Part shown: in pieces, positions 1-64,000 of the stretch
Layout: every line of letters starts with the position of its first letter
Position numbering within the stretch: position 1 is the stretch's first letter
Virus record (IMG/VR): IMGVR_UViG_3300021426_000007
Span: 1-64,000 of that record
Source of the DNA: a virus
Lineage: Duplodnaviria; Heunggongvirae; Uroviricota; Caudoviricetes
DNA: 64,000 bases
Reading direction: 5' to 3' (one strand)
The notes under the pieces: model-generated
The model's database searches: none
Told to the model about the DNA's origin: nothing
Seen by the model: the letters and a program-made list of their open reading frames with translations, nothing else
Program-made: the position numbers and the translations under genes

Positions 1-127
1 ACTGCCATGTCTTCGGTATAGAACCTAGGGTAGTCATCCATGTACATAGCCATCGCTACCCACTCCGGACCGAAGCCGTATTCCACCGGATTATCTCCAT
101 TGTGCTTTTCGTACAGCTTCAGATCTT
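1..127 (-). CDS. hypothetical protein, N-terminal fragment (gene continues past window start)
   Basis: ATG at 127-125 (MKDLKLYEKHNGDNP...), open reading frame runs off the 5' edge of the window. Confidence 0.35.
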
Positions 128-502
128 TCATTTGTCCACCTGCGTCATAAGCTTGATAAGGTTATCCTGCATCTTCTGGATCTCATCCCGCATGTCAATC
201 CAGCTACCAGAACGCTCATCATACTGGAGGCAGCCCCCGGGAACAAAGTAGCCTGGTGTATCATAGCCACCTTCCCTCTGTACATATTCAAAGTACTTCT
301 CCGCTCTATCCGGATCACGAATGAACATATAGGAGGCATGTTCAAACGCTTCGATTCCACCCTGACCTGTGCAGTTTTCAAAAGTGTAGGTAAACAACTC
401 CACGCCGTCGATGGATTTCATCTGCTCCTCATAAGCGAGGCATTCCTCTTCGTCTTCAAATTCTTCACCGTCATCCGCGATATAAATGTTTTTAATCTCC
501 AT
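128..502 (-). CDS. hypothetical protein (124 aa, acidic)
   Basis: ORF track; start overlaps stop of upstream helicase by 11 nt (operon packing). Confidence 0.5.
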   Translation of the reverse strand: MEIKNIYIADDGEEFEDEEECLAYEEQMKSIDGVELFTYTFENCTGQGGIEAFEHASYMFIRDPDRAEKYFEYVQREGGYDTPGYFVPGGCLQYDERSGSWIDMRDEIQKMQDNLIKLMTQVDK

Positions 503-1874
503 GCTTTATGTATCCTTTCAATGCATCCAATAAGCTCTTCTGGGTGGCGTCCTTACTTTGTAATGCTCTCAATACTTTTTCATCCAGTGTGTTCTCACAG
601 ATGATGTGATGGCAGATCACCGGATGTTCCTGCCCCTGCCTGTGCAGACGGCCTAAACTTTGCTGATACAATTCCAAGCTCCACGGCAGACCAAACCACA
701 CCATGATGTGTGACCCTTCCTGTAGATTGATCCCATACCCGGCTGAGGCTGGATGACAAAGAAGCATTGGTATCTCACCGTTGTTCCACTGCTCGATATC
801 CGCGCTGCCTTTCAACACTACTGCCTCCGGATGCCGTTTCAAAATCCGTTCCAGGTCGTGCTTGTAGGAATAGAACACCAGTAATGGCTGGCCCTGTGAA
901 GCCTCTACGATTTCGTCAAGTGCATCAAGCTTCTGATCGTGGAGCCAGAACACTCCTCCGCTGTCGTCGTAGACCGCTCCGTTTGCCATCTGTAACAACT
1001 TTCCGGAAAGTACTGCGGCGGTTTCTCCGATAACAGCGGAGTCCATGGTATCAATTGACCCCAGCTTGTTCTCGAGAAGAGGCAGGACTTCATCATTTTT
1101 AAACTGCTCATATACTTTTCTTTCTTTAGCTGTCATCCTCACCCTTACCTCATTAAAGGTAATAGGCGGCAGGCTCAGCCAATCTGCTTTACTCATTGAT
1201 AAACAGGTAGAGGAGAGACGAGAATCTATATTCGCTTTTGCTCCCGGCTTAAGTAGATACTCGTAAACGATGTGTCCCTTATGCGCACCCACATTAAAAT
1301 ACTTGCTACGATATTGGCCGATCGTTTTACCGAGCGCCTCTCCTCCATCTATTAGAAACATCTCAGCCCAAAGGTCCATGTACCCATTCGCCGCAGGGGT
1401 TCCTGTCAGACCCCAAACGTAATCGGATAACTTAATCACTGTACGAAGCCTCCGAAACCGCTTGGCTTGCGCAGACTTGAAGCTGGACAATTCATCTATA
1501 ATCACCAAGTCGAATGGCCATCTGCCGGACAGGCTTTCAACAAGCCATTGGACATTCTCCCGGTTTATGACATAGATATCTGCGTCTCGCTTGAGGGCGG
1601 CTGTTCGTTCTTTGGCAGAGCCTAAGACCTTTTCGATTCTCAGGCTTTGGAGGTGATCCCACTTAGCGCATTCTCTAGACCAAGTATCTTCTGCCACGCG
1701 TTTGGGAGCAATCACCAAAACCTTTTCGACTTTGAAATCGTCAAGCAATTCCTTTGCCACGGTCAGTGCTGTCACCGTTTTCCCGAGACCCATATCAAGG
1801 AACAGAGCACACCTTTTATGGGCCCGCAAGAAATCTAGGGCGATAGTCTGATGTGGTTTAGGCTCGAACTTCAT
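492..1874 (-). CDS. SNF2-family DNA helicase
   Basis: motif I LDMGLGKTVTAL, motif II-like VIIDELSSFK, motif III LTGTPAANGYMDLW, C-terminal helicase motifs (LHRQGQ). Confidence 0.85.
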   Translation of the reverse strand: MKFEPKPHQTIALDFLRAHKRCALFLDMGLGKTVTALTVAKELLDDFKVEKVLVIAPKRVAEDTWSRECAKWDHLQSLRIEKVLGSAKERTAALKRDADIYVINRENVQWLVESLSGRWPFDLVIIDELSSFKSAQAKRFRRLRTVIKLSDYVWGLTGTPAANGYMDLWAEMFLIDGGEALGKTIGQYRSKYFNVGAHKGHIVYEYLLKPGAKANIDSRLSSTCLSMSKADWLSLPPITFNEVRVRMTAKERKVYEQFKNDEVLPLLENKLGSIDTMDSAVIGETAAVLSGKLLQMANGAVYDDSGGVFWLHDQKLDALDEIVEASQGQPLLVFYSYKHDLERILKRHPEAVVLKGSADIEQWNNGEIPMLLCHPASAGYGINLQEGSHIMVWFGLPWSLELYQQSLGRLHRQGQEHPVICHHIICENTLDEKVLRALQSKDATQKSLLDALKGYIKHGD

Positions 1875-2124
1875 GCGCTACGATCTCTCTGTATCGGGCC
1901 TCGAGGTTTTCTTTTCTTGACTTCCGGTTCTCTTTCCGCTCCTCGCGCTTAGACCAGAAGGTGTGATCCTCACATCGTTGCAAAGCATCGCAATGATAGA
2001 CGAGACATTTGCGACGTTTCATTTGCTTCGGTGTTAGGTACAACCGATGCTTCCAACAAAAGGCACACACATTATTACTATCCGAATACCAGAACGTACG
2101 TTTCATAGTATCTTGCTCATCCAT
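1858..2124 (-). CDS. small Cys/His-rich protein (88 aa)
   Basis: ORF track; CxxC...CDALQRCEDH cluster; basic C-terminus. Confidence 0.4.
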   Translation of the reverse strand: MDEQDTMKRTFWYSDSNNVCAFCWKHRLYLTPKQMKRRKCLVYHCDALQRCEDHTFWSKREERKENRKSRKENLEARYREIVAHEVRA

Positions 2125-2483
2125 GGTTCTACTAGCTCCCTTCTTTTTTCTTGAGATATAAGCTTTATAGCCGGAAGGCCAAGACCTTTTCGTATAGACA
2201 TAACACGGGAAGCACTTCGCCCGATCTTCACAGCGATATCCGAATCCTGGAAAACATCGTCGTCCGCGTAGTGAGCGATAACCAGCTTGTCCATCCGGCT
2301 TAACCTCTTATCGTAATTCGCTTTATATTCGTTATCTTTTCTCTTGGGGAGAGGTTCGTCCGGTGATATAGCTTCAAGGCAGTTAAAGCATTCACCGTAC
2401 GGACAGCTCAAGCAATACTGGATTCGATCAATAGAGTCACCGTACTGATCTCGATTCTCGATCGCCTTTCCTTTAACCCCCAC
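2103..2483 (-). CDS. Zn-ribbon + HTH DNA-binding protein, paralog A
   Basis: CLSCPYGECFNCL zinc-ribbon-like motif followed by helix-turn-helix-like segment (SRVMSIRKGLGLPAIK); paralog of 2506..2874. Confidence 0.5.
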   Translation of the reverse strand: MGVKGKAIENRDQYGDSIDRIQYCLSCPYGECFNCLEAISPDEPLPKRKDNEYKANYDKRLSRMDKLVIAHYADDDVFQDSDIAVKIGRSASRVMSIRKGLGLPAIKLISQEKRRELVEPWMSKIL

Positions 2484-2505
2484 TTAATCATCTCCTCTGT
2501 CTCCC

Positions 2506-2874
2506 TCAACTGCCGTACAGCTTATCCATTCTTGCCTTTACTTCCGCCGCCATTTGCTTTCGTATGTCTGGAGGATTGCGTCGTAAAGGCGGAAGGCCGA
2601 GATTTAATCTCGCCTGAGTCACAGAGCCAACCCTGAATTTTGAATGACTTGCCATGTCCTTATCATCAACCGACGTTGCATAGTACTGGAGTACTAACTG
2701 CTCCACCGGAGATATGCCTTTCTTCGGTCGGCCACCGTGGGTCCGTCTCATCGTCCTCTTACCACTCGGAGTTCCATGCTTGCTCCTAACGTCAAGGCAA
2801 TTCACGCATTTAGGGAGCGGACAGTTCAGACACATGTTGATCATCTCGGTATTATCGCCAACAATAAATGCCAT
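2506..2874 (-). CDS. Zn-ribbon + HTH DNA-binding protein, paralog B
   Basis: CLNCPLPKCVNCL motif and VTQARLNLGLPPL segment; same architecture as 2103..2483. Confidence 0.5.
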   Translation of the reverse strand: MAFIVGDNTEMINMCLNCPLPKCVNCLDVRSKHGTPSGKRTMRRTHGGRPKKGISPVEQLVLQYYATSVDDKDMASHSKFRVGSVTQARLNLGLPPLRRNPPDIRKQMAAEVKARMDKLYGS

Positions 2875-3047
2875 TTAATATTCTCCCATTACCTTATAAT
2901 CCTTCATCGCATACAACAGACAAAGATCGGAGCAATAATAAACATTGTTATCCATCTCATAATAATCATCGTAGGACCAGATCTCCTGGCCACATACGTC
3001 GCAGTGCCCTACCAGATAGGGGCCTTCCGGATCTATTGTCATAGTTG

Positions 3048-5012
3048 TCAATCCTTTCTATAACTGGAACAGTAGTAGCCATCCGCATTGAGCGGGAGTC
3101 CTTCCATCCACGGAGCACCTTTGCACATAAGCTGGATAGCTTCTTCCAGAGTTCCATGGTCAAAGGGATCCGTGATAATAACTTCATCGTGAACCGTGGC
3201 CCGGACATCGTATCCGGCTTTGTCCAGATTAAAGAGTGCTTCTTTGAGGCAGTCTCTTGCGGTTGCCTGGATGAGATTTTCTGTCAGCTTCCCGCCGAAT
3301 GTCTCTGTACGCTCCCACTTACGTGTCGTCTGGTTCATACTCATGTAGGTCATCGACGGACGGCCCCATCTGTCCTGGCCCATAGCCGCGCCCCAATAGG
3401 CAATCCGTCTTCCGGAAGGAAGAGACATCCACATCACTCCATCCTCCAAGTCAAAACGGATATGGCCTACTGTCGAGATCGTAGGCTTACCTCTCTTGAT
3501 ACACCTAATAGCTGCATCCTCCAGAGACTTCCACAAAGCTACGATGTGAGGGGAGGCCTCTCTCCACTTAGCTACCAGGTCGGACATCTCATCTTCCTTC
3601 ATGCCCATCTTGTCAGCGCCGAAGTTCTTCATTGCACCGACACCCCCGCCATATCCGCAGGCGAGTTCGATGATCTTTCCTTTCGCTCTGAGCTCTCCGT
3701 TCACACCGTGCTTCACGACTGGAACTTTAAAGGCTCGGCTGGCAGATGCGCAGTAGATATCCTCGCCCTCGGAGAAAGCTTTGATTCGCCACTCCTCATT
3801 AGCTATCCACGCAATAACTCGCGCTTCTATTGCGGAGAAGTCTGCCACGATCAAGCGACTGTTTTCCTCGGGTATAATCATCGTCCTAATCAATGCCGAC
3901 AAAGCCGTTTGTACTCTAGGGTAGAAGCATTCGAAGTCTTCTTCGTCTCCGAGTAAAGCCAAATCCCTGGCCTCGTCCAGATCTGGAAGAGAATCATGGG
4001 GGAGGTTCTGCAACTGTACTAACCGCCCAGCCCAGCGTCCGGTCGAAGCACCATAGAATTGAAAAGTTCCACGGACATGATCGTCCTTGCAGCAGGAGCG
4101 GAGGAAAGCTTCGTACTTTTTATTAGAGCTCTTGGAAAACTCCTCTCTCAGCTTGAGTACTTCCTTAGTCTGGTCTTCAGATAGGGACGCATACACATCA
4201 GCAATGGCTTTCTTATTTAAGGATAGAACTTCTATGCCTTCCTGTTCTTCCAGCCACGTTTTGATCTGCGCAGTGGAGTTAGGGTTATCCAGTCCGGTCA
4301 GTTGTTTGCAATGTTCAATCAACTCACCCCGGTACTGGTTGCCGATCTTGATAGCGTTCTCGGCCAGCCGCGGTTCGATACGGACACCCTTGTCGTTCAT
4401 CCGCTGATCGAGACACCAGAGCTTTTGTTCCGAGAAATCCGGCCTCCACTTCAGCAAACGCTGGCGGATCGTATTCTCTGTCTCCACGTCCCTCCGGTTA
4501 TACTCAATGAATGTAGCCCACTTCTCCGGAGCATCCTCCGGTCGATTCCGTGTTCTCCCACCATTAGCTTTAGTAGGCTTGCACGGCTGACAGAAGTACC
4601 GGATAAGCTCTTTGCCTTCCTTCATCTTCGCTTTGTCTTCCGGCAGCTCCAGTGCTGCACCGACACTTGTAAGAGAGAGGGGAAGACCACAGGATGCGGA
4701 GAGAATCATGGTACAACTCCATTGCTCCGGTTCGCAGTACCGACCGAACCACTTAGTCAGACATGTCCGTTCGAAGGCTGCGTTGAAGGCAGTCTTCTCG
4801 ACAGTAGGATCGTAAAGCCAATCAACTATCTCAGTAGGGACTCCATCATTCCTGGTCATATCAATCACTGTGACAGGACCATAGTCACAGGAGTAAGCAA
4901 AGAGCAGGATCTCAAAGTCATCAGACTCGACGTAACGATGTGCACCACACTTGCCAATATCCACAGACGAATAAGTTTCCAAATCGCAACTGAGTGTCCG
5001 TGGCTTATTCAT
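3048..5012 (-). CDS. DNA polymerase, family A (PolI/T7-like) with 3'-5' exonuclease domain
   Basis: N-terminal exo motif SCDLETYS; polymerase motifs KGKIIELACGYGGGVGAMKNFG (motif B-like) and VHDEVII (motif C HDE). Confidence 0.9.
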   Translation of the reverse strand: MNKPRTLSCDLETYSSVDIGKCGAHRYVESDDFEILLFAYSCDYGPVTVIDMTRNDGVPTEIVDWLYDPTVEKTAFNAAFERTCLTKWFGRYCEPEQWSCTMILSASCGLPLSLTSVGAALELPEDKAKMKEGKELIRYFCQPCKPTKANGGRTRNRPEDAPEKWATFIEYNRRDVETENTIRQRLLKWRPDFSEQKLWCLDQRMNDKGVRIEPRLAENAIKIGNQYRGELIEHCKQLTGLDNPNSTAQIKTWLEEQEGIEVLSLNKKAIADVYASLSEDQTKEVLKLREEFSKSSNKKYEAFLRSCCKDDHVRGTFQFYGASTGRWAGRLVQLQNLPHDSLPDLDEARDLALLGDEEDFECFYPRVQTALSALIRTMIIPEENSRLIVADFSAIEARVIAWIANEEWRIKAFSEGEDIYCASASRAFKVPVVKHGVNGELRAKGKIIELACGYGGGVGAMKNFGADKMGMKEDEMSDLVAKWREASPHIVALWKSLEDAAIRCIKRGKPTISTVGHIRFDLEDGVMWMSLPSGRRIAYWGAAMGQDRWGRPSMTYMSMNQTTRKWERTETFGGKLTENLIQATARDCLKEALFNLDKAGYDVRATVHDEVIITDPFDHGTLEEAIQLMCKGAPWMEGLPLNADGYYCSSYRKD

Positions 5013-5311
5013 ATGGCCTCTGCTTTCTCGAACACCTTCAGCATCTTAGGGAATTGCATTGCATACCAATCAATGCCTTGCTCGCAATGACCGTAGGTCG
5101 AGTGGTACATGTTCTGTGCCAGACCAGATTCATAAAGGAAAGCATGGATGATTTCATGACGCTTAACCTCTTTGAGATAAGCGTCGTAATTCTTCAGGTC
5201 ATCAATCTCTCCGAAAGAATCATCCGGAATATATATCGTCTTAGTACTACGGTCTGTATAACCATCAACAGATTCAAACATCGGATCGTCTGCTCTGGAG
5301 AGGATCTTCAT
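5009..5311 (-). CDS. SprT-like zinc metallopeptidase-domain protein
   Basis: HEIIHAFLYESGLAQNMYHSTYGH (HExxH + downstream His). Start taken at internal ATG 5311 because the 5431 TTG extension is antisense to the next gene. Confidence 0.4.
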   Translation of the reverse strand: MKILSRADDPMFESVDGYTDRSTKTIYIPDDSFGEIDDLKNYDAYLKEVKRHEIIHAFLYESGLAQNMYHSTYGHCEQGIDWYAMQFPKMLKVFEKAEAI

Positions 5312-5333
5312 CTTCCATCGGCTACCCAGTATA

Positions 5334-5519
5334 TTAAGATTGTAAGTCTTCAAGTTCTTCTTCCTCCACGTCGAAGCTGATATAGTATTCGATCTGCGCC
5401 CCGCAATTAGCACAGTGGCAGAAGTGCACAAGACCTTCTCCCTCCATGCCTACATCAGAGAAATCAAAGTCGCTGTCCCAGATAACTGCGCGGGCTAAGC
5501 AATGAAAGCATTCATACAT
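5334..5519 (-). CDS. small zinc-ribbon protein (61 aa)
   Basis: CFHC...CHCANC four-Cys arrangement. Confidence 0.4.
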   Translation of the reverse strand: MYECFHCLARAVIWDSDFDFSDVGMEGEGLVHFCHCANCGAQIEYYISFDVEEEELEDLQS

Positions 5520-5521
5520 TC

Positions 5522-5680
5522 CTATATCTTTTCCTCCGGATGAGTTCTGAGATAGTACTCGACAGCTTTGGTTTCATCCATCTTCCTAGGAATCATAACG
5601 ATGTTGAATTTCTTATACTGTTTCTGCCTCCACTCGTTCTTCCGTTGGGCATCACGATCTCTGTACTTCTTTTTCATTTC
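5522..5680 (-). CDS. small basic protein (about 53 aa)
   Basis: ORF track 5522..5731; internal ATG at 5680 preferred because the upstream part overlaps tRNA-Leu. Confidence 0.3.
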   Translation of the reverse strand, partial: EMKKKYRDRDAQRKNEWRQKQYKKFNIVMIPRKMDETKAVEYYLRTHPEEKI

Positions 5681-5704
5681 ATCCCTACCTTTTAAATAGA
5701 GTAA

Positions 5705-5786
5705 TGCCGGAGAGGGGACTCGAACCCCCACGGATTTCTCCTTCAGATTTTAAGTCTGACGCGCCTGCCAATTACGCCACTCCGGC
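5705..5786 (-). tRNA. tRNA-Leu (anticodon TAA), long variable arm
   Basis: Manual fold of the reverse complement: acceptor GCCGGAG/CTCCGGC, anticodon stem-loop TCAGA-CTTAAAA-TCTGA, T-loop GGTTCGAGTCC, extended variable arm. Confidence 0.75.
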
Positions 5787-5976
5787 TTGTGCGCTTGCCG
5801 CTTAGATTGTCACTCCGTTCAACTCTACGGTTGCGTCCAATCCAGGGTTGGTTACCATCTACCACCATTACGTTGTCCCCATATCGCCGGACCTACCTGG
5901 CAGTTTTCAGCGACCATTATCATTCTCTGTGAGGTGCTGCGCTAACGCTCACATCATCCGGGCGCGACCCGGCCTC

Positions 5977-6071
5977 TGGCGGAGTGACTGAGACTCGAAC
6001 TCAGACACGGATGTTCCTCCGTTACTCCTCGATTAGCAATCGAGTGCCTTACCAATTAGGCTTACCACTCC
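5977..6071 (-). tRNA. tRNA-Ser (anticodon GCT), long variable arm
   Basis: Manual fold: anticodon stem-loop CTCGA-TTGCTAA-TCGAG, T-arm CTGAG-TTCGAGT-CTCAG, 3' CCA encoded. Confidence 0.7.
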
Positions 6072-6078
6072 ATATAAA

Positions 6079-6152
6079 TGCTGTCGGTTGGACTCGAACC
6101 AACGATCGCCCGATTATAAGTCAGGAGCTCAAACCATCTGAGCTGCGACAGC
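6079..6152 (-). tRNA. tRNA with anticodon TAT (Ile, AUA-reading)
   Basis: Canonical cloverleaf: acceptor GCTGTCG/CGACAGC, D GCTC/GAGC, anticodon stem CCTGA/TCGGG loop CTTATAA, T GTTGG-TTCGAGT-CCAAC. Confidence 0.7.
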
Positions 6153-6449
6153 ATGTAATACTCCGGGGAAGACTCGACTCGTTCCACTGCCGCCAGAAGC
6201 GACTACTCTACCATTTAAGCTACCGGAGTATACGTGTGTGGGATTTCGGACATACCTTCACCCACGCGGCTTTGTTGTTTCATCCCGCGACTCTACTGGG
6301 AGCCAGCTGCCATGGGGCCGAAAGGAGGTGGGGGTTCGCGTACCCACCAGCGAAAAGAACAGAGCCAGTTATTACTTCTCGCTACCATGATTACCAAAAA
6401 TACCTGACTGCCATTGGACTTCGCGACAAGTCCGGCGATGACACATAAA

Positions 6450-6521
6450 CAGAGCCGACAGGATTCGAACCTGTGATGGAGGAGTCAAAGTCCTCTGTGT
6501 TACCGACTACACCACGGCTCT
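6450..6521 (-). tRNA. tRNA-Gln (anticodon TTG)
   Basis: Acceptor AGAGCCG/CGGCTCT, anticodon stem GAGGA/TCCTC loop CTTTGAC, T-arm ACAGG-TTCGAAT-CCTGT. Confidence 0.7.
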
Positions 6522-6526
6522 AGATA

Positions 6527-6545
6527 CGGGTGGGATATCCCACCC
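6527..6545 (-). terminator. hairpin GGGTGGGATATCCCACCC downstream of gene 6553..6798
   Basis: Perfect 7-bp stem inverted repeat between gene end and tRNA cluster. Confidence 0.4.
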
Positions 6546-6552
6546 ATGGAGC

Positions 6553-6798
6553 TTAGATATCGATGACTACATTCTCGAACTTCTTATATGCGTCGAGGTA
6601 CGCTCTGTGCTTATCCCCATCGTAAGTAAGCTCGTAGTACATACCATCGTGAAGATCAGTACTCAATAAGTACTTGTAGTTCTGTAGAACCTTGCACTTC
6701 CACACGATGTAGACATGGTAGTACGGAGCTGGATCCGATGCGTCAAGATGCTTATCCACATACTCCCGGACAATCAGCTTTGCTTCAAAATCATTCAT
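6553..6798 (-). CDS. hypothetical protein (81 aa)
   Basis: ORF track; 4-nt overlap with upstream gene. Confidence 0.5.
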   Translation of the reverse strand: MNDFEAKLIVREYVDKHLDASDPAPYYHVYIVWKCKVLQNYKYLLSTDLHDGMYYELTYDGDKHRAYLDAYKKFENVVIDI

Positions 6799-7376
6799 TC
6801 GAGATCACCGAAGGACGCATCAGCAGACTGAGCAGCACCACCAAGAGACTCGCCATCCCTGGTCTTAATCACATTACCAAGGCTGACACCGATGCCCTTG
6901 TTCCCATTCTTGTTATACGGGAAGAAGTTCAGACACACTGCGCCATAGCAGCCGGAATAGAACTTCTCCTCATCAGCCGGATACATCAGGCTGTCCTCCA
7001 GGTACATAACCTTCGGGGCATAGGTGTTGCTTGCGTTGAGGAACATTGAATCCTCATAGGCCGGATCACCTTCACGGTCGATGTCGCCATCGTGCAGAGG
7101 GTTCTTAAACTTCGGAGGAAGTTTATTTGCTGGCCAGAATCCCTTCTCAACACCCTTTGCAATGGCAGCATCAATACCAGCATTGACAAGCTTGAGGGAC
7201 TCTTTGTTATCGTTAGGAATGATAATCGAGGCGGAGTACTTTGCTACCTCGCTACCTTCCTGCTGATACGGTTCGAAGACTCTGGCAAAAGAAAACCGGA
7301 TCTCACCGATTCTGATCTGCGTACCGTCCGCATTAAATACTTTGTTGTAGTTCATAATGTTTAATACCTCATACAA
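6795..7376 (-). CDS. putative ssDNA-binding protein (DUF2815-like)
   Basis: IRFSFARVFEP-type motif and its position next to the PD-(D/E)xK exonuclease, the typical phage DUF2815/DUF2800 pairing. Confidence 0.45.
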   Translation of the reverse strand: MYEVLNIMNYNKVFNADGTQIRIGEIRFSFARVFEPYQQEGSEVAKYSASIIIPNDNKESLKLVNAGIDAAIAKGVEKGFWPANKLPPKFKNPLHDGDIDREGDPAYEDSMFLNASNTYAPKVMYLEDSLMYPADEEKFYSGCYGAVCLNFFPYNKNGNKGIGVSLGNVIKTRDGESLGGAAQSADASFGDLE

Positions 7377-7378
7377 AT

Positions 7379-8593
7379 TCAGTCATCTTGTTTAGAATTA
7401 TTGACGTTATCTATATCAGCGGAGTCCTCTACTAGATCTCCGAATGACAGTTCAGCGGGTGAGTACTCTTCTCTCTTGTCCGACTCTGGTACTAGCGAAA
7501 GCGAACCCTCACCCTGGAAGACGAACTTTCCAACCAGCGCATCGAACGCTGACTTCTTTAGTGTCTTCTCCAATTCTGCTACGCTCTTCAACTTCGGAGC
7601 AGTGAAGTACTGCTCCTCTGTGTACCCTGCCCTTGAAAGCTGATTGATTACTTCCTCTTCGTTCCGCCACACTCGGCCAGGGCGCTTACCTCTTACCAGT
7701 TTGTATCCTCTCCATCGCTCTCCATCCATGGCTCTGGAGTACACATAGGCCTTAACATTTTTTATCCAGTCCTCAGCTTGGTCTAGGTAGGGGAGCATGT
7801 CGTTTATTCGATCATCGGATATCACATCCGGTGAGTCGAACATGTTCTCCAGTACCTTCAGAGAGGTGAGAACATTCTCTCGGCAGATAGCTTTGACATT
7901 ACAGAACCTGCACCAGTCTCCGCTGTGGAACTCTCCCTCACCCTTCCATGCTAGCTGAGCGGCTGGCTTTATAACCTCATTCGCCCAGCAGAGCAGGTCC
8001 TCGATCTGAAGAATCTCCTCCGTAATGGAATCCAGGCGTGGCTGAATGATTACCTCTTTGACCTGACGGATATCATACAGATCCCGCACGGCAGCATACG
8101 CACCAAGCGCATAGAGCCTAGCCTGGTAGTTCTCTACTGCCGAAACAGGTACGCCCTTGCCATGTTTATAGTCTAGTACGATCAATCCGCCTTCGAACAC
8201 GATCATGGCATCCGATGTACCGAAGCACTCTGGCACCCACTCCGACATATCCAGTCGTTGCTCGATATAAAGCTGGGCTGAGGGATCAATCTTCCTTGCC
8301 GCGAACAGTTCCGTAAGAACAACATCGACATAATCGTCTGTCGCCCTGTCCATCTCACTTGGAATATCGCCGAGAGCTTTGAGCTGTTCCTTGTAGTTGA
8401 AGTCATTAATCTCTCCGTTCTCATGACGGAGTTTTAACTCTGCAACAGAATGGGCGAGGGTACCTTCTGTGGCATACTCAGAACCCTTGTCTCCAAACAG
8501 AGCACTGTACTTCTGATTCAACCTGCCGGATGGAGTACAGGCCACCCACCTTTTAGCTGCGGAAGGGGGGAGTGGCGCATGCTGGGATGGCAT
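7379..8593 (-). CDS. PD-(D/E)xK nuclease, Cas4/RecB-like phage exonuclease (DUF2800-like)
   Basis: D..E-GGLIVLDYKHGKG nuclease core and C-terminal CRFCNVKAIC cysteine cluster. Confidence 0.65.
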   Translation of the reverse strand: MPSQHAPLPPSAAKRWVACTPSGRLNQKYSALFGDKGSEYATEGTLAHSVAELKLRHENGEINDFNYKEQLKALGDIPSEMDRATDDYVDVVLTELFAARKIDPSAQLYIEQRLDMSEWVPECFGTSDAMIVFEGGLIVLDYKHGKGVPVSAVENYQARLYALGAYAAVRDLYDIRQVKEVIIQPRLDSITEEILQIEDLLCWANEVIKPAAQLAWKGEGEFHSGDWCRFCNVKAICRENVLTSLKVLENMFDSPDVISDDRINDMLPYLDQAEDWIKNVKAYVYSRAMDGERWRGYKLVRGKRPGRVWRNEEEVINQLSRAGYTEEQYFTAPKLKSVAELEKTLKKSAFDALVGKFVFQGEGSLSLVPESDKREEYSPAELSFGDLVEDSADIDNVNNSKQDD

Positions 8594-9090
8594 TATCCAA
8601 GCTCCTTCAGCTTCTGCATAACCTCGCCGTATCTGCTGGCAGGGATAGCGGAGAATCCATCGACATCAAAGTTCTCTTTAATCCATTCCTTCGCGGAAGA
8701 GATCTTCCCATCCATCCGAGCTTTTTGAATAGCCTTCTTTACGTCAGCCATCTCATACTTGGATTCCTCCACTTTTGTTTCCTCTTCCACCACTGGGGCG
8801 GGATCCTGCACCACGGACTCCGGTTCCTCGAACTTCTCATCCTCAGCTACTGGAGGGTTGAACTGCACGATCTCTGTGGGCTGGGTTATAATGGACGTTA
8901 CGTCCTCACCGAGCACACCCTGTATCTCTGCGATAACATTAGCGAAGTAGAGGAACCGCTCGATGCTCATAAGAAGTGTTCCGTATTCATTCGACCGAGG
9001 ATCCGTCTCCGGAATAAGATGAATGAGACGTTCGAACTCAGCCATGTTGAACTTCGTCGCTCTGATTTGTTCTACCTGTTCTTGATCCAT
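8593..9090 (-). CDS. hypothetical protein (165 aa, acidic)
   Basis: ORF track; start codon overlaps stop of the upstream gene. Confidence 0.5.
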   Translation of the reverse strand: MDQEQVEQIRATKFNMAEFERLIHLIPETDPRSNEYGTLLMSIERFLYFANVIAEIQGVLGEDVTSIITQPTEIVQFNPPVAEDEKFEEPESVVQDPAPVVEEETKVEESKYEMADVKKAIQKARMDGKISSAKEWIKENFDVDGFSAIPASRYGEVMQKLKELG

Positions 9091-9105
9091 ATCTTTTCTC
9101 CTAAA

Positions 9106-10218
9106 TCATTCTCCGTAGTGTATGAGGAAGTCCGGGTCAACAGCCTTAAAGGACTGCGTACCGTCCAGGCTTCTGCATACTAAGCCTTCTCTATTAATAT
9201 CTGCCAGTCTGCTGGGACCATGCGCGAGGGTGATCATCTCTTCCACAGTCTTCGGAAGATATCCTGTCCCAATAATCGGAACCCAGGTAAGACCAAGCGG
9301 TTCAAGGAGGAGCTTCCCATCTGCCGATGCCCACCTTCCATCTCGGCTCGAGATGAAGTTGAACACGTACAGCTCCGGTTCGGTTCTCTTGTACTTGTTG
9401 CCTTGAATACCTGGCCCGATGACCTCACCCTGGATGCAGACCCAGTCACTCTGAAGGGAATTGCACAGGCCGATGAGTATCTGCTCCAGACCATACTTCT
9501 TCCACACTCTCCAGTAGGAACTGTTGTCCGGTTTACTCAGCCGGATATTCCGAGAGCAGACAAATGTTTCGAACTTCGGACCCCACACTTTATTGGTACG
9601 CTTCACGGCAAAGGTTCCGCTCTGGCCGTCAACCTTCTCAGTCATACACCATTGCTGGTCCTTATCCAGATACCACGGAGCATTCTGAATCCGGGTCTCA
9701 TCTGTCTTACTTACGAATTCCGGAAAGCATTTCCGTACTTTCTTAGGAAGCAGCCATTTGCCTAGCCACCCACGGAAGAATGGCTTCCTCAGTAGCCGGA
9801 GCAGCCATGCCGGATACTTCTTACTCGGTTTCTTAGACAGCAGATCTTCAACACAGTCTGTAGCATCCGGTCTTTCCCACTTTGTAATGCCGAGAATCTC
9901 TGTAACATCATCACCTTCAGATACCTTGGTTCCTACAGGAAGAATCGAGAGGGGGAAGGCAATACCCTGACTCAGACATCCGGCCATCTTCATTGTCTTG
10001 ATGCGTTTGTCTTTCAGGAAAGAACACCACTCAGCATCCGGAAGGATCGAGTCAATTTCACAGAAGACAACCAGATCGCCCGCATGGATGTCAGACTTCT
10101 GAACAATAACTGTCCACCCATCTATGTGGGCCAGTGCAATACGATCCCTGTTATGGATGTCATCCACCTTGCTAACTCGTCTGATTGTCGCCAGTTTTCT
10201 CTCAGCCATTGCCTTCAC
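9106..10218 (-). CDS. ATP-dependent RNA (or DNA) ligase, KxDG nucleotidyltransferase
   Basis: Motif I MTEKVDGQSGTF (KxDG) plus Rnl-like N-terminal region. Confidence 0.55.
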   Translation of the reverse strand: MKAMAERKLATIRRVSKVDDIHNRDRIALAHIDGWTVIVQKSDIHAGDLVVFCEIDSILPDAEWCSFLKDKRIKTMKMAGCLSQGIAFPLSILPVGTKVSEGDDVTEILGITKWERPDATDCVEDLLSKKPSKKYPAWLLRLLRKPFFRGWLGKWLLPKKVRKCFPEFVSKTDETRIQNAPWYLDKDQQWCMTEKVDGQSGTFAVKRTNKVWGPKFETFVCSRNIRLSKPDNSSYWRVWKKYGLEQILIGLCNSLQSDWVCIQGEVIGPGIQGNKYKRTEPELYVFNFISSRDGRWASADGKLLLEPLGLTWVPIIGTGYLPKTVEEMITLAHGPSRLADINREGLVCRSLDGTQSFKAVDPDFLIHYGE

Positions 10219-11125
10219 CCTTAATCAGTCCGGAAATATCCAGCATCGTGCCGTTCGAATTGCCGAGTGTGGTAGTTGGTAACTTGCCATCCCAGGCATG
10301 TACATATTCATAGTCGATCAGTTCCTGTGTTAAGGACTCGGAGATCTTCTTGTTAGAATCTGCTTCAGCCTCTGCTGCTACACGAACTGCATCGGCCTGT
10401 GCCTTTGCCTCGATCAGCTGCGTTTCAGCATTGATACGCGCCACTTCTTTATCCTTCTCGGCCTGGATCTTTGCTGTCTGTGCTTCGATGTTTGCCAGCT
10501 CCAGTTCCTGTTGTGCAGTAACCTTCTTCTGGATTGCTGCTGCCGTCTCATCGTCCACGCTGATGTCTGTGAAGTTAACTGTGTCAATAATGATCCCGTA
10601 CTTATCGAACTTGACCTTCAGATACTCATCCAGTTTTGCGTTAATATCCGTACGCTTGTCACCGAAGATATCGGTTACCGGATAATTCGCAGATACTTCC
10701 TGTGTCCATGCAACGATCTTGGGTTTAATGAAAGTATCCTTAATAACTTCGCCGGACTTTCCTTTAAATTTAATGAAGGTATCCGCGACTCTTGCCTCGT
10801 CGAACCGATAAGAGAACTCGAGATTCACTCGCACAGTCTTACCATCTGAAGTAGGAATGCTGAAGCTCTCATCGTTCTTCGAGTCTCCCTTTGACGCCGA
10901 TGTTAGGTACGACTGCTCGATACCAATGGAGTAGGTAGTAACCTTCTTAGTAGGCGACACCACATGCCAGCCCTGCGTAAGGATCTCTCCATCAACACCG
11001 CCGTTCATGTTGTAGACAACACCTACATAACCAGCAGGTACTCTCTCCAGACAGATAACCGCGCAGAGTAAAGCCATTACTAAGACTAACCCCAGCGCGA
11101 TCCCACCAATAAAACCTTTGCTCAT
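10202..11125 (-). CDS. SPFH/band-7 (HflK/C, prohibitin-like) membrane protein
   Basis: N-terminal TM helix, SPFH core (VPAGYVGVVYNMNGG...), long Ala/Glu/Gln coiled-coil C-terminus. Confidence 0.8.
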   Translation of the reverse strand: MSKGFIGGIALGLVLVMALLCAVICLERVPAGYVGVVYNMNGGVDGEILTQGWHVVSPTKKVTTYSIGIEQSYLTSASKGDSKNDESFSIPTSDGKTVRVNLEFSYRFDEARVADTFIKFKGKSGEVIKDTFIKPKIVAWTQEVSANYPVTDIFGDKRTDINAKLDEYLKVKFDKYGIIIDTVNFTDISVDDETAAAIQKKVTAQQELELANIEAQTAKIQAEKDKEVARINAETQLIEAKAQADAVRVAAEAEADSNKKISESLTQELIDYEYVHAWDGKLPTTTLGNSNGTMLDISGLIKGEGNG

Positions 11126-11328
11126 TCTTTTTCCTCCGTAAGATATTCTGATCTGTCATCTTCCAGATCTGTTTTCACGTTGTGCTTTACAAAGCTGATC
11201 TTATTTCCTACGTGATTGAAGTACGGACTCAGTGCCAACCACACAACCACGAGGACAAGAACAACAAAGAGCCAGAACACAATATTCATAGCTTCACTCC
11301 TAAATAACTGAGGATCATACAGCCCCAC
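11122..11328 (-). CDS. small membrane protein (possible NfeD-like partner of SPFH)
   Basis: One strong TM helix; overlaps the SPFH start by 4 nt. Confidence 0.4.
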   Translation of the reverse strand: MGLYDPQLFRSEAMNIVFWLFVVLVLVVVWLALSPYFNHVGNKISFVKHNVKTDLEDDRSEYLTEEKE

Positions 11329-11477
11329 GCTACGGTGATAAGGATCGATGCCCAGACCAGACCTTCAATTCTAAGAAACCCATCCGGCGAACTGAGAGAC
11401 CTACTAAGGACAATCGCCGTGCCGACAACTGCTGCAAGGCCGATGACCATCAGAGAAATTGATAACCAAAAACTCAT
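11286..11477 (-). CDS. small membrane protein (63 aa, two TM helices)
   Basis: ORF track; hydrophobic. Confidence 0.35.
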   Translation of the reverse strand: MSFWLSISLMVIGLAAVVGTAIVLSRSLSSPDGFLRIEGLVWASILITVAWGCMILSYLGVKL

Positions 11478-11578
11478 ATCTTCTCCTGTCCAAAATCTTC
11501 TACTTTCCTAATAGGGAAGTGGGTATATACCGTACAACGGTACGCGCTTAATATACCCACACCCCCTATGGTCGAGAC

Positions 11579-12052
11579 TTAATCCTTAAGAGACTCTGCT
11601 GTCTTATCGATCGCATGGTCGATCAGCACATAGTGCGCACCGACATAGGTCTCGTTTCCTGCTTCATCGAATACTTCCTTGACTGCCTTGTTGTACTCAA
11701 GCACATCTGTAACACGAATCGGAATGTGCTCTTGCATGCAGATCGTGATCTTGCTGGATATCTTTCCGAGACTCACAATCTTATCGGCGAACTCTTCGCC
11801 CTTCTCATCGACAACTCTCTGACGTGATTTCTGGACATCGTCATGAAGTTGTTCACGAACATCCTTCTCGTTCTTCGAAATAACTTTCCAGTCATCGTCG
11901 CCATCGAGCGGGCAAAAGTCGTTTCCGCATTCTTCGCACTCGTTGCTACAGAAGATCTCTCCACAGTCGTCATCATCGACTGTCCGCTTGATGTGGATTT
12001 CGATCTCGTCGTCGCCTTCAGCAAAGGCCTCAATAAGTTTCTCAATGTTCAT
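11579..12052 (-). CDS. hypothetical acidic Cys-containing protein (157 aa)
   Basis: ORF track. Confidence 0.4.
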   Translation of the reverse strand: MNIEKLIEAFAEGDDEIEIHIKRTVDDDDCGEIFCSNECEECGNDFCPLDGDDDWKVISKNEKDVREQLHDDVQKSRQRVVDEKGEEFADKIVSLGKISSKITICMQEHIPIRVTDVLEYNKAVKEVFDEAGNETYVGAHYVLIDHAIDKTAESLKD

Positions 12053-12066
12053 AAGAATAAATCCTC

Positions 12067-12357
12067 CTATATATCTACATCGGAGTTGAGATCTCCGGAG
12101 TAGTCAAATTCTTTCGCGTCGAAACTCTCGCACCACCAGTGCTTACACCAGTCATGATTGTTGATGTGGTCTATCTTGTGCCCATCGTACAGGCACCTAC
12201 CGCACTCCCATTCATTCCTGTCGTGCATCATCTTGTTGCAGTCAAGGCAGATCCGTACTCGTTCGCGCTTCTTCTTAATCATGCCGCACTCCCTCATATG
12301 GCTCGTAGAACTCATCAATCGGAACGTGCGATCCGAGTATCTCTCCTGCGCACTCAT
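12067..12357 (-). CDS. Cys/His-rich zinc-binding protein (96 aa)
   Basis: CLDC...CGRC...HDWCKHWWC. Confidence 0.4.
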   Translation of the reverse strand: MSAQERYSDRTFRLMSSTSHMRECGMIKKKRERVRICLDCNKMMHDRNEWECGRCLYDGHKIDHINNHDWCKHWWCESFDAKEFDYSGDLNSDVDI

Positions 12358-12865
12358 CGCACCACGGGCAGAACCATCCGGTACTTACTACAGTAGCTGG
12401 CTTGCCACACCCAATGCACGTCCGCCGAGATATGTCCTCGTACTTCGGAATGATCACATTGATAATCCGATCAGTTGCGCCCATACAATAGAAGCGGAGG
12501 ACTGCATACTTCTCTTTGATCTGCGTAATCCAGAAGTCATCGACACAGTCATTAGCTACAAGGTCATTCATGATCTCCTGCATCATGTCCTCACCGAAAG
12601 CGATTCGCCAACCATCCGGCATGTCATCGAGTTCGGTATACTCGAAGTCATACTCCGGGTGCTCTTCCGATGTACCGGGCCAGTAACCTTCCTCTCCATT
12701 CGGACCGCAGCAGTCGGTGATCTTCTTACCGGAAAACCTGTTGCGCGGAATCAAGAAGGGGAATCTCTCGCAGAGCTCTCTGTTCCTCTGCTTGGTTTCT
12801 TCATCTGTGAGAACATCCACATCATTGATGCGCGAGTTCTCCATGTCTGAATACATTCCCATCAC
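12275..12865 (-). CDS. hypothetical protein (196 aa) with CxxC...CPWCDEC cluster
   Basis: ORF track. Confidence 0.45.
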   Translation of the reverse strand: MMGMYSDMENSRINDVDVLTDEETKQRNRELCERFPFLIPRNRFSGKKITDCCGPNGEEGYWPGTSEEHPEYDFEYTELDDMPDGWRIAFGEDMMQEIMNDLVANDCVDDFWITQIKEKYAVLRFYCMGATDRIINVIIPKYEDISRRTCIGCGKPATVVSTGWFCPWCDECAGEILGSHVPIDEFYEPYEGVRHD

Positions 12866-13107
12866 GCCACCCCCGCATTCTCTGGATGGGCGAAGAACAC
12901 AGCAGTGAAGTCGAGGTCAAGGACTCTGCATACGCGGTATGCTTCCAACACAGACCAGTCACCATTCGCAAGGCGATTCATAACTGTGTGTCTGCTGACT
13001 CCGATCACATCCGCTAAGTCCGGAAGAGTCATGTGCTTCTCAGTCAGACGACTTCTGATCCTTGGTGTGTCCACCATCTGATTTGGATTACTACAATATC
13101 TAGCCAT
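12862..13107 (-). CDS. HTH DNA-binding protein
   Basis: TLPDLADVIGVSRHTVMNRL helix-turn-helix. Confidence 0.55.
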   Translation of the reverse strand: MARYCSNPNQMVDTPRIRSRLTEKHMTLPDLADVIGVSRHTVMNRLANGDWSVLEAYRVCRVLDLDFTAVFFAHPENAGVA

Positions 13108-13435
13108 TGGTTTTGCTCCTCCTAAATCGTATTCATTATGATGTATATTTATGCATAAACTGTATATTGCTTTCGGGATATCTGCGCTCCCGATAGGGTA
13201 TAACTTTTATTTCAAGACTCTTGCTAAAGGCCGATGCCCTGTCCCTTATCGCTGCCCTCCGGTAATATCTTTTCAAGGAGAGGAGGGCTAAGTAAGCGAG
13301 CTTCAGTAATCTATAAAGAAAGGAGGGTAGGGAGTTAAGTGCAATCAGCTAATCGAACTATCGAACTGCGGAGGGCAGGGATAAGAGACAGTTCATACGG
13401 CCTTCGGCAGTAGAGTCTTTTGGAGGATCGTACTC

Positions 13436-13849
13436 TCAGAATTCCGGAGCGGCTGGAATCTCCGCCCACCACCGGACTGTACTGGTATCTACTACATACG
13501 GACCGGATCGCCCTGTGTCGATTGACCAAGTCCCGTACGATACGTCGTAGTGCAGAACCGCATAAGTGTAAGGGCCTCGCACTGACGATCTGTACGCACA
13601 CAGGTAGTCGCCTGTTTCTCTTGGCTTGCTCAGCCTGGCCTGTACATAAGGATGATCGAAACCACGGAGAGCATCCACGCTCACACCCAGAGCCTTCGCA
13701 AGTCTCTCACCTGCTGCCTCAGTCGGCTGTTTCCCTGTCTTCTCTAACTCGCAGATAGTAGACGGGCTCACACCGGACATCTGGGACAGCTGCTTCATGG
13801 TGTATCCGCTCTTGATTCTGAGCTGCTTCAGATGGTTAGGCATCAGCAT
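13436..13849 (-). CDS. XRE-family repressor-like protein (CI-like candidate)
   Basis: LKQLRIKSGYTMKQLSQMSGVSPSTICELE HTH_XRE at N-terminus plus C-terminal extension; divergent from Cro-like gene. Confidence 0.65.
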   Translation of the reverse strand: MLMPNHLKQLRIKSGYTMKQLSQMSGVSPSTICELEKTGKQPTEAAGERLAKALGVSVDALRGFDHPYVQARLSKPRETGDYLCAYRSSVRGPYTYAVLHYDVSYGTWSIDTGRSGPYVVDTSTVRWWAEIPAAPEF

Positions 13850-14058
13850 TCGGTCTCGCCCCTCTCTATAATCTCAATCGGTGTCTGCGGTCTGAACAAC
13901 CGCTCGTCACTCATCTCATCTTCCAAAGGAAAGAAGTCTCTTCCTTCGTAATACTCTTCCGCTGTCATTCGGTGTACGATGATCGGATACATCCGCACAC
14001 AGATCGCCGCGCCAAAGAGGATGAGGAACCCATAGAATAGAATCTGTAGGATTATCAT
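13843..14058 (-). CDS. small membrane protein (71 aa)
   Basis: ORF track; N-terminal hydrophobic helix. Confidence 0.3.
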   Translation of the reverse strand: MIILQILFYGFLILFGAAICVRMYPIIVHRMTAEEYYEGRDFFPLEDEMSDERLFRPQTPIEIIERGETEC

Positions 14059-14239
14059 AAGCTGTTCTCCTTTTCTTTATGCTGCTTTGATTTGTCCAGT
14101 TAACTTCGCATGCCCTTGTCAACGTGGCTTTACTATAACGCAAATTGTCTAATACGTCAAGTAGAAATTTGTCTACCTAGCTTTACAAAACGGAGTGTAA
14201 TAATGCGTCAAAGTTTTTTACTATTTCGTAATAAATGTC

Positions 14240-14293
14240 TTGACAAATGTAAAGTTTCGTGGTATCTTAAATGTAGAATTAACTTTACATTTT
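14240..14293 (+). promoter_or_regulatory. sigma70-like promoter TTGACA-17-TATCTT with flanking inverted-repeat operators AAATGTAAAGTT / AACTTTACATTT
   Basis: TTGACA 14240-14245, TATCTT 14263-14268; operator half-sites 14245-14256 and 14281-14292 (exact inverted repeat), extra AAATGTA at 14269. Confidence 0.5.
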
Positions 14294-14299
14294 TAAACT

Positions 14300-14659
14300 T
14301 TGAGAAAGGGGGACGCCGCTGTGCCCGAGTTATCTGAATTGTTGGTTCGAAGAAGAAAAGATCTACACTTGACGCAGGAAGAAGCCTGCAAAAAACTAGG
14401 TATATCAAGAGCCTCTCTCGCTAACTATGAGTGCGGGAAGTTCAAACCAAAAGCACAGAATGCACGTCGTATCTCAGAAGTCTACGGCATCCCTCTCGAA
14501 ACCATCATTCGCAGTGATGATCTAGACGACGAAGATAGTACGTCATCTAATATGCAGGTTCTCTTTAACGAATTAAAGGGAGCTTCGGAAGAGGACATTC
14601 AGAAGGTAATCGAAATCGCCAGAGTCATCCGCAGATCGAGCGGAGGCAGAGAGTGGTAA
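14300..14659 (+). CDS. XRE-family HTH protein (Cro-like candidate)
   Basis: LTQEEACKKLGISRASLANYECGK HTH; probable true start GTG 14321 behind AAAGGGGGA RBS. Confidence 0.65.
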   Translation: MRKGDAAVPELSELLVRRRKDLHLTQEEACKKLGISRASLANYECGKFKPKAQNARRISEVYGIPLETIIRSDDLDDEDSTSSNMQVLFNELKGASEEDIQKVIEIARVIRRSSGGREW

Positions 14660-14790
14660 GATATCCGCGCCTCAGTACGACCTTTCTGCTGCTGTTTAGA
14701 TGTAAGCATTGATTGCTTAGAACTTGAACAGAATATACCACAGGGGATGCTTAGAACTCAACAACAATTTGCTTACATCTTGAACTTATT

Positions 14791-15171
14791 TTGGAAACAA
14801 GGCTGGTGAAATTAATGGCTCTCGATAAAGTTTTAACTGGAGACACCATAGGCGAAAGACTTATTAATGCCAGAGAAGAATGGGGCTATACGCAGCAGGA
14901 TGTCGAGAACGGAACTGGTGTTAAAAGAAGTACGCTGTCAAACTACGAAGCAAACAGGAGCGTACCAAGAGCTAAACAATTAAACGAACTCTGTAAATTC
15001 TATGTCGTTTCTCCAGAATGGATACTGTATGGAACTCCACAGGAGGATGATTCAGAAATATCTCCGCAAACAATCCGGCTAATGAACGCAGTTAAGGGAA
15101 TGAGCGAGCGTACTATAGAAGTCGTCGCCATCGTTGCAGAATCGCTGAAGGATCTCGATAAGCAAAAATAA
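14791..15171 (+). CDS. XRE-family HTH regulator (ImmR-like)
   Basis: GYTQQDVENGTGVKRSTLSNYEANRSVP HTH_XRE; followed by ImmA-like gene. Confidence 0.65.
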   Translation: METRLVKLMALDKVLTGDTIGERLINAREEWGYTQQDVENGTGVKRSTLSNYEANRSVPRAKQLNELCKFYVVSPEWILYGTPQEDDSEISPQTIRLMNAVKGMSERTIEVVAIVAESLKDLDKQK

Positions 15172-15195
15172 TACCAAGAAGGAGGACGACCAGCC

Positions 15196-15492
15196 ATGAC
15201 AATCTGTTCTTTAGTCTGGGGCAGAGATTACTTTGTCCGCTATGTAGACCTCGGAGTGGACCGGATCGGAGGTTACTGCGATTCGAATCATGACGGAACA
15301 TATAATATCTACGTCAACTCCCGACTCCCTGCATGGCAGGTCTGGCCTTCCTTCCTCCATGAACTCGCTCACTGTGCTCTGGGCCACCTAGATGAACGTT
15401 CGTATCTAAGCCATGACGAGAAGGAAAGGGAAGCCGAAGAGTATAAGTATAAAGTTCCGGTCATCATTCCTGTCGATGCGGCTGGAGGTTGA
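15196..15492 (+). CDS. ImmA/IrrE-family zinc metallopeptidase
   Basis: LHELAHCALGHLDE HExxH signature typical of ImmA/IrrE; paired with the upstream XRE gene. Confidence 0.7.
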   Translation: MTICSLVWGRDYFVRYVDLGVDRIGGYCDSNHDGTYNIYVNSRLPAWQVWPSFLHELAHCALGHLDERSYLSHDEKEREAEEYKYKVPVIIPVDAAGG

Positions 15493-15556
15493 CAGGTGCG
15501 TCCGTCTGTCGTATAGTATGTAGTGTCATAAGACTTCCTCCTATTAAACAAAAAAA

Positions 15557-15600
15557 GGCCCGTGGTAATTTACTAAATTACCACGGGCCGATCGTTTATT
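15557..15600 (+). terminator. rho-independent terminator
   Basis: GGCCCGTGGTAATT-TAC-TAAATTACCACGGGCC 14-bp stem followed by TTTATTTGGTATTTTT. Confidence 0.65.
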
Positions 15601-15671
15601 TGGTATTTTTGAGGCGTTTCATTTTGTGTTTTTGGGGAAAATTTACTCGTTCACAATTTCGTAACAACATA

Positions 15672-16114
15672 GGTTGACACAGTCGACATGGTCGACACAG
15701 TCGACACTACTTAGAAAAGACTAACTTGAGTTAGCCAAAACTAGTGCATAGTTGTGGCCAAAAAGTGTCGACCTAAAGTAGACAAGTGCCAACCTTGAGA
15801 GGCCAAGGTCGACACTAAAATACTAGACTGTGGTTGCGTAAGTGGGGTGTGTCGACCTGAAAAATGTGTGTGTGTAAAAACAGGTCGACATGGTCGACAC
15901 AGTCGACACTAAGTGATCAAAACCATATGAAAATATATATATTTATGTACTTTTAGTATAGTATTCTATAGATAAATAGTGTCGACCTTGGAGTTATAAG
16001 GTCGACACTGGAGGGCTCAGGTCGACACTGAAGAGAGCACTTTAGTGATTTAAAGTGTCAGGGTGTCGACTGTGTCAACCTATATTATACACAGAAAAAA
16101 CGGTAGGTCGACAC
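15672..16114. repeat. iteron array: about 16 copies of 9-bp (G/A)GTCGACA(C/T) in both orientations, plus AT-rich stretch at 15930-15978
   Basis: Forward copies at 15672, 15681, 15690, 15699, 15807, 15883, 15892, 15901, 16000, 16020, 16106; reverse (GTGTCGACC) at 15765, 15849, 15979, 16063, 16072. The array is bounded by mirror-image tandem blocks; (TG)6 at 15865. Confidence 0.85.
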
Positions 16115-16497
16115 TGATTTTAGGGGGTGTTAAGATTTCTTTACATGTACGTGAACGTGACGTTGAATCACGTCTGACTTCTTCTCTAGAGCGGATTGGC
16201 GTTCCGTGTATCAAGTTCAGTCCGGAGCACAAGGTCGGTATGCCGGACAGACTGATTCTCCTCCCTGGGGGGAAGTGCATATGGGTAGAGCTGAAGACAC
16301 AGGGTGGTCACCTCGCCGAGATCCAGAAGCTTCAGCACCGTAGGCTAGTGGATGCCGGACAAAGAGTTGAGGTCCTGTGGAATAAGAAGGATGTTGATAA
16401 TCTAGTGGCCGAGGTGAAGAGGGAAATCAGTATCCCTCGTGTAAATCAGTATCCCTTGCTCCTAGACATGATCCTGTTGAATGCAGCTTCGGCATAG
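16063..16497 (+). CDS. VRR-NUC domain nuclease (PD-(D/E)xK)
   Basis: GMPDRLILLPGGKCIWVELKTQGGHLAEIQKLQHRRL, the VRR-NUC hallmark. The listed GTG start lies inside the last iteron, so the true start is uncertain. Confidence 0.65.
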   Translation: MSTVSTYIIHRKNGRSTLILGGVKISLHVRERDVESRLTSSLERIGVPCIKFSPEHKVGMPDRLILLPGGKCIWVELKTQGGHLAEIQKLQHRRLVDAGQRVEVLWNKKDVDNLVAEVKREISIPRVNQYPLLLDMILLNAASA

Positions 16498-16709
16498 GCT
16501 TCCGGATCTATCTCCATCAGCTCTTCGTATTCTCTTTCCATCCGTGCTTCCTTGAATGCGTCGGAGGCTATCTTCTCTCGGATGGCTTCCTTGACAAATC
16601 GGTTGATCGATCCTTCCGGAAGCATGGCGAGAGCGTTGAAGATGTCTTGGTCTTTCCGGTGGCTGAGTCGCAGGGTTAAGTTGCTGGAGCTTTTCTTGTC
16701 GTGTACCAT
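16446..16709 (-). CDS. small ribbon-helix-helix-like protein, paralog 1
   Basis: SNLTLRLSHRKDQDIFNALAMLPEG resembles an RHH beta-strand/helix; paralog of the next gene. Confidence 0.4.
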   Translation of the reverse strand: MVHDKKSSSNLTLRLSHRKDQDIFNALAMLPEGSINRFVKEAIREKIASDAFKEARMEREYEELMEIDPEAYAEAAFNRIMSRSKGY

Positions 16710-16969
16710 TACTCGGCCTCCTGTTCGGAAGGTGTGTACACAAAGCCTTCCTCTGCCATACGAGCTCGGAGCAGCTCCTTTATGAGGCCTTGTTTGTTGT
16801 CTACGTTTTCGAGGTAGGCAAGGATGTCTGCGTCTGTACGATGGTTGAGGTTGACTCGTACTCGAGTGGTGTTCTCTGCTATGTAAGCAGTATTGTAGGC
16901 GCTCTTCCGTTTCTTCTTTTCTTCTTTTGTTTCTATCGTGATTGTAATAGGCATAGCAATATTCTCCAT
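16709..16969 (-). CDS. small ribbon-helix-helix-like protein, paralog 2
   Basis: TTRVRVNLNHRTDADILAYLENVDNKQG, same pattern as 16446..16709. Confidence 0.4.
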   Translation of the reverse strand: MENIAMPITITIETKEEKKKRKSAYNTAYIAENTTRVRVNLNHRTDADILAYLENVDNKQGLIKELLRARMAEEGFVYTPSEQEAE

Positions 16970-16990
16970 AGTTCTTTTAGAAAAATAAAG

Positions 16991-17036
16991 GCACAGGGCT
17001 CAGCAGTTATTGTATCATCCTGCCGAGTCCTGTGTC
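16991..17036 (-). terminator. hairpin terminator after gene 17039..17290
   Basis: GCACAGGGCTCAGCAG/CTGCCGAGTCCTGTGTC imperfect 15-bp stem; T-run on the minus-sense side. Confidence 0.45.
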
Positions 17037-17038
17037 AA

Positions 17039-17290
17039 TTAGTTCTTCTTTTCCTCCCATCTTTCGTGTAGTTGCCTCTCTGTTTCTTTTCCGATTGAAG
17101 CGGAGAGGCTCATGTATTTTTCTGACATCTGCTGTAGTTTCCATTTGCTTGTGTTGTCCTTCTGTAAAGGGATCTGTTCTTCAGCTGACTGCTTAGCTCT
17201 CATGAGAGCTATGCGCAGCAGGTATACTTCTTCAAGGGAGAGGGTAAGGTCTATTGTTACTGGTGTTTTATTCATCATCGTCTGCTCCAT
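17039..17290 (-). CDS. hypothetical early protein (83 aa)
   Basis: ORF track. Confidence 0.5.
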   Translation of the reverse strand: MEQTMMNKTPVTIDLTLSLEEVYLLRIALMRAKQSAEEQIPLQKDNTSKWKLQQMSEKYMSLSASIGKETERQLHERWEEKKN

Positions 17291-17358
17291 AGTCTCTGAT
17301 TATTTCTTCTGCAATAAGGTCGAGCCATTCATCTGCTGTCATTATATCATGTCCTCCA

Positions 17359-17664
17359 TTAATCTGTCACGTGGAAGTAGAAGTCCAGTGCTTCTCCCTC
17401 CAGGTTGTCGTATGCCCATTCGTTTGTGTCGATGTAAAGATCTGAGTAGAGTTCCGAGAGTCCGGTGTTTCCTTTGCTGTAGTGGTCCCAGCACTTGTGG
17501 TTGAGTACCATCACCAGTTCGGTGAGATACTTGTAGTCAGACCGCCATTCTTTGAAGGCGCGGTTATAGGTGTCAAGTACTGCCTTCGGTCCGAATGCAT
17601 CAGCGATGGAGAAGTCGTTCCAGAAGGTGGTGGTCACTCTCATGGTTTCGTATTCTGGGTACAT
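17359..17664 (-). CDS. hypothetical early protein (101 aa)
   Basis: ORF track; start preceded by AAGGAGGAC. Confidence 0.5.
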   Translation of the reverse strand: MYPEYETMRVTTTFWNDFSIADAFGPKAVLDTYNRAFKEWRSDYKYLTELVMVLNHKCWDHYSKGNTGLSELYSDLYIDTNEWAYDNLEGEALDFYFHVTD

Positions 17665-17671
17665 TGTTTAG

Positions 17672-17845
17672 TCCTCCTTTAATGTGAGCGTTAAGGTGTA
17701 GTTGTTTTCGAGATTGCATTTCCTGTTGAGCCCGCAAAGCAGCTCGTCTAGGTGGCTGTACTTTTCGCAGGGGATGTTTGCGTCAGTGCAGACGAGGGCG
17801 AGAATGAGATACTGGATGTCCTCTGTTGTCAGTTTGATTTCCATG
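17672..17845 (-). CDS. small early protein (57 aa), not in ORF track
   Basis: ATG at 17845 behind AGGAGGAC; reads MEIKLTTEDIQYLILALVCTDANIPCEKYS...LKED*; stop embedded in the next gene's RBS. Confidence 0.4.
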
Positions 17846-17847
17846 GT

Positions 17848-18075
17848 TCAGTCCTCCTTATTATATACAAGTTTAAGGTCATCATAGTAGGCTCCGGTCG
17901 GATGCCATACCTGCTCGAGGATCTCTCCGTCCTCATCGATTCTTAATCCGACAAGTGAGAGTGCCTCGTCGATTGTCATGCTGTGGTTCGTGTTGATGCT
18001 TGCGAGCTCGATATTCGCCTTGGTGTCTTTGAGATGAATAAGCATTGGTTTAGTCCTCCTTAATAATTTCGGCAT
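17848..18075 (-). CDS. hypothetical early protein (75 aa)
   Basis: ORF track; ends ...NKED* inside the next RBS. Confidence 0.5.
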   Translation of the reverse strand: MPKLLRRTKPMLIHLKDTKANIELASINTNHSMTIDEALSLVGLRIDEDGEILEQVWHPTGAYYDDLKLVYNKED

Positions 18076-18712
18076 CGATGAGCAGTTTCTTGTAGTCTTC
18101 CCAAGGCATCCAACCTACGGACTCTTCGTCTTCGTAGGTTGGTTCCCACACCGTTTCATACTCGTCTGTCGAGGGATCGTATTCTCTCACTTCCACTGAG
18201 CAGTTGTAGATCATGTAATCCCATGACTCGATCTGTTCTTCTGTTGGATTCATTCCTTGCCAGTCATGCGTCTCCTGCACTTCCCATTCGATAAGTGTGT
18301 CGAGCGCATCGTTCTTTGCAGCTTCGAAGGAATCAAAGTCGATTCCATCTACGCAATCGCCCGTGTCAAACAACATCTGGAAGGGCGCTCTTTCGATAGG
18401 TCTTGCCCTGCTGAAGGACAGGATGGCATTGGCGACATCCACATAGGGGAAGTCCATTCCATCAGGGTATGCTTCCTTCAGATCATCCAGCACATGCTTC
18501 GACCACTCTCCGCCATAGGTGTACTCGTCGCATCCGTGATCGGCGAGAATCTTTTTTGCGTATTCAATAACTGTCATTGTATTATTCCTCCTCATTAAGT
18601 TTAGCTTTAAGCTGTTCATATTCTTCCTTGGTAATCTCTTCTCCGTAGCAATCGAATCCATCGAACCAGTAGGCGAACCACTCGTCGAAGTTCTTTGGCA
18701 TTCCATCCTCAT
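18050..18712 (-). CDS. hypothetical acidic protein (220 aa)
   Basis: ORF track. Confidence 0.5.
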   Translation of the reverse strand: MRMECQRTSTSGSPTGSMDSIATEKRLPRKNMNSLKLNLMRRNNTMTVIEYAKKILADHGCDEYTYGGEWSKHVLDDLKEAYPDGMDFPYVDVANAILSFSRARPIERAPFQMLFDTGDCVDGIDFDSFEAAKNDALDTLIEWEVQETHDWQGMNPTEEQIESWDYMIYNCSVEVREYDPSTDEYETVWEPTYEDEESVGWMPWEDYKKLLIDAEIIKED

Positions 18713-18830
18713 TGAGATGATCTCTGTATTCCTTTTTCCATTCGTTGTATTCGTACATCATCTCTTCCAAGGTCAGTGCGTATTCTCCATCGCCTTCGCA
18801 GGAGTTGATGTGAAAGTATCTGTCTTTCAT
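18582..18830 (-). CDS. hypothetical early protein (82 aa)
   Basis: ORF track. Confidence 0.45.
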   Translation of the reverse strand: MKDRYFHINSCEGDGEYALTLEEMMYEYNEWKKEYRDHLNEDGMPKNFDEWFAYWFDGFDCYGEEITKEEYEQLKAKLNEEE

Positions 18831-19150
18831 TTAGGCATCCTCCTATTCGGTGTTGCTGTCTTGGCCTTTGGTTCTTTCTGTTCTTCCTCGATGTCTCTGA
18901 TCATCTTGTACATGATATCGTTAAGGCAATCCTCAGCGATCTGCATGTCGATCATCTCTACTCCGTCATCATTCTCTGAGAGGTACAGCCATTCGTTGTC
19001 AGCGAATTCCTGCATGATCTCGTCCGTGCTTATCTCTACTCCGGTCTGGTATTCGATCTCTCCGGCAGCGGTTGCTATCCACCAGTTGATCGTGTCTTCT
19101 GCATCAGATGCAGGGATGGGTGCGTCAAAGATTGTATCAAAGTATATCAT
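18827..19150 (-). CDS. hypothetical early protein (107 aa)
   Basis: ORF track. Confidence 0.5.
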   Translation of the reverse strand: MIYFDTIFDAPIPASDAEDTINWWIATAAGEIEYQTGVEISTDEIMQEFADNEWLYLSENDDGVEMIDMQIAEDCLNDIMYKMIRDIEEEQKEPKAKTATPNRRMPK

Positions 19151-19165
19151 TGGTAGTTCCTCCTG

Positions 19166-19501
19166 TTAGTAGTTTTTGGGGTCGAGTTCGTGTAGTCTTT
19201 CTTCCAGTTTGTTCACGATTGGCTCAAAGAGGTCATGCATATCTGTGTCTTCCAATGCAGCCAGTGCTACATCCTCTGCTTCTTTGAGCTGCTCTTTGGT
19301 ATAGTCGCTTCTGAACTTTCTGCCGTAGTGTTCATGGAGGTAGTTCCATAGCACTGTGTCGAACAAGGAACTACGCAGGTTTAAGTATCTTGCTGTCAGT
19401 CTATCTGTTTTCAGAGGGACGACGGTCATTGCTATTGCGTAGGGGTAGAGAGTCTTCTCGTCGATTGCTTTACGTGCTCTTTCCATATAGTCGTTGTTCA
19501 T
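19166..19501 (-). CDS. hypothetical early protein (111 aa)
   Basis: ORF track. Confidence 0.5.
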   Translation of the reverse strand: MNNDYMERARKAIDEKTLYPYAIAMTVVPLKTDRLTARYLNLRSSLFDTVLWNYLHEHYGRKFRSDYTKEQLKEAEDVALAALEDTDMHDLFEPIVNKLEERLHELDPKNY

Positions 19502-19514
19502 TTCGATATCCTCC

Positions 19515-19910
19515 TTATCTGTTGTACCTAGTCATGAATGATCTTGCGGTCTGGTCGAGGTGACACATGTGCATTGTGGTTGTGATGCCCCAGCGTCTAC
19601 TTGATTCCGCATCCCATGAGTCCTTTATTCCTTTCGCCCACTCGGCTGCCTTGGGGGAGATGCGTCCATCCCATGCGCTCTGATTGACAAGGGAAGCGAT
19701 GATGATTTCCGCAAAGCTTTCGCCGCACATTTCTGCGAAGGCATCCACGACAGACTCCGGTGTATCGTTGTCGTAGACGGCATCTGCATGAAGCTTGTCG
19801 AGCAGGGCGCAGGCATCACGGCATTTCTTTCTGTACTCACGATAGATATCCGCACCGATATCCTGTACCTTCTGCAGGGTTTCTATTGTTCTCATTTCTA
19901 TATCCTCCAT
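19515..19910 (-). CDS. hypothetical early protein (131 aa)
   Basis: ORF track. Confidence 0.5.
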   Translation of the reverse strand: MEDIEMRTIETLQKVQDIGADIYREYRKKCRDACALLDKLHADAVYDNDTPESVVDAFAEMCGESFAEIIIASLVNQSAWDGRISPKAAEWAKGIKDSWDAESSRRWGITTTMHMCHLDQTARSFMTRYNR

Positions 19911-20012
19911 TAATAAATTTCTTTTGAGACCGGACAGGATGTCGAGTCCTGCCCACGCACCATGCCTGACTCCTGTTTATACTCGCATGGTCGAGTGTGT
20001 TATCAATCCTCC

Positions 20013-20462
20013 TTAACAATATGCAACTAGGTCCGGTCTTCCGTTTCTGATGCATGCGTCCTGCCGGTGCAGGATAGCAAGCTCGGATAGTTCTTTTGCT
20101 TCTTTCCATTCTTCCCAAGGTAGCCAAGCTACAGGCAATGGGAGGCCGAAGAATTCGTCAGCCTTGGTTTTCATCTCATCAAGACGGTCGTATTCTTTTT
20201 CATCGTAGGGGATTTCTCCGATGTCCATGTCGTCCATGGTGTTGAAGCAGACATTTCGTATCAGTTTAAAGTTGTGCTGGTTCTTGTAGGTGTTGAAGGG
20301 GTACAGCTTCTTGATGCTGACTATGCGGTAGTTCCGGTCCTTACATTTCTGTATGTTCTCCGCCCTCTTCTCTTCAGATTTCGGATAGCATACTTTGATG
20401 GTCTCATTGCCGTCCTCCGTAGGTACGGCATACTTGAATTCCCATTTCTGTTCTTTCTGCAT
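20013..20462 (-). CDS. hypothetical early protein (149 aa)
   Basis: ORF track. Confidence 0.5.
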   Translation of the reverse strand: MQKEQKWEFKYAVPTEDGNETIKVCYPKSEEKRAENIQKCKDRNYRIVSIKKLYPFNTYKNQHNFKLIRNVCFNTMDDMDIGEIPYDEKEYDRLDEMKTKADEFFGLPLPVAWLPWEEWKEAKELSELAILHRQDACIRNGRPDLVAYC

Positions 20463-20476
20463 TGTTCAATCCTCCA

Positions 20477-20914
20477 TTAATTAAATTCGACGTAGCTACG
20501 TCCGTGTCTGATGATGTTCTCCGGTAAAGCCATGGGGTTGCATGCTTCAGCGTCGCTCAGATAGTACAGCCACTTTCCTTTTTCGGTGCAGTCATATCTG
20601 TCGCCCTTCTCTATCATGGTGTACTTCCGGAAGCGACGGTCGAACAAGTCCTTGCCGACATGCAGCGCGCTTGTGATGGTCACGTACCCTACAATGAGAG
20701 GTGGATGGTTACCTGTTGCAATGACTGCCACACGTTCACCGACTAGCTTGCCGAGCATGTTCTTGTTGCGTGTTTCGATTTCCTTAAGGCCGGATACTAT
20801 CCATCCGGCCCAAGGTGTACGACGTTCGTTGCTTACATAGATTCCATATCGAATGTTGTTTTCCATTAATATCCTTCCTTTCTGATGCGAGCCTCGCATC
20901 TTTCCATCAGCCAT
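20477..20914 (-). CDS. ASCH-domain-like protein
   Basis: SGLKEIETRNKN fits the ASCH GxKxxExR motif; size 145 aa. Confidence 0.35.
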   Translation of the reverse strand: MADGKMRGSHQKGRILMENNIRYGIYVSNERRTPWAGWIVSGLKEIETRNKNMLGKLVGERVAVIATGNHPPLIVGYVTITSALHVGKDLFDRRFRKYTMIEKGDRYDCTEKGKWLYYLSDAEACNPMALPENIIRHGRSYVEFN

Positions 20915-21189
20915 TCCTTTCCGCAGAAGCGGACGTCTTTGAGGTAGCTCTTGGCAGCTTGGTTGAAGCAGCAGCTGCCGTCGTCATATACGTCTGTCGT
21001 TGCCATGCTATAGAGCTCTGCCACAAGGCCGTCGTGATTGGCAAGCGTGGCCTTTGCTCTTTCGTATTCTTCCGAACCTTCCGGATTGTCGAGCATTGTA
21101 TTCTCGAGTCCGCCTAAGAGCCAGCGGCTGGCATAAAGGATGTTCTTGAAGGCCTTCTTTTGACGTGGGGTGCAATCGCTGTATTTCAT
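20866..21189 (-). CDS. hypothetical early protein (107 aa)
   Basis: ORF track. Confidence 0.45.
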   Translation of the reverse strand: MKYSDCTPRQKKAFKNILYASRWLLGGLENTMLDNPEGSEEYERAKATLANHDGLVAELYSMATTDVYDDGSCCFNQAAKSYLKDVRFCGKEWLMERCEARIRKEGY

Positions 21190-21192
21190 TGT

Positions 21193-21360
21193 TCAATCCT
21201 CCGTTTCAAATTCTTTAGGGTTTCGGATGTATTCCTTTACCAGTACACATGCGGTGTATCTATCCATGCCCGCTCTTTCAAGCAGGTGTAGGTGATACTC
21301 TGCTGTCTTTTTATCCTTTGCCTTGACCGCTTCGGCAATCGCTTTAATGTGGTCGTACAT
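21193..21360 (-). CDS. small early protein (about 55 aa)
   Basis: Internal ATG 21360 behind AGGAGGG chosen over the 21510 extension, which would overlap 21375..21575. Confidence 0.4.
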   Translation of the reverse strand: MYDHIKAIAEAVKAKDKKTAEYHLHLLERAGMDRYTACVLVKEYIRNPKEFETED

Positions 21361-21374
21361 GTCATACCCTCCTG

Positions 21375-21575
21375 TTAGATGTAGTTCTTTACGACACGTT
21401 CCTTGTTGTCGCTGTCGTAGCGTGTAATGTAGAGGTACTCTATATCCTGTGGCCTGTGACTTCTGTAGATATCGTTTGCAATGAACACGGCTTGATCTAT
21501 GTTGTAGCATGCCTGCCGTACCTCTTTATATCCGTTCACATGTTTGAAGTGTACGTATCTGAGACTGCTTTCCAT
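21375..21575 (-). CDS. small early protein (66 aa)
   Basis: ORF track; conserved GGAGGATTGAATAATG initiation region. Confidence 0.5.
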   Translation of the reverse strand: MESSLRYVHFKHVNGYKEVRQACYNIDQAVFIANDIYRSHRPQDIEYLYITRYDSDNKERVVKNYI

Positions 21576-21590
21576 TATTCAATCCTCCTG

Positions 21591-21848
21591 TTATCGTGTG
21601 TATTCTACAAGATACTTTCCGTGTTCACGGAATCCAAAACGCTGGTGCTGTGCTGTTTCGTATGCCGTGTTGTATTGATCAATTTCATACACTCTCCACC
21701 TGTCTTCTGGAGAATCCCACTTGTACATTTCACGGTTCAGAATCTCTGCAATCTGTTCGGCCTTGACTCGTCTCTGTGGTACTCTATGCGCATGCTTTAT
21801 GCTGAACATGAAGTCTTTCCCAAATCTTGTTTTAGATACGATAAGCAT
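21591..21848 (-). CDS. small early protein (85 aa)
   Basis: ORF track; conserved initiation region. Confidence 0.5.
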   Translation of the reverse strand: MLIVSKTRFGKDFMFSIKHAHRVPQRRVKAEQIAEILNREMYKWDSPEDRWRVYEIDQYNTAYETAQHQRFGFREHGKYLVEYTR

Positions 21849-21866
21849 TATTCAATCCTCCTGTTA

Positions 21867-22178
21867 TTATCCGTATATTCGGATGAATCTGTTTGTCAGT
21901 CTGGTAACTTCTCTTTTCGTTTTTGTCCAAGCTTCTTTCGACGTTCTTCCTTTATATACTTTCGTTTCTTGTGCTCCGGTGATACAGTTTAGAAATTCCG
22001 TTTCGACTGCATAGTATCCATCTGCTGTTCTGTATTCTTTGTATTTCATTTCAAGAAGTTTTCTAAGCATTGCTTTATCCTCCATCATATTTCTTTCGGC
22101 ATGCATGCCGTGTAATTGTTTCGCTTCTGTTGTGGCTTTTCTTCCGGTGTGGCATATCCGATTAAGGACATGCCACAC
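21867..22178 (-). CDS. hypothetical early protein (103 aa or less)
   Basis: ORF track; real start may be the internal MMEDKAML. Confidence 0.4.
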   Translation of the reverse strand: MWHVLNRICHTGRKATTEAKQLHGMHAERNMMEDKAMLRKLLEMKYKEYRTADGYYAVETEFLNCITGAQETKVYKGRTSKEAWTKTKREVTRLTNRFIRIYG

Positions 22179-22215
22179 ATTACGATTCCAATTGTCAGTG
22201 CTAGGATTCCTATTG

Positions 22216-23025
22216 TCATCTCAGCACCTCTGCAATGTTGTTGCTGTCATGTGTACCGAGGTAGCATTTCCATCCGCAATCATCACACTTCTTACCATTG
22301 CATTCACTTGCGCCATTGGCGATTGCTTCTAATGTACTAGCTTCGTCTTTGTATACGGTGAAGACATAGTTGAAATACTTTGCTTTCTTTGCGGTGAAAC
22401 CAATGATGTAAGAGGATTGCACCAGTATGAGATTTTCCGGTTTGCCAAGCTTGTCGCATGCTCTGATTACAGCAGATACATTCTTTGCCCAGTATCCAAT
22501 CTTTGCCCAAGGGAAAGCATATGCAATCTTGATCATGTTTTCTGCATATGTCTGATTCGGTGTATCACCGGAAGAATTGACTCTTGTGATTTGCGTAATG
22601 GTTAACGTCTTCAATTCATCAATTGAGAATTCAACATGCATCATAATCAGCATGTTCAACGTGTGGCGATTGAGAACGTCAATCCATCTTTTCTCTTGCT
22701 TCATGTCGTAGCAGTGAAGGCATATGCAATCGGGATTGTCTTTGTTAGCTTCACGGATTTGCTTGCAGAATTCACAATTGCCCGCCGTAGAGTCAAGAGA
22801 TGTTGCGCCCTCTATCTTTCCGGAATCGTGAAACGCTGGGCGATAAAGCTTGAGCAATTCCAGACGGTCGTCATGTGTGAGATTTTCAAATCCCTTGCTG
22901 AAGATTTCCTGCACTCTTGCAAGCTCTTTTTCAAACTTGCCTGCGTTAACTTTCACATAGAATTTACAGCCCATGAAAGAAATCTCTTTTCTTTCCGTCT
23001 TGACTTTTGTTGCTTTCTTTGTCAT
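22216..23025 (-). CDS. first gene of the early leftward operon, Cys-rich protein (269 aa)
   Basis: ORF track; CEFC...CICLHC...CNGKKCDDCGWKC clusters; lies directly after the 1.5-kb control region. Confidence 0.55.
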   Translation of the reverse strand: MTKKATKVKTERKEISFMGCKFYVKVNAGKFEKELARVQEIFSKGFENLTHDDRLELLKLYRPAFHDSGKIEGATSLDSTAGNCEFCKQIREANKDNPDCICLHCYDMKQEKRWIDVLNRHTLNMLIMMHVEFSIDELKTLTITQITRVNSSGDTPNQTYAENMIKIAYAFPWAKIGYWAKNVSAVIRACDKLGKPENLILVQSSYIIGFTAKKAKYFNYVFTVYKDEASTLEAIANGASECNGKKCDDCGWKCYLGTHDSNNIAEVLR

Positions 23026-23076
23026 AATAGATGTACCATCCTTTCAGATTTTTGTAGGTTTGTTAGCTTGGTGTTT

Positions 23077-23171
23077 CCGGTTAACGTCTCGCACACGTTA
23101 ACCGGATTTATTAAGTAGTTGACTACTACTTTGAAAACCGATTCTTTTCGAATCAGCTTTCAAAGTAGTAG
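23077..23171. promoter_or_regulatory. palindromic operator/hairpin elements upstream of early operon
   Basis: CCGGTTAACGT-8nt-ACGTTAACCGG (23077-23105) and 49-bp near-perfect palindrome CTACTACTTTGAAA...TTTCAAAGTAGTAG (23123-23171). Confidence 0.5.
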
Positions 23172-23503
23172 GAAAGGAAAATCTTTTCTTTTGATTTGAT
23201 TCTTTCATCAAAGTTTATCAAATCTGTTTTGGTTTTCTTTTCTCTACTCTTTTTTTAAGTAGATAGTTTCCGCAATGTCACGGCGACAATAAATTGTCTT
23301 GCGGTCTTTTCCCGTCATGTCGTGATTTTCTTACCATGGAAGTTAATCCGTACAAGCGCCACATTTTTTTGGTTTTGCTTTGCAAGCTAATGCGGGGAAA
23401 CTTGCCTCTCTATTCAATTATCAAAGTGCCCTCCGGCGATTGTCTCTTTCCATACGTTCTGCACTTCCTACTTGCCGTCTGTTTTTCACTTCCTTTCTTA
23501 GCG

Positions 23504-23523
23504 TTTCAAACCATGGTTTGAAA
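23504..23523. promoter_or_regulatory. 20-bp perfect palindrome TTTCAAACCATGGTTTGAAA
   Basis: seen directly. Confidence 0.4.
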
Positions 23524-23832
23524 TTTCCGCTTCGGCTTTTGGCGCTACTTGTATTCAGTTTCCTTAGGAAAGTTTCAATCGGTTTATCCGGTCATGCTTT
23601 AGCTTTTCGCTTGTGCTCTCACACTTGCCCTTGCGAATTTTGGTGGGCGCATGTGCTTTGCTAGGGACGTCTTAGATTGTGGTGGGCAAAGCGGAAAGGA
23701 AAAGCATATCAATCAGCTTTGGCCCTTGTTCGATTGTGGCCATAGTATAGCGCATACTTTGGCCCTTGTCAATAGGAAATTTTTGTGTTTACAAATAATT
23801 CATAAATCAACAGAAGTATATTATCTTTCATA

Positions 23833-23873
23833 TCATATGAGCAATCATTCATATGAATACCTATTCATATGAA
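23833..23873. promoter_or_regulatory. three copies of palindromic TTCATATGAA within 41 bp
   Basis: 23833-23840, 23848-23857, 23864-23873. Confidence 0.45.
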
Positions 23874-24209
23874 AAAAGAATGTCAAGGCATTCCAAAATT
23901 TCCGTATTCATGTATCCATATATACAGCACTACACATGTATGAATGTATACAAGAATACAGAAGCGATAGACTACAATCGTAGTCGTGACAAGCGCGTGA
24001 CATTCTGGAATGTATAGAGGAAAGAAAGCCCGTCGCGCTTTACCTCTTTGCCTGTTTAGGTATACGGTTTACTAGGCCGATTGTTTTTACTTGGCGCCCC
24101 ACTATTAAAGGAAACTGAAAATTTTTTAACACACTCTCCGCTAGGTAGGGCGCATCGTGTTGCCTATTAAAGGAAAGAGGGCTCGGATTTAGCACTTTAA
24201 ATCGGTAAA

Positions 24210-24270
24210 GACCCCCCATGCCTCCGAACGGGGGTGGGGGGTCTGCATATATTATATATATAAAACTTTT
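24210..24270 (+). terminator. GC-rich hairpin GACCCCCCA...TGGGGGGTC (terminator-family copy 1)
   Basis: stem 24210-24218/24235-24243, T6 run at 24265. Confidence 0.4.
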
Positions 24271-24424
24271 TTCGCATATTACTTCCCTCCAAAAATCCAA
24301 ATTCAGCTTTTTCCGAACTTAAATTCTGAATCACGATTTCACTCGGGTTTGTTCATAATTTAGAAATATCTTAAATTGTGATTATTATACTAGAAGATAT
24401 CAAAAAAGTTGATAACTTATTTAC

Positions 24425-24470
24425 GACCCCCTATGCCCTGGAAACGGGTGTAGGGGGTCTTTTATTATTT
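24425..24470 (+). terminator. rho-independent terminator (family copy 2)
   Basis: GACCCCCTATGCCC-TGGAAAC-GGGTGTAGGGGGTC followed by TTTTATTATTT. Confidence 0.6.
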
Positions 24471-24544
24471 CCGGACCTCGCTGCCTATATTTTTCCAAAA
24501 TCCTAATTATGAACTTTCTGTTAACGATTATGAAGTCAGACCCT

Positions 24545-24572
24545 TGTTTTGCAGTTAACTGTGTCATATAAT
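24545..24572 (+). promoter_or_regulatory. candidate late promoter TTGTTT-16-TATAAT
   Basis: TTGTTT 24545-24550, TATAAT 24567-24572, about 35 nt upstream of the first late gene. Confidence 0.35.
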
Positions 24573-24606
24573 ATAGGGTAGTGAATTTATAGATTGAGGT
24601 GATCCG

Positions 24607-25056
24607 ATGGCTTTAACCAAGGAGGAACGCCTGGCCAGGTTGAATTCACCGGAAGCCAAGGCGAAGATGAAGGAGACGATTAACTCTCCCGAGTATCAGG
24701 AACAGCGTAGAGAAAAGAGAGAGCGGATAAAGAACTTCAACAAGCTGGCTCGATATATGATGGAAGCGGAGATTCCGGATGGCGATGCAGCCCTGGACGA
24801 ACTCCACGCTCATGGTTTTTACCAGGGCGATTATCAATCTGCTGTATTTCTTGGCCAGTTGAAGAGAGCTATGAACGGTGATCCGGAGTCTGCGAAGTTC
24901 TGTAGAGACACAGCCGGATACAAACCGACAGAGACGCTGAATCTTGGTAATGCGGACGATAAACCTTTTGAAGCGATTGATTTGTCGAAGCTTTCGACAG
25001 AAGAGCTCAAGAAGATGGTGATGGCCCGCCAGCCTCTGTATACGACAGAAGAATAA
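24607..25056 (+). CDS. putative terminase small subunit / DNA-packaging protein
   Basis: First gene of rightward operon, immediately upstream of terminase large subunit; 149 aa, basic/helical N-terminus. Positional call only. Confidence 0.35.
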   Translation: MALTKEERLARLNSPEAKAKMKETINSPEYQEQRREKRERIKNFNKLARYMMEAEIPDGDAALDELHAHGFYQGDYQSAVFLGQLKRAMNGDPESAKFCRDTAGYKPTETLNLGNADDKPFEAIDLSKLSTEELKKMVMARQPLYTTEE

Positions 25057-25065
25057 AAGAGAAGA

Positions 25066-25104
25066 CCCCTATACCTGTTAAACGGGCATAGGGGTTTTGT
25101 TATG
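25066..25104 (+). terminator. rho-independent terminator/attenuator (family copy 3)
   Basis: ACCCCTATACC-TGTTAAAC-GGGCATAGGGGTT + TTTGTT. Confidence 0.55.
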
Positions 25105-25125
25105 CGCTTTTGAGGTTACTGCCTA

Positions 25126-25245
25126 TGTGGATTGTTGCTCTGGCTGGTGGTGTTGTGTTCGGACTCGGAGTTGGGATACTGTACCTCGCTCTGGTTGACT
25201 CTGCTGATGATGGCAGTGATAGCGAAGCGGGAAGATATTGAAAAA
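25126..25245 (+). CDS. small hydrophobic peptide (39 aa), not in ORF track
   Basis: GAGGT RBS, MWIVALAGGVVFGLGVGILYLALVDSADDGSDSEAGRY*. Confidence 0.25.
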
Positions 25246-25277
25246 TAAGATTAACCACAGAAAGGGTGAGATAGACT

Positions 25278-25688
25278 ATGCCTTACGTATGGATGGACGA
25301 CGTTCCAAGAGTACAGACTGTTGGAGCTGGCGGTATTGGTGTGAGCCCCGCAATTCCTGTTACGGAGCTTGATAAAGTCTCGGCGGACGGCAGAGAGGTT
25401 GTAAAGATCGCGAAAGAAAACTACATCCCTAATCCCGGTATTACTACAAGCGGACGGGTTCTGAAAGTAGCGTCCGGTAAATGGGCGGCGGGTACAGATT
25501 CTTCTACGGATAGTCGTTTACCTAATGCCACTGGTACAGACGGCCAGATTCTTACAGTATCGAACGGTGCATGGGTGGTCGCGGATAATGTTGAAGGACT
25601 GCCTGATGCTACTGAACTCGTAGATGATACCACGCTTCTTGTTGCGAATGGGGAGTGGACTGTTTCTGAGCAGCCAGAAGGTGAGTAA
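25278..25688 (+). CDS. hypothetical protein with three G-x-W repeats (136 aa)
   Basis: ORF track; ASGKWAAGTD / SNGAWVVADN / ANGEWTVSEQ. Confidence 0.45.
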   Translation: MPYVWMDDVPRVQTVGAGGIGVSPAIPVTELDKVSADGREVVKIAKENYIPNPGITTSGRVLKVASGKWAAGTDSSTDSRLPNATGTDGQILTVSNGAWVVADNVEGLPDATELVDDTTLLVANGEWTVSEQPEGE

Positions 25689-25726
25689 CTGAAACTAGCG
25701 CCGGGTTATGAGGCGCGATTATCTTT

Positions 25727-27241
25727 ATGAATTCTGAACTAACTAACTTATATGCGGAACTGGCGCAGCGCGAACTGACGAAGAGATCGTTTGCGGATTA
25801 TCTGGCCATGGCTCAGGGACCGACTTGGAAGCGGACGCGGCTGAGTGAGTACCTTGCTAATGAGGTACAGAGGTTCGTTGAGACGCCGACGGAGAACGCG
25901 TACGACATCCTGGTGGTGGAGTGTCCTCCGCAGCACGGGAAAAGTACGACGATCACAGAGTCGTTCCCAAGCTGGTATCTCGGGAAGTATCCGACGAACA
26001 ACGTGATTATCGCATGCTACAACAAGGACTTCGCTGAGAGGTTCTGCCGTAGGAATAAAGAGAAGATCCGGGCGCTGGGCACGGACATCTTTGGAATAAA
26101 CATCGGGTCGATAGACAGAGCCGATGAGTTCGAGCTGGACAATGCTAAAGGGAGACTGATCTCCCGTGGTATCATGTCCGGCATTACCGGTAACCCGGCC
26201 AACCTGATCATCATCGATGACCCGGTTAAGAACATGCAGGAGGCCGACTCTCCTACGTACAGATCGAATGTATGGGAAGAGTGGCAGGCATCACTGAAGA
26301 CCCGTCTTGCGGCTAAGGCGAAGGTTGTTATCATCATGACGCCATGGCATGCGGACGATCTTGCTGCCAGAGTCCTTGCGAATGAACCAAACAGTAGACT
26401 GGTCCGTATTCCGGTTGAAGCGGAAGAGGATGACCTGCTTGGTCGTGAGGTAGGGGATGCGCTCTGCCCGGAGTTGGGTAAGGACAAGAAATGGATGCTG
26501 GACTTCAAGGAGTCCTACATCCATGACCCTCAGGGCGGTATGCGTTCATGGACAGCTCTTTATCAGTGCTCGCCTCGTATAGAGGAAGGTAATCTGGTCC
26601 AGAGAGACTGGTGGCGGTTCTACGATCCTGATGATAAGGAAATTATGTTCGGCTCCGAGATCATCTCTGTTGACGCGGCGTTTAAGTCAGCAGATACAAA
26701 TGACTATGTCGCTATTCAGGTATGGGGCAAACGAAGAAATGATTATTACCTGAGAGCGAGTTTTAATAAACACCTCGACTTCCCCCAGACTGTACAGATG
26801 CTCCGTACAGTCAAGGCGATGTATCCGAATGCTAGAGTGATACTGATCGAGGATAAGGCGAACGGTCCCGCGATTATCTCTACGCTACAGAGAGATCCGG
26901 ACATGTTCGTAATACCGGTTAATCCTTCCGGTGGTAAGGTCGCCCGTGTGAATGCGGTGAGTGCGGCCATCGAATCTGGTCACGTGTTTCTTCCTACACC
27001 TGAGAAAGCGTCGTGGGTGAACGAGTTTATCGACCAGTTTACATCATTCCCGAATGGGGCGCACGACGATATGGTTGACGCAGCGTCCCAGGCGTTACAT
27101 AGGATGATCTACTTCCGGGGCGAGTACGAAGAGTACAAACCCACGGAATACGAGATCGCGGCGAAGAAGGAAGAGACGGATTTCAATGATCCGGATGTGT
27201 TGTTTAATCCGTATGGAACTACGGACCAATTTTTCAGTTAA
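25727..27241 (+). CDS. terL: terminase large subunit
   Basis: Walker A CPPQHGKST, Walker B LIIIDD, C-terminal nuclease motifs DAAFK...GAHDDMVDAASQAL. Confidence 0.9.
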   Translation: MNSELTNLYAELAQRELTKRSFADYLAMAQGPTWKRTRLSEYLANEVQRFVETPTENAYDILVVECPPQHGKSTTITESFPSWYLGKYPTNNVIIACYNKDFAERFCRRNKEKIRALGTDIFGINIGSIDRADEFELDNAKGRLISRGIMSGITGNPANLIIIDDPVKNMQEADSPTYRSNVWEEWQASLKTRLAAKAKVVIIMTPWHADDLAARVLANEPNSRLVRIPVEAEEDDLLGREVGDALCPELGKDKKWMLDFKESYIHDPQGGMRSWTALYQCSPRIEEGNLVQRDWWRFYDPDDKEIMFGSEIISVDAAFKSADTNDYVAIQVWGKRRNDYYLRASFNKHLDFPQTVQMLRTVKAMYPNARVILIEDKANGPAIISTLQRDPDMFVIPVNPSGGKVARVNAVSAAIESGHVFLPTPEKASWVNEFIDQFTSFPNGAHDDMVDAASQALHRMIYFRGEYEEYKPTEYEIAAKKEETDFNDPDVLFNPYGTTDQFFS

Positions 27242-27255
27242 GGAGATTTACCGCT

Positions 27256-27846
27256 ATGGATGAAGAGAACAAGGGATTCGCAATCCCGTCGAATAGATCT
27301 ATGTTTGGTGAAGGAGATGTTTCCATTGAAGCTAGACCCCTTCCGCAGTCTGACGTATTTATGGCTTTTGGCAATGATGCCGGTGACAAGGCTGTGTTAC
27401 TTACCGCCGTAGAGACGGTCGGTGACGAAGTGCTTGAACGCCACGGCAGAACCGAAATGGAGAACTACGCCAAGACACTGATGGATACAGGGGAAGATCC
27501 GATGGAACTCCAGATCGGTAATACCTATGAAGGTGAGAACGCCCTGGCTGATGCAGAGGCTGAGGCTTTCAGACTGGATGAGGAATTCAATCCGGGTGAA
27601 GGAGCGTCTGACGGTGAGCTTGCAATGGCTGTTGACGCTGCCAAAGCTGACGTTAGCGGAGGTGCTGCTTCGGCTCCGGAAGAGCCTCCCTTTCCTGACG
27701 AGGGTGTGGGCGCAGACGAAGCTCTCGATGTACCGGATGTGGGCGCTGATGACGAAGCTGAAGATGAGGAACCTGAGGATCTCGGAGAACTCGAAGGTGA
27801 GCCGATGCTCGATCAGCTGAACACAAGGAAGAGACCGAGGGCATAA
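27256..27846 (+). CDS. acidic hypothetical protein (196 aa)
   Basis: ORF track; D/E-rich C-terminus. Confidence 0.45.
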   Translation: MDEENKGFAIPSNRSMFGEGDVSIEARPLPQSDVFMAFGNDAGDKAVLLTAVETVGDEVLERHGRTEMENYAKTLMDTGEDPMELQIGNTYEGENALADAEAEAFRLDEEFNPGEGASDGELAMAVDAAKADVSGGAASAPEEPPFPDEGVGADEALDVPDVGADDEAEDEEPEDLGELEGEPMLDQLNTRKRPRA

Positions 27847-28091
27847 TGGAACTAATAACCGGTTTGCTCGGCGCTGTTATCGGCGTCGGGCTTTTTATAT
27901 CAGGCTTCTGGTTCGGCAAGACAGTGTTCGAAACGAAGAAGCAGGTGGCATCCGTCTCTGAAGCGACAGAGGAAGAGATGGCCCAGATTCGTGAAGAGCG
28001 TGAGAAACTGATCTCTGACCAGAAAGCTTTCCGTGAGCTGATGTCCTATAACCCGGATATGGCTTACGGGCTGGTGGATAACAAGGAGTAG
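27846..28091 (+). CDS. small TM + coiled-coil protein (81 aa)
   Basis: ORF track; start overlaps preceding stop. Confidence 0.4.
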   Translation: MELITGLLGAVIGVGLFISGFWFGKTVFETKKQVASVSEATEEEMAQIREEREKLISDQKAFRELMSYNPDMAYGLVDNKE

Positions 28092-28102
28092 GTGATGACT
28101 GA

Positions 28103-30211
28103 TTGAGAGACGAGAAGAACAATATAACTGATCTCTGGAAGTACTATGAATCGGGCAGGTCCTATAACAATCAGCTCGTCCCTAACCAGTACCACCTGGT
28201 CAATACCAATACCGAGTTCTTCGCCGGTAACCAGTGGCTGCATATCAATGAGACGCCAGCGATGCAGCGCCTGGCTAGACCTACTTTCAATATCATAAAG
28301 CGTGTTACCAGTCTGTTCGTAGCTTCCCTGACGAGCTCGAATACGACCATTGCATTCGAGCCGTTGTCCTACTATGACGGCGACAATATGAAGGATCCTC
28401 AGAACAATGCAGCCGTGATTGCAACGGCTGAGGTACGGAACCTCTTTGAGAAATTCAAGATGGAGTACCGTATCCGTGAGGCACTGTTCGATGGCGCGGT
28501 AACTGGTGACTACTGTGCGCATTTCTATTGGAACCCCGATGCCATTCCTTACGGAGGGGCGTTCGGCTTACATAAGGGCGAGATCGAAATGGAACTGGTG
28601 GACGGCATCAACGTGATGTTCGGTAATCCGAATACACCGGATGTTGAGAGCCAGCCGTACATTCTGATCTTAGGAAGAGATACTGTCGAGAGTCTGAAAT
28701 GGGAGGCCAAGCAGTTCGCCAAGTCCGGCGAGAAGCGTGGCGGTAAGTCCGAGGACGATATCGTTATTGACAGTATGCTATCCGACTCTGAGTTCCAGTG
28801 GCAGATTGGTGTTGGCGGACGGACTGAGATCTCCCGTACTGACGATAAGACAGGGAAGGCTTTGTATGGAATTCTCTACACCAAGGTTACGGAAGAGAAG
28901 CCGGTCATTAATGAGGAGACCGGACTACAGGAGCAGGTTCAGGTACTGGATGAAAACGGTGATCCAATTCCCGATACGCTGGAGGACGGAACGCCAATTC
29001 TGACTCCGGAGGGTGAGCCTGTCTACAAGATGAAGGGCGCTACTAAGTTAGTTACGTCAGTCCACGTAACGAAGGCTACTAAGACGCGGATCATCTACGA
29101 GGATGTGGACACAGGCTTATCCAGGTATCCTATCGCGTGGGGGAACTGGGAGAAGCAGAAGAACCAGTATCACGGCAGAGCTCTGGTAACGGGCATTGTT
29201 CCCAACCAGATCTTCATTAACTCCATGATGGCTATGATCTTCCGGCACCTCCAGTTACAGAGCTTTCCGAAGACGATCTACAATGCGGATCTGATTGGTA
29301 ACTGGAATAACGAAGTAGGCGCGGCTATCGGTGTTCACAACATCCAGCCAGGTGCAGGGTTAAAGGACGTTGCTACAACCTTGCAGCCTGCGGACATGTC
29401 GAACCAGATCGTGATGTGTATTGACCGGGTTATGCAGTATACGAGGGATTGCCTCGGTGCTACGGACGCCCAGATGGGCAATGTCCGTCCGGATAATACG
29501 TCAGCGTTGATGGTTCTGCAATCGTCCGCAGAAGTGCCGTTAGAGAATACGAGGGCCGGTCTTCATGAGTGGATTGAGGACATAGGCGCGATTTTGCTGG
29601 ACATGATGGCTACTTACTACGGTAAGCGTCCCCTTGTCCGTGAGCGTTCCTTCGATGATCTGCCTACAGGGGCTGATGGGGCTCCGATGATCGATCCGAC
29701 GACCGGGCAGATGATGGTCCAGCAGGTGACCAGACGTGTTGTGGAAGAGTTCGATTTCACGCAGCTGAAGCGCCTGTGGTTTAACATTGATGCTCAGGTT
29801 GGTGCTACTACTTACTATTCCGAGATCGCTATGGTCCAGACGCTGGATAACCTCCGTCGTGACGGTACGCTGGAGATTATTGATTATCTGGAGCGTATTC
29901 CGGATAAGCTGATTCCTAGAAAGCAGGAGCTCATCGAGGCTATTAAGAAGCGTACAGCAGAAGTTGCCCAGCAGACAGCGGCTATGCAGCAGGCGGATCT
30001 TGCTCAGCAGGGTGGGATGATGCCAGGGCAGCAGGGGCCGCAGGTATCAAAGACGCCTCCGGTAGAGCTTCAGAACGCAGGCTTCCCGGCTATGGGTGGC
30101 CAAGTATCCGCCGAGAGGGCAATAAGTAATATGCCGACAAGTATTCAGGCTAAATACAACGACCTTCCGAGATCAGCGCAGAAAGCGTTAGTCCAGAAGG
30201 GTTCCATGTAG
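28103..30211 (+). CDS. portal protein (putative)
   Basis: 702-aa protein immediately after TerL and before scaffold/capsid genes; size and position typical of portal. Confidence 0.55.
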   Translation: MRDEKNNITDLWKYYESGRSYNNQLVPNQYHLVNTNTEFFAGNQWLHINETPAMQRLARPTFNIIKRVTSLFVASLTSSNTTIAFEPLSYYDGDNMKDPQNNAAVIATAEVRNLFEKFKMEYRIREALFDGAVTGDYCAHFYWNPDAIPYGGAFGLHKGEIEMELVDGINVMFGNPNTPDVESQPYILILGRDTVESLKWEAKQFAKSGEKRGGKSEDDIVIDSMLSDSEFQWQIGVGGRTEISRTDDKTGKALYGILYTKVTEEKPVINEETGLQEQVQVLDENGDPIPDTLEDGTPILTPEGEPVYKMKGATKLVTSVHVTKATKTRIIYEDVDTGLSRYPIAWGNWEKQKNQYHGRALVTGIVPNQIFINSMMAMIFRHLQLQSFPKTIYNADLIGNWNNEVGAAIGVHNIQPGAGLKDVATTLQPADMSNQIVMCIDRVMQYTRDCLGATDAQMGNVRPDNTSALMVLQSSAEVPLENTRAGLHEWIEDIGAILLDMMATYYGKRPLVRERSFDDLPTGADGAPMIDPTTGQMMVQQVTRRVVEEFDFTQLKRLWFNIDAQVGATTYYSEIAMVQTLDNLRRDGTLEIIDYLERIPDKLIPRKQELIEAIKKRTAEVAQQTAAMQQADLAQQGGMMPGQQGPQVSKTPPVELQNAGFPAMGGQVSAERAISNMPTSIQAKYNDLPRSAQKALVQKGSM

Positions 30212-30221
30212 GAGGATAAAT

Positions 30222-30383
30222 ATGGCCAGGAAAAAGAAAGTAGAAGAACCCGTAGAGGAAATCATCCAGCAGGATATCGCTGCTGAGGAAGCACCAGCTG
30301 AAGAGGTCGAGGTTGAGATCGGCCATTGGGTTGACAGTGTCGGCCCCTTCGGTAGGATCCAGGTCTTTGTAAAAGACAACTGA
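30222..30383 (+). CDS. small acidic protein (53 aa), not in ORF track
   Basis: GGAGGATAAAT-ATG; MARKKKVEEPVEEIIQQDIAAEEAPAEEVEVEIGHW... Confidence 0.3.
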   Translation: MARKKKVEEPVEEIIQQDIAAEEAPAEEVEVEIGHWVDSVGPFGRIQVFVKDN

Positions 30384-30421
30384 GATCGATTAAGGGGAAG
30401 TCCCCCTTTCGATAAATTAAT

Positions 30422-30455
30422 AAGGCAGTGAGTGGCAACCAACTCACTGCCTTAC
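30422..30455 (+). terminator. hairpin AAGGCAGTGAGT-TGGCAACCA-ACTCACTGCCTT
   Basis: 12-bp stem; follows portal + small ORF. Confidence 0.5.
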
Positions 30456-30688
30456 TTATTGCGGAATAGAGGAGTCAGTCAATCTCGCCAGTCTCATAAA
30501 CTGGAGTGCGTCGGGGCAGAGCCGACTTCCGCAACCAAATAGAAACTGCGACAGGTCAGTTGTAAGGGCCGGTCTACTCATCTGTAGTGCTGGCTCTAGT
30601 TATAACTGTTATTTAAAGCTATATCTCGGCTCACCATGCCGATAAAGATATAAATATCTCTTTCTCACCATGAAAGGAAAATTCATTT

Positions 30689-31654
30689 ATGGAAAATGAA
30701 AACGATCAGGTTCAATCCACGACTACTCAAGAAGATGCGATCCTTCCTGACGGCTGGGATGGTTCAACAGACTTCTTTGCTTGGGCGGCTGAAGGACAGA
30801 CGGCTGACGAGTCGTTAGAAGCAGCGTTCAACACGGAGGAAAGCGGAACGGAAGAATCAGAGGAGGCCCCCACCACGGGCGATGAGGCTGAAGAGAACGT
30901 AGAATCTGAGGCTGCAACGGAAGAGACTCCCACCACGGAGGAACAACCGGAGCCACAGCCTACCAAGATACGATTCGATGCGAACATCAATCATAAGGTG
31001 CAGAGCGTTGAAATCGATCAATCACAACTGCCGGAGATATACCAGAAGGCATATGCAGCGGATAAGTACCGGAACAAGCTCAACGCTAAGAACAAGACGA
31101 TGGACCATGCCGAAGTTGTTTCCAGAATTCTTGGATACGACAGCGTGGAGGCCATGCTTGATGCGGCAGAGAAGAGCTACGAGGACACAGAGATCCAAAG
31201 GCTTACGAATGAAAAGGTTCATCCGGATATTGCGAAGGACACTGTATCCCGAAAGATCCGAGAGATCAGGGACAATGTCGAGAAGAACCGGAAGCCAGCA
31301 CAGCCGGAACAGACTGAGGAAGCTACGCCTCAGCCGAATCCAGCTACTCGTGATTTTACGCCGGAGGTTCTTGAGTTACTCGAAGTGTATCCGGAAATGA
31401 AAAATCAGAGACTTCCTGACGAAGTTGTAGAGGCCGCCCACAGAGGCGAACGGGTACTCGCTGCGTATACGAAGTATGTCAAGAAGCAGGCTAAAGCCGA
31501 CACTGACCGACTCCAGAAGGAGAACAAAGTTTTAAAACAAAATGCGGAGGCGGCCAAACGCGCACCTGTCAGAGGCGTCGCGAAAGGCGGCGCAACGGAT
31601 GTAGGACCGGACGATCCCTTTATGAGAGGGTTTAATTCCTACAACTCAAAATAA
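30689..31654 (+). CDS. capsid scaffolding protein (putative)
   Basis: Acidic N-terminal half, helical/coiled-coil basic C-terminal half, directly upstream of major capsid gene. Confidence 0.5.
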   Translation: MENENDQVQSTTTQEDAILPDGWDGSTDFFAWAAEGQTADESLEAAFNTEESGTEESEEAPTTGDEAEENVESEAATEETPTTEEQPEPQPTKIRFDANINHKVQSVEIDQSQLPEIYQKAYAADKYRNKLNAKNKTMDHAEVVSRILGYDSVEAMLDAAEKSYEDTEIQRLTNEKVHPDIAKDTVSRKIREIRDNVEKNRKPAQPEQTEEATPQPNPATRDFTPEVLELLEVYPEMKNQRLPDEVVEAAHRGERVLAAYTKYVKKQAKADTDRLQKENKVLKQNAEAAKRAPVRGVAKGGATDVGPDDPFMRGFNSYNSK

Positions 31655-31711
31655 GTTCTGACAGTCGCGTGACTGTCGCTACCGCAGGACATAATAAAGG
31701 AGATTAACAAT

Positions 31712-32452
31712 ATGCCCGGTGGTATTAATTTAGCGAGCAAATATAGTCCTATCGTAGACGAAAGATGGACTTTTGATAGCCAAGCACAGCTCGCACTTGG
31801 CGCAAAATACGATTTTACTGGTGAAAAAACTGTCAAGGTGTACAGCATTCCTATTGCTGTGATGCACGACTACGTTCGTGGTGGCATGACTCGTTATGGC
31901 ACTCCGGATGATCTCACCAGAAATGTTCAGACCCTTACGGTGACTAATGACCGTTCCTTTACGTTCATCATCGATAAGGGCGATAAGCTGCAAAGCGAAA
32001 TGGTAAGCGATGCCGGTCAATCTTTGGCCCGCCAGCTCAAGGAAGTTGTTGTCCCTGAGTTCGATACCTATTGCTTTAAGGTTCTTGCCGAAGCCGCTCA
32101 GGCAGCTGGTGGCTATGCAACTACCGCAATCACTAAGGCTAATGCTTACGAGATGTTCCTCGCAGGTCAGGAGTACCTTGGTGAACACAATGTCCCCGAC
32201 GCAGGTCGTGTGGCATTCTGCACCTACAAATTCGCCAACTTCATGATGCAGGATCCTGCTTTTGTCAAGTATTCTGACAAGTCCCAGGATATGGTCATCA
32301 AGGGTATCCTTGGCGAAATCGATGGGTGCAAAATCGTTAAGGTTCCGTCCAACAGACTCCCGGCTGGTGCTGCATTCCTTATTGCACACTCCGATGCTGC
32401 TGTCGGCCCGAAACAGCTCGAGGATAGACACGATTGTCCTCTCGCGGCGTGA
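31712..32452 (+). CDS. major capsid protein, 5' exon (P22-coat-like), interrupted
   Basis: Only 246 aa before stop; continuation in another frame 1 kb downstream after a GIY-YIG gene; exact splice point not determined. Confidence 0.5.
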   Translation: MPGGINLASKYSPIVDERWTFDSQAQLALGAKYDFTGEKTVKVYSIPIAVMHDYVRGGMTRYGTPDDLTRNVQTLTVTNDRSFTFIIDKGDKLQSEMVSDAGQSLARQLKEVVVPEFDTYCFKVLAEAAQAAGGYATTAITKANAYEMFLAGQEYLGEHNVPDAGRVAFCTYKFANFMMQDPAFVKYSDKSQDMVIKGILGEIDGCKIVKVPSNRLPAGAAFLIAHSDAAVGPKQLEDRHDCPLAA

Positions 32453-33417
32453 TCCGCGATAAATAAACCGGGTAAAATCGGTAAAGGCTAAACTGCTTTA
32501 TAATTAATAGGAGACAGCTAATTGTATACAGTATATTGCCATACAAACAAGGTTAATGGGAAAAAGTATTTTGGAATAACTAATAGGACTCCGGAGAAGA
32601 GATGGGGTCCGAAAGGACATAGGTATTTAAAAAAGGCAAAGGGCCAATATGTTCATGCGGCCTTTGCAAATGCTATTCTGAAATACGGTTGGGATTCGTT
32701 CGAACACGAGATTCTTTTTGAGGGTTTATCTCTTGAGGAAGCTAACCAGAAGGAAATTGAATTGATCGCTCAGTATAAGACAAACATCGTCCGGTATGGA
32801 AATGACTACGGCTATAACATGACGGATGGCGGAGATGGCTGTACGGGCGGTTTTCATTATTCCGGGAAAGAGCATCCTATGTATGGAAAGCACCAGAGTG
32901 ATGAGGCTCGTAAAAAAATGCATGAGCACTGGAAAGAGTTCTACTCTGATCCTACACATTTCACTCACAAGGGCGAGAATGCTACTTTTTATGGGAAGCA
33001 TCACACAGAGGAGTCGAAGAAAAAGATAGGCGCGGCTAATAGTGGGGCGAACCACGGCTTAGCTAGAAGTGTCTTGTGTGTAGAAACAGGAGAGGTTTTC
33101 CCAACATTAAAGGCAGCGGCTGATGCCTGCGGCGGCTTTCCTTCCAATATAGGAAATGTGTGCCGTGGCAAACGACCGACGATGTATGGGTATCACTGGC
33201 GATATGCTGACGAAAAAGCAGCAAGCTAATACCGAGGTAAGCATAGGAATTAAATCGCCTATGACACCGTAACGCGTACCAGGTGGAACTACGAAAGTAG
33301 ATGGATAACCCTGGCAAGAGTATCCGGCTTCCTACTATTTATAGAGGAAGATGATGTACGCTGAACTTATGGGAAACCATAAGAGCTACAGGATAAAAAG
33401 CCTGTAGGATAACAATA
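32453..33417 (+). mobile_element. putative group I intron carrying a homing endonuclease gene
   Basis: Non-coding flanks with hairpins (CCAGG..CTACGAAAGTAG..CCTGG, CTACAGG-ATAAAAAGC-CTGTAG); frame changes between the capsid segments; boundaries approximate. Confidence 0.5.
32522..33229 (+). CDS. GIY-YIG homing endonuclease with NUMOD3 repeats
   Basis: VYCHTNKVNGKKYFGIT GIY-YIG core; two NUMOD3-like motifs HPMYGKHQSDEARKKM and TFYGKHHTEESKKKIG; own RBS TAGGAGA. Confidence 0.85.
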   Translation: MYTVYCHTNKVNGKKYFGITNRTPEKRWGPKGHRYLKKAKGQYVHAAFANAILKYGWDSFEHEILFEGLSLEEANQKEIELIAQYKTNIVRYGNDYGYNMTDGGDGCTGGFHYSGKEHPMYGKHQSDEARKKMHEHWKEFYSDPTHFTHKGENATFYGKHHTEESKKKIGAANSGANHGLARSVLCVETGEVFPTLKAAADACGGFPSNIGNVCRGKRPTMYGYHWRYADEKAAS

Positions 33418-33855
33418 TTGTATCGTATTCATGACGATCCCCCCGGAATCTCCGGTTGGCTCGTGGAAGGACGCACCATTTATGATTGCTTCGTTCTTAA
33501 CGAAAAGCGTCATGCTCTGTACTTCCATGGCGGACAGTCTGTATTTAAGACCCTCGAAGCCATGTCTGCTGCAACTGCCGTTGGTAAGACCACTCTTATT
33601 GTTAACGGCCGGCTGAATGCAACCGGCAACAAGTGGTACTACATGACCGCTGCTGCTGCATCCGGTCTGACCGCAATCACCTACGGCACTGCAATTACTA
33701 CCAGTGCATGGACCGAGATGAAGGACGCTTCCAACAACCCGATCAACTATGTCGAGATTACTCCGACCTCTGGTCATACTGTGGCCCGTATCGTCGAAGT
33801 CGATTCTGCCGACAAGCCGGTCGGCTTTGCGGATGTCATCCTGAACATCGGCTGA
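33418..33855 (+). CDS. major capsid protein, 3' exon
   Basis: Frame open from 33397; C-terminal capsid-like segment ...YVEITPTSGHTVARIVEVDSADKPVGFADVILNIG; listed TTG start is an ORF-finder artefact if spliced. Confidence 0.5.
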   Translation: MYRIHDDPPGISGWLVEGRTIYDCFVLNEKRHALYFHGGQSVFKTLEAMSAATAVGKTTLIVNGRLNATGNKWYYMTAAAASGLTAITYGTAITTSAWTEMKDASNNPINYVEITPTSGHTVARIVEVDSADKPVGFADVILNIG

Positions 33856-33918
33856 TAACCAAACTTATAGCGGGGATGTCAATAGCGGCATTCCCGCTAA
33901 TCTTTTAGTAGAGGAGAA

Positions 33919-34566
33919 GTGCAAATGACTTATGGTGAATTAAAGAGGAGAGTCCTCAATCTGATCTTCTCCTATTCAATAGCTGGGGACGAAATCGAAT
34001 TAACATATAACAACCAGGAAGACTACGTCAATCAGATACCGGGACTGCTGAATACCTGCCAGTCTTATATCTATCAGGTGAAGCATATTGAGGATTCCAT
34101 TAAACTGGAAGACCTTCAGATGGAAGAGCTGGATAATGACACTGTCCTGTACCATCTTCCGGACGACTGCCTAAAAGTTGTGCCTGGTTTAATTATACCC
34201 CGAGGACGGAGTCACGGAGATATCTTCCATCGCTTTACACGGTATAAGCTGTTTGGCGGTAATAAGATGCTGTGTCCGAAGGGACTTCCGGAAGGTACTA
34301 TACTGGAGTACCAGAAGAGAAGTGTTCCTGTTCCAGAGGGGGTCAAGGATAATTTCGTGCTGAAGAATCCGGATGAAGTGAATGATATCATTCCTTTCTA
34401 TATTGCAGCGTTTGTTGTGCTGTACGATGATCCGTTCCGGTACTCGGCACTTTACAATGAATTTGAAACTAGATTACAAAGGCTTATGCTGAATCCTGCA
34501 TACGTCGAGGATAACCATATTCAGGATGTGTACGGTGGATTCAGGGAGGGCTGGTGGTGGTACTAA
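33919..34566 (+). CDS. hypothetical virion protein (215 aa)
   Basis: ORF track; position after capsid gene. Confidence 0.45.
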   Translation: MQMTYGELKRRVLNLIFSYSIAGDEIELTYNNQEDYVNQIPGLLNTCQSYIYQVKHIEDSIKLEDLQMEELDNDTVLYHLPDDCLKVVPGLIIPRGRSHGDIFHRFTRYKLFGGNKMLCPKGLPEGTILEYQKRSVPVPEGVKDNFVLKNPDEVNDIIPFYIAAFVVLYDDPFRYSALYNEFETRLQRLMLNPAYVEDNHIQDVYGGFREGWWWY

Positions 34567-36864
34567 ATGGCGGGATACGTTAGTCTTGGTAGCATGCCGA
34601 CTCCCAACCGGGAGTATGTTGTCAACTTCGAGAATCTCAAAGGCGGCCTTAATCTGTATGAACTGGACTATAGAATAGACAACGATGAGAGCCCGGAGAT
34701 GAAGAATCTCTGGTGGCGTGATGGTGTCCTTACATGCAGAGATGGCCAGGAGTTCGTTAACAATCTTGTTTACGGTTCCCTGCACGCGGTGTATGAGAGA
34801 CTGTGGAACGGACATATGTTTGTCCATACCGACACCAAGATCTTTGTTGTCGATCCGGAGGACGGTACCAGGCAGGTCCTTTACAACGGTGGGGAAGACA
34901 TGACGGTAAGAGGAAAGTTCTTCCCTTATAACGAGAAGCTGTATTACAAGACGACCGGATATTATATAGTGATATCCTATGATGAGGAGGATGATTCGTT
35001 TTCCGCCACGGATGCGGAAGGGTATACTCCGGTAACCTACATCAACTGTTCGTATGTTAACGGCTCAGGATATGCTTACCAGCCGGAGAATAGACTCAGT
35101 CCTTACAAGACGCTGTGGTATAACTCCGCCTATACGCTGACAAATACTGTGACTGGCAGCCTCAGTGTGTCCGTAGAGGAGTCGTACTTCCGGATGAGGA
35201 TAAATGTACCGGGGAGTTACACGTTCACTTACAACAACGGATGGACGCTGAATGGAGTGAGTGTTGATCCGTTGGACTACGGAATCAGGGTTGGCGGTAC
35301 TCCGGTTAATGGAAATACTATTGTAGTAAAGCTCGCATTTGTCAATGAGTACTATCTCCCTGTTGATGCTTCTGACGTTACGAAAGTAGAAGTGGACGGT
35401 GTAGAGCTCACAACCGAGAAGATTACTGCATCGAGTAATCCGGCATCTTTGAAGCCAGCGGTTAATGCGGAGAACTGGAGAGCAGCAGTAAGTTCCTCCG
35501 GTACTTACCGATTTACCTACGATGGATCCTCTTCCACATGGAGGTTAGCAGGTACCGCCGTTAGCTTGAGTAACTACGGTATCTCGATTACCGGAACGCC
35601 GAGTGCGGATAACACGATTACTGTTGTGTATACGAGAGGCGGCTACTGGTACGATGAAGGGAGCGGCGTTGTAGGATTCTTCGATCCGCCCACTGTGTAT
35701 TACCCAGAGATCAATAACACGGTCCGGATAACGTATAAGCAGGATAACGAGGTAGCGTACAACAACATCATGGACTGCTCTATCGCTGAAGTGTACGGCG
35801 GTACAGGAGCCTTGTGTGTGGTTATGGCAGGAAGTAAGACCCAGCCTAACGCATACTTCTGGAACGGGCAGAACTCCGTGGCTATGGACCCGACTTACTT
35901 CCCAATGACACAGTACCAGCTCGCCGGTGATATGGTTGACCCGATCACCGGGTTCGGTAAGCAGCAGGGTTATCTGATCGTATTTAAGGAAAGATCTGTT
36001 GGCAGAACATCTCTTGAGACTCAGACGGTCGATGAGAGACTGACAATCGATCTGGCGTATGTAGCTATCAACTCTAAGATAGGCTGTGATCTTCCGTACA
36101 CCATTCAGCTGATCGAGAACAACCTGGTCTGGTGCAATCGGTCTCAGGGCGTTCATTTCCTGGCTAATACTTCGGCAGCGTATGAAAACAATGTCGTGTG
36201 TATCAGTAAGAAGATAAACCGATCACAGGCAGACTGGTCCAAGGGTTTGATCCCGGATCTGGAGAGAACCGATACAGTTAATATCATATCCCACGATGAC
36301 GATATGCGCTACTGGCTGGTGGTTGGCACTGATGTCTGGCTATGGGACTACACGATCAGCACTTACACAAAGCCTTCGTGGTTTTACTTTGAAAATATAA
36401 TGGCGAGAGGATTCGTTCAGGACGGCAACACTTTATGGCATTTCGACCGGGTAAGCCGCTTGACTATTTTTAAACGAGTCTTCCATGACTATAACCAGGC
36501 GATTGATAAGGTTTATAAGTTCGCCGTACAGTACTTCGGTACGTATGATAACAAGAAGAACATAAACTCCATCATCGTGAATACCATATCTACCACCAGT
36601 ACGGTGATAGATGTAACGTACCATACAGAGTACGAAACCAGAAAGGACCTGACGCCTTTGGTGGTTGACGCGTGGAAGCTGATACCTCGTGATCTGTCAT
36701 TCCGGAATTTAAGGGGCGGTGGATTTGCAAGAGTATTCCGACGGAAGCCTCACTGCCGAAGGGTGCAATACTTTACTTTTAAGCTGGAGAATCACGATCC
36801 GAAGAAGGATCTTACGATTGTCTCAGCTCAGATATATTACAATTATCAAGGGAGGCACAGATAA
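34567..36864 (+). CDS. large structural protein (765 aa) with internal ~45-aa repeats
   Basis: ATG overlaps preceding stop (TAAATGG); repeats GSYTFTYNNGWTLNGVSVDPLDYGIRVGGTP and GTYRFTYDGSSSTWRLAGTAVSLSNYGISITGTP. Confidence 0.5.
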   Translation: MAGYVSLGSMPTPNREYVVNFENLKGGLNLYELDYRIDNDESPEMKNLWWRDGVLTCRDGQEFVNNLVYGSLHAVYERLWNGHMFVHTDTKIFVVDPEDGTRQVLYNGGEDMTVRGKFFPYNEKLYYKTTGYYIVISYDEEDDSFSATDAEGYTPVTYINCSYVNGSGYAYQPENRLSPYKTLWYNSAYTLTNTVTGSLSVSVEESYFRMRINVPGSYTFTYNNGWTLNGVSVDPLDYGIRVGGTPVNGNTIVVKLAFVNEYYLPVDASDVTKVEVDGVELTTEKITASSNPASLKPAVNAENWRAAVSSSGTYRFTYDGSSSTWRLAGTAVSLSNYGISITGTPSADNTITVVYTRGGYWYDEGSGVVGFFDPPTVYYPEINNTVRITYKQDNEVAYNNIMDCSIAEVYGGTGALCVVMAGSKTQPNAYFWNGQNSVAMDPTYFPMTQYQLAGDMVDPITGFGKQQGYLIVFKERSVGRTSLETQTVDERLTIDLAYVAINSKIGCDLPYTIQLIENNLVWCNRSQGVHFLANTSAAYENNVVCISKKINRSQADWSKGLIPDLERTDTVNIISHDDDMRYWLVVGTDVWLWDYTISTYTKPSWFYFENIMARGFVQDGNTLWHFDRVSRLTIFKRVFHDYNQAIDKVYKFAVQYFGTYDNKKNINSIIVNTISTTSTVIDVTYHTEYETRKDLTPLVVDAWKLIPRDLSFRNLRGGGFARVFRRKPHCRRVQYFTFKLENHDPKKDLTIVSAQIYYNYQGRHR

Positions 36865-37901
36865 TGAGTGTTTCTCAAATGACATTCGATAGAGTCTGGA
36901 CGAGCGCAACAGACTTCCCGACATATGTTGCTCAGGAAGAAACCGTTCGTGCGGACATGCAGTATTTGTTCGACTTCATAAAGAACCACTTCAATAACTT
37001 CGTAACGAACGAGCTGCTGGCGGAGAACATTCCATTCAGTCCTACACCGGGTGCTATCGAGGCGGTTGATCTTCAGTCTGCCATTGAAGCGGTACACCAG
37101 GAAGTGGTTGACGTTACGCAGGACTCCGTTGCTGACGGTTCGATTACATTAGCGAAACTCTGTCAGGTGAGCGGGTCTGAAGCGGTTGATACGGATGCAA
37201 TCCGGGATGGCGCGATTATCAGTTCCAAGATAGCTGACGGTACGATCACTGCTGCGAAACTGGCAAGTGGTGCAATATCCGGTGGTTCTCTTGCAGCAGG
37301 AAGTGTTACAGGAACGCAGCTCGCGAATGGGGCTGTATCCACTGACAAGCTTGGTGCTAATGTCGTAACAAGGGCGAAACTCGGTAATGCAGCTGTAGGT
37401 TCGGACCAGATTGCGGATGCTGCGGTTACTACAGCGAAGCTTGGGTCTAAGGCTGTTGCTACCGGGAATATTGCTGATGGGGCAGTTGGTACGAACCAGC
37501 TTGCGAACTCGGCTGTTACTTCGGCTAAGCTGGGGGCAGGGTCTGTTATTACGGCTAAGCTTTCGGATGGAGCGGTTACGAATGCCAAGATCCAGGACGG
37601 TACAATCAGCTACTCTAAGACCGACGGAACTACTATTCAGAAGAAACATGCCGGTCCTATCGCTGTGACGATTGCTGTTGCGGACTGGAACTCGTCTCTT
37701 CAGGCGACTAAGACCGTGAGCGGTATTAAGACTGATAACTCTCAGTTTGTAACATGGACTCCGGCAGATGCTTCGTATGCGCTCTGTGCTAACAATGGTG
37801 TTCGTAGTCTGATTACTCCGCCTGCCGCGAACCAGGTGAAGTTCCAGTGCGATACGAAACCGACGAGCGCAATTACGGTTTACTTTACTATATTTGATTA
37901 A
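36864..37901 (+). CDS. tail-fibre protein with tandem 11-residue repeats
   Basis: More than 12 repeats of xGAVTxAKLxx (DGAIISSKIADGTITAAKLASGAISGGSLAAGSVTGTQLANGAVSTDKLG...). Confidence 0.65.
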   Translation: MSVSQMTFDRVWTSATDFPTYVAQEETVRADMQYLFDFIKNHFNNFVTNELLAENIPFSPTPGAIEAVDLQSAIEAVHQEVVDVTQDSVADGSITLAKLCQVSGSEAVDTDAIRDGAIISSKIADGTITAAKLASGAISGGSLAAGSVTGTQLANGAVSTDKLGANVVTRAKLGNAAVGSDQIADAAVTTAKLGSKAVATGNIADGAVGTNQLANSAVTSAKLGAGSVITAKLSDGAVTNAKIQDGTISYSKTDGTTIQKKHAGPIAVTIAVADWNSSLQATKTVSGIKTDNSQFVTWTPADASYALCANNGVRSLITPPAANQVKFQCDTKPTSAITVYFTIFD

Positions 37902-37915
37902 CAGGGGGCAGGTAT

Positions 37916-39646
37916 ATGGCACATTTTCAATTCGCGGTATCGGGTCATGTACTTGACCTTCTTTCCCCAACCAGGGGAGTAGCGGATGGCTTGCATGTCA
38001 ACTCCGCTGAATTTGAGTTCCGGTCAGCTGACTGGGACGGAATGGTTAAGTGGGCGCATTTTTCCAATCCGGAATACAAGGACGGTGAGCAGCAGGACTT
38101 CCTGCTGGAGGGCGATGAGATTTCTTCCGCTCGTGGTTTGAATCTCCCCTCCGGCATCTGGGAAGTATACCTCACCGGCTATCTGATATCTAATGACGAG
38201 ATTATTCGAAGGAACCTTACAGAGTCTCAGCTGATCATGATTGTTCCTTCCGGATTTGAGGATAACGCGGCCATTTCGATGGTTGAGCCTACATTTGCTG
38301 AACAAGTAATAGCCAGAGCGGAATCAGCCTATGCGGATCGAATAACGAACGCGACAGTAACTGTAGGGGACAGCGTAGGCACTCCTACTGCTGAGGTAGT
38401 GATCTCCGGTCAGTCAGGGACGAAGAGCCTAGACTTCCATTTCGATAATCTGCTTTCTAACGGCATTGCATCATTCGAAGTGAGCGAAACCGGTTATGTT
38501 ACTATCACTCTGAACGATGGTACGGTAACTGAGTACGACGGTATTGAACGAGCTCTTGAAGAGATCAATGACCTGATCGTAGGCAGCGCACAGGCTGAAG
38601 AGGCCAGACAGTTTGCTGAGGCTGGTCGTGTTGAAGCTGAAAGCCTACGTGTCGCAGCAGAAGAGGCAAGAGCCGCTGAGTTCAATACCTGGGGCGATAT
38701 CCAGTATACAGCAGAGGCTTGGGCGGTTGGTCAAAGGGCTGGTGTCGATGTAGATCCGACTGATGTTACTTATGAGAACAACGCCAAGTACTGGGCTGAG
38801 TATGCTGAAGAGCATGCGGACCAGAACCAGGATGCGTTCTCCTATGTGCAGGTTGGCAACACTACGATTGCTGCCGATCTTCCTCAGGACACCCTGACCC
38901 TGATCGCTGGAGACAACGTAACGCTTACTCCTAACGCAGATAACGACAGCATTACGATTGAGGCATCCGGTGCAGTACGTGGGGTTAAAGGTAACGCCGA
39001 GTCCACATACAGGACCGGAGAGATTAATCTTACTCCGGCTGATATCGGTGCAGCTCCGCAGGGTACGGTCGATGATATTGTTGTTATGAGCAGCACCCAG
39101 CCGACCTCTCCGAATAACCGGATCTGGATTAAACCTGGTACAACGATCTCCGTCCCCACGATGGATGATATCACGGCAGCGGTTGAAGCTCTCGGTACTG
39201 ACGACATTGATAACGAGTCCACGGTAACCGGAACAACCACCACGGCTGCTCTGAATACTCTGAAGACCGGGATCGATACATTAGGTAATACAGTAGCTGG
39301 TCTGGGCAGCGACGATATCGCTAATGACTCTACAGTCACAGGTACTACGGTATCCGATGCGCTTGGATCGTTACAGGGTTCTTTAAACACCGTGTGCCTT
39401 CGTGCGGCAGCGATAACAATAAGCGCAAATGGTACATCTTCCAACACTCTGACAGGACTTACCGCTGACCATGTTGTAGGGAACTGGGGTATGTTTTCTG
39501 ATGCAAATTGCACTACTCCTATTCCAGAAAATTCACCGCCCTGTGATATCACAATCACCACGGCGGCAAACTCATGGTCAGTCACCATAGCAAACTTTTC
39601 TTCGACCTTCTACCTCAGACCGACATTTATTCTCAAACAAAATTAG
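37916..39646 (+). CDS. tail fibre / receptor-binding protein 1
   Basis: 576 aa; internal duplicated DDI-N-STVTGTT...AL-x-L hinge; shares the GSLNT module with fibre 2. Confidence 0.55.
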   Translation: MAHFQFAVSGHVLDLLSPTRGVADGLHVNSAEFEFRSADWDGMVKWAHFSNPEYKDGEQQDFLLEGDEISSARGLNLPSGIWEVYLTGYLISNDEIIRRNLTESQLIMIVPSGFEDNAAISMVEPTFAEQVIARAESAYADRITNATVTVGDSVGTPTAEVVISGQSGTKSLDFHFDNLLSNGIASFEVSETGYVTITLNDGTVTEYDGIERALEEINDLIVGSAQAEEARQFAEAGRVEAESLRVAAEEARAAEFNTWGDIQYTAEAWAVGQRAGVDVDPTDVTYENNAKYWAEYAEEHADQNQDAFSYVQVGNTTIAADLPQDTLTLIAGDNVTLTPNADNDSITIEASGAVRGVKGNAESTYRTGEINLTPADIGAAPQGTVDDIVVMSSTQPTSPNNRIWIKPGTTISVPTMDDITAAVEALGTDDIDNESTVTGTTTTAALNTLKTGIDTLGNTVAGLGSDDIANDSTVTGTTVSDALGSLQGSLNTVCLRAAAITISANGTSSNTLTGLTADHVVGNWGMFSDANCTTPIPENSPPCDITITTAANSWSVTIANFSSTFYLRPTFILKQN

Positions 39647-39659
39647 GGGGATATAACAC

Positions 39660-39902
39660 ATGGACAACATTAAGTATTTCGTAGCAACCATCCACAAAGT
39701 GGGAGACACTTACACCAAGGGCATTGCCATCCACGATACACTGGATGCTGCTGAACAGGCATTTCATAATGAGTTTGTTGCATGGGCATACGGCAAGCAG
39801 ACAGGCTGTAATTATGTCTGTGCCTACATCAACGACAGCAACGGTGCGGTGGTTCGTCCTCCCGAAGTATGGCAGAAAGCCGAGGAACAGACAAATGAAT
39901 AA
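39660..39902 (+). CDS. small fibre-associated protein (possible assembly chaperone), paralog of 43266..43487
   Basis: Shared pattern A-AYG...FV...N.G.V...E.W; both follow a fibre gene. Confidence 0.45.
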   Translation: MDNIKYFVATIHKVGDTYTKGIAIHDTLDAAEQAFHNEFVAWAYGKQTGCNYVCAYINDSNGAVVRPPEVWQKAEEQTNE

Positions 39903-39914
39903 CGAAATTTCCAT

Positions 39915-39931
39915 TCTCTCTCTCTCTCTCT
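39915..39931. repeat. (TC)8 dinucleotide microsatellite
   Basis: tctctctctctctctct. Confidence 0.9.
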
Positions 39932-40036
39932 GCGAACATATTCACAAGAGAGGAGGGCAAGCTGGGTTAAGTCTGCTTGCCACTCCAAGACTTCCGAAAG
40001 GAGGTCTGAGGCGGTCTGACAATAGTCAGATGCTGA

Positions 40037-40438
40037 TTGATTTGCGGGGTGATTCCCGTGGCTAATGGCAAAATCTCTGCAACTGTATCACAACAAGTAA
40101 CAACGTACCAACAGGCAGTTGAAGTGAGTGATACAATGACGCAAATCACTCCATACATAACTGTACCAAGAAGTGGCCTATATTTTGTAATTTTTGCAAT
40201 TTCTGGTGCGGATATGACTAAACGAAGAGCAATTCAAGTATGGGACAATCGTGATTCATCAACTGATGGCTCGCATATCATTATTGGTGGGTACTCAGGA
40301 TATAAGAACTATTGCATAAAAGTTTTAAATCTTACAGCAGGGACTCAGTTGCGAGGAATGGTGCGAGAACTTGATAGTGCAAATCAGTATTACGCCGCAC
40401 CAAATTATAATTATTTGCAAATCGTTAGTCTGACATAA
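40037..40438 (+). CDS. C1q/TNF-like domain protein (putative receptor-binding tip)
   Basis: PRSGLYFVIFAISG matches the C1q hallmark (PGLYYF...); low-GC gene. Confidence 0.5.
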   Translation: MICGVIPVANGKISATVSQQVTTYQQAVEVSDTMTQITPYITVPRSGLYFVIFAISGADMTKRRAIQVWDNRDSSTDGSHIIIGGYSGYKNYCIKVLNLTAGTQLRGMVRELDSANQYYAAPNYNYLQIVSLT

Positions 40439-40461
40439 TCAATCAGCAGCCGAGATAATCG

Positions 40462-40761
40462 GTGGCAAGTGGGAAAATAGCATGGAACGCAAAATATGTT
40501 GGTGGTATAGGATATTCTGTAAACACCGTACCAACAAAGCAAGAAGCATTATCCAGATTATTTGACGATATACCCGTCACAGATGAAACATTTATCGGTA
40601 ATTTTTCGTATAGTGGAAATGCAATCATCTTTGGATACAAATATGCAGGTGGGCAATACGGTATGCTTCTTGCGTGGTGGTACAACGAGGTTGGTATATT
40701 GCATCTGATGAATGTTGTTGACGGAACCAGATTCCATAGAACACTAACAGGCGTTTCTTAA
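40462..40761 (+). CDS. hypothetical protein (99 aa)
   Basis: ORF track. Confidence 0.4.
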   Translation: MASGKIAWNAKYVGGIGYSVNTVPTKQEALSRLFDDIPVTDETFIGNFSYSGNAIIFGYKYAGGQYGMLLAWWYNEVGILHLMNVVDGTRFHRTLTGVS

Positions 40762-41118
40762 ATTAAAACCCAGCCATGTATATGCAGATGGTGTTAAACC
40801 GCTGTATAGAAGTAACTATAAAGACCTGTGGGATCTTCATAGGTAGATTATGGTAATAGTTAGTCCAATGGACGTTCCCATCATGAAACCGAACTTCGCA
40901 AACACAGGCATTTAAAGTGAAACACAATTCTGTGGCGGAATAGGTAGACGTATAACGGCCAGTAAAGTTGGGAGAATACCCCATTACCATTTGAGTAACA
41001 GACAGAACTAACCAATCTGGATGTGATGAAAATGGTGAAGACAGGTTTGACTGTGGTGGTCATGTGTGGTGCAAATCCACACCAGAATTGTAACCTGTTA
41101 GAGAGTTAGAGCAAGGAT

Positions 41119-41283
41119 ATGAAAAAATCAATTTTATGCTGCATCGGAATTCACAAACCATGCAAGTGCAAAGAAATTATCTTTTACGGAAAATGGTTTC
41201 AAGAGTGTGAAAGATGCGGAAAACTGCTTGATACTATCAAGGTAGAAAACAATTGTTCCTGTAGTTTTAGAGAGTTAAAGTGA
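41119..41283 (+). CDS. small Cys-rich peptide (54 aa), not in ORF track
   Basis: MKKSILCCIGIHKPCKCKE...CERCGKL...CSCSF; weak RBS. Confidence 0.25.
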   Translation: MKKSILCCIGIHKPCKCKEIIFYGKWFQECERCGKLLDTIKVENNCSCSFRELK

Positions 41284-41290
41284 TATTTGT

Positions 41291-41533
41291 ATGAAACATG
41301 TATGCCAATACTGTGAGCATTGCATTTTTGTAGAGGAATGGGAAGAAGGCTATGGATTCACAGATTATAACCACTGCGAAATGGCAACAGAGCGGAATAA
41401 ACGAATAGACGAAATCCCAAAAAAAGAATTGCACATTTTACGAGAATGCGATGACTACGTTTTAGCTCCGTGGTGCGATGAAGAATTCGTTGCAAGCGTT
41501 GAAGAAATATGCAGTGATCGAGGTTTAAAGTAA
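41291..41533 (+). CDS. small Cys-rich protein (80 aa)
   Basis: CQYCEHC...HCE...ECDDY...WCDEE. Confidence 0.35.
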   Translation: MKHVCQYCEHCIFVEEWEEGYGFTDYNHCEMATERNKRIDEIPKKELHILRECDDYVLAPWCDEEFVASVEEICSDRGLK

Positions 41534-42245
41534 TCATAATGCAATTATAGGAGTGCCGGAGTGCCTGTGTATGTACGGTACAAGAGGGGTTGACTTGCGC
41601 CCGTCAAAAGGCAAGCTACAGAATATACATTGCATTAAAGTAATCATTGGGGACTCCAGCCCGTGTCATAATCACGGTGACAATTTTTGGGCGACTGGGG
41701 CAGTACGTTGGAGTTGGGGTAGACGTAATCTTATTGTAATCATTGTACATCAATGTACATTGATAGACATTGATAATGCGGAGGAAAATATGAAAGACTG
41801 AGATATTTATTACAACATTGTTTTTGGCGATCTGTGGATAGCAAGCGGAGACAAACTCATTAAGATCAATGATGGATACTATGTTGACGCAGATGAAGTA
41901 GAGGGGTTTATCAAAGTCGGTCATGCTAATGTGATTACTCCAGAAATCTAACTGTGCAGCTTGCCTGCAATAGAGAAATGTATTGAAACTTAGCCCAAGC
42001 TGTTGAAGTTATAGGCGGCAATGATTAAGCGGGTCATTGTTGCCGAGTTATAGACAGCACCGCTTAAAAGAGGGATATCGTGGACGATGACAAAAAATGG
42101 CGATGGTTTGTTAATGGATTGTATGGGGCTTTATGTGATGAAGGCGAGTGCATCCCATTGACAGAGGCAGAGCTGCAACAGTTATGCGAGGAAGTAAAAA
42201 GAATGAGGGGTACTGGTTCAGTACCCTTATACTATTAAAGGAGGC

Positions 42246-43247
42246 ATGATAATGCCCGTAACAATGAAAACAGGGGCGGTCAATGTCAAGAACTTAGATA
42301 CCAATCTGTATGAGAATATGGATATCAATATAAGTGAAGACTTCGCTCCGATTAATTCCCCGGCATTTACCGGGACGCCGACAGCTCCGACTCAGGCAGC
42401 TTCGGATGACAGTACAAAAATTGCGACTACTGCATTCGTCCACGATCTGGTGGATCCAAAGGCCGGCGGGTATGGAACATGCTCCACGGCTTCCGGTACA
42501 ACCGCCAAGGTTGTGGCGATGGATAATTACGAACTCGTCAAGGGCGGTCAGGTAGTAATCAAGTTCACTTATGCCGTACCTGCGAACGCCACTTTGAACA
42601 TTAACTCGCAGGGAGCAAAAGCTATCTACTTTAAAGAGAGCATCATGGGATCAAGCACAGCGATTGATGGTTCTACTATCAGGGCTGGCGACATCTGTAC
42701 GTTTGTTTATGATGGAACTCACTATGTTCTTACTAACATTGACCGGTGGGGTCTTCCAGCAACACCCAGCCGCAGCGGCTTGATGAGCGCGGATGATAAG
42801 TCTAAACTGAACAATCTCGACAGCTCCGACATTATGGACGATTCAGACGTGGGCGGGGCAACGGCTAAAGAATCTTTAAACATATTAAAGGGTTCTTTAA
42901 ACACGTTAGAAAACAGTCTTAACATAACATCCACAAGAATTTTAACATCCTCAAACATTGCAGTGAGCGGGGATACTGACTGGCACTTTTCGCATAATTC
43001 GTTTACATTTGGTACAGATGCAAAATATATATTGATGAAATGTGGACAGCATGGCGCATTACAAAATTCGATAGTAATCCCATATAGCGTATTATCACAC
43101 ACCACATCAGCTTATAAATTTTCAGTAAATACATATTGGAATAGTGAAAACCTCGGCGTTTTAGAGTTAGATAGAAACGGTGTTCTTACCGCCTCGGCAA
43201 AAACAAAAGGTCTCGCATTTGATTTTGAAGTGCATGAAGTATATTAA
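42246..43247 (+). CDS. tail fibre protein 2
   Basis: Conserved fibre N-terminal motif SPAFTGTPTAPTQAASDDSTKIATTAFV; shares DS-V-G-T...L-GSLNT hinge with fibre 1. Confidence 0.7.
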   Translation: MIMPVTMKTGAVNVKNLDTNLYENMDINISEDFAPINSPAFTGTPTAPTQAASDDSTKIATTAFVHDLVDPKAGGYGTCSTASGTTAKVVAMDNYELVKGGQVVIKFTYAVPANATLNINSQGAKAIYFKESIMGSSTAIDGSTIRAGDICTFVYDGTHYVLTNIDRWGLPATPSRSGLMSADDKSKLNNLDSSDIMDDSDVGGATAKESLNILKGSLNTLENSLNITSTRILTSSNIAVSGDTDWHFSHNSFTFGTDAKYILMKCGQHGALQNSIVIPYSVLSHTTSAYKFSVNTYWNSENLGVLELDRNGVLTASAKTKGLAFDFEVHEVY

Positions 43248-43265
43248 ATTGGAGGTATAAATAAA

Positions 43266-43487
43266 ATGGAAAATGCTTTTTTTCTTCACGAAATCAAACG
43301 CACAAATAATATCATAGAAAAAGGAATTGTTGTAAAAGAGACATATAACGGAGCAAAGCAGGGTTACCATGCTTACCTTGGTGCATATGCCTATGGCAAC
43401 AACGCCGAAACTGATTTTGTATCTTGCATGATTACTAACATATACGGTCAAGTGCTTATGACTGAAACATGGAATAAAGAAGTGTAA
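43266..43487 (+). CDS. small fibre-associated protein, paralog of 39660..39902
   Basis: see 39660..39902. Confidence 0.45.
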   Translation: MENAFFLHEIKRTNNIIEKGIVVKETYNGAKQGYHAYLGAYAYGNNAETDFVSCMITNIYGQVLMTETWNKEV

Positions 43488-43579
43488 AGTAATCTTTTAT
43501 TCGCACTTTGGAATACTCGGTGATACCTCGCAATACCAGCACAAAACGGATATAATACAAGAAAAGAGAGGGGTCACCC

Positions 43580-43780
43580 TCAGTAATCCCTCTCTTTGAG
43601 CCAAGCATCCACGGCTCGCTTGATGACGAAAGACCGATCACGTTCCTCGTCACCGCAGTATTTGTCGAGACGTTCCAGAATGTCCTGTGGCAAGCTGATG
43701 CCTATCTTGGCATAGGGTGGACGTTTCTCGCTGCCGTACCGTGGTCTGCCACGCTCAGTGGTCTTGTATTCCACAAGCAT
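43580..43780 (-). CDS. ribbon-helix-helix (CopG/Arc-like) DNA-binding protein, antisense to late operon
   Basis: YAKIGISLPQDILERLDKYCGDEERDRSFVIKRAVDAWLKER; start uncertain (ORF open to 43963). Confidence 0.5.
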   Translation of the reverse strand: MLVEYKTTERGRPRYGSEKRPPYAKIGISLPQDILERLDKYCGDEERDRSFVIKRAVDAWLKERDY

Positions 43781-43840
43781 CACCTCAAAGAGTAATGATA
43801 CCACAGGCAGAGTGATCTGTCGAGAAGGAGTTTTTAAAGT

Positions 43841-44011
43841 ATGCAGAAAGGACGTTATCGCAAACTGCATAAAGGGATATGCGATGGATGTGATCATCCT
43901 GCGTATGCACCGAGCAAGAATGTAAATCCAAATACTGCTTGCAAAAAGTGTTGGAAGAATCAAACCAAACGGAACAAGCGTGTGGATGAAGATGAGTATG
44001 AAAAATTTTGA
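43841..44011 (+). CDS. small zinc-ribbon protein (56 aa), not in ORF track
   Basis: AAGGAG RBS 43823; CDGCDH-x16-CKKCW. Confidence 0.4.
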   Translation: MQKGRYRKLHKGICDGCDHPAYAPSKNVNPNTACKKCWKNQTKRNKRVDEDEYEKF

Positions 44012-44196
44012 TTTTCAAAGTTTTGTATTAGGTATGTTATTTATGGCTTGCCTTGTTGTCGCCATGATAGCATTCACACCATGAGAGTTAAAGTGGTGTT
44101 GCGGAATATTCCGTTTCAATGCCTCAGATTACCAGTAATTACTGGGTGTTTCAGAGTGTGATATTTTTAACGTAATCTAAAACGATCCATGTTTCC

Positions 44197-44250
44197 GACA
44201 TTTCTGTCGGTGACTTATATGGACAAATCGGACATGTGTCCGACATGACA
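44197..44250. promoter_or_regulatory. paired palindromes sharing half-site CGGACA/TGTCCG
   Basis: CCGACATTTCTGTCGG and CGGACATGTGTCCG within 55 bp. Confidence 0.4.
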
Positions 44251-44430
44251 TTAAACTGCTGCTCACATAGTCCATGTGGAGCTTAATTGAGAAGAGGACA
44301 AACAGACATCGCTTCATAGTTAATACTATGAAGCGATCATTATTAATGAGGTAACATAATATGTTAGACAGAGACGAATTAGAACAGATCATCACAGCAC
44401 AGATTGATAACAAGTGGAAGTGAATAACGC

Positions 44431-45924
44431 ATGATCTACAATGACATGAAGAGGTATGTCGGAGCTGTTACCGGGACTGTTATCGTAACGATCACTGGTA
44501 AGAACGCGACATACACCTATGACGGAAGCTCGCACAGTGCGACTTCCTATACAGTGAGTATAAGTAACAGCGATTACAAGACTTCTGACTTCACGTTCTC
44601 CGGGTCCGCCTCTGTCTCAAGAACAGCGGCTGGAACATCATACATGGGTCTGTCAGCATCGCAGTTTACGAACACAAATGCAAAGTTTAAGGACGTCAGA
44701 TTCGTAGTAACAGACGGATATATCACAATTAATAAGAAGGCTGTTACGGTTACCATCAAAGGCAACAACGCTTCCTATACGTACAGCGGTGGTTCCAGAA
44801 GCCTCTCCGGATATACGGCCACATCCGACAGCTCTTTGTATACGGCCTCAGATTATACGGTGGGTGGTACGTCCTCTGTATCCGGTACGAATGCCGGTAC
44901 GTATAAGCAGGCACTTACTGCTACGAATAAGAACAGCAACTTCAATGTTACGTTCAATATTACCCAGGGCGTACTTACGATTAACAAGCTGGCGGTAACG
45001 GTATCGATTGCTGGTAGCGGAACGTCTACCTACACTTACGATGGGGCGGCGCATACGATCCAGTCCTATACGTTCTCCAGTAATAATAATCTGTACACGG
45101 CATCACTTTGTACGATATCTAAGGTATCCAGGACAGTGGTTGGTACTACTGCTAATGCAATCACAGCGGTCAATAACAGCGGCAACTTCACGGTTACGTT
45201 CAATATTACGAACGCCACGTTGACGATTAATAAGGCTGCTGCTAGTGCCTTGGGATTAAGCGTAACGAGTTATACCGGAGAAGCAGATGGATCAGCCCAC
45301 ACGATTACGGCTACAGTATCTGTTACTTCCGGGACTACGATTCAGTACAGTACTGACAACAGTACTTGGTCCACGACGAAACCGACTCGAACAGCTATTG
45401 GTACTACTACAGTATATGTCAGAGCGGTGAACAGTAACTATGAAACGGCTACTGCTACGGCGACGATTACGATAAGCACTGCTAAATTCTATTTCTTTAA
45501 ACGAGGCTCTGGAATCATGCTACCTGGGGTTAATTCGACTAATCTTGTGGTGTCGAACGAAGGTGCTGTTCTCCCGGTTGGGCAGAAATCCGGCGCTTTA
45601 TACAGTACTACATCTTACACGATTCCAGAAAAAGTGTACTCTAAAATGGTCGTTGAATATGAGTATGTTAATCCGTCAACCGGAACGTATCGTTGCCTTG
45701 AAGTAAGTGGTAGACTTGATAATTCTAGTGGATATTACTTTGCGGGTGGGAGCGTAGACTTACTTGACCCTGCTCCTACCGTAGTATCTGCGACTCTTGA
45801 AGGTCCCGTCGACTATCCTTCTAGTGGTAGACAGGCCTGTGCGAGTGTATACTGGCCGCAGCTTGCGTTAAATCAAACAACTACGGGCATGACAATCACA
45901 ATCAGAAACTGGTGGTTAGAATGA
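44431..45924 (+). CDS. tail/virion protein with three or four MBG-like repeats
   Basis: ~95-aa tandem repeats each with ...YTYDG...H... (KNATYTYDGSSHSAT, NNASYTYSGGSRSLS, TSTYTYDGAAHTIQ, EADGSAHTITA). Confidence 0.55.
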   Translation: MIYNDMKRYVGAVTGTVIVTITGKNATYTYDGSSHSATSYTVSISNSDYKTSDFTFSGSASVSRTAAGTSYMGLSASQFTNTNAKFKDVRFVVTDGYITINKKAVTVTIKGNNASYTYSGGSRSLSGYTATSDSSLYTASDYTVGGTSSVSGTNAGTYKQALTATNKNSNFNVTFNITQGVLTINKLAVTVSIAGSGTSTYTYDGAAHTIQSYTFSSNNNLYTASLCTISKVSRTVVGTTANAITAVNNSGNFTVTFNITNATLTINKAAASALGLSVTSYTGEADGSAHTITATVSVTSGTTIQYSTDNSTWSTTKPTRTAIGTTTVYVRAVNSNYETATATATITISTAKFYFFKRGSGIMLPGVNSTNLVVSNEGAVLPVGQKSGALYSTTSYTIPEKVYSKMVVEYEYVNPSTGTYRCLEVSGRLDNSSGYYFAGGSVDLLDPAPTVVSATLEGPVDYPSSGRQACASVYWPQLALNQTTTGMTITIRNWWLE

Positions 45925-47027
45925 GTATTATAATTAACGGCCCAGCCGAAACTTTAACATGTAAGTACTGCGGGAGAGACTATCTCTCCCGTGGTAAAAA
46001 AGATCCCGGCTACTGTAAGGAATGCGAAGCCAAGATGAAAGGCGATACGGCCACGATCTCCGGTGGTGACGATGGATTTGATAAGGTAGAGAACTATGTG
46101 CAGATGGCTATCAATATTGCAAATAACAATCAGCACGGCTACTCTCAGGCGAATCGTGATGGGTATCCGGACTATGACTGTTCCTCTCTGGTTTGCAATG
46201 TGGTCCAGCGTTCCGGTATCCCGGTGATGGATAACGGCGCTTCCTATACCGGTAACATGAGAGCTGCGTTCATCAAATCCGGATTCCTTCCTGTCTCCGT
46301 CAACCTCGCCAATTGCGCAGGAATGGAGCGAGGAGACATTCTGCTGAACGATCAGTCTCATACTGCTATTTATATAGGTAATGGTCAAATCGTTCAGGCG
46401 GGCGGGTCTGACGGCCATCCTGAGCCCGGTGATCAGACCGGCCGAGAGATTCAGGTCATGCGGTATTATAACTTCCCTTGGTCTGTTGTTCTTAGGTATC
46501 CGCATAACGCTAAGACTACAGATGGCGCGGATGTCCAGCCTGATCTTCTACCTTATGAAGATCCTACACATCAGAACCACGATGACTATCCTTATATTAT
46601 GAGGTATGGTGACTGGGGTGAGGAAGTACTGGACATCCAGAAGAAACTCAAAACTCTTGGGTACTACAAGCAGGATCTCGATGGTAAGTTTGGAGACCAG
46701 ACATTGGCAGCTGTGATGAAGTTCCAGGAGAAGAACAGACTGGTCATGGACGGTGAGGTTGGTCCTTTAACTCTAGCCGCTCTTAATGAACGGTATGAGG
46801 AAGTAGGGGATAAATCAGTCGGAGTCCTTGAGCTCGGCCAGGTTGTTCGCTTCCTTGGTGGAAAGGCGCGGATATCTGCCAATACGGATCTAGGTCCGAA
46901 GTTCGAACCTGGGGAAGGTAAGATCACGGCGGTGCGCCTAGGGTCTAAGTTTCCATACCATCTTGCTCCGGTAGGAGATAGCAACGTGTACGGATGGGTG
47001 TCATCCGATCAGATCAAAGGAGATTAA
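45912..47027 (+). CDS. endolysin: NlpC/P60-type peptidase + PG_binding_1 domain
   Basis: Catalytic Cys in YPDYDCSSLVCN with downstream SHTAIYIGNG His; peptidoglycan-binding repeat WGEEVLDIQKKLKTLGYYKQDLDGKFGDQTLAAVMKFQ. Confidence 0.8.
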   Translation: MVRMSIIINGPAETLTCKYCGRDYLSRGKKDPGYCKECEAKMKGDTATISGGDDGFDKVENYVQMAINIANNNQHGYSQANRDGYPDYDCSSLVCNVVQRSGIPVMDNGASYTGNMRAAFIKSGFLPVSVNLANCAGMERGDILLNDQSHTAIYIGNGQIVQAGGSDGHPEPGDQTGREIQVMRYYNFPWSVVLRYPHNAKTTDGADVQPDLLPYEDPTHQNHDDYPYIMRYGDWGEEVLDIQKKLKTLGYYKQDLDGKFGDQTLAAVMKFQEKNRLVMDGEVGPLTLAALNERYEEVGDKSVGVLELGQVVRFLGGKARISANTDLGPKFEPGEGKITAVRLGSKFPYHLAPVGDSNVYGWVSSDQIKGD

Positions 47028-47031
47028 AATA

Positions 47032-47205
47032 ATGTTTACCAGCATTTGTTTTGGAATTGCAATAGTGCTTCTCGCTATCAGTTCTTATTTCAATTTCGTG
47101 AAGATAAAAGAAACAAAGGGAATCGTCGACGCCCACTGGGCAGCCATTCAGCACGAGTGTAATGCAATCTGGGGGCAGCTCCATGACAGAGACGACGGAG
47201 AATAA
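47032..47205 (+). CDS. small membrane protein (57 aa; holin/antiholin candidate), not in ORF track
   Basis: AAAGGAGAT RBS; MFTSICFGIAIVLLAISSYFNFVK... one TM helix. Confidence 0.35.
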   Translation: MFTSICFGIAIVLLAISSYFNFVKIKETKGIVDAHWAAIQHECNAIWGQLHDRDDGE

Positions 47206-47356
47206 TCTGCCTAAGTGCAGAAAATGCGGACAGCCAGTACCGGCAGGGAAGGATCTCTGCTGGTGCTGTGAGCATGAGCCGAAGCTAGGGCTCAATAAAA
47301 AGGATCACACCTGCGGGGTTGACAGTTGTGAGATAGATTTTACTCAGAAAGGGTGA
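47162..47356 (+). CDS. small zinc-ribbon protein
   Basis: CRKCGQPVPAGKDLCWCC. Confidence 0.35.
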   Translation: MQSGGSSMTETTENNLPKCRKCGQPVPAGKDLCWCCEHEPKLGLNKKDHTCGVDSCEIDFTQKG

Positions 47357-47362
47357 TCAATC

Positions 47363-47791
47363 ATGGCAAATCTGATCGCCTTCATCCAAGTGTTGGCTCC
47401 GATCCTTGTGGCTCTGGTTGGAATTATTCCTACGATTATATCCAACAGAAAGAAGACCGAGGCCAGTCTCGCTGCGCTTGGGGAAAAGGTGGACGGTCTG
47501 GACAAGAAGCTGGACAAGCACATCAAGGAAAACGAGTTTGACAACGCGAAGCAGGTACGAATCCGAATACTGAGATTCTACGATGAATTGTGTCGGGCGA
47601 TGTCTAATGGGGAGATCCCATGCTCAGAGAGTCATTTCGAAGACATCCTAGACGACATCAGCTACTATAAACATTTCGTGAAAGTGAATCCCGATTTTGA
47701 AAACAATCGCGGAGAACTGGCAATGGAGTATATCGAAAAGACATATCACGAACTGAAGACAACCGGTGGATTCCTGGTGCATGCGACATGA
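47363..47791 (+). CDS. TM + coiled-coil protein (142 aa)
   Basis: N-terminal TM helix (LIAFIQVLAPILVALVGIIPTII) then charged helix. Confidence 0.4.
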   Translation: MANLIAFIQVLAPILVALVGIIPTIISNRKKTEASLAALGEKVDGLDKKLDKHIKENEFDNAKQVRIRILRFYDELCRAMSNGEIPCSESHFEDILDDISYYKHFVKVNPDFENNRGELAMEYIEKTYHELKTTGGFLVHAT

Positions 47792-47885
47792 TGGAAAACA
47801 CACTGGCTTTTATTGTCTTCGCTCTGTTTATCACTTATGCCTGTATCGTCAGTAACGAAGACCATCACAGGAAACCGTAAGGAGG

Positions 47886-48197
47886 ATGATACATATGGAC
47901 GCAGAAACCAAAAAGAATCTTGTAAGAAAACTTACCTCCCGTAAATTCTGGGCGGCAGTAGTATCCTTCGTCACCTGCATCGGCGTATTCCTCGGCGGGT
48001 CTTCCGCCACGCTGGAACGGGTGGCGTCTCTCATCATGGCCGGTGGTACGATCATCGCCTATATCATCGGTGAGGGTCTCGCTGACAGCTCCCCGAAAGA
48101 ATACAACTACTACTACCAAGGCAACGGAGAGGTGCAGTATGGGGATTATGAGACTTATGAGCCTTATAAGACTGATTCAAATTACACAATACAGTAA
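47886..48197 (+). CDS. holin (two TM helices)
   Basis: FWAAVVSFVTCIGVFLGG...LIMAGGTIIAYIIGEGL; next to the endolysin. Confidence 0.55.
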   Translation: MIHMDAETKKNLVRKLTSRKFWAAVVSFVTCIGVFLGGSSATLERVASLIMAGGTIIAYIIGEGLADSSPKEYNYYYQGNGEVQYGDYETYEPYKTDSNYTIQ

Positions 48198-48268
48198 TAC
48201 ACTAGATAGGGGATTGACTTCGGGGAATGAGTCATCCCCTTTATTCGTATATAAGGAGATGATGTGAT

Positions 48269-50707
48269 ATGGCGAATATACCAGTCAATGCCCCTGACTC
48301 TGCCAAGATTGCAATGACAAAGGGAGTAGGCTCGGTTGGCGGATCGCTTAATATGGTATCTGGTTCTAATTCTGGAGGTAGTGTTAGCCCGCTAGTGCAG
48401 AACTATACAAGCTATTTAACCAGTAAGCCTTTTGACAATCAGAAGAATTATACTTCTAAGCCTGTTACTATGGCAACGACAGCTACGGGTATTAACTATG
48501 GTACACCGATTGGGCCGGTTAAGCCGAGTACTACTACGAGTTCTTCGGGGCAGACAAGTGGTACTACGAAGCCTGCGAGTAGCTCTGGCAGTGGGGTAGA
48601 TTACAATAAACTAAGGCAGCAATTAGTCGATTCGGGAATAACGGATAATAAATCCTTGAATGCTGCCCTCGCACAACAGGGTCTTGCCCCTGTAAATGAT
48701 ACAACAAAAGCGACGCCGCTTCCAAGCGGTAGCCTAGCAGGGACGGTATCAAACCCTGTATATAACTTACTAAAAGGATATGGCGCTGGTGTTCAGGCAG
48801 CGGGTCCGGGCAAGGCGTCGCTTATCGGCCCTACTGGAGAAGTACGTGCGGTGGACGCGAACGGTAACGTCGTTGGCCCCGGCAATACTGTGAATATGAC
48901 GCCCCCAGGTCAGACTCCTCAAGGTCAGACTCCTCAAGGTGAAACTCCTAATGATGGCTCCGGTGGGGGCGGTTCTGGTGGAGGAGGCGGGGGAGGATAC
49001 TCTGCCGCTGCCTTACTAGGTCAGCTCGGCGCAGGCACCGGACTAACCCCGTTAGGAACCGGTACGGGTACAGGAACTCCATATGTCCCTATTAGCACAT
49101 CAGCCGTTAATTCCGCTGATGCGGCAGCGGCTTACGCTCAGTTACTGAAGCAGTCCGGGTATGATCTGAACCAACCGCTTTCTAATATTGCTCTTCCAAA
49201 CAGAGTTGATCTTCCGAAGGAGGTTGCCTTACCAGAAGGGTTTAATTTCCAGGATGCATGGGATCGTGCAGCTGATGTGGATATCGGGCGTGTGGATCGT
49301 GTTACTACCCATCCGGAAGAGGAGATGCTCGGACAGATCCGTGATCTCCAGAGTCAGCAGGCTATTTTGTCTGCGGACAATACTGTTAACAACGGCATCG
49401 CTGAACTCCAGAGAGTAATGCAGGACGCTCAGAAGCAGTATCAGGACCAGAGAAATCAGATTGCAATGGACGAGCAGAGAGCTCTGGATAATCAGGCTCT
49501 TTACAGTGAGGCTCGTGGTGACCGTGGTGGTATAGGACAGGCTCAGTACAATACAATTCAGAATACCGCTGCTACAAATAGAATGACTGTTCAGCAGGAA
49601 CAGACTCAGCTGGCTACGGATACGGCAAGGCAGATTGCGGATCTCCGTTCTCAGGGCGAGTTTGAGAAAGCCAATCAACTTCTTAACATCTCTCAGAAGT
49701 ATCTGTCTGAACTTATGGATCTTTACCAGTGGGCAAAAGAGACGAACGTCAGTATTGATGAGTTCAATCTCCAGGTTGCTCAGTGGGAAGAGAACTTCAA
49801 GCTCAGTCTGGTTGGTGCAGAGCTGGATGCTGATGCGTTCAATCTGAATGTGGCCAATGCCATGATCGACCAGCAGAATAATCTGTTCAATGCGAGATTC
49901 AACCAGGAGAACAGCCTGTTCGATGCAAGACTCAATGCGGCGAAACTCCAGAATGATGAAGCGGCTGCTCGGCTCAATGCCCAGCTTAACGCAGCTAATG
50001 CTGTTGGTGCATTCGCTAACGGTACACCGACATATGCAGCACAACAAGACGCTATTGCCAACCAGCTTAAAGAGAGACAGCTTCTGGCGGACGTCGGTAC
50101 CACACTTATTAAGGAAGGTATTCAGCCCTCGGCTGCGCTCCTTAACGCAATGGGTATGGGCGGTATGGCGGCATCTGCGGATACTACCGGTACGCTTAAT
50201 AATGTTCTATCCCAGCTCGGATATTCCGACGCCTCTTCTGCTCTAAGAGCAATGGGTGTTGGTAATGCCGGTTTTGCTGGACTCTCGGCAGCGGGGATTA
50301 CTCCGGAGCAGTATCTCGCAGAAGCGTTCGGGGTTCCGACTTCCGGACTTCCTACGCTGAATACGGGTCTTGCCGCATCTGGCGGTGATGCGATGCTGTC
50401 TCAGCTTAACGGCTCGTATCAGGAACCGAGTATTCTTGACCAGTTGGGGCTGACGAATTCCGCCAGTGAGGTAGCGGCATATAGCCAGCCGACGGTACAG
50501 CAGCAAAGCCCCGGATTACTTGATCAGCTTGGTTTGTCTGAATACAGTCAGCAGCCAACATATACAGATGCTAATGTCTATGCCGCATTCGGAGCCGATC
50601 CTGAGACTGTTCTTCGGTCCATGGGTGTAGGCGCAGATGGTATGGCCGGTCTTGCATATCTTGGATTATCCCCAGCACAATTTATAGGACAGGCATTTGG
50701 TTTATAA
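48269..50707 (+). CDS. large Gly-rich/coiled-coil virion protein (812 aa; ejection or tape-measure-like)
   Basis: GQTPQGQTPQGETP, GGGGSGGGGGGG linker, long Q/N/A-rich coiled coil, three C-terminal LRxMGVGxxGxAGL...P.Q...AFG repeats. Confidence 0.55.
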   Translation: MANIPVNAPDSAKIAMTKGVGSVGGSLNMVSGSNSGGSVSPLVQNYTSYLTSKPFDNQKNYTSKPVTMATTATGINYGTPIGPVKPSTTTSSSGQTSGTTKPASSSGSGVDYNKLRQQLVDSGITDNKSLNAALAQQGLAPVNDTTKATPLPSGSLAGTVSNPVYNLLKGYGAGVQAAGPGKASLIGPTGEVRAVDANGNVVGPGNTVNMTPPGQTPQGQTPQGETPNDGSGGGGSGGGGGGGYSAAALLGQLGAGTGLTPLGTGTGTGTPYVPISTSAVNSADAAAAYAQLLKQSGYDLNQPLSNIALPNRVDLPKEVALPEGFNFQDAWDRAADVDIGRVDRVTTHPEEEMLGQIRDLQSQQAILSADNTVNNGIAELQRVMQDAQKQYQDQRNQIAMDEQRALDNQALYSEARGDRGGIGQAQYNTIQNTAATNRMTVQQEQTQLATDTARQIADLRSQGEFEKANQLLNISQKYLSELMDLYQWAKETNVSIDEFNLQVAQWEENFKLSLVGAELDADAFNLNVANAMIDQQNNLFNARFNQENSLFDARLNAAKLQNDEAAARLNAQLNAANAVGAFANGTPTYAAQQDAIANQLKERQLLADVGTTLIKEGIQPSAALLNAMGMGGMAASADTTGTLNNVLSQLGYSDASSALRAMGVGNAGFAGLSAAGITPEQYLAEAFGVPTSGLPTLNTGLAASGGDAMLSQLNGSYQEPSILDQLGLTNSASEVAAYSQPTVQQQSPGLLDQLGLSEYSQQPTYTDANVYAAFGADPETVLRSMGVGADGMAGLAYLGLSPAQFIGQAFGL

Positions 50708-50722
50708 AGGAGAGAATAGCTT

Positions 50723-53700
50723 ATGGCTAATACAAAAAAGCCCGATGAAAATCAGGTAACACAGACTGATCTTGCGTCAATTCTTGCACCTCCTTCTTGG
50801 TCGCAAGCCGCAGAGACGTGGACTCCGAAAACAAATGAAGAGATAAAGACAATTGTTTCTGAGGCCGAGCAAAAAGGCCAGATAGCAAGAAACGATTCCG
50901 GCGCATTTGAGGCTACGCCTAAGCTGCAAGAAGAGGCTGATATAATTAGGGAGAGAAATAGAGAAAATGACATTTCTTCTATTCTAGCCTCTGCTCCAAC
51001 ACCGAAAGACACTTTGTCGATTGCTAAAGCGTATCAGGACTCTGGTCGTGATATAAATACGGCTAAAGAAGAACTGAAGAGTGTGACTCAAAAGGCCGAG
51101 GAGAGAGCCTCTAACACTTCTGATATCAAACGCCAGAACAAAACTTTCGAACGAGATAAGACTGCCTGGAGAGATACGGAAGGAACTACGGGTTCCAAGC
51201 GTAATGAAGTAAATAAAGACGACGGCTCTTACCACTGGGAGGGGCACGTGGACGAGGATGGTAACTGGGTCTCTGGTCTGGCTGAGTGGGCCCAAGATAA
51301 CGAGGGAAGAATCTTTTCCGAAATTGACGCTTATGATACGAATGACGGAAAAACATTCCTTACAGAAGAGGAGATCCAGGCGCATCAGCAAGAAACGGCT
51401 AACCTTTATTATGACTGTGGGGAGCTGGCGGAATATACCCAGAAGGTTGTTGATGACTTAAAAGCCAAATACGCAACTGCTTCGGATGCGGATAAGGAAG
51501 CCCTCGATGCAGAGATCAAAAGACACGAGAGCAACATTGAGACGTATAAGGGCTGGCAGAATGCCGCGAAAGAGATATACGACGGATGGAGTTCGAGGAA
51601 TGATTACTTCGATTCCATGGATGACAACAAAAAGAAAAACGTCAATGACCCGGCTCAGTATAAGTCCTATGGCGGCGACACCCCGGAGAATATTCAGAAG
51701 GCCATAGACAACTATGAGTATGCTATTAAACAGCAGCAGGATTATATTGACACGAATGCCGGATATGTGACCGACCCTATGAGCGAGGCTACAATAGGAG
51801 CTGAGATAGATAAGCGAAGAGCAGATATCGTAGAGTATAAGGCTCGTAGGGACGAACTTCTGGATAACCTGGCCCTGGCTGAGGCGCATAAACTTGAACT
51901 CGAACAGCAGAATGCCGATCTTGAACTTAGACGTAAGTACGCACTTATTACCGGACAGGACGAAAGTGGTAAGAACAGCGTAATCCATGCTCCTAAGGCG
52001 GATGATTGGAAGAGTATATCCGTTGAGCTGAATACGCAACTTTCGAATGCCATAAAGGCAGGTAACGAAGCTGAGGTGGCTAGTCTCACTAATGAGCTTC
52101 GTTTTGTAGATCAGCAGTTTGAGGAGTTTACAAAATCTGATCTACAACAAAAGTACATAAGTGTCAGTGACGAAGAGCTCGATAAGGCTATTGCCAAGTT
52201 CACTTCCGCCACGGAAGAAAAGCAGGGCAAGGAAGCCGGAAACCAAGAGAAGGCAAGTACTGTTCCTGTTCGTACGGCGGATGATATTAAAGCGGAGATA
52301 GCAAAGCTTCATCCGGAAAAGGACCGAGACAAGTACACCGCTCTGGTTAATGAGCTTAACAGCCTCGGTAATCCCTCAGATACTGTTACAGAAGTTGCTA
52401 CCACTGAAGAGACTCCTGCTGAGGAGAAAGAGCTTACGGATGCGGAGAAGTGGGAGCTTGATATCCTACTTCAGGAAAAAGAACGCCGTGAGATGGAAAA
52501 GCTTTTCCAGACGGAGTATGTAGCGAAATATGACGATCAAGCGGCTTTGAAGTGGTACGAAGAAGCGACAGCAAAAAAAGACGCTGCACTCAATGATCTG
52601 TACAAAGCCCTTAATTCTGCCAACCCACAGGCCGGTAGAATTAGGGCCGCGAATCTGGAAGGCATTGCGGATGATGCAGCAAAAGAGGCTGCTTATGCAA
52701 GGATTAAGTACGAGGAAAGTCTTCTGTCCAGCCCGAGTATTAATACGGACGTAGCAAAAGGGATGGCGCTTGCCCCTAGCATCGGTGATCTTCAGACCGC
52801 GTTTGGGTCGATAGTTCCGTCCGATAAGGGTGGGGCTCGTAACAGGGGAATTCTAGCAGGGCTTAATATTACCGGGGAAGATGCCGACAGTATTATTTCT
52901 ATGCTGAATTCAATCGGTGTAAGTGCTAAAGACTTTGTACCGAGAGTAGAGGAGACGACAGAGGGAGAAAACCCGACCAGCATATACGCCCGTGGCAAAA
53001 CAGCTAGAAACTGGACGCAGTCAGAGCTTGACATTTATTATTCCTTATGGGCGAAGGAAGGTGCTGCTGCGGCTGCGAAATATGCTTTTGAGGTAAACTC
53101 TGTTATTGGGCGCAATTATCACGACCAGATCCTCAAGACGATGATTGACGTAAAAACATATGACGCTGAGCATCGTACTGGGGAATTTGTGACTGAAGCC
53201 CTGCTTGCACCGTGGGTGACCAATCCTCTTAATATAACCGCACTCGCTGACTTTGCTGCTACAACTAGCCAGGTACGGAGAATAGGGACTGCGATGACGA
53301 GTCCTACTAGCTTCACACCTAGTGAGCTTGGGAATATGCTAACGACGGCGCATTCCACTGCGATTCAGGAAACTGCGACTTACCCGCAGCTTGCGTCTCT
53401 GTTATATAACTCCTATAACTCCGCAGTTGGTAGTGTTGAAAGCGCAGCAATTGGTAACGCTATAGGAAGTGGTCTTTCCGCAGCATTAGGTCTCGGACCG
53501 GACGCTCTTGCAGTTACGCTCGGGTCTAAGACATTCCATCTTAAAGATAACGCTGCTCAAGCTATTGCTAGAAGCTACACACAATTATCATTCTTCGGAA
53601 GTGCAGCCGCTCGGTCCTATGATGATTTCATTAAGCGCGGAGTAGAGCCGGGTAAAGCGTGGGGTGCTGCTCTCGCGGCTGGTATGGCCGAAGCTTTCTT

Positions 53701-56700
53701 TGAAGACTTCTCGTTTGATAAAGTCTACGATGCTATTAAGACCGGCCATATTATCGATACGGCTGGGGCTTTCTGGGGTAACCTCGCCGCAAGCTCCGGT
53801 ATAGAAATGTCTGAAGAAGTCTTCACCGAGATGTCTAACTTTATTACCGAGAATATGATTCTCGATAAGAACAGTTCCTTCTGGGTTGCTGTTAATAACT
53901 ATCACGGCTATGGTGGAATGAGCTATGCGGAAGCACTGAAGCAGGCATTAAAGGACGAGAGTGAAGAGATCGGTATGGCTGCCGCATCCGCCATTATCTC
54001 CTCGATGGGTTCAGTAGGTATTCCTTCTGGTATAAGCTACGTAGAGTTCCAGAAGCAGACAGCGCAACAGGCAAAAACACTTGGCGAACGTATTGTCAAC
54101 GGTACCGAAACAGCTAAGGACCTCGGTAAGAAACTCGGAGAGTTCTATTCTACCTTTACACTCGTAGAGGCAGGACAGGAAAATACTCTTACTAAAGGCC
54201 AGAAGCAGGACCTCGATACACTCCACGGTCTGGCAGAGAAGGCTAAAGAAGGCACCGCTACAGCAGAAGAACTCGGTCAGTTGGCACTTCTTGCAAAGCG
54301 TCTGGATAAAGGTTCTTACTATGCCTTTGTTCGGGATAACAAGGACGCATGGAACTACATCTCCAATGGCGATGCTTCTGCTGCACAGATAGACTACCTC
54401 GCTTCTCTCATTGGTGAAGAGAACGTGAATAAGTTTATCCAGGCCAGCCTGGAGAACCCGGATGCATTTATTGCGGACGATTTCGTTGCCGGACTTCGTG
54501 AGGCTACTGGTGTTACAACCGAGGAAGCCCTGAAGATTGAGAATGCTCTCGGCCTTGTAGTGGCTGGAACAAAGACACGTTCGGAAGCCCAGATCCGTAA
54601 GGCTCTGAATGAAGCTTTCAAGAGCGACGCTGCAAAGACCTACGCTCTGAACTACATCTCGGATAAAGTCCAGCAGTTCAACCAACAGAAGGGAACTAGA
54701 CAATATACTCTTGCCTCTGCAAATTCTGAGTCTGCGATTAGCCCGTGGCTGTATACTGTAAATAGCGAAACCGTTACTTCTGACTTTGAGCAGACAATGG
54801 TTAACGTGTGGTCCGGTGTACAGAGAGCAAACGAGACTCTTAACCTTGCAAACCAGGCACGGGCATTAGAACAGTTCAACGCCAAGAAGAGTGCTACTTC
54901 TGAGAGCGTAATTCGTCAGGCCAGAACACAGACCGACGGTATAGAGAACTTCCGTGACGACTCCGATATGGTTCGACTCAACGGGAAGGAATATATTAGA
55001 AAAGATTTTCTGGAGTCCATCGGAAAGGGCATTAACCCGATAACCGGGGAGTCCTTCAAGAACGGTACACCTACGCAGGATCAGGCAAATATCTACTTTG
55101 ACAATCTTCTGCGCAATGCCCTGACAAACGATGCATTCATTAATATAGTAGATGCGTCAGGTACGATGAAGAACTACGATGCCTGGCAGGAAAGTTTAAA
55201 TACAGGAGATATAGAAAATGGACGAGCAAGCGTACGTGTTAGTGAAAATGCCGGACGGAACGAAACTGCGGGTCAAAGCAGAGTCGGCGGACCAGTGGCT
55301 GGATCTGAAACCGGAGGAGTGGGAACAGCACAACCAGTTCATACAGAAGGATCTGGAGAAGCTGGAGGATCTGCTCAAGAAGTAAAGTTAGCCACCTTCG
55401 ATAAAAACGGCGAGCACGACATTACCATAAAAGGTGAGATAACGCTCGATACCGCTGGTATGACCGAGGAAGAAGTTGAGGCACTTGACAATCTCGACTC
55501 CGGTCTGAAAGTTGCAATTACTCAGGCGATGGCCGCTGGTGTCGATAGGATCATGATTGTTAACGGCAGCATGACGAACTCGAACGGCAGAGTCATTGAC
55601 GGCTTCTTCGGCAATACAAAAGTCGAAGGAAAGAGGAAGTATACGATTGTCGTGTCTTCTACCGGGGATCAAGCAGGTCTTACCAGTACTTTCCGTCACG
55701 AATTAATGCACCGCCTTATCAGCGGAATGAACGCTAAAACGAAGAGAGCTTTTCTCAATACGATTCTGGAGACGGCTTTTGCCGGGCGTTCTGAATTGTA
55801 CGAGACGATCTTCGATATATATGTCAAGTACGCATATGGCCGAGAGTATGGTGCGGCCAATATTAAGGACGGTATTCTTTCCTTAAATAAAGAGATCGTC
55901 GAAGACATCGACGAGGAAATGGTGTGCGATCTCTTTGGTGGTATAATGACCTGGGCTCGTCGGTCTCAGGATTCCGCCATCGGTGAGTTCTACCGTGAAG
56001 CCTACAACAGAATCGAGAGATTGGTTGCAGATACCGGACTGTTCGATTATGTCAGAAGCAACTGGGGTAAATCCGAGCGGAACCAGAAAGGTACGCTCGA
56101 TATCTCCGAATTCAAGGGAACGCAGGCCAACGCATTTGGTAAGAGATGGAACGGACGTAAGGTAGAGATACCGTACTCCCGTACAGAAATTAGTAGGCTT
56201 ATGTCCGAGCTCCGTAAGGACTTCAGACATATGAGTGACGAAGAGTTTGCGAAGTTCGAGCAGCGGGTCAACGGTATGGAGACTCAGCCGGGTACTAGAC
56301 AGAACCAGCTCTATACGGCGGCAGCTATGGAAATAATTGCCGAGCATGAACGCCGTGCAGCTGAATCCCGGACAGAGGAGCCTACGGATACCCAGACCGA
56401 AGAAGAGACTACAGAGGCTGCTGAGGAAACTGCGGAGACTACGGAAGAAACAACTGAGGCTACAGAAGAGACCGAGGAGGTACCGGAGGAGAAACCCGCA
56501 GAACGTCTGGCAAATAACAATATGACCGCCGAGACGGATGAGGACTTTGATGCTATTCGGAATACTCTGATGAAACTGAAGAACAAAGAGTCCTTCTACT
56601 TTAACTATAAGGATCGTCAGTTCGTTATCACTGTAGACGAGTCCACTGACTGGGGCTCGGTATATAAGATCGCTCTGACCAACAACGGCCAGCTGTGGAT

Positions 56701-59700
56701 AAAGGTACCTATCGGGGACGCTTCTTCCGCACAGGAAGCTATTGACTTCATCCGCGCACGGATGGACGATACAGAAGAGACGACCCAGGAAGCAACGGAA
56801 ACTGAGCTTGACAAAGGCCAGCAGTATCTGAACTTCCTCCGCACAATGTCCGAGCAGTCTGGTGAAATGAACGAGGATGACTTCGATGCGATGTTTGGCA
56901 GTGCTACCGACGAGATCCTTCGTGGTATTGTCGGAAGAGAAGCCACAGATGACTTCGAACGTAGAGCTATCGAAGCTGCTCAGAAAGAGATCGATAGACG
57001 CGCAGCAGAAGATAAGGCCATTGCTGAACAGGATAGTGTACAGGAAGAAGTCGCAGAAGAGGCTCCGGCTACTGAGGAAGCAGCTCAGGTGGAGGAACCG
57101 GCGACTGAAGAGAAACCCGCACCGAAGAAACGCGGCAGAAAAAAGAAAGAGCCTGCTGCGGAGAACGGCATACAGACAAAAGAAAATCTTCGCGCCAGCG
57201 AAGAAAAAGGTAGGTTTGTTAACAAGCGGAAATGGACCGACAAGACTACCAGCCCGACTGATGGAGAGACGATTACCCGGACACAGTTTGTGGAGCGTAT
57301 GACGACCACCGGCTGGGACGAACTTGACGACTTCGGCTATCCTACTCACATGACTATGGCGGAAGCTCAGGACATGTTCGACGAGTGGCTGATGGAAGAT
57401 AGAGACGGTGGCGGAGAGACAATGTACAGCATCACTGCTGACGAAGCCTTCGACGCGCTTATGCCTACTCCTATTGAAGAAGAGACTATTGAAACGAAAT
57501 TCAGTATGCTCGACGAGCAGCACAACGAGTGGGCTCCGGTGTTCTACAGTAAGATGCAGAACGTCATCGAAGACTGGACAGCCAATAGCGGCAAGAAGAT
57601 GCCCGAACGCATGGGCGCTGGCAGTGTCGTGTCTTGGCTGAAAGGCAAAGGCGTAAAGGACGAAGAGATCAAGTGGTCCGGTATCGTACCTTACCTTGAA
57701 GGAAAGAAGTCCGTTAGTAGAGACGAGCTGCTTCAGGTCATGACTGAGAACCAGTTCGAGATAGAGACAAAGGTTCTTGGTAATGACTTCCTTGGAATAG
57801 AAATTACTAATCCAATAACAGGAGAAACTTCTCTAGAGTATGACCTCGATGCGGCATATACGCAAGCGCGTTCAATAGCGGATGCCCTTGGCTATAACCA
57901 GGATACAGTTGAATACCGACCGGAAGACGATGTATTTGCTGCGGCCAGATCCTGGGGGGACGAATACGAAGTATTTCTCGATGCCAAGTCTGTGTTTGAT
58001 AGAAGCAGAGAAGGTGAACCGCAGTGGGCGCAGTATACACTCCCTGGCGGAGAGGATTATAGGGAAATCCTGTTTAAAGCCCCGAATTCCGACTACACTA
58101 ATCAAGCGATGAGGAACCATTGGGGGAGAGACGCCAAAGGAATTCTGGCTTTTGCTCGTGTGGATGACAGAGTTACGAAAGACGGCAGTAAAGTTCTTTT
58201 CGTAGAAGAGATTCAAAGCGACTGGCATAACGCCGGAGCGAAGAATGGTTTTGACGCTGGCCGGAGGATATTCGAACTCGAGGGTGAATACACTCGTCTA
58301 AAAGATAGGTGGGAGAGCCTAGATAGGGATATATTCAGAAACAGCCCATACCAACATGAGTTGCGTACGGCTATGAGAAAATTGCTGGATTTCGATAATG
58401 CTCTTCGTATCCGTCGTTTTGTTGATTCTACAAATTCTCCGACTGTTAACTCCGTTTCTAATTGGATAAAGGACGCGTCGTACAAAGTCATACCTGGAGC
58501 AGAAACCACCCCAGAACTTAATAGCTATATATTTGAATTCCTGTCTGATACCGAGAGAGAAGCTATAAATGAGCTTCGCGAAAGATACCAAGAGGTAAAG
58601 CAAGCTAAAGCTGACGCTGATAACTTTTTAAAAGAAAACAAGGTGACAGAAGAGCAGCTTAACAGGGCCAAATTAGAGTTCCCGGACGATGTTCCTTTTG
58701 CCGGTACCTCTGATACCTACCACGAATACGTGATGAAGCACCTGCTCCGTATGGCAGCAGAAGGCAACTACGACAAGATCGGCTGGACCACAGCACAGCA
58801 ACAGTCAGATCGTTGGAGCGATGACTACGCAGAAGGCTACCGTATCGAATACGACCAGAACATCCCGAAGTTCATGCGCAAGTACGGCAAGCAGTGGGGT
58901 GCTACTGTAGGCTCTACTGTTCTGGAGAATGGCGAGGAAGTCTGGAGTGTGGATATCACACCCGAGATGAAGGAAGATGTCCTGTATAAAGGGCAGACTA
59001 AGTTCTCCATTACAAGCGATCTGTATAACGAGTATGGTGTAGACATCGATACTGCTGAAGATTCAGAGCTCGAATCCTTATCTGATCAGATTACTAAAGC
59101 ATACGACGAAGCTAAAAAAGAGCAGGCTGATATCCAAAGCACTTGGAATTCGAACGACTATGCTTCCTTGAGTGCGGATGAATACTGGGCTCGTCATCAT
59201 GAGTGGAGTGAACAGTCCGGTATCGATGCTGTAAAACGGCGCGTCGATAAACTTGGCTCTTATAACCGTGCCATTACAAAAGAAAAAGCCTGGAGAGCGA
59301 TTGACCCCGAGGCTCTTATTCAAAAGGCAAAAGATATCTACGGAACCACTGATGACTTCCGGAAATCTGGATACATCCTACCGGATGGAACGATGTTGGA
59401 TATGTCTCAGGGGGCCAACAAGCGGACTCTGTTCCACCATGAGACCGCGCAAGAAGTTCTGTTCGCTTTGAAATATCCGGCTTCAGACGCAATTGAAAAA
59501 TTCGTAGGTCGTGGTGGGGCCATCAGAATCGATGTAGACTCCGATGGTATTGATATTCCGCAAAGTGGTATGACCCCGGCTCAGTACGAAACCCTGCGCG
59601 ACTTTCTTTCTGACTTCATAGCTACTGAAGACTACGATAGAGCAGCATTCTATGTATCTACTTTTGGTAAGAACATAGGAACGTCAGAGAGATTTAATCC

Positions 59701-62700
59701 TTCCAATACCACACAGATCTTAAACGCAATCCGCCAGTACTATGATACTGGGTCTTTCCCGAAGCAATCAACAACACAACAGTTCTACGGCAGGTTCAGC
59801 ATGGTTGATACCGAGGCTGTAACACTGGATGAACTTCAGACGGCTCGTGATGAGATGCTTGATCTGCGTCAGCAGCTCAGAGATCGTAAGGCTGATGTCG
59901 ATGAGTGGAGCCGTAGAATTATGGCTGGTGAAGCTGAGATCGACGACTACAATAGGTGGCTGTCCGATAGCGGTTACAACAGACTCTACATGCAGGAACG
60001 TGAGGCAAGCAAACGGTATAACGACCTCAACCGCGCTTATGACGAGCAGCAGGAGAGAGCGAATGCCGAAGCCGAGCAGAATGCAATAGAGCAGTCCGGC
60101 TTATCTGAAGCAGATTACTTTGGCAAAGAAGCCGTAAAGGTATTCGGTTATACACCGTACTTCTACGACGCTGGGTACATTACTCCGAACGGACGGATGC
60201 TGAACTTCTCTGGTGAGAAGGGTAAGCACTATGGCTCTCGTGGTCAGGATCATCGGAGCATAGGCCAGATCTTTGCAGTGACTTCCGGCACAGAAGCCAT
60301 GAATAGGTTTATCAACTACGGTAATATCCGTATTATGGCAGAGGCTCCAGGTTTGGATATCAGCGCGGATATCGAGCCGACAGCAGAGCAGTACTCCAGG
60401 ATCCGTGACTTCGCAAGGAGCGCACGAGATGAGGACTACTTCAGCATCGATATCACGGACGAGGATGGTAGGGTCATTGATACAATCGAGTACGATAGCG
60501 TCAACCCGACGAAGATAGTAAATGACCTGAAGAACTATTACCGTACTGGCGAAGTTCCGCAGCAGTCTATAACAGAGCAGTTCCATAGTAAATATGCTAT
60601 TCTGCATGACGTGGTAGATGAAAATGGGCGGACCTACGACAATGTCGTAATGGTTGACAAGACCTTGCCTAGTAGTATCATCGACAATAACAGGGAGTTC
60701 AATAAATTTGTTAAGGCTAATTTCGCGGGCCTTACCCTTGGAACGGTTGATGACTATGGTATACCAGAGACAATTCAGTTCGCCAGCAAGAGGGACAGAG
60801 TACGCAGAAACGGTAATTCTAGAAATGCGATTACAGAACTGGCCTATGGGCGTGGACGCGACAGAACCGTCCGTCTCGTGTACCTTAACGCAGACGAGAT
60901 TGTACAGACGTCAACTTTCTGGAACTATTCAGAGCAGAACCCAAATCCGAACGAGAACCATCAGGGCTTTGATCAGAACGGCTGGGAATACAGGCGAGCA
61001 TATCTTCTCTCAGGCAATACCATCTACCCTGTAACGTTGAACATTGCCCAGACAGACGATGGGCGCAGTGTTCTTTACTTCGCACGGGTAGAAAAAAATA
61101 AAGCCGTTGGTGTCGAATACGAGGCCACAAGCAGGAATAATCCTGGAGTGGACCTCAACAGAGCTCCAGAAGTACTGGGCTCTATCAACACCTCAACGGC
61201 TGAGTCTATTATAGATGAGGCCGACGAAGATGTCAAGTCGCAAGATGTGGACGAAGAACCGCTTCTCGACGACTATGATACGGATGTTAAGTACTCTATT
61301 GCTGTCTCCGATCCCGATACACTGGCTTTCCTTAATGACCAACTGGAAAGCGGCGAGGTAACTCATACATACAAAACTTTCCTTGAAATTGTTGATGAGG
61401 ACGGCAATGTAAATCTTTACCCGCCAATGGCCTCCATGCAGAAGGTCGAAGTACAAACAAAGAGCGGTAAGACCAAGACCCAGAAGCAAATGGCCAATGC
61501 TATGCACGTCGGCGTCTGGGAAGAGTCTGTTGGTAATCCGAACTCGAAAAATATTATCCCGGATGTGTACGATAAGGGCCCGAATAAGGGCGAGCAGAAA
61601 GTAGACGAGCACGGTAATAAAAAATGGCAGTATAAACTTCAGAAAGAAGATCCGGATCTTTCAGATGTGAATGCGGCCTATGATCCATATCAGCACTCGA
61701 GCAATGTCGTTTTGAATGATCAGTTTGAGTCAGCATGGAAGCGCCCTGGGCTAGTAACTTACGAATGTGTTATTCCAAACAGCGAATTAACAAGCGACTA
61801 TTGGTACGGAGTAACAGATCCTGACAGGGCAAGAAGGGCCGACGGAGAAGTGATAACTGCGGCTTTACCAGTTGGCATGCATGAGTGGCACAAAGGCGTT
61901 ATTGCGGGAGGGCTAAAAAATACAGACCGTCAGGTCTATATGACCAGATGGCTTATGCCAATCCGAAGAATGGACAACAGCGAAGTCGCGAGGATGTACA
62001 AGGAAATTCTTGATGCTGAGTCTGAACCGATCTCTGTTCCGTATAATGTCGTGCCGCCCGGGTTGCAAGAAGAGCTGGAAAAGATTGGCGTTCCTATTAA
62101 CTACGAAGGCACTGCTGGGTTTCAATCTCTCCGTGGAAGATATGGCGAAGAGGATTATCCAATAGGAAAAAGAATCGCGGAAGAGTCAGATACAAGGTTC
62201 TCTGCTCTGTCTATTGACCCGGCTTCCACTTACGACGCATTCGGTGATGAAGTTGAAGTTTCCAACATCAACCCGACAGTTACACAGTCCATGCTCTCTG
62301 ATCAGCTCTTCTACTCCGAAGACGGTAATACGGCGTATTACCAGCTCGACACTGGCGAAACCGTAGTATTAGATAATGTAGGAGAAGACTCTCCCGAAGC
62401 ACGATACATTAATTACTTGGAGGCAATGAACAATGCCAACAGTTCTAACAATACCACAGCGCAACCTTATACAATACCTCCTGCAACTCGGAATGCCTCT
62501 GATGGATATAATCTCGGTGAATCGAATGATGGCTTACGACGAGGAACGGAAGAAGTTCCTGCGCCGGATCAAGAAGGAGCACTTCGACGCACAGGAAGCA
62601 CTACAGAACGCAATGGCCAGAGTGAACCGCAGAGTAAGGAGACGGAAGGTGTAGACAGCAAGTTCGCAGTTTCTGTCAGCGAGGTCTTTGAAAACGACAA

Positions 62701-64000
62701 AGGCGATCCGGACAGAAATATCTACGACGAAGACGGTAACTTAATTACCACTGCCAGCACATACCCGCTTGGCTCTGACGAGCTGTTCTTCTTCGACGCA
62801 ATGGAACGCGGCGACTTCTCTGATATGGAAAAGCTTGTCCAGGAATACCGGGATAAAGGCTACACCGTCAGCGAGTCTACCTTCGATCTGTTGTCCAGAA
62901 TGGTTGAACAGAACGACAACATGACTCCGGAACAGCAGGAAGCTATGCAGAGAGCTGTTGGCGAAGCCAGAGCGAAGTACGGAACACTCAGAGGCAACGA
63001 CGTCGGTAAAGTGGAAAGCACTATTCCGGCAAGGACTAACGCGGATACCAAGACCAGAAGACACGTCGGAACGGTAGCTATCAATACCAACCAGGCGATG
63101 AACGATGCTCTTACCAACGAGACCATGGTGAATGAGATCCTCGGTTATACACCGCAGTCGAATCCTGAAACCCTCGAAAAAGCAAGAGCACTTCTCCGGT
63201 CTCAGTATGACGGCGATATCGATAAGGCTATCAACCACATCGCAGACCTGGTGAACAGCGGCACGATGCCGACAGCAGCTGACGTAGCACTGGCAGAGAT
63301 CGTTATCACCGAGCTGGCAAATGACGCGAGCGACCCGCTTCGCCTGAACAAGGCAGTTAAGGTCACCGCAGATCTGGCAGTACTCGGAACGAACTTAGGC
63401 CAGGCTGTACAGGCAATGTCCCTTATTCGGAAGCTTACTCCACGCGGACAGATGTATTATCTGAACGGTGTCGTTAAGCAACTGAATAGACAATACGCTA
63501 CCCAGATCCGGAATGGTAAGATGCAACCCGTTCGTATAAACGACGCGCTTCTTGCCCAGCTCTTCGCAGCTACCGATAGGGAAGGGATCAACACGGCTAT
63601 AGAGGCTATAAAAGACAACCTTGCTGAGCAGATCCCGGTAACTCTGTGGGATAGATGGAATGCCTGGAGATATCTCGCTATGCTGGGCAATCCCAGAACC
63701 CACATCCGTAACCTTCTTGGTAACGCTGCCTTTGCGCCTGCTGTATTTATGAAGGACATGATCCTGAGGCAGTTACAGCAGAACACCAAATGGGTAGATC
63801 CGAGTGCCAGAACAATGGGCAAGGCGGATCTCTCCGGATGGCTTAATAAGAAAGGTAGTTCGAACCCGTATGTAGACTATGCGATTAAGGACTTCGGCCT
63901 GATGTCCGATGTGGCGAAGGGAAAGAAAGTCGGGAACAAGTACGCAGATATCAACGACATTCTCAGCAGACGTAAGATGTTCCCACTCGAAGGACTTAAC
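50723..64000 (+). CDS. giant multidomain protein, at least 4,426 codons, 3' end beyond window (candidate virion-packaged polyvalent/injected protein)
   Basis: AAAGGAGAG RBS + ATG 50723. No stop in this frame to position 64000: the ORF track lists no frame-2 plus-strand ORF after 50707, and manual translation is continuous. Includes HExxH (FRHELMH 55691-55711), AT-hook-like PKKRGRKKK (~57122), acidic TEE repeats (~56380-56520), duplicated GYI-P-G-ML-S-G segment (~59369 and ~60173). Confidence 0.75.
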   Translation, partial: MANTKKPDENQVTQTDLASILAPPSWSQAAETWTPKTNEEIKTIVSEAEQKGQIARNDSGAFEATPKLQEEADIIRERNRENDISSILASAPTPKDTLSIAKAYQDSGRDINTAKEELKSVTQKAEERASNTSDIKRQNKTFERDKTAWRDTEGTTGSKRNEVNKDDGSYHWEGHVDEDGNWVSGLAEWAQDNEGRIFSEIDAYDTNDGKTFLTEEEIQAHQQETANLYYDCGELAEYTQKVVDDLKAKYATASDADKEALDAEIKRHESNIETYKGWQNAAKEIYDGWSSRNDYFDSMDDNKKKNVNDPAQYKSYGGDTPENIQKAIDNYEYAIKQQQDYIDTNAGYVTDPMSEATIGAEIDKRRADIVEYKARRDELLDNLALAEAHKLELEQQNADLELRRKYALITGQDESGKNSVIHAPKADDWKSISVELNTQLSNAIKAGNEAEVASLTNELRFVDQQFEEFTKSDLQQKYISVSDEELDKAIAKFTSATEEKQGKEAGNQEKASTVPVRTADDIKAEIAKLHPEKDRDKYTALVNELNSLGNPSDTVTEVATTEETPAEEKELTDAEKWELDILLQEKERREMEKLFQTEYVAKYDDQAALKWYEEATAKKDAALNDLYKALNSANPQAGRIRAANLEGIADDAAKEAAYARIKYEESLLSSPSINTDVAKGMALAPSIGDLQTAFGSIVPSDKGGARNRGILAGLNITGEDADSIISMLNSIGVSAKDFVPRVEETTEGENPTSIYARGKTARNWTQSELDIYYSLWAKEGAAAAAKYAFEVNSVIGRNYHDQILKTMIDVKTYDAEHRTGEFVTEALLAPWVTNPLNITALADFAATTSQVRRIGTAMTSPTSFTPSELGNMLTTAHSTAIQETATYPQLASLLYNSYNSAVGSVESAAIGNAIGSGLSAALGLGPDALAVTLGSKTFHLKDNAAQAIARSYTQLSFFGSAAARSYDDFIKRGVEPGKAWGAALAAGMAEAFFEDFSFDKVYDAIKTGHIIDTAGAFWGNLAASSGIEMSEEVFTEMSNFITENMILDKNSSFWVAVNNYHGYGGMSYAEALKQALKDESEEIGMAAASAIISSMGSVGIPSGISYVEFQKQTAQQAKTLGERIVNGTETAKDLGKKLGEFYSTFTLVEAGQENTLTKGQKQDLDTLHGLAEKAKEGTATAEELGQLALLAKRLDKGSYYAFVRDNKDAWNYISNGDASAAQIDYLASLIGEENVNKFIQASLENPDAFIADDFVAGLREATGVTTEEALKIENALGLVVAGTKTRSEAQIRKALNEAFKSDAAKTYALNYISDKVQQFNQQKGTRQYTLASANSESAISPWLYTVNSETVTSDFEQTMVNVWSGVQRANETLNLANQARALEQFNAKKSATSESVIRQARTQTDGIENFRDDSDMVRLNGKEYIRKDFLESIGKGINPITGESFKNGTPTQDQANIYFDNLLRNALTNDAFINIVDASGTMKNYDAWQESLNTGDIENGRASVRVSENAGRNETAGQSRVGGPVAGSETGGVGTAQPVHTEGSGEAGGSAQEVKLATFDKNGEHDITIKGEITLDTAGMTEEEVEALDNLDSGLKVAITQAMAAGVDRIMIVNGSMTNSNGRVIDGFFGNTKVEGKRKYTIVVSSTGDQAGLTSTFRHELMHRLISGMNAKTKRAFLNTILETAFAGRSELYETIFDIYVKYAYGREYGAANIKDGILSLNKEIVEDIDEEMVCDLFGGIMTWARRSQDSAIGEFYREAYNRIERLVADTGLFDYVRSNWGKSERNQKGTLDISEFKGTQANAFGKRWNGRKVEIPYSRTEISRLMSELRKDFRHMSDEEFAKFEQRVNGMETQPGTRQNQLYTAAAMEIIAEHERRAAESRTEEPTDTQTEEETTEAAEETAETTEETTEATEETEEVPEEKPAERLANNNMTAETDEDFDAIRNTLMKLKNKESFYFNYKDRQFVITVDESTDWGSVYKIALTNNGQLWIKVPIGDASSAQEAIDFIRARMDDTEETTQEATETELDKGQQYLNFLRTMSEQSGEMNEDDFDAMFGSATDEILRGIVGREATDDFERRAIEAAQKEIDRRAAEDKAIAEQDSVQEEVAEEAPATEEAAQVEEPATEEKPAPKKRGRKKKEPAAENGIQTKENLRASEEKGRFVNKRKWTDKTTSPTDGETITRTQFVERMTTTGWDELDDFGYPTHMTMAEAQDMFDEWLMEDRDGGGETMYSITADEAFDALMPTPIEEETIETKFSMLDEQHNEWAPVFYSKMQNVIEDWTANSGKKMPERMGAGSVVSWLKGKGVKDEEIKWSGIVPYLEGKKSVSRDELLQVMTENQFEIETKVLGNDFLGIEITNPITGETSLEYDLDAAYTQARSIADALGYNQDTVEYRPEDDVFAAARSWGDEYEVFLDAKSVFDRSREGEPQWAQYTLPGGEDYREILFKAPNSDYTNQAMRNHWGRDAKGILAFARVDDRVTKDGSKVLFVEEIQSDWHNAGAKNGFDAGRRIFELEGEYTRLKDRWESLDRDIFRNSPYQHELRTAMRKLLDFDNALRIRRFVDSTNSPTVNSVSNWIKDASYKVIPGAETTPELNSYIFEFLSDTEREAINELRERYQEVKQAKADADNFLKENKVTEEQLNRAKLEFPDDVPFAGTSDTYHEYVMKHLLRMAAEGNYDKIGWTTAQQQSDRWSDDYAEGYRIEYDQNIPKFMRKYGKQWGATVGSTVLENGEEVWSVDITPEMKEDVLYKGQTKFSITSDLYNEYGVDIDTAEDSELESLSDQITKAYDEAKKEQADIQSTWNSNDYASLSADEYWARHHEWSEQSGIDAVKRRVDKLGSYNRAITKEKAWRAIDPEALIQKAKDIYGTTDDFRKSGYILPDGTMLDMSQGANKRTLFHHETAQEVLFALKYPASDAIEKFVGRGGAIRIDVDSDGIDIPQSGMTPAQYETLRDFLSDFIATEDYDRAAFYVSTFGKNIGTSERFNPSNTTQILNAIRQYYDTGSFPKQSTTQQFYGRFSMVDTEAVTLDELQTARDEMLDLRQQLRDRKADVDEWSRRIMAGEAEIDDYNRWLSDSGYNRLYMQEREASKRYNDLNRAYDEQQERANAEAEQNAIEQSGLSEADYFGKEAVKVFGYTPYFYDAGYITPNGRMLNFSGEKGKHYGSRGQDHRSIGQIFAVTSGTEAMNRFINYGNIRIMAEAPGLDISADIEPTAEQYSRIRDFARSARDEDYFSIDITDEDGRVIDTIEYDSVNPTKIVNDLKNYYRTGEVPQQSITEQFHSKYAILHDVVDENGRTYDNVVMVDKTLPSSIIDNNREFNKFVKANFAGLTLGTVDDYGIPETIQFASKRDRVRRNGNSRNAITELAYGRGRDRTVRLVYLNADEIVQTSTFWNYSEQNPNPNENHQGFDQNGWEYRRAYLLSGNTIYPVTLNIAQTDDGRSVLYFARVEKNKAVGVEYEATSRNNPGVDLNRAPEVLGSINTSTAESIIDEADEDVKSQDVDEEPLLDDYDTDVKYSIAVSDPDTLAFLNDQLESGEVTHTYKTFLEIVDEDGNVNLYPPMASMQKVEVQTKSGKTKTQKQMANAMHVGVWEESVGNPNSKNIIPDVYDKGPNKGEQKVDEHGNKKWQYKLQKEDPDLSDVNAAYDPYQHSSNVVLNDQFESAWKRPGLVTYECVIPNSELTSDYWYGVTDPDRARRADGEVITAALPVGMHEWHKGVIAGGLKNTDRQVYMTRWLMPIRRMDNSEVARMYKEILDAESEPISVPYNVVPPGLQEELEKIGVPINYEGTAGFQSLRGRYGEEDYPIGKRIAEESDTRFSALSIDPASTYDAFGDEVEVSNINPTVTQSMLSDQLFYSEDGNTAYYQLDTGETVVLDNVGEDSPEARYINYLEAMNNANSSNNTTAQPYTIPPATRNASDGYNLGESNDGLRRGTEEVPAPDQEGALRRTGSTTERNGQSEPQSKETEGVDSKFAVSVSEVFENDKGDPDRNIYDEDGNLITTASTYPLGSDELFFFDAMERGDFSDMEKLVQEYRDKGYTVSESTFDLLSRMVEQNDNMTPEQQEAMQRAVGEARAKYGTLRGNDVGKVESTIPARTNADTKTRRHVGTVAINTNQAMNDALTNETMVNEILGYTPQSNPETLEKARALLRSQYDGDIDKAINHIADLVNSGTMPTAADVALAEIVITELANDASDPLRLNKAVKVTADLAVLGTNLGQAVQAMSLIRKLTPRGQMYYLNGVVKQLNRQYATQIRNGKMQPVRINDALLAQLFAATDREGINTAIEAIKDNLAEQIPVTLWDRWNAWRYLAMLGNPRTHIRNLLGNAAFAPAVFMKDMILRQLQQNTKWVDPSARTMGKADLSGWLNKKGSSNPYVDYAIKDFGLMSDVAKGKKVGNKYADINDILSRRKMFPLEGLN

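Follow-up and report, generated by a model that had tools for sequence, protein, structure and literature searches.

A probable mobile group I intron of subgroup IA type, with a homing-endonuclease gene, in the major capsid gene of a Caudoviricetes virus

Group I introns in phage capsid genes have already been documented. In mycobacteriophage LittleE the capsid gene carries an 819-bp insert with an HNH gene, the splicing of which was established by RT-PCR and N-terminal sequencing, and a capsid-gene group I intron is also known from the lactococcal phage Tuc2009 (PMC3706429). Staphylococcus phage Twort has introns in ORF142 (AF132670) that are annotated as 'group 1 introns' and score 97–101 bits with the Rfam model RF00028; the crystal structure of its I2 ribozyme (Golden et al. 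2005) is among the works cited in PMC3984707. In phage CHPC1042 of Streptococcus thermophilus, a Brussowvirus, and in its relatives, an ORF-less intron separates two CDS annotated as 'terminase large subunit'. Homing endonucleases of the family phrog_314 have been reported inside group I introns of Bastillevirinae (PMC11878797).

Here we describe an interrupted capsid gene in a DNA stretch of 64,000 nucleotides (positions 1 to 64,000 of IMG/VR record IMGVR_UViG_3300021426_000007), referred to below as the window. We consider it very likely that positions 32426–33420 are a mobile, phage-typical group I intron of the IA type, inserted in the major capsid gene. The intron is well supported but ordinary, and the current understanding of group I introns is unchanged by it.

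The interrupted capsid gene

The initial annotation described a capsid ORF that stops after 246 residues, followed after a gap of 965 bp by a second capsid-like ORF whose frame is not that of the first, and all of this is present in the sequence (the start positions 31712 and 33418 leave remainders of 2 and 1 on division by 3). The main features of the locus are the following.

31712-32452, + strand: capsid ORF1, 246 aa, matching phrog_422 major head protein
31712..32425, + strand: capsid exon 1, codons 1–238, ending in ...CAG CUC GAG GAU, with the phrog_422 match
32426..33420, + strand: group I (subgroup IA-type) intron, 995 nt, boundaries from the intron-less alleles L133 and L135
32522..33229, + strand: GIY-YIG/NUMOD3 homing-endonuclease gene, 235 aa, TTG start, Shine-Dalgarno sequence AGGAG at 32509-32513, in the P5a terminal loop
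33418-33855, + strand: ORF3, 145 aa, TTG start, frame different from ORF1
33421..33855, + strand: capsid exon 2, codons 239–382 and stop, continuous with homologues (YRIHDDPPGISGWLVEGR...)

ORF1 matches phrog_422 in the PHROGs collection with an E-value of 9e-46 over positions 4–218 of the 297-position profile, i.e. its N-terminal two-thirds, and the end of the profile (positions 255–293) is matched by the first residues of ORF3. No Pfam family was found for the capsid fragments or the spliced protein, and for this reason PHROGs and the names of homologues were used. Judging from these names, the spliced product is an N4-gp56-type capsid protein; as regards the P22-coat-like type suggested initially, a P22-family match is seen only for the portal. 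The neighbouring structural module, with terminase, portal, scaffold and adaptor genes, is intact.

In more than 100 homologues that lack the interruption and are about 375 residues long, KQLED/YRIHDD runs on without a break (the slash marks the window's insertion point), and their alignment with the window locates one unique junction, which cannot be shifted because the flanking bases differ. The intron is inserted between codons D238 and Y239; exon 1 ends in U32425, and the intron starts with AGAC and ends in ...GAUAACAAUAUUG with omega-G at G33420. The terminal U of exon 1 and terminal G of the intron, as anticipated in the initial annotation, are in this way fixed by homologue alignment. 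The proposed insert size of about 1 kb holds, but equating the insert with the 965-bp gap does not, as the intron contributes both the final eight codons of ORF1 (RHDCPLAA*) and the TTG taken as the start of ORF3. The joined exons form an in-frame CDS of 1149 nt encoding 382 residues, and not the roughly 390 first estimated for the joinable product, with a junction peptide that spans ...QLEDYRIHDDPPGISGWLVEGR. The two capsid fragments should be merged in annotation as join(31712..32425, 33421..33855).

An intein was excluded from the outset because of the change of frame, and this exclusion stands: an intein must be read in frame with both of its exteins, but here translation would end at a stop codon at 32450-52, and the frame of exon 2 is a different one. 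A group II intron and a programmed frameshift or bypass would be extremely improbable explanations, for which nothing speaks beyond the interruption as such. With 995 nt, the insert greatly exceeds what bypassing could span, a group II intron is opposed by the lack of both a reverse transcriptase ORF and an Rfam group II hit, and the helix order is that of group I.

Splice-site pairings, fold and covariation

The ribozyme elements of the intron were assigned as follows.

32430..32441, + strand: guide region, by direct reading; P10 guide ACGAU 32430-34, one U, internal guide sequence (IGS) GUCCUC 32436-41
32442..32459, + strand: P2 hairpin UCGCGG-CGUGAU-CCGCGA, present in the MFE fold once the ORF is deleted from the intron
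32468..32499, + strand: 5' strands of P3 (CCGGGUA 32468-74), P4 (UCGGU 32478-82), P5 (GGCU 32486-89) and P5a (CUGCUUU 32493-99)
33215..33235, + strand: 3' strands of P5a (AAAGCAG 33215-21), P5 (AGCU 33224-27) and P4 (ACCGA 33231-35)
33236..33268, + strand: P6 (GG 33236-37/CC 33267-68) around P6a (CAUAGG 33242-47/CCUAUG 33258-63)
33269..33278, + strand: R-like element GUAAC-GCGUA, made up of J6/7 and the P7 5' strand GCGUA (33274-78)
33279..33314, + strand: P7.1 CCAGG/CCUGG (33279-83 with 33310-14) and P7.1a CUAC-GAAA-GUAG (33289-33300)
33321..33350, + strand: P3' UAUCCGG 33321-27 and P8 CUUCCU 33328-33/AGGAAG 33345-50
33351..33361, + strand: J8/7 AUGAUG 33351-56 and P7' UACGC 33357-61
33366..33383, + strand: P9 CUUAUGG-GAAA-CCAUAAG
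33386..33407, + strand: P9.1 CUACAGG-AUAAAAAG-CCUGUAG
up to 33420, + strand: intron tail GAUAACAAUAUUG, ending in omega-G

P1 consists of six base pairs between GAGGAU of exon 1 (32420-25) and the IGS GUCCUC (32436-41), and places U32425 at the splice site in a U·G wobble with G32436. The P10 guide lies directly 5' of the IGS and pairs over five positions with AUCGU of exon 2 (33422-26), starting from exon-2 position +2; our automatic splice-site solver, which required pairing from position +1, therefore under-counted P10 in the window. This solver was only partly reliable, as at many loci it settled on spurious solutions with long loops, and we relied on guide/exon pairs only from cases with a loop layout of 9–10 nt, together with reading by eye. 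Relatives at other insertion sites show the same layout, with a loop of 9–10 nt and an IGS able to pair with the exon in question. The pairs track the respective sites, as in GUGGGGU/GCCCCGC in L005, GGCGAU/GUCGCC in L012, AACCCU/GGGGUU and CAUCGGU/GCCGAUG in L010, and CUGGU/GCCAG at site B. L004, L005, L007 and the second intron of L008 also have a hairpin at the P2 position, its loop being CGUAAU, AGUAAU or AGCAAU.

All helices of the intron are fully paired, and their order from P2 to P9.1 is canonical, including a predicted P3/P7 pseudoknot; J3/4 and J4/5 are both AAA. A P4-P5-P6 scaffold domain and a P3-P8/P7-P9 catalytic domain are found in the canonical order, as listed among the group I features in PMC3984707. 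The P7 strands (33274-78 and 33357-61) are complementary and cross P3, and by analogy the G-binding pair would be expected within P7. P7.1/P7.1a forms an extra hairpin between P7 and P3'. In the classification of Michel and Westhof from 1990, an extra P7.1/P7.1a or P7.1/P7.2 between P7 and P3' is reportedly the exact rule for subgroup IA. On the basis of this P7.1/P7.1a hallmark the intron is of subgroup IA type; P7.1 and P7.2 are also named as class features in PMC3984707. The hairpins from which structured RNA had been suspected are P7.1/P7.1a (33279-33314) and P9.1 (33386-33407).

Strong covariation across relatives shows that the non-coding flanks of the endonuclease gene are structured as initially proposed, with the helix order of a group I intron. 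The 3' 216 nt of the intron fold with a z-score of -4.1, and none of 200 shuffled sequences folds as well. Unguided RNAalifold analysis of 34 sequences (the full intron spanning 289 alignment columns, and the ORF being removed computationally from the window row of this alignment, A3) returned nine helices, i.e. P3, P4, P5, P6, P6a, P7.1, P8, P9 and P9.1, with compensatory changes in 41 of the 50 predicted pairs. When the P7 pseudoknot was added, 96.0% of the cells in the 34 sequences pair, compared to 69.5% in shuffled controls (none of 500 reaching the observed value) and 31–42% with slid partners, and both-sided changes are found in 40 out of 53 pairs. Compensatory changes affect all seven pairs of P3, all eight of P6a and all five of P7.1 (98% of cells paired), as well as P9 (100% paired) and P9.1 (95% paired). 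P4 alternates between UCGGU/ACCGA and ACGGU/ACCGU among relatives, and the pair types in P6 include GC, CG, AU, UA and GU. Homologues at the window's own site (L001 and L002) differ from it by compensatory changes in P5a, P6a, P7.1, P8 and P9.1, P5a of L002 reading CUACGU/ACGUAG. Parsing of 70+ instances on the basis of anchors is in accord with the RNAalifold fold, with 98.5% canonical pairs and 41 distinct strand pairs for the anchor-defined P7.1; the P5 and P6 registers are noisy in this parse (67–70% canonical) but clean in the MAFFT/RNAalifold alignment. P7 and the R-like element do not vary among the collected sequences, as both were prescribed by the search pattern.

The U·G pair in P1, P10, the helix order and the covariation all support a group I intron, as was originally suggested. 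They also bear on the view that the capsid gene is permanently split, with polypeptides of about 246 and 145 residues being made separately and assembling in the absence of RNA splicing, for which the nrdA gene of phage Aeh1, split by mobE, is a model. An AGGA (33406-09) upstream of the TTG at 33418 provides a weak start-like signal for ORF3, but AGGA...UUG here belongs to the 3' strand of P9.1 and to the family-conserved tail, which are also present in unrelated genes. Moreover, covariation supports a group I fold of the flanks, in which P1 and P10 are matched to these very exons, the gene is continuous in close relatives, and ORF1 would bear eight foreign residues. The capsid protein has weak sequence similarity to the solved capsid protein gp6 (PDB 8e16), residues 11–237 of 273 aligning with residues 11–240 of the spliced protein, and from this span the break would fall inside the capsid core fold. 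A permanently split gene is therefore very improbable.

The covariance-model search that had been put forward as a check of the group I intron gave a negative result: RF00028 has no hit on the window at the gathering threshold, nor even at E<=10 over positions 32200-33700. The same model also misses the naturally ORF-less relatives L005 and L010, and as a control it recovers the Twort introns (64–101 bits) and the CHPC1042 intron (51 bits). We infer that the family escapes detection because P7 counts in the model by its sequence alone, and the R and S elements of this family differ.

The absence of an Rfam hit, together with the fact that catalysis and splicing efficiency are predictions from sequence, could be taken to favour a decayed, non-splicing intron in a capsid pseudogene of a defective or mis-assembled phage genome. 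Against this, the window departs from the 34-sequence family alignment at none of the invariant columns and its helices are fully paired, near-identical copies of the intron are found in independent contigs (L003, with an exon 1 that is 98% identical, and L006), and both the endonuclease ORF and the surrounding structural module are intact. Decay is thus a very improbable reading, and we retain that of an intron predicted to splice. In the proposed mechanism, which is modelled on the known chemistry of group I introns, RNA of the late transcript would fold into P1 to P9.1, and exogenous guanosine bound in P7 would attack the phosphodiester 3' of U32425, presented by the U·G pair of P1. P10 would then hold the freed 3'-OH of exon 1 beside exon 2, and attack after omega-G33420 would ligate the exons, giving an mRNA for the 382-residue capsid protein.

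Endonuclease gene, mobility and distribution

The endonuclease ORF is intact and scores above the Pfam cut-offs for GIY-YIG (PF01541, 27.6 bits vs 22.6) and NUMOD3 (PF07460, 42.8 bits vs 20.4), and it matches the 'homing endonuclease' family phrog_314 with an E-value of 3e-45. Motifs that can be read directly include Y-TVY..KYFGIT, EKRW, KEIELI and GYN. The gene has its own ribosome-binding site, as noted initially, but it is not free-standing, since it sits in an intron loop; its final codons and stop overlap the 3' strands of P5a and P5. The ATG of the endonuclease gene in L001 lies two alignment columns from the window's TTG. A phmmer search against PDB returned only a 66-residue protein, matching the C-terminal part, and no solved I-TevI chain at E<=0.01. 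Because of the TTG start and this PDB match limited to a short C-terminal protein, activity is assumed from family membership, and the product would presumably be an active endonuclease.

Carriers of the intron at the same site (site A) are the window, L001, L002, L003, L006 and L008, and contigs L133 and L135 are intron-less at exactly this site. L133 reads ...CAGCTCGAGGACTACCGCATCCACGAC... there, its exon 1 has 88% nucleotide identity and its product P0001 is 96% identical at the amino acid level; it originates from metagenome 3300031867, as does the intron-bearing contig L006. Close relatives are polymorphic for presence or absence of the intron at an identical site, as expected of a mobile intron. 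Mobility would be brought about by homing: the endonuclease would act on capsid alleles without the intron in co-infecting relatives, cleaving them near ...GAGGAC/UACCG..., and repair from intron-bearing genomes would copy the intron in.

The same RNA family is found in >120 viral contigs of IMG/VR; some members carry an ORF and others do not, and the interrupted genes include those for capsid and terminase among others. All members keep the tail GAUAACA...UUG irrespective of the gene that follows. No second copy was found within the window. It is conceivable, albeit doubtful, that the intron belongs to a large, not formally described subclass of phage IA-type introns. Its marks would be a P7 GCGUA/UACGC, a single P7.1/P7.1a with conserved UGAA...AUAUAA internal loops and a P9.1 loop GAUAAAAAGC, and in this phage lineage it would have colonised 17 codons of the capsid gene (LED/YRI/HDDPPGISG/W/LV/EG) at six or more points, with GIY-YIG or HNH genes being interchangeable. 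If true, the clustered capsid insertions would suggest ongoing intron-mediated competition between co-infecting phages. Standard Rfam screening misses this widespread family, and therefore many 'split' capsid, terminase and other genes of metagenomic phages are probably mis-annotated. The insertion points, clustered within a single conserved motif of the capsid gene, also offer a convenient natural system for the study of homing-site choice and of competition between introns and endonucleases.

Comparison with described phage introns

With megablast, the complete locus had no match among GenBank phages, and a search in 'distant' mode returned only short matches in the 3' core. Among described capsid-gene introns, those of LittleE and Tuc2009 resemble the window in the split major capsid gene, the U at position -1 and the 3' G, and LittleE also in carrying a homing endonuclease. 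Hosts and capsid families differ, and the comparison is one of layout. The LittleE endonuclease is of the HNH type and transcribed in the opposite direction, whereas that of the window is of the GIY-YIG type on the + strand. I-TevI-type endonucleases are similar to the latter in having a GIY-YIG domain, NUMOD3 repeats and a C-terminal DNA-binding region, and in being encoded in a group I intron loop.

The CHPC1042 intron shares with the window a 3' core of CUGAACUUAUGGGAAACCAUAAGA...GAUAA(A/G)AGCC...GAUAACA, with about 84% identity over 55 nt, and has a similar 5' start of AAAC..., guide sequence and then P2. It differs in having a Twort-like P7 (GACUA/UAGUC), a different P4, no endonuclease gene, and a location in a terminase rather than a capsid gene; because of its P7 and P4 it just reaches the RF00028 threshold.

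In Twort, as here, a late structural gene is interrupted, and the order of elements is common to both: P1, P2, P3, P4, P5, P6/P6a, P7, extra hairpins, P3', P8, P7', P9 and P9.1. The middle part of the Twort introns could not be aligned with the window by MAFFT, and the comparison rests on the Rfam structure line and manual helix assignment. P7' followed by UGAAC, P9 with a GAAA loop, P9.1 and xUAACAxxAUUG align, the tail being GUAACAUAAUUG in Twort and GAUAACAAUAUUG in the window, and overall identity outside the 3' core is low. Twort I2 and I3 (252 and 286 nt) lack an ORF and score about 100 bits with RF00028, whereas the intron of the window has an ORF and no RF00028 score. Twort also has separate P7.1 and P7.2 hairpins, compared to one composite P7.1/P7.1a in the window. 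The R-like element reads GCAAC-GACUA in Twort, UUAAC-GACUA in CHPC1042 and GUAAC-GCGUA in the window, and P7 differs by two compensatory pair changes (GACUA/UAGUC vs GCGUA/UACGC). As P7 is invariant within the collected family, it is this comparison with the Twort and S. thermophilus phage introns that provides the support for P7.

The interrupted capsid gene and its junction

Judging from its gene content, the window is a phage genome, and it carries the following features:

minus strand: DNA polymerase A, DUF2800 nuclease, RNA ligase, SNF2 helicase
plus strand: terminase, P22-type portal, scaffold-like ORF, capsid gene, SU10-type adaptor
31712-32452: ORF1, 246 aa, N-terminal ~220 positions of the major head protein (PHROGs phrog_422, E 9e-46)
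32522-33229: endonuclease ORF, 235 aa, TTG start, in the 965-bp gap; GIY-YIG and NUMOD3, both above Pfam cut-offs, and a match to phrog_314 'homing endonuclease'
33418-33855: ORF3, 145 aa, in a frame different from ORF1; its beginning matches the last ~40 positions of phrog_422
5705-6521, minus strand: four clustered tRNA genes adjoining the replication module (Rfam tRNA, 52-68 bits)
19925-19996, minus strand: Pistol self-cleaving ribozyme (RF02679; 51.5 bits, gathering score 34.5, full model covered), kept in a related phage contig (L008, 14404-14475)

The ORF map, PHROGs and Pfam thus bear out the initial annotation, which had described a 246-aa capsid ORF, a 965-bp gap with a GIY-YIG/NUMOD3 homing endonuclease, and a second capsid ORF in a different frame.

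A search with ORF1 yielded 2316 homologues at E <= 0.001; among the best 120 of these, most are about 375 aa long, and the source-given name, where there is any, is 'N4-gp56 family major capsid protein'. These proteins are continuous across the site (...AAVGPKQLEDYRIHDDPPGISGWLVEGR...). In the window's ORF1, ...KQLED runs on into RHDCPLAA and a stop, and ORF3 opens with (M)YRIHDDPPGISGWLVEGR. The alignment with uninterrupted homologues, suggested earlier as a check, places the last base of exon 1 at T32425 (GAT, D238) and the first base of exon 2 at T33421, with an insert of 995 nt (32426-33420). The junction is unique, as the flanking bases differ at each boundary, and it has the predicted U at the end of exon 1 and G at the end of the intron. 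The joined exons (1149 nt) are in frame and encode 382 aa rather than the estimated ~390.

The same exact site is uninterrupted in two related contigs, L133 (GAGGAC/TACCGC) and L135 (GAAGAC/TATCGT). The capsid protein of L133 (P0001) shares 96% aa identity with ORF1, and at the DNA level L133 matches exon 1 with 88% identity; metagenome 3300031867 is the source of both L133 and the intron-bearing L006. The D238 codon (32423-32425) is GAU in intron-bearing alleles, supplying the U of the splice-site U·G pair, and GAC in both intron-less alleles checked (n=2).

Residues 11-240 of the spliced protein align with residues 11-237 of 273 of gp6 (PDB 8e16), which places the interruption, on this alignment, within the capsid core; a functional capsid protein would therefore need exon ligation. 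The C-terminal ~90 aa (33580-33855, exon 2) weakly resemble the C-terminal domain of S-layer protein SbsC (PF18316), scoring 22.7 bits, below the cut-off of 26.6; this extension of the capsid core is possibly a fused Ig-like domain for surface decoration.

Anatomy and conservation of the intron

The insert has the helix order of a group I intron, with a predicted P3/P7 pseudoknot and with P4-P6 and P3-P9 domains as set out for group I introns in PMC3984707, and an extra hairpin between P7 and the 3' strand of P3 marks it as subgroup IA.

Elements of the intron
P1, plus strand: exon GAGGAU (32420-25) with GUCCUC (32436-41), U·G at the splice site
P10, plus strand: ACGAU (32430-34) with exon-2 AUCGU (33422-26), guide strand directly 5' of the guide sequence
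P2, plus strand: 32442-59
5' strands, in order: P3 CCGGGUA, J3/4 AAA, P4 UCGGU, J4/5 AAA, P5 GGCU, P5a CUGCUUU
Endonuclease ORF: within the P5a loop
3' strands past the ORF: P5a, P5, J5/4 AAU, P4 ACCGA
P6: GG/CC, surrounding P6a
J6/7 and P7 5' strand: GUAAC-GCGUA
P7.1/P7.1a, then CAAGAG and P3 3' strand UAUCCGG
P8, then J8/7 AUGAUG, P7 3' strand UACGC, UGAA
P9: GAAA loop; then P9.1
Intron tail: GAUAACAAUAUUG, omega-G last

Folding of the ORF-deleted intron as a single sequence recovered P2, P3, P4, P5, P5a, P6, P6a, P7.1, P8, P9 and P9.1, and the last 216 nt of the intron have a fold z of -4.1. With such an architecture, an intein, a frameshift or a group II intron is extremely unlikely. Since the end of the endonuclease ORF overlaps P5a and P5 (3' strands), one may speculate that its translation and the folding of the ribozyme hinder each other.

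Homologues inserted at the same site (L001, L002) show compensatory changes in P5a, P6a, P7.1, P8 and P9.1. Searching for exact copies of the 3' core gave eight viral contigs, and a looser R...S pattern gave at least 120 matches; together these represent at least 96 distinct intron instances, many of which naturally lack an ORF (about 230-300 nt), others having ORFs. Alignment A3 comprises 34 sequences: the window, four other ORF-bearing copies (loop trimmed) and 29 natural ORF-less copies. Unguided RNAalifold on A3 returned P3, P4, P5, P6, P6a, P7.1, P8, P9 and P9.1, with compensatory change in 41 of 50 pairs. In the full structure, with P7 taken as a pseudoknot, 96.0% of cells are paired and 40 of 53 pairs show both-sided change, P7 being invariant because the search pattern fixed it. 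Shuffled alignments gave 69.5% (observed value reached in 0 of 500), and sliding the partners by 1-3 columns lowered pairing to 31-42%. A decayed intron or pseudogene is, on balance, disfavoured and quite improbable.

A capsid gene that is split but not spliced could be suspected from the RBS-like AGGA and the TTG preceding exon 2. However, both belong to the P9.1 3' strand and the conserved tail, present in every family member of A3 regardless of the downstream gene, and are therefore no evidence of a separate gene; the interruption also falls inside the core aligned with gp6. We consider this alternative very unlikely.

Guide sequences and insertion sites

In relatives inserted elsewhere, the last exon bases of each gene are matched by a complementary sequence 9-10 nt into its intron, and the splice-site pair is always U·G. 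This evidence covers the following loci; an automatic solver was unreliable at others, which were not counted.

Exon/guide pairings at other insertion sites
L005, terminase-like gene: GUGGGGU/GCCCCGC
L010, two introns 20 nt apart: AACCCU/GGGGUU and CAUCGGU/GCCGAUG
L012 and relatives: GGCGAU/GUCGCC
Capsid site B: CUGGU/GCCAG

The L010 pair (minus strand, oriented ~12455-12760) is ORF-less and lies inside the terminase motif LTCNP/GGVGH-R/.... Contig L005 carries a second, unrelated group I intron at 6322-6530 (RF00028, 63.5 bits).

Members of the family with the signature GUAACGCGUA...GUACGCUGAA are present in over 120 viral contigs (L005, L010-L129, IMG/VR), the same ribozyme scaffold being found with GIY-YIG, HNH or no ORF. 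Insertions cluster in the capsid motif LEDYRIHDDPPGISGWLVEG, a hot spot where relatives' capsid genes are broken at a minimum of six separate positions within LED/YRI/HDDPPGISG/W/LV/EG (homologues P0001-P0112; loci L008, L040, L056, L062, L133), corresponding to window 32417-32425 and 33421-33468. Two distant capsid sites are also used, after QSQMV in L004 and after DER in L007. The site-B inserts of L008 and L133 belong to the same RNA family as the window's intron, that of L133 with an HNH ORF in place of GIY-YIG; in L008, one capsid gene contains two introns.

The homologue-fixed junction, helix order, covariation and exon-matched guides support the initial reading, and the insert is very probably a group I intron; that it splices efficiently is probable, with somewhat less confidence. 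As a mobile intron, it would be excised by standard guanosine-initiated, two-step transesterification, restoring an mRNA for the 382-aa capsid protein, and its I-TevI-like GIY-YIG enzyme would promote homing into intron-less alleles.

Relation to known group I introns

Group I introns with homing endonucleases are classic in phage late genes. Capsid-gene examples have been published for LittleE (with RT-PCR proof) and Tuc2009 (PMC3706429), so that the window's intron adds to an already known type. Of moderate interest are the capsid-motif hot spot and a large IA-type family that escapes Rfam RF00028. The proposed covariance-model search gave no RF00028 match in the window, nor in its ORF-less intron relatives; the family members tested and missed are the window, L004, L005, L007, L008 and L010. 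Introns of this kind may frequently lie behind the split genes annotated in phage metagenomes.

As controls, the three Twort ORF142 introns, annotated in GenBank as group I introns, score 64-101 bits with RF00028, and an intron in S. thermophilus phage CHPC1042, lying between two terminase CDS, scores 51 bits. The entry for the latter phage (L130, MH937494.1) gives the large terminase subunit as two CDS, and the gap (1203-1490) is an ORF-less group I intron, unannotated there. Its 3' core is 84% identical to that of the window over 55 nt. The Twort introns share the order of elements with the window's intron and closely resemble it in the P7'-UGAAC-P9(GAAA)-P9.1-tail. In contrast, P7 is GACUA/UAGUC in the Twort and CHPC1042 introns and GCGUA/UACGC in the window, a difference of two compensatory pair changes. 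As the pairs of the P7 pseudoknot cannot be represented in an Rfam model, this change is penalised on both strands and, along with further divergence in the R and S elements, is the likely cause of the RF00028 miss. Rfam and GISSD models are also reported to miss many phage introns or to match them only in part, and IA2 to be heterogeneous (PMC11878797).

Follow-up and report, generated by a model that had tools for sequence, protein, structure and literature searches.

The window, a 64,000-nt stretch of phage DNA, closes on a single giant open reading frame (ORF). Terminase, portal, capsid, fibre and lysin genes lie upstream on the same strand, a late, virion-gene neighbourhood like that of phage polyvalent proteins. 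An earlier reading made without database searches (the sequence-only reading) had placed the ORF behind a lysis cassette and directly downstream of an 812-amino-acid (aa) Gly-rich/coiled-coil protein. The cassette is plausible: an NlpC/P60 and PG_binding_1 protein is encoded upstream, together with two small proteins that have hydrophobic, transmembrane-like segments as judged by eye. The 812-aa gene is present as described. Its product matched nothing in Pfam or PHROG, and we regard it as a candidate partner internal virion protein; in three relatives (L158, L159 and L160) an 812-aa homologue likewise precedes an ORF that has no stop before the contig ends. The giant gene begins 15 nt past the stop of the 812-aa gene, and the Shine–Dalgarno-like AAGGAGAG directly behind that stop suggests that the two genes are translationally coupled (Table 1).

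We confirmed that the ORF runs for more than 13.2 kb (at least 4,426 aa), contains no stop and is open at the window end. The remaining five frames hold between 54 and 391 stops each over positions 50723-64000, and when the region was shuffled 200 times, the longest run without a stop was on average 108 codons and never exceeded 175. A sequencing or assembly error that caused false read-through and fused several genes had been named as what might undo this picture, and we consider the chance of such an artefact practically negligible. Besides the shuffles, it is contradicted by the independent relative L002, which has a whole, complete ORF of 4,985 aa, and by the long open N-terminal portions in the three relatives named above, one of which spans 1,634 aa at 33% identity to aa 132-1466. 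Homologues that share its frame architecture are, moreover, common, and the longest of the best 150 reaches 4,308 aa. Database homologues in the same frame cover aa ~132-1744 and aa ~2135-4426 of the giant ORF; no relative was found that covers aa ~1745-2134. The ORF is a genuine phage gene of more than 4,400 codons. L002 extends ~1,100 aa past the point aligned with the window end, and the window covers positions 15-339 of an 877-position profile of the C-terminal module described below. We estimate the full-length protein at ~5,000-5,500 aa, as the 4,985-aa relative suggests, so that it equals or exceeds the largest members of its family.

Table 1. Positions of the giant gene, its upstream neighbour and the segments of the encoded protein, in window coordinates.
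Feature	Coordinates	Strand	Residues in giant protein	Basis or remark
812-aa Gly-rich/coiled-coil gene	48269..50707	+		ORF; precedes giant gene
Shine–Dalgarno-like AAGGAGAG	50707..50714	+		sequence read directly; 8 nt upstream of ATG 50723
Giant ORF	50723..64000	+	4,426 sense codons	frame 1; open at window end
Acidic, helical, fast-evolving N-terminal region	50723..53002	+	1-760	composition, close relatives
Ala/Gly/Ser-rich domain (N-proximal 'frame')	53408..54145	+	~896-1141	iterative search
HELMH domain	55289..55954 (motif 55697-55711)	+	1523-1744 (motif 1659-1663)	homology to L002, P0021
Acidic T-E-E repeats	56441-56479	+		motif coordinates
Small domain	inside 56441..57154	+	~1960-2075	no relatives found
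Basic PKKRGRKKKEP stretch	57122-57154	+		motif coordinates
EEIQSDWH domain	57530..59047	+	2270-2775	GNAT-fold core with long helical insertion
~210-aa domain, copy 1 (ILPDGTML)	59195..59803	+	~2825-3027	homology to copy 2
~210-aa domain, copy 2 (ITPNGRML)	59939..60583	+	~3073-3287 (motif 3153-3160)	homology
LAYG domain, ~185 aa (ELAYGRGR)	60590..61162	+	3290-3480 (motif 3372-3379)	homology
Conserved domain	61280..62122	+	3520-3800	45% identity to L002 aa 2640-2890
Lineage-specific segment ahead of C-terminal module	62210..62917	+	3830-4065	
C-terminal module, first ~40%	62924..64000	+	4068-4426	profile match, E = 4.6e-101
GQAVQA (in C-terminal module)	63398-63415	+		
WNAWRYLAMLGNPRTHIRN / WNAWRYLAMLGNPRTHIRNLLGN block (in C-terminal module)	63656-63724	+		motif present

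The N-terminal third had been described as long, helical and of low complexity, and our analysis agrees: the region is helical, low in complexity and acidic, with 20-23% Asp + Glu over aa 1-600. Relatives of aa 1-760 were absent from the local protein set, and among close phage relatives the region is open and conserved, at 65% identity in L158 and 33% in L159; the neighbouring 812-aa protein of L158 is 96% identical, against 65% for the giant N-terminal region. The Ala/Gly-rich domain that follows was recovered by iterative search in 83 proteins that bear the C-terminal module, where it invariably occupies aa ~300-650. The 2,001-aa orthologue encoded by L003, a syntenic smaller relative, has it too (E = 4.7e-18), and the giant protein of phage LS06 gives a weak match (E = 1.5e-5); the domain contains a single, mildly hydrophobic 19-mer.

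A zincin-like HExxH had been noted in the next domain. The HELMH motif is indeed there, 3 nt from the coordinate first given, but it is not conserved: the only homologues of the domain (L002 aa 271-497 and P0021 aa 69-310) read HEMLK and HVSME at this position, leaving the first His alone invariant among the three sequences. The domain matched no Pfam or NCBIfam peptidase family and no PDB profile, and iterative search from it gave no link to DUF6782. From its motif, it may be zincin-like. The T-E-E repeats and the PKKRGRKKKEP stretch, both present as reported, are linker or low-complexity segments. No relatives were found for aa 1770-2075, and aa 2100-2265 are collinear with P0021.

The EEIQSDWH domain has a GNAT fold. 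Its family shows an invariant E-E-x-Q-S-D...G at the position expected for the beta4-alpha3 motif, where GNAT acyltransferases, including the toxins AtaT and TacT and the GNAT families of polyvalent proteins, have a canonical Q/R-x-x-G-x-G/A. The motif here, Q-S-D-W-H-x-x-G, is non-canonical, a helical insertion of ~150 aa breaks the fold, and the domain did not match any GNAT family in Pfam. By its fold it is a candidate acyltransferase. The same domain also occurs as a 711-aa protein in the T7-like internal-virion-protein operon that encodes the 961-aa protein discussed below.

Two homologous ~30-aa segments had been recognized in the middle of the protein. The duplication is real, and the segments proved to be the cores of two full copies of a ~210-aa domain (33% identity, E = 8e-18) for which Pfam has no model. 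Copy 1 matches the same region of more than 100 proteins with ART-PolyVal or LPD23 domains, and copy 2 is up to 62% identical to proteins carrying these domains; the copy 2 domain is also found in the LS06 giant and twice in L002. The adjoining LAYG domain is 56% identical to L002 aa 2159-2348, and iterative search found it in ~22 proteins, for example P0282 (aa 904-1088, after ART-PolyVal). The conserved domain at aa 3520-3800 recurs in P0259 and P0180, both of which bear the C-terminal module, and the segment at aa 3830-4065 is conserved in L002 and P0001 only.

The C-terminal module links the protein to virion proteins. It is almost wholly alpha-helical, ~850 aa long and without a Pfam model, and we found it in 14,419 protein cluster representatives, mostly at the C-terminus of proteins of 1,400-4,300 aa. 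The 'conserved-looking' block near 63,650 pointed out by the sequence-only reading is present as WNAWRYLAMLGNPRTHIRNLLGN and is the most invariant motif of this huge family. The module aligned over 666 columns with a 961-aa T7-like family encoded after the nozzle gene in L006 (hhalign probability 97.9%, E = 4e-13; hmmsearch E = 2.7e-5). This family corresponds to phrog_6651, 'internal virion protein' (E = 5e-36), a label that derives from gene position after the nozzle gene and from annotation. Foldseek searches of BFVD returned 'Internal virion protein' entries of Pelagibacter phage EXVC018P and Synechococcus phages S-CBP3, S-CBP2 and S-RIP1 (E = 1e-9 to 1e-12). The module and phrog_6651, which comprises marine and freshwater T7-like podoviruses, cyanophages and pelagiphages, thus share a fold as well as the motifs W..G.L..P.TH.(K/R)NI.GN, EDxFFK and PF.(R/K)TP.NI. 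The module makes up most of a phrog_6651 protein (~900-1,300 aa), whereas the window protein adds more than 4,000 aa of N-terminal domains. These results show that the C-terminal module, of which the window holds the first 40%, is homologous to the internal-virion-protein family of marine T7-like podoviruses.

Comparison with the T7 gp16 family proper was negative, both for the module alignment A5 (hhalign probability 0.3%) and for the marine family A7 (1.8%); the gp16 alignment comprised 17 members, close relatives only, so a very remote link could escape it. The 'internal virion protein' identity of the module therefore rests on the marine T7-like family. Searches of the module profiles against T7 gp16 found no match, and the giant protein has no detectable lytic transglycosylase or muralytic domain, the N-terminal trait of gp16. 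Neither T7 gp13-16 nor N4 gp50-53 nor the giant protein of phage phi24B showed similarity to the window protein. The link between the module and virion operons is not strict, since one stand-alone copy was found in a small integrated element that has no structural genes around it.

The remainder of the protein has the character of a polyvalent protein. Polyvalent proteins are known from phages and conjugative elements; those of phages have their genes among the late genes, and their injection has been predicted (Iyer, Burroughs, Anand, de Souza & Aravind 2017, PMC5512222). Like them, the window protein is one very large polypeptide in which many disparate domains are shuffled together, and its gene lies among late virion genes. 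Unlike them, it lacks detectable signature domains: the whole protein and ten overlapping tiles matched no Pfam, PHROG or NCBIfam family, no PDB sequence was matched, and neither the curated polyvalent-protein domains nor the DarB-type methylase/helicase, MuF and ART domains that the sequence-only reading had proposed to look for were found in it. The relationship is carried by shared modules. Six of the at least nine separable modules recur independently and in different orders elsewhere, and such shuffling between relatives fits exchangeable passengers. At least five (from among the Ala/Gly-rich, EEIQSDWH, duplicated, LAYG, aa 3520-3800 and C-terminal modules) recur in proteins with polyvalent domains, where their partners are ART-PolyVal, LPD23, LPD3, PBECR5, ddrB-ParB, MuF_C, SNF2 with a methylase, and MPTase. 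L002 itself carries ART-PolyVal, LPD23 and a weak LPD3 match, and the L003 orthologue carries LPD3 together with the C-terminal module. ART-PolyVal is present in 7 of 17 proteins with the C-terminal module; others have LPD3, LPD23, PBECR5, ddrB-ParB, MuF_C, SNF2 with an Eco57I methylase, or a DUF6782 peptidase. The proposed likeness to virion-packaged polyvalent proteins is thus supported by the shared modules and by the homology of the C-terminal module, which, rather than MuF, is the presumed virion anchor.

Taken together, we think it likely that the product of the gene is a polyvalent internal virion (ejection) protein, packaged into the capsid and ejected at infection. Two frame modules, the N-proximal Ala/Gly-rich domain and the C-terminal ~850-aa helical module, would bracket an exchangeable array of passengers: the HExxH-bearing domain, the GNAT-fold domain, the two ~210-aa copies, the LAYG domain and one or more other conserved domains. 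The protein, encoded by the last gene of the structural operon, would be produced late and in translational coupling with the 812-aa protein, and the frame modules would steer a few copies into the capsid interior in the manner of the internal core proteins of T7-like podoviruses. At infection it would exit by way of the tail, either alongside the DNA or before it, with the frame modules helping to build or traverse a conduit across the cell envelope. The passengers, possibly freed by proteolysis, would then act early in the cytoplasm, either by modifying proteins or nucleic acids of the host or by opposing defence. The nearest relatives come from Clostridia metagenome bins, so the host may be Gram-positive, in which case a trans-periplasmic tunnel of the T7 type would not apply directly.

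The model has published precedents. The IVP-D homologues N4 gp50 (the virion RNA polymerase, vRNAP) and Pseudomonas phage H66 gp60 carry passenger domains bound for the cytoplasm (Hardies et al. 2016, PMC4819975). As in these proteins, a helical internal-virion-protein module is here fused to domains that probably act in the cytoplasm, within a very large gene in the structural region of a podovirus-like genome; unlike N4 gp50, the window protein has no polymerase or methylase domain and no detectable sequence similarity to it. The second precedent is phi24B gp47, a 2,811-aa polyvalent protein that proteomics detected in the virions of an Stx podovirus and for which packaging in the capsid and ejection have been proposed (bioRxiv 10.64898/2026.04.10.717836). 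Its counterpart in GenBank, which we equated with gp47 by size, is vb_24B_48 (2,807 aa), after which no further CDS is annotated in the record. Both giant proteins are polyvalent and encoded at the end of the late region. The phi24B protein has LPD5, LPD1, LPD38 and MuF-C domains, is about half the size and showed no similarity to any of our module profiles.

A polyvalent effector need not be packaged: the protein could be made late and act within the infected cell, in superinfection exclusion or suppression of defence, or could be delivered by another route. The homology to polyvalent proteins, which is solid, would fit this, as would the stand-alone module in the integrative element and the many relatives in bacterial contigs. 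We nevertheless find it unlikely, given that the gene is the last of a structural operon and coupled to its upstream neighbour, that the L003 orthologue is embedded among structural genes (between those for fibre and lysin), that the C-terminal module has its homologues in a family of internal virion proteins and that the analogous phi24B gp47 is physically present in virions. Conversely, the protein might be purely structural, a tape-measure-like, fibre or scaffold-like core protein in which the domains serve as spacers, not as enzymes or effectors. The acidic, low-complexity N-terminal third and the nearly all-helical C-terminal module accord with that, internal virion proteins being described as highly helical (PMC4819975), and neither the HExxH nor the GNAT cofactor motif is canonical or conserved. 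We doubt this reading strongly, because the middle modules are discrete, globular, and shuffled, duplicated and exchanged among thousands of proteins; proteins that share them carry bona fide enzymes (ART, GNAT, methylase, SNF2 and nucleases); one of them is a GNAT fold with invariant polar residues; and fibrous tandem repeats are absent.

The sequence-only reading had also raised the possibility of a virion-packaged single-subunit RNA polymerase (RNAP) of the N4 vRNAP or T7 type, with TPNGR as the T/DxxGR motif and R-x4-R-x7-LAYG as motif B. Size and position at the end of the late operon do resemble N4 gp50, the two motifs are ~219 aa apart, and the 64-kb window has no other ORF of RNAP size. 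However, TPNGR belongs to copy 2 of the mobile ~210-aa domain and LAYG to a different mobile domain; the two domains are ~1,200 aa apart in L002 and separated by an ART domain in P0282, and the Arg of TPNGR is replaced by Gln in L002 and by Thr in copy 1. N4 gp50 was not matched (HMMER --max), nor was any solved RNAP in the PDB (E <= 1) or any RNA polymerase family in Pfam, and reports of N4-like vRNAPs are confined to N4-like phages, in which the gene neighbourhoods are stereotyped (PMC5512222). With variable motif spacing and no similarity to N4 or T7 RNAPs, we rejected this identity at the level of sequence tools, and consider it very improbable.

Giant polyvalent virion proteins are already known, and the protein described here is an unusually large form of them that overturns nothing. 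The principle of delivering passengers on an internal virion protein was anticipated for N4 gp50 and H66 gp60 (Hardies et al. 2016, PMC4819975); our literature search found no paper joining the terms 'polyvalent protein' and 'internal virion protein'. The analysis ties a ~850-aa module that lacks a Pfam model and is present in more than 14,000 clusters to the internal-virion-protein family of T7-like podoviruses. If the giant protein is packaged and ejected, the phage spends ~15 kb, roughly one-fifth of its genome, on one protein that is at once a part of the delivery machinery and the carrier of at least six effector-like domains, none of them in curated families. The module and the GNAT-fold domain, which recurs in internal-virion-protein operons, are both testable leads of wider use and could yield new injected enzymes or anti-defence activities. 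More tentatively, podovirus internal virion proteins may have given rise to a widespread and uncatalogued delivery chassis made up of the C-terminal module and the Ala/Gly-rich domain. Interchangeable effector arrays would then be injected by thousands of phages and prophages, above all in gut Firmicutes, and this would provide a concrete delivery mechanism for polyvalent proteins other than MuF. The giant gene would be the largest known cargo train of this kind, and its EEIQSDWH, ~210-aa, LAYG and aa 3520-3800 domains would be candidates for new enzymes acting in the first seconds of infection.

Frame 1 of 50723–64000 runs for 4,426 codons without a stop. The remaining five frames of the same interval contain 54–391 stops, and in 200 shuffles the longest stop-free run was 108 codons on average and never more than 175. 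The start codon, ATG at 50723, is 15 nt beyond the stop codon of the gene for an 812-aa protein, and AAGGAGAG is found 8 nt upstream of the ATG. All of the motifs listed in the sequence-only reading were found in this ORF. Relatives also carry long ORFs. L002, an IMG/VR relative on an 81-kb contig, has a complete ORF of 4,985 aa, in which aa 3283–3889 are 50% identical to aa 3828–4426 of the giant protein and which extends ~1,100 aa past the aligned stretch. On three other relatives' contigs (L158, L159 and L160) a homologue of the 812-aa gene is followed directly by an ORF that is open to the contig end. One of these ORFs (1,634 aa) matches giant aa 132–1466 at 33% identity, and the N-terminal third, described from the sequence as low-complexity, is therefore genuine, fast-evolving coding sequence. 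In L158 the N terminus of the giant protein (L158 3963–5201) is 65% identical to that of the window, and the neighbouring 812-aa protein (L158 1512–3947) 96%. Together, these relatives show that the ORF is no assembly artefact and that the very long frame first noticed in the sequence is real. The change from 96% to 65% identity to L158 marks an abrupt shift in evolutionary rate over the 15-nt gene boundary.

The window contains only positions 15–339 of the 877-position profile of the C-terminal module, and the full protein should therefore have at least ~4,950 aa, or ~5,500 aa if its tail is L002-like. No exact match to the last 60 nt of the window was found in viral, metagenome or genome collections. 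The protein is strongly acidic (net charge of about −250, summed over 200-aa blocks), and promoter and terminator scans in and around the gene gave results at chance level.

The window is a phage genome (see table). A smaller relative, L003, is syntenic: its scaffold and capsid genes are followed in turn by genes for a 597-aa protein, the fibre, an orthologue of the giant protein (2,001 aa) and a lysin of the same type. The giant gene is therefore part of the structural module of its lineage. The host is probably a gut Firmicute, as the nearest protein relatives of the giant come from Clostridia metagenome bins. The lysin (phrog_14030, ELLD + PG_binding_1), which could be an endolysin or a virion-associated muralytic enzyme, is linked to the giant gene on opposite sides in the two phages: ~3.7 kb upstream in the window and directly downstream in L003 (13018–13896). 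The 497-aa protein encoded before it consists in part of several ~70-aa tandem repeats with the pattern T-I-N-K-x-A-V-T-V ... Y-T-Y-D-G-x-x-H; Pfam and PHROGs gave no match to it, and it may be adhesin-like or receptor-binding. The 812-aa protein carries at its C-terminal end two ~30-aa copies of the motif LR-x-MGVG-x-x-G-x-AGL...P-x-Q-(Y/F)...AFG. The major capsid gene is interrupted by an endonuclease ORF. As the region matches none of the Rfam intron models, it is either an intron of unclassified type with an endonuclease gene inside it or a split capsid gene.

Features of the window (nucleotides) and modules of the giant protein (aa, counted from ATG 50723)
Feature	Position	Strand	Remark
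Helicase, family-A DNA polymerase, exonuclease and RNA ligase genes	492 to 10218	minus	
Large terminase, portal, scaffold-like and major capsid genes	from 25.7 kb	plus	
Major capsid gene, interrupted	31712–33855		
Capsid, N-terminal part	31712–32452		aligns with aa 4–236 of L003 capsid protein
GIY-YIG homing endonuclease ORF	32522–33229		between the two capsid parts
Separate capsid ORF	33418–33855		alignment to L003 capsid begins exactly at aa 237
Weak SU10-adaptor-like gene, tail fibre genes, NlpC/P60 + PG_binding_1 lysin	downstream of capsid	plus	
497-aa protein	44431–45924		between fibre genes and lysin
NlpC/P60-type lysin	45912–47027		
Two small proteins with hydrophobic, TM-like segments	after lysin, before 812-aa gene	plus	judged by eye
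812-aa protein, then giant gene	after two small proteins	plus	812-aa protein, 48269–50707
Acidic helical region	aa 1–760		conserved in close relatives only
Ala/Gly-rich domain	aa ~896–1141		in 83 proteins that also have the C-terminal module, always N-proximal
HELMH domain	aa 1523–1744		common to L002 and P0021 only
Acidic repeats, small orphan domain, basic stretch	aa ~1900–2265		aa 2100–2265 collinear with P0021
EEIQSDWH domain	aa 2270–2775		411 relatives
~210-aa domain, two copies	aa ~2825–3027 and ~3073–3287		copies 33% identical, E = 8e-18; >100 relatives, identity up to 62%
LAYG domain	aa 3290–3480		~22 relatives (local set)
Conserved domain, function unknown	aa 3520–3800		in L002, P0259, P0180
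Lineage-specific segment	aa 3830–4065		L002 and P0001 only
C-terminal module	aa 4068–4426+		continues past window end

Searches of Pfam, PHROGs, NCBIfam and PDB sequences with the whole giant protein and with ten overlapping tiles gave nothing significant. Megablast of 50,697 phage records found no match, and tblastn with aa 2581–4426 found one weak match only, to a 'methyltransferase' of Rhodobacteraceae phage LS06-2018-MD07. No curated family was thus identified; large-scale homologue searches and local iterative searches, from which the module map was built, showed a modular protein with many relatives. The Ala/Gly-rich domain is also present in the L003 orthologue and, weakly, in the giant protein of the LS06 phage.

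The C-terminal end carries the block that had looked conserved by eye (WNAWRYLAMLGNPRTHIRNLLGN), which proved to be the most invariant motif of a module of ~850 aa; further invariant motifs are GQAVQA, LExED, PFKxTPxNI, EYSPxG, DWxAP, PTxxGQ and WGR. A word-index search with the C-terminal 598 aa returned 11 proteins only. An exhaustive profile (HMM) search with the module gave 14,419 cluster representatives (5,955 with E ≤ 1e-30), and in nearly all of these it forms the C terminus of a protein of 1,400–4,300 aa. The impression of a rare family is wrong, and the count of 11 is a sensitivity artefact; for a divergent, compositionally ordinary helical module, fast word-index searching was badly misleading on rarity.

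The module profile matches a 961-aa protein of the T7-like phage L006 (E = 2.7e-5). Ahead of the gene for this protein come a nozzle gene, a gene with a weak match to phrog_418, an internal virion protein family, and then genes for proteins of 539 and 711 aa. When 16 relatives of the 961-aa protein were aligned with the module using hhalign, the match had 97.9% probability (E = 4e-13, 666 columns), with WINGLLSSPVTHAKNIAGN, MAEDEFFK and VPFVRTPTNI as corresponding motifs. In PHROGs the 961-aa protein is phrog_6651, 'internal virion protein' (E = 5e-36). A stand-alone module modelled with AlphaFold2 (pLDDT 76.9) is nearly all alpha-helical; in BFVD the model matched those of polyvalent proteins from gut viromes (E as low as 2e-56) and, with probability 1.00, models named 'Internal virion protein' from Pelagibacter phage EXVC018P and Synechococcus phages S-CBP3, S-CBP2 and S-RIP1. 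Profile, hhalign, PHROGs and predicted structure, four results in all, link the C-terminal module to internal virion proteins. HMM and phmmer comparisons returned no match to T7 gp13–16, N4 gp50–53 or the giant protein of phi24B, and hhalign gave none to the T7 gp16 family. A PDB profile search with the T7-like internal virion protein family (alignment A7) likewise yielded no hit. Because no homology to T7 gp16, N4 gp50 or the phi24B giant was found, the putative identity of the module is that of the marine T7-like family, which is itself labelled by gene position and annotation.

A second connection to the L006 block is provided by the EEIQSDWH domain, among the relatives of which is a large family of proteins about 700 aa long; P0030, a member of this family, is the 711-aa gene in the internal-virion-protein block of L006. 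The domain has a GNAT fold, interrupted by a helical insertion of ~150 aa, and is a putative acyltransferase. Its invariant E-E-x-Q-S-D, a non-canonical motif, lies at the beta4-alpha3 junction, where GNAT proteins bind their cofactor. T7 IVP-A also matches acetyltransferases (Hardies et al., PMC4819975). The 711-aa GNAT-fold protein (L006 10001–12136) matches positions 1612–2100 of phrog_7348, a 2,564-position profile labelled 'endolysin'; this label is misleading for the GNAT-fold domain and probably goes back to a lysin domain in another part of the giant multi-domain members.

The domains of the relatives place the protein in a wider class. In L002 we found ART-PolyVal (E = 3e-9), LPD23 (E = 1e-18) and a weak match to LPD3. 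ART-PolyVal is present in 7 of 17 proteins sampled for having the C-terminal module; others of the 17 have LPD3, LPD23, PBECR5, ddrB-ParB, MuF_C, a DUF6782 peptidase or SNF2+ResIII+Eco57I methylase. The duplicated and LAYG domains occur within proteins of 1,400–1,770 aa that also have ART-PolyVal and LPD23 and, in some cases, classical GNAT domains. In the L003 orthologue a true LPD3 immediately precedes the C-terminal module. Among phage relatives only one is annotated, the 'methyltransferase' of LS06-2018-MD07 (~3,100 aa; OP947163.1, locus 2536–11690). This protein has the Ala/Gly-rich domain at aa 346–477, a domain of the duplicated type at aa 1129–1285, a weak ART-PolyVal match, a methyltransferase at aa 1682–1781 and DUF7178. 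Its domains make it a polyvalent protein, despite the annotation. The second gene upstream, beyond one for a hypothetical protein, carries the annotation 'internal virion protein'. The order of modules varies among relatives. Polyvalent proteins, as defined by Iyer et al. 2017 (PMC5512222), have many domains, are encoded among late genes and are expected, by prediction, to enter the cell with the injected DNA. Given the domain content of its relatives and their varying module order, the giant protein fits this class, and the early comparison with virion-packaged, anti-defence polyvalent proteins is supported.

Other identities fared less well. The sequence-only reading had paired TPNGR with LAYG as motifs of a T7-like RNA polymerase. 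TPNGR is part of the second copy of the duplicated domain and LAYG of the next, independent domain; domains of the two types are ~1,200 aa apart in L002 and are separated by ART-PolyVal in the related protein P0282. The Arg of TPNGR is replaced by Gln in L002 (IPQGQML) and by Thr in copy 1. We found no resemblance in the giant protein to N4 vRNAP, T7 RNAP or any solved polymerase, and N4-type vRNAPs are reported in N4-like phages only (PMC5512222). With separate mobile domains, a non-conserved Arg and no polymerase similarity, the polymerase identity is refuted. The HExxH suggested as a zincin is HELMH in the giant protein, but HEMLK and HVSME in the only two homologues. Its local pattern, strand-like hydrophobic stretches followed by the motif segment, looks zincin-like when the sequence is read by eye; family, PDB profile (alignment A6) and iterative searches gave no support for a peptidase, and no link was found to the DUF6782 peptidases seen in relatives. 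The LAYG domain was considered as a divergent LPD3 because of the weak LPD3 match nearby in L002 and the true LPD3 of the L003 orthologue. An iterative search does not reach the LPD3 region of L003, and we therefore treat LAYG as a separate domain.

We propose, by analogy, that the two frame modules, the Ala/Gly-rich domain and the C-terminal module, would guide the protein, in a few copies, into the capsid and then out through the tail at infection, and that the passenger domains between them would reach the cytoplasm, possibly after proteolytic release. The precedents are N4 gp50 and H66 gp60, in which IVP-D-like modules are combined with cytoplasm-bound passengers (PMC4819975); the Dar proteins of P1, together with MuF fusions and further polyvalent proteins (PMC5512222); and phi24B gp47 (2,811 aa), a polyvalent protein that proteomics detected in virions and that has been proposed to be an ejection protein (bioRxiv 10.64898/2026.04.10.717836). 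Against the analogy, the module is also found on its own, in a small integrative element that has no virion genes close by. This 790-aa copy (P0005; L004 4732–7104 and L005 1198–3570) is accompanied by an integrase, HTH regulators, a Rha-like protein, an HTH_17 excisionase-like protein and a 275-aa ORF, with an Abi_2 gene further downstream; the element may be a satellite or a defence island. As the host is probably Gram-positive, the periplasmic-tunnel picture of T7 is not directly transferable.

By sequence and by analogy, the giant protein is best classed as an extreme, very large polyvalent internal virion protein with passenger domains, a member of a class that is already known. In the literature searched, the terms 'polyvalent protein' and 'internal virion protein' did not occur together in any paper. 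No stretch of the giant protein matches a curated family, and a module that has no Pfam model and is present in >14,000 clusters is now tied, by these comparisons, to podovirus internal virion proteins.
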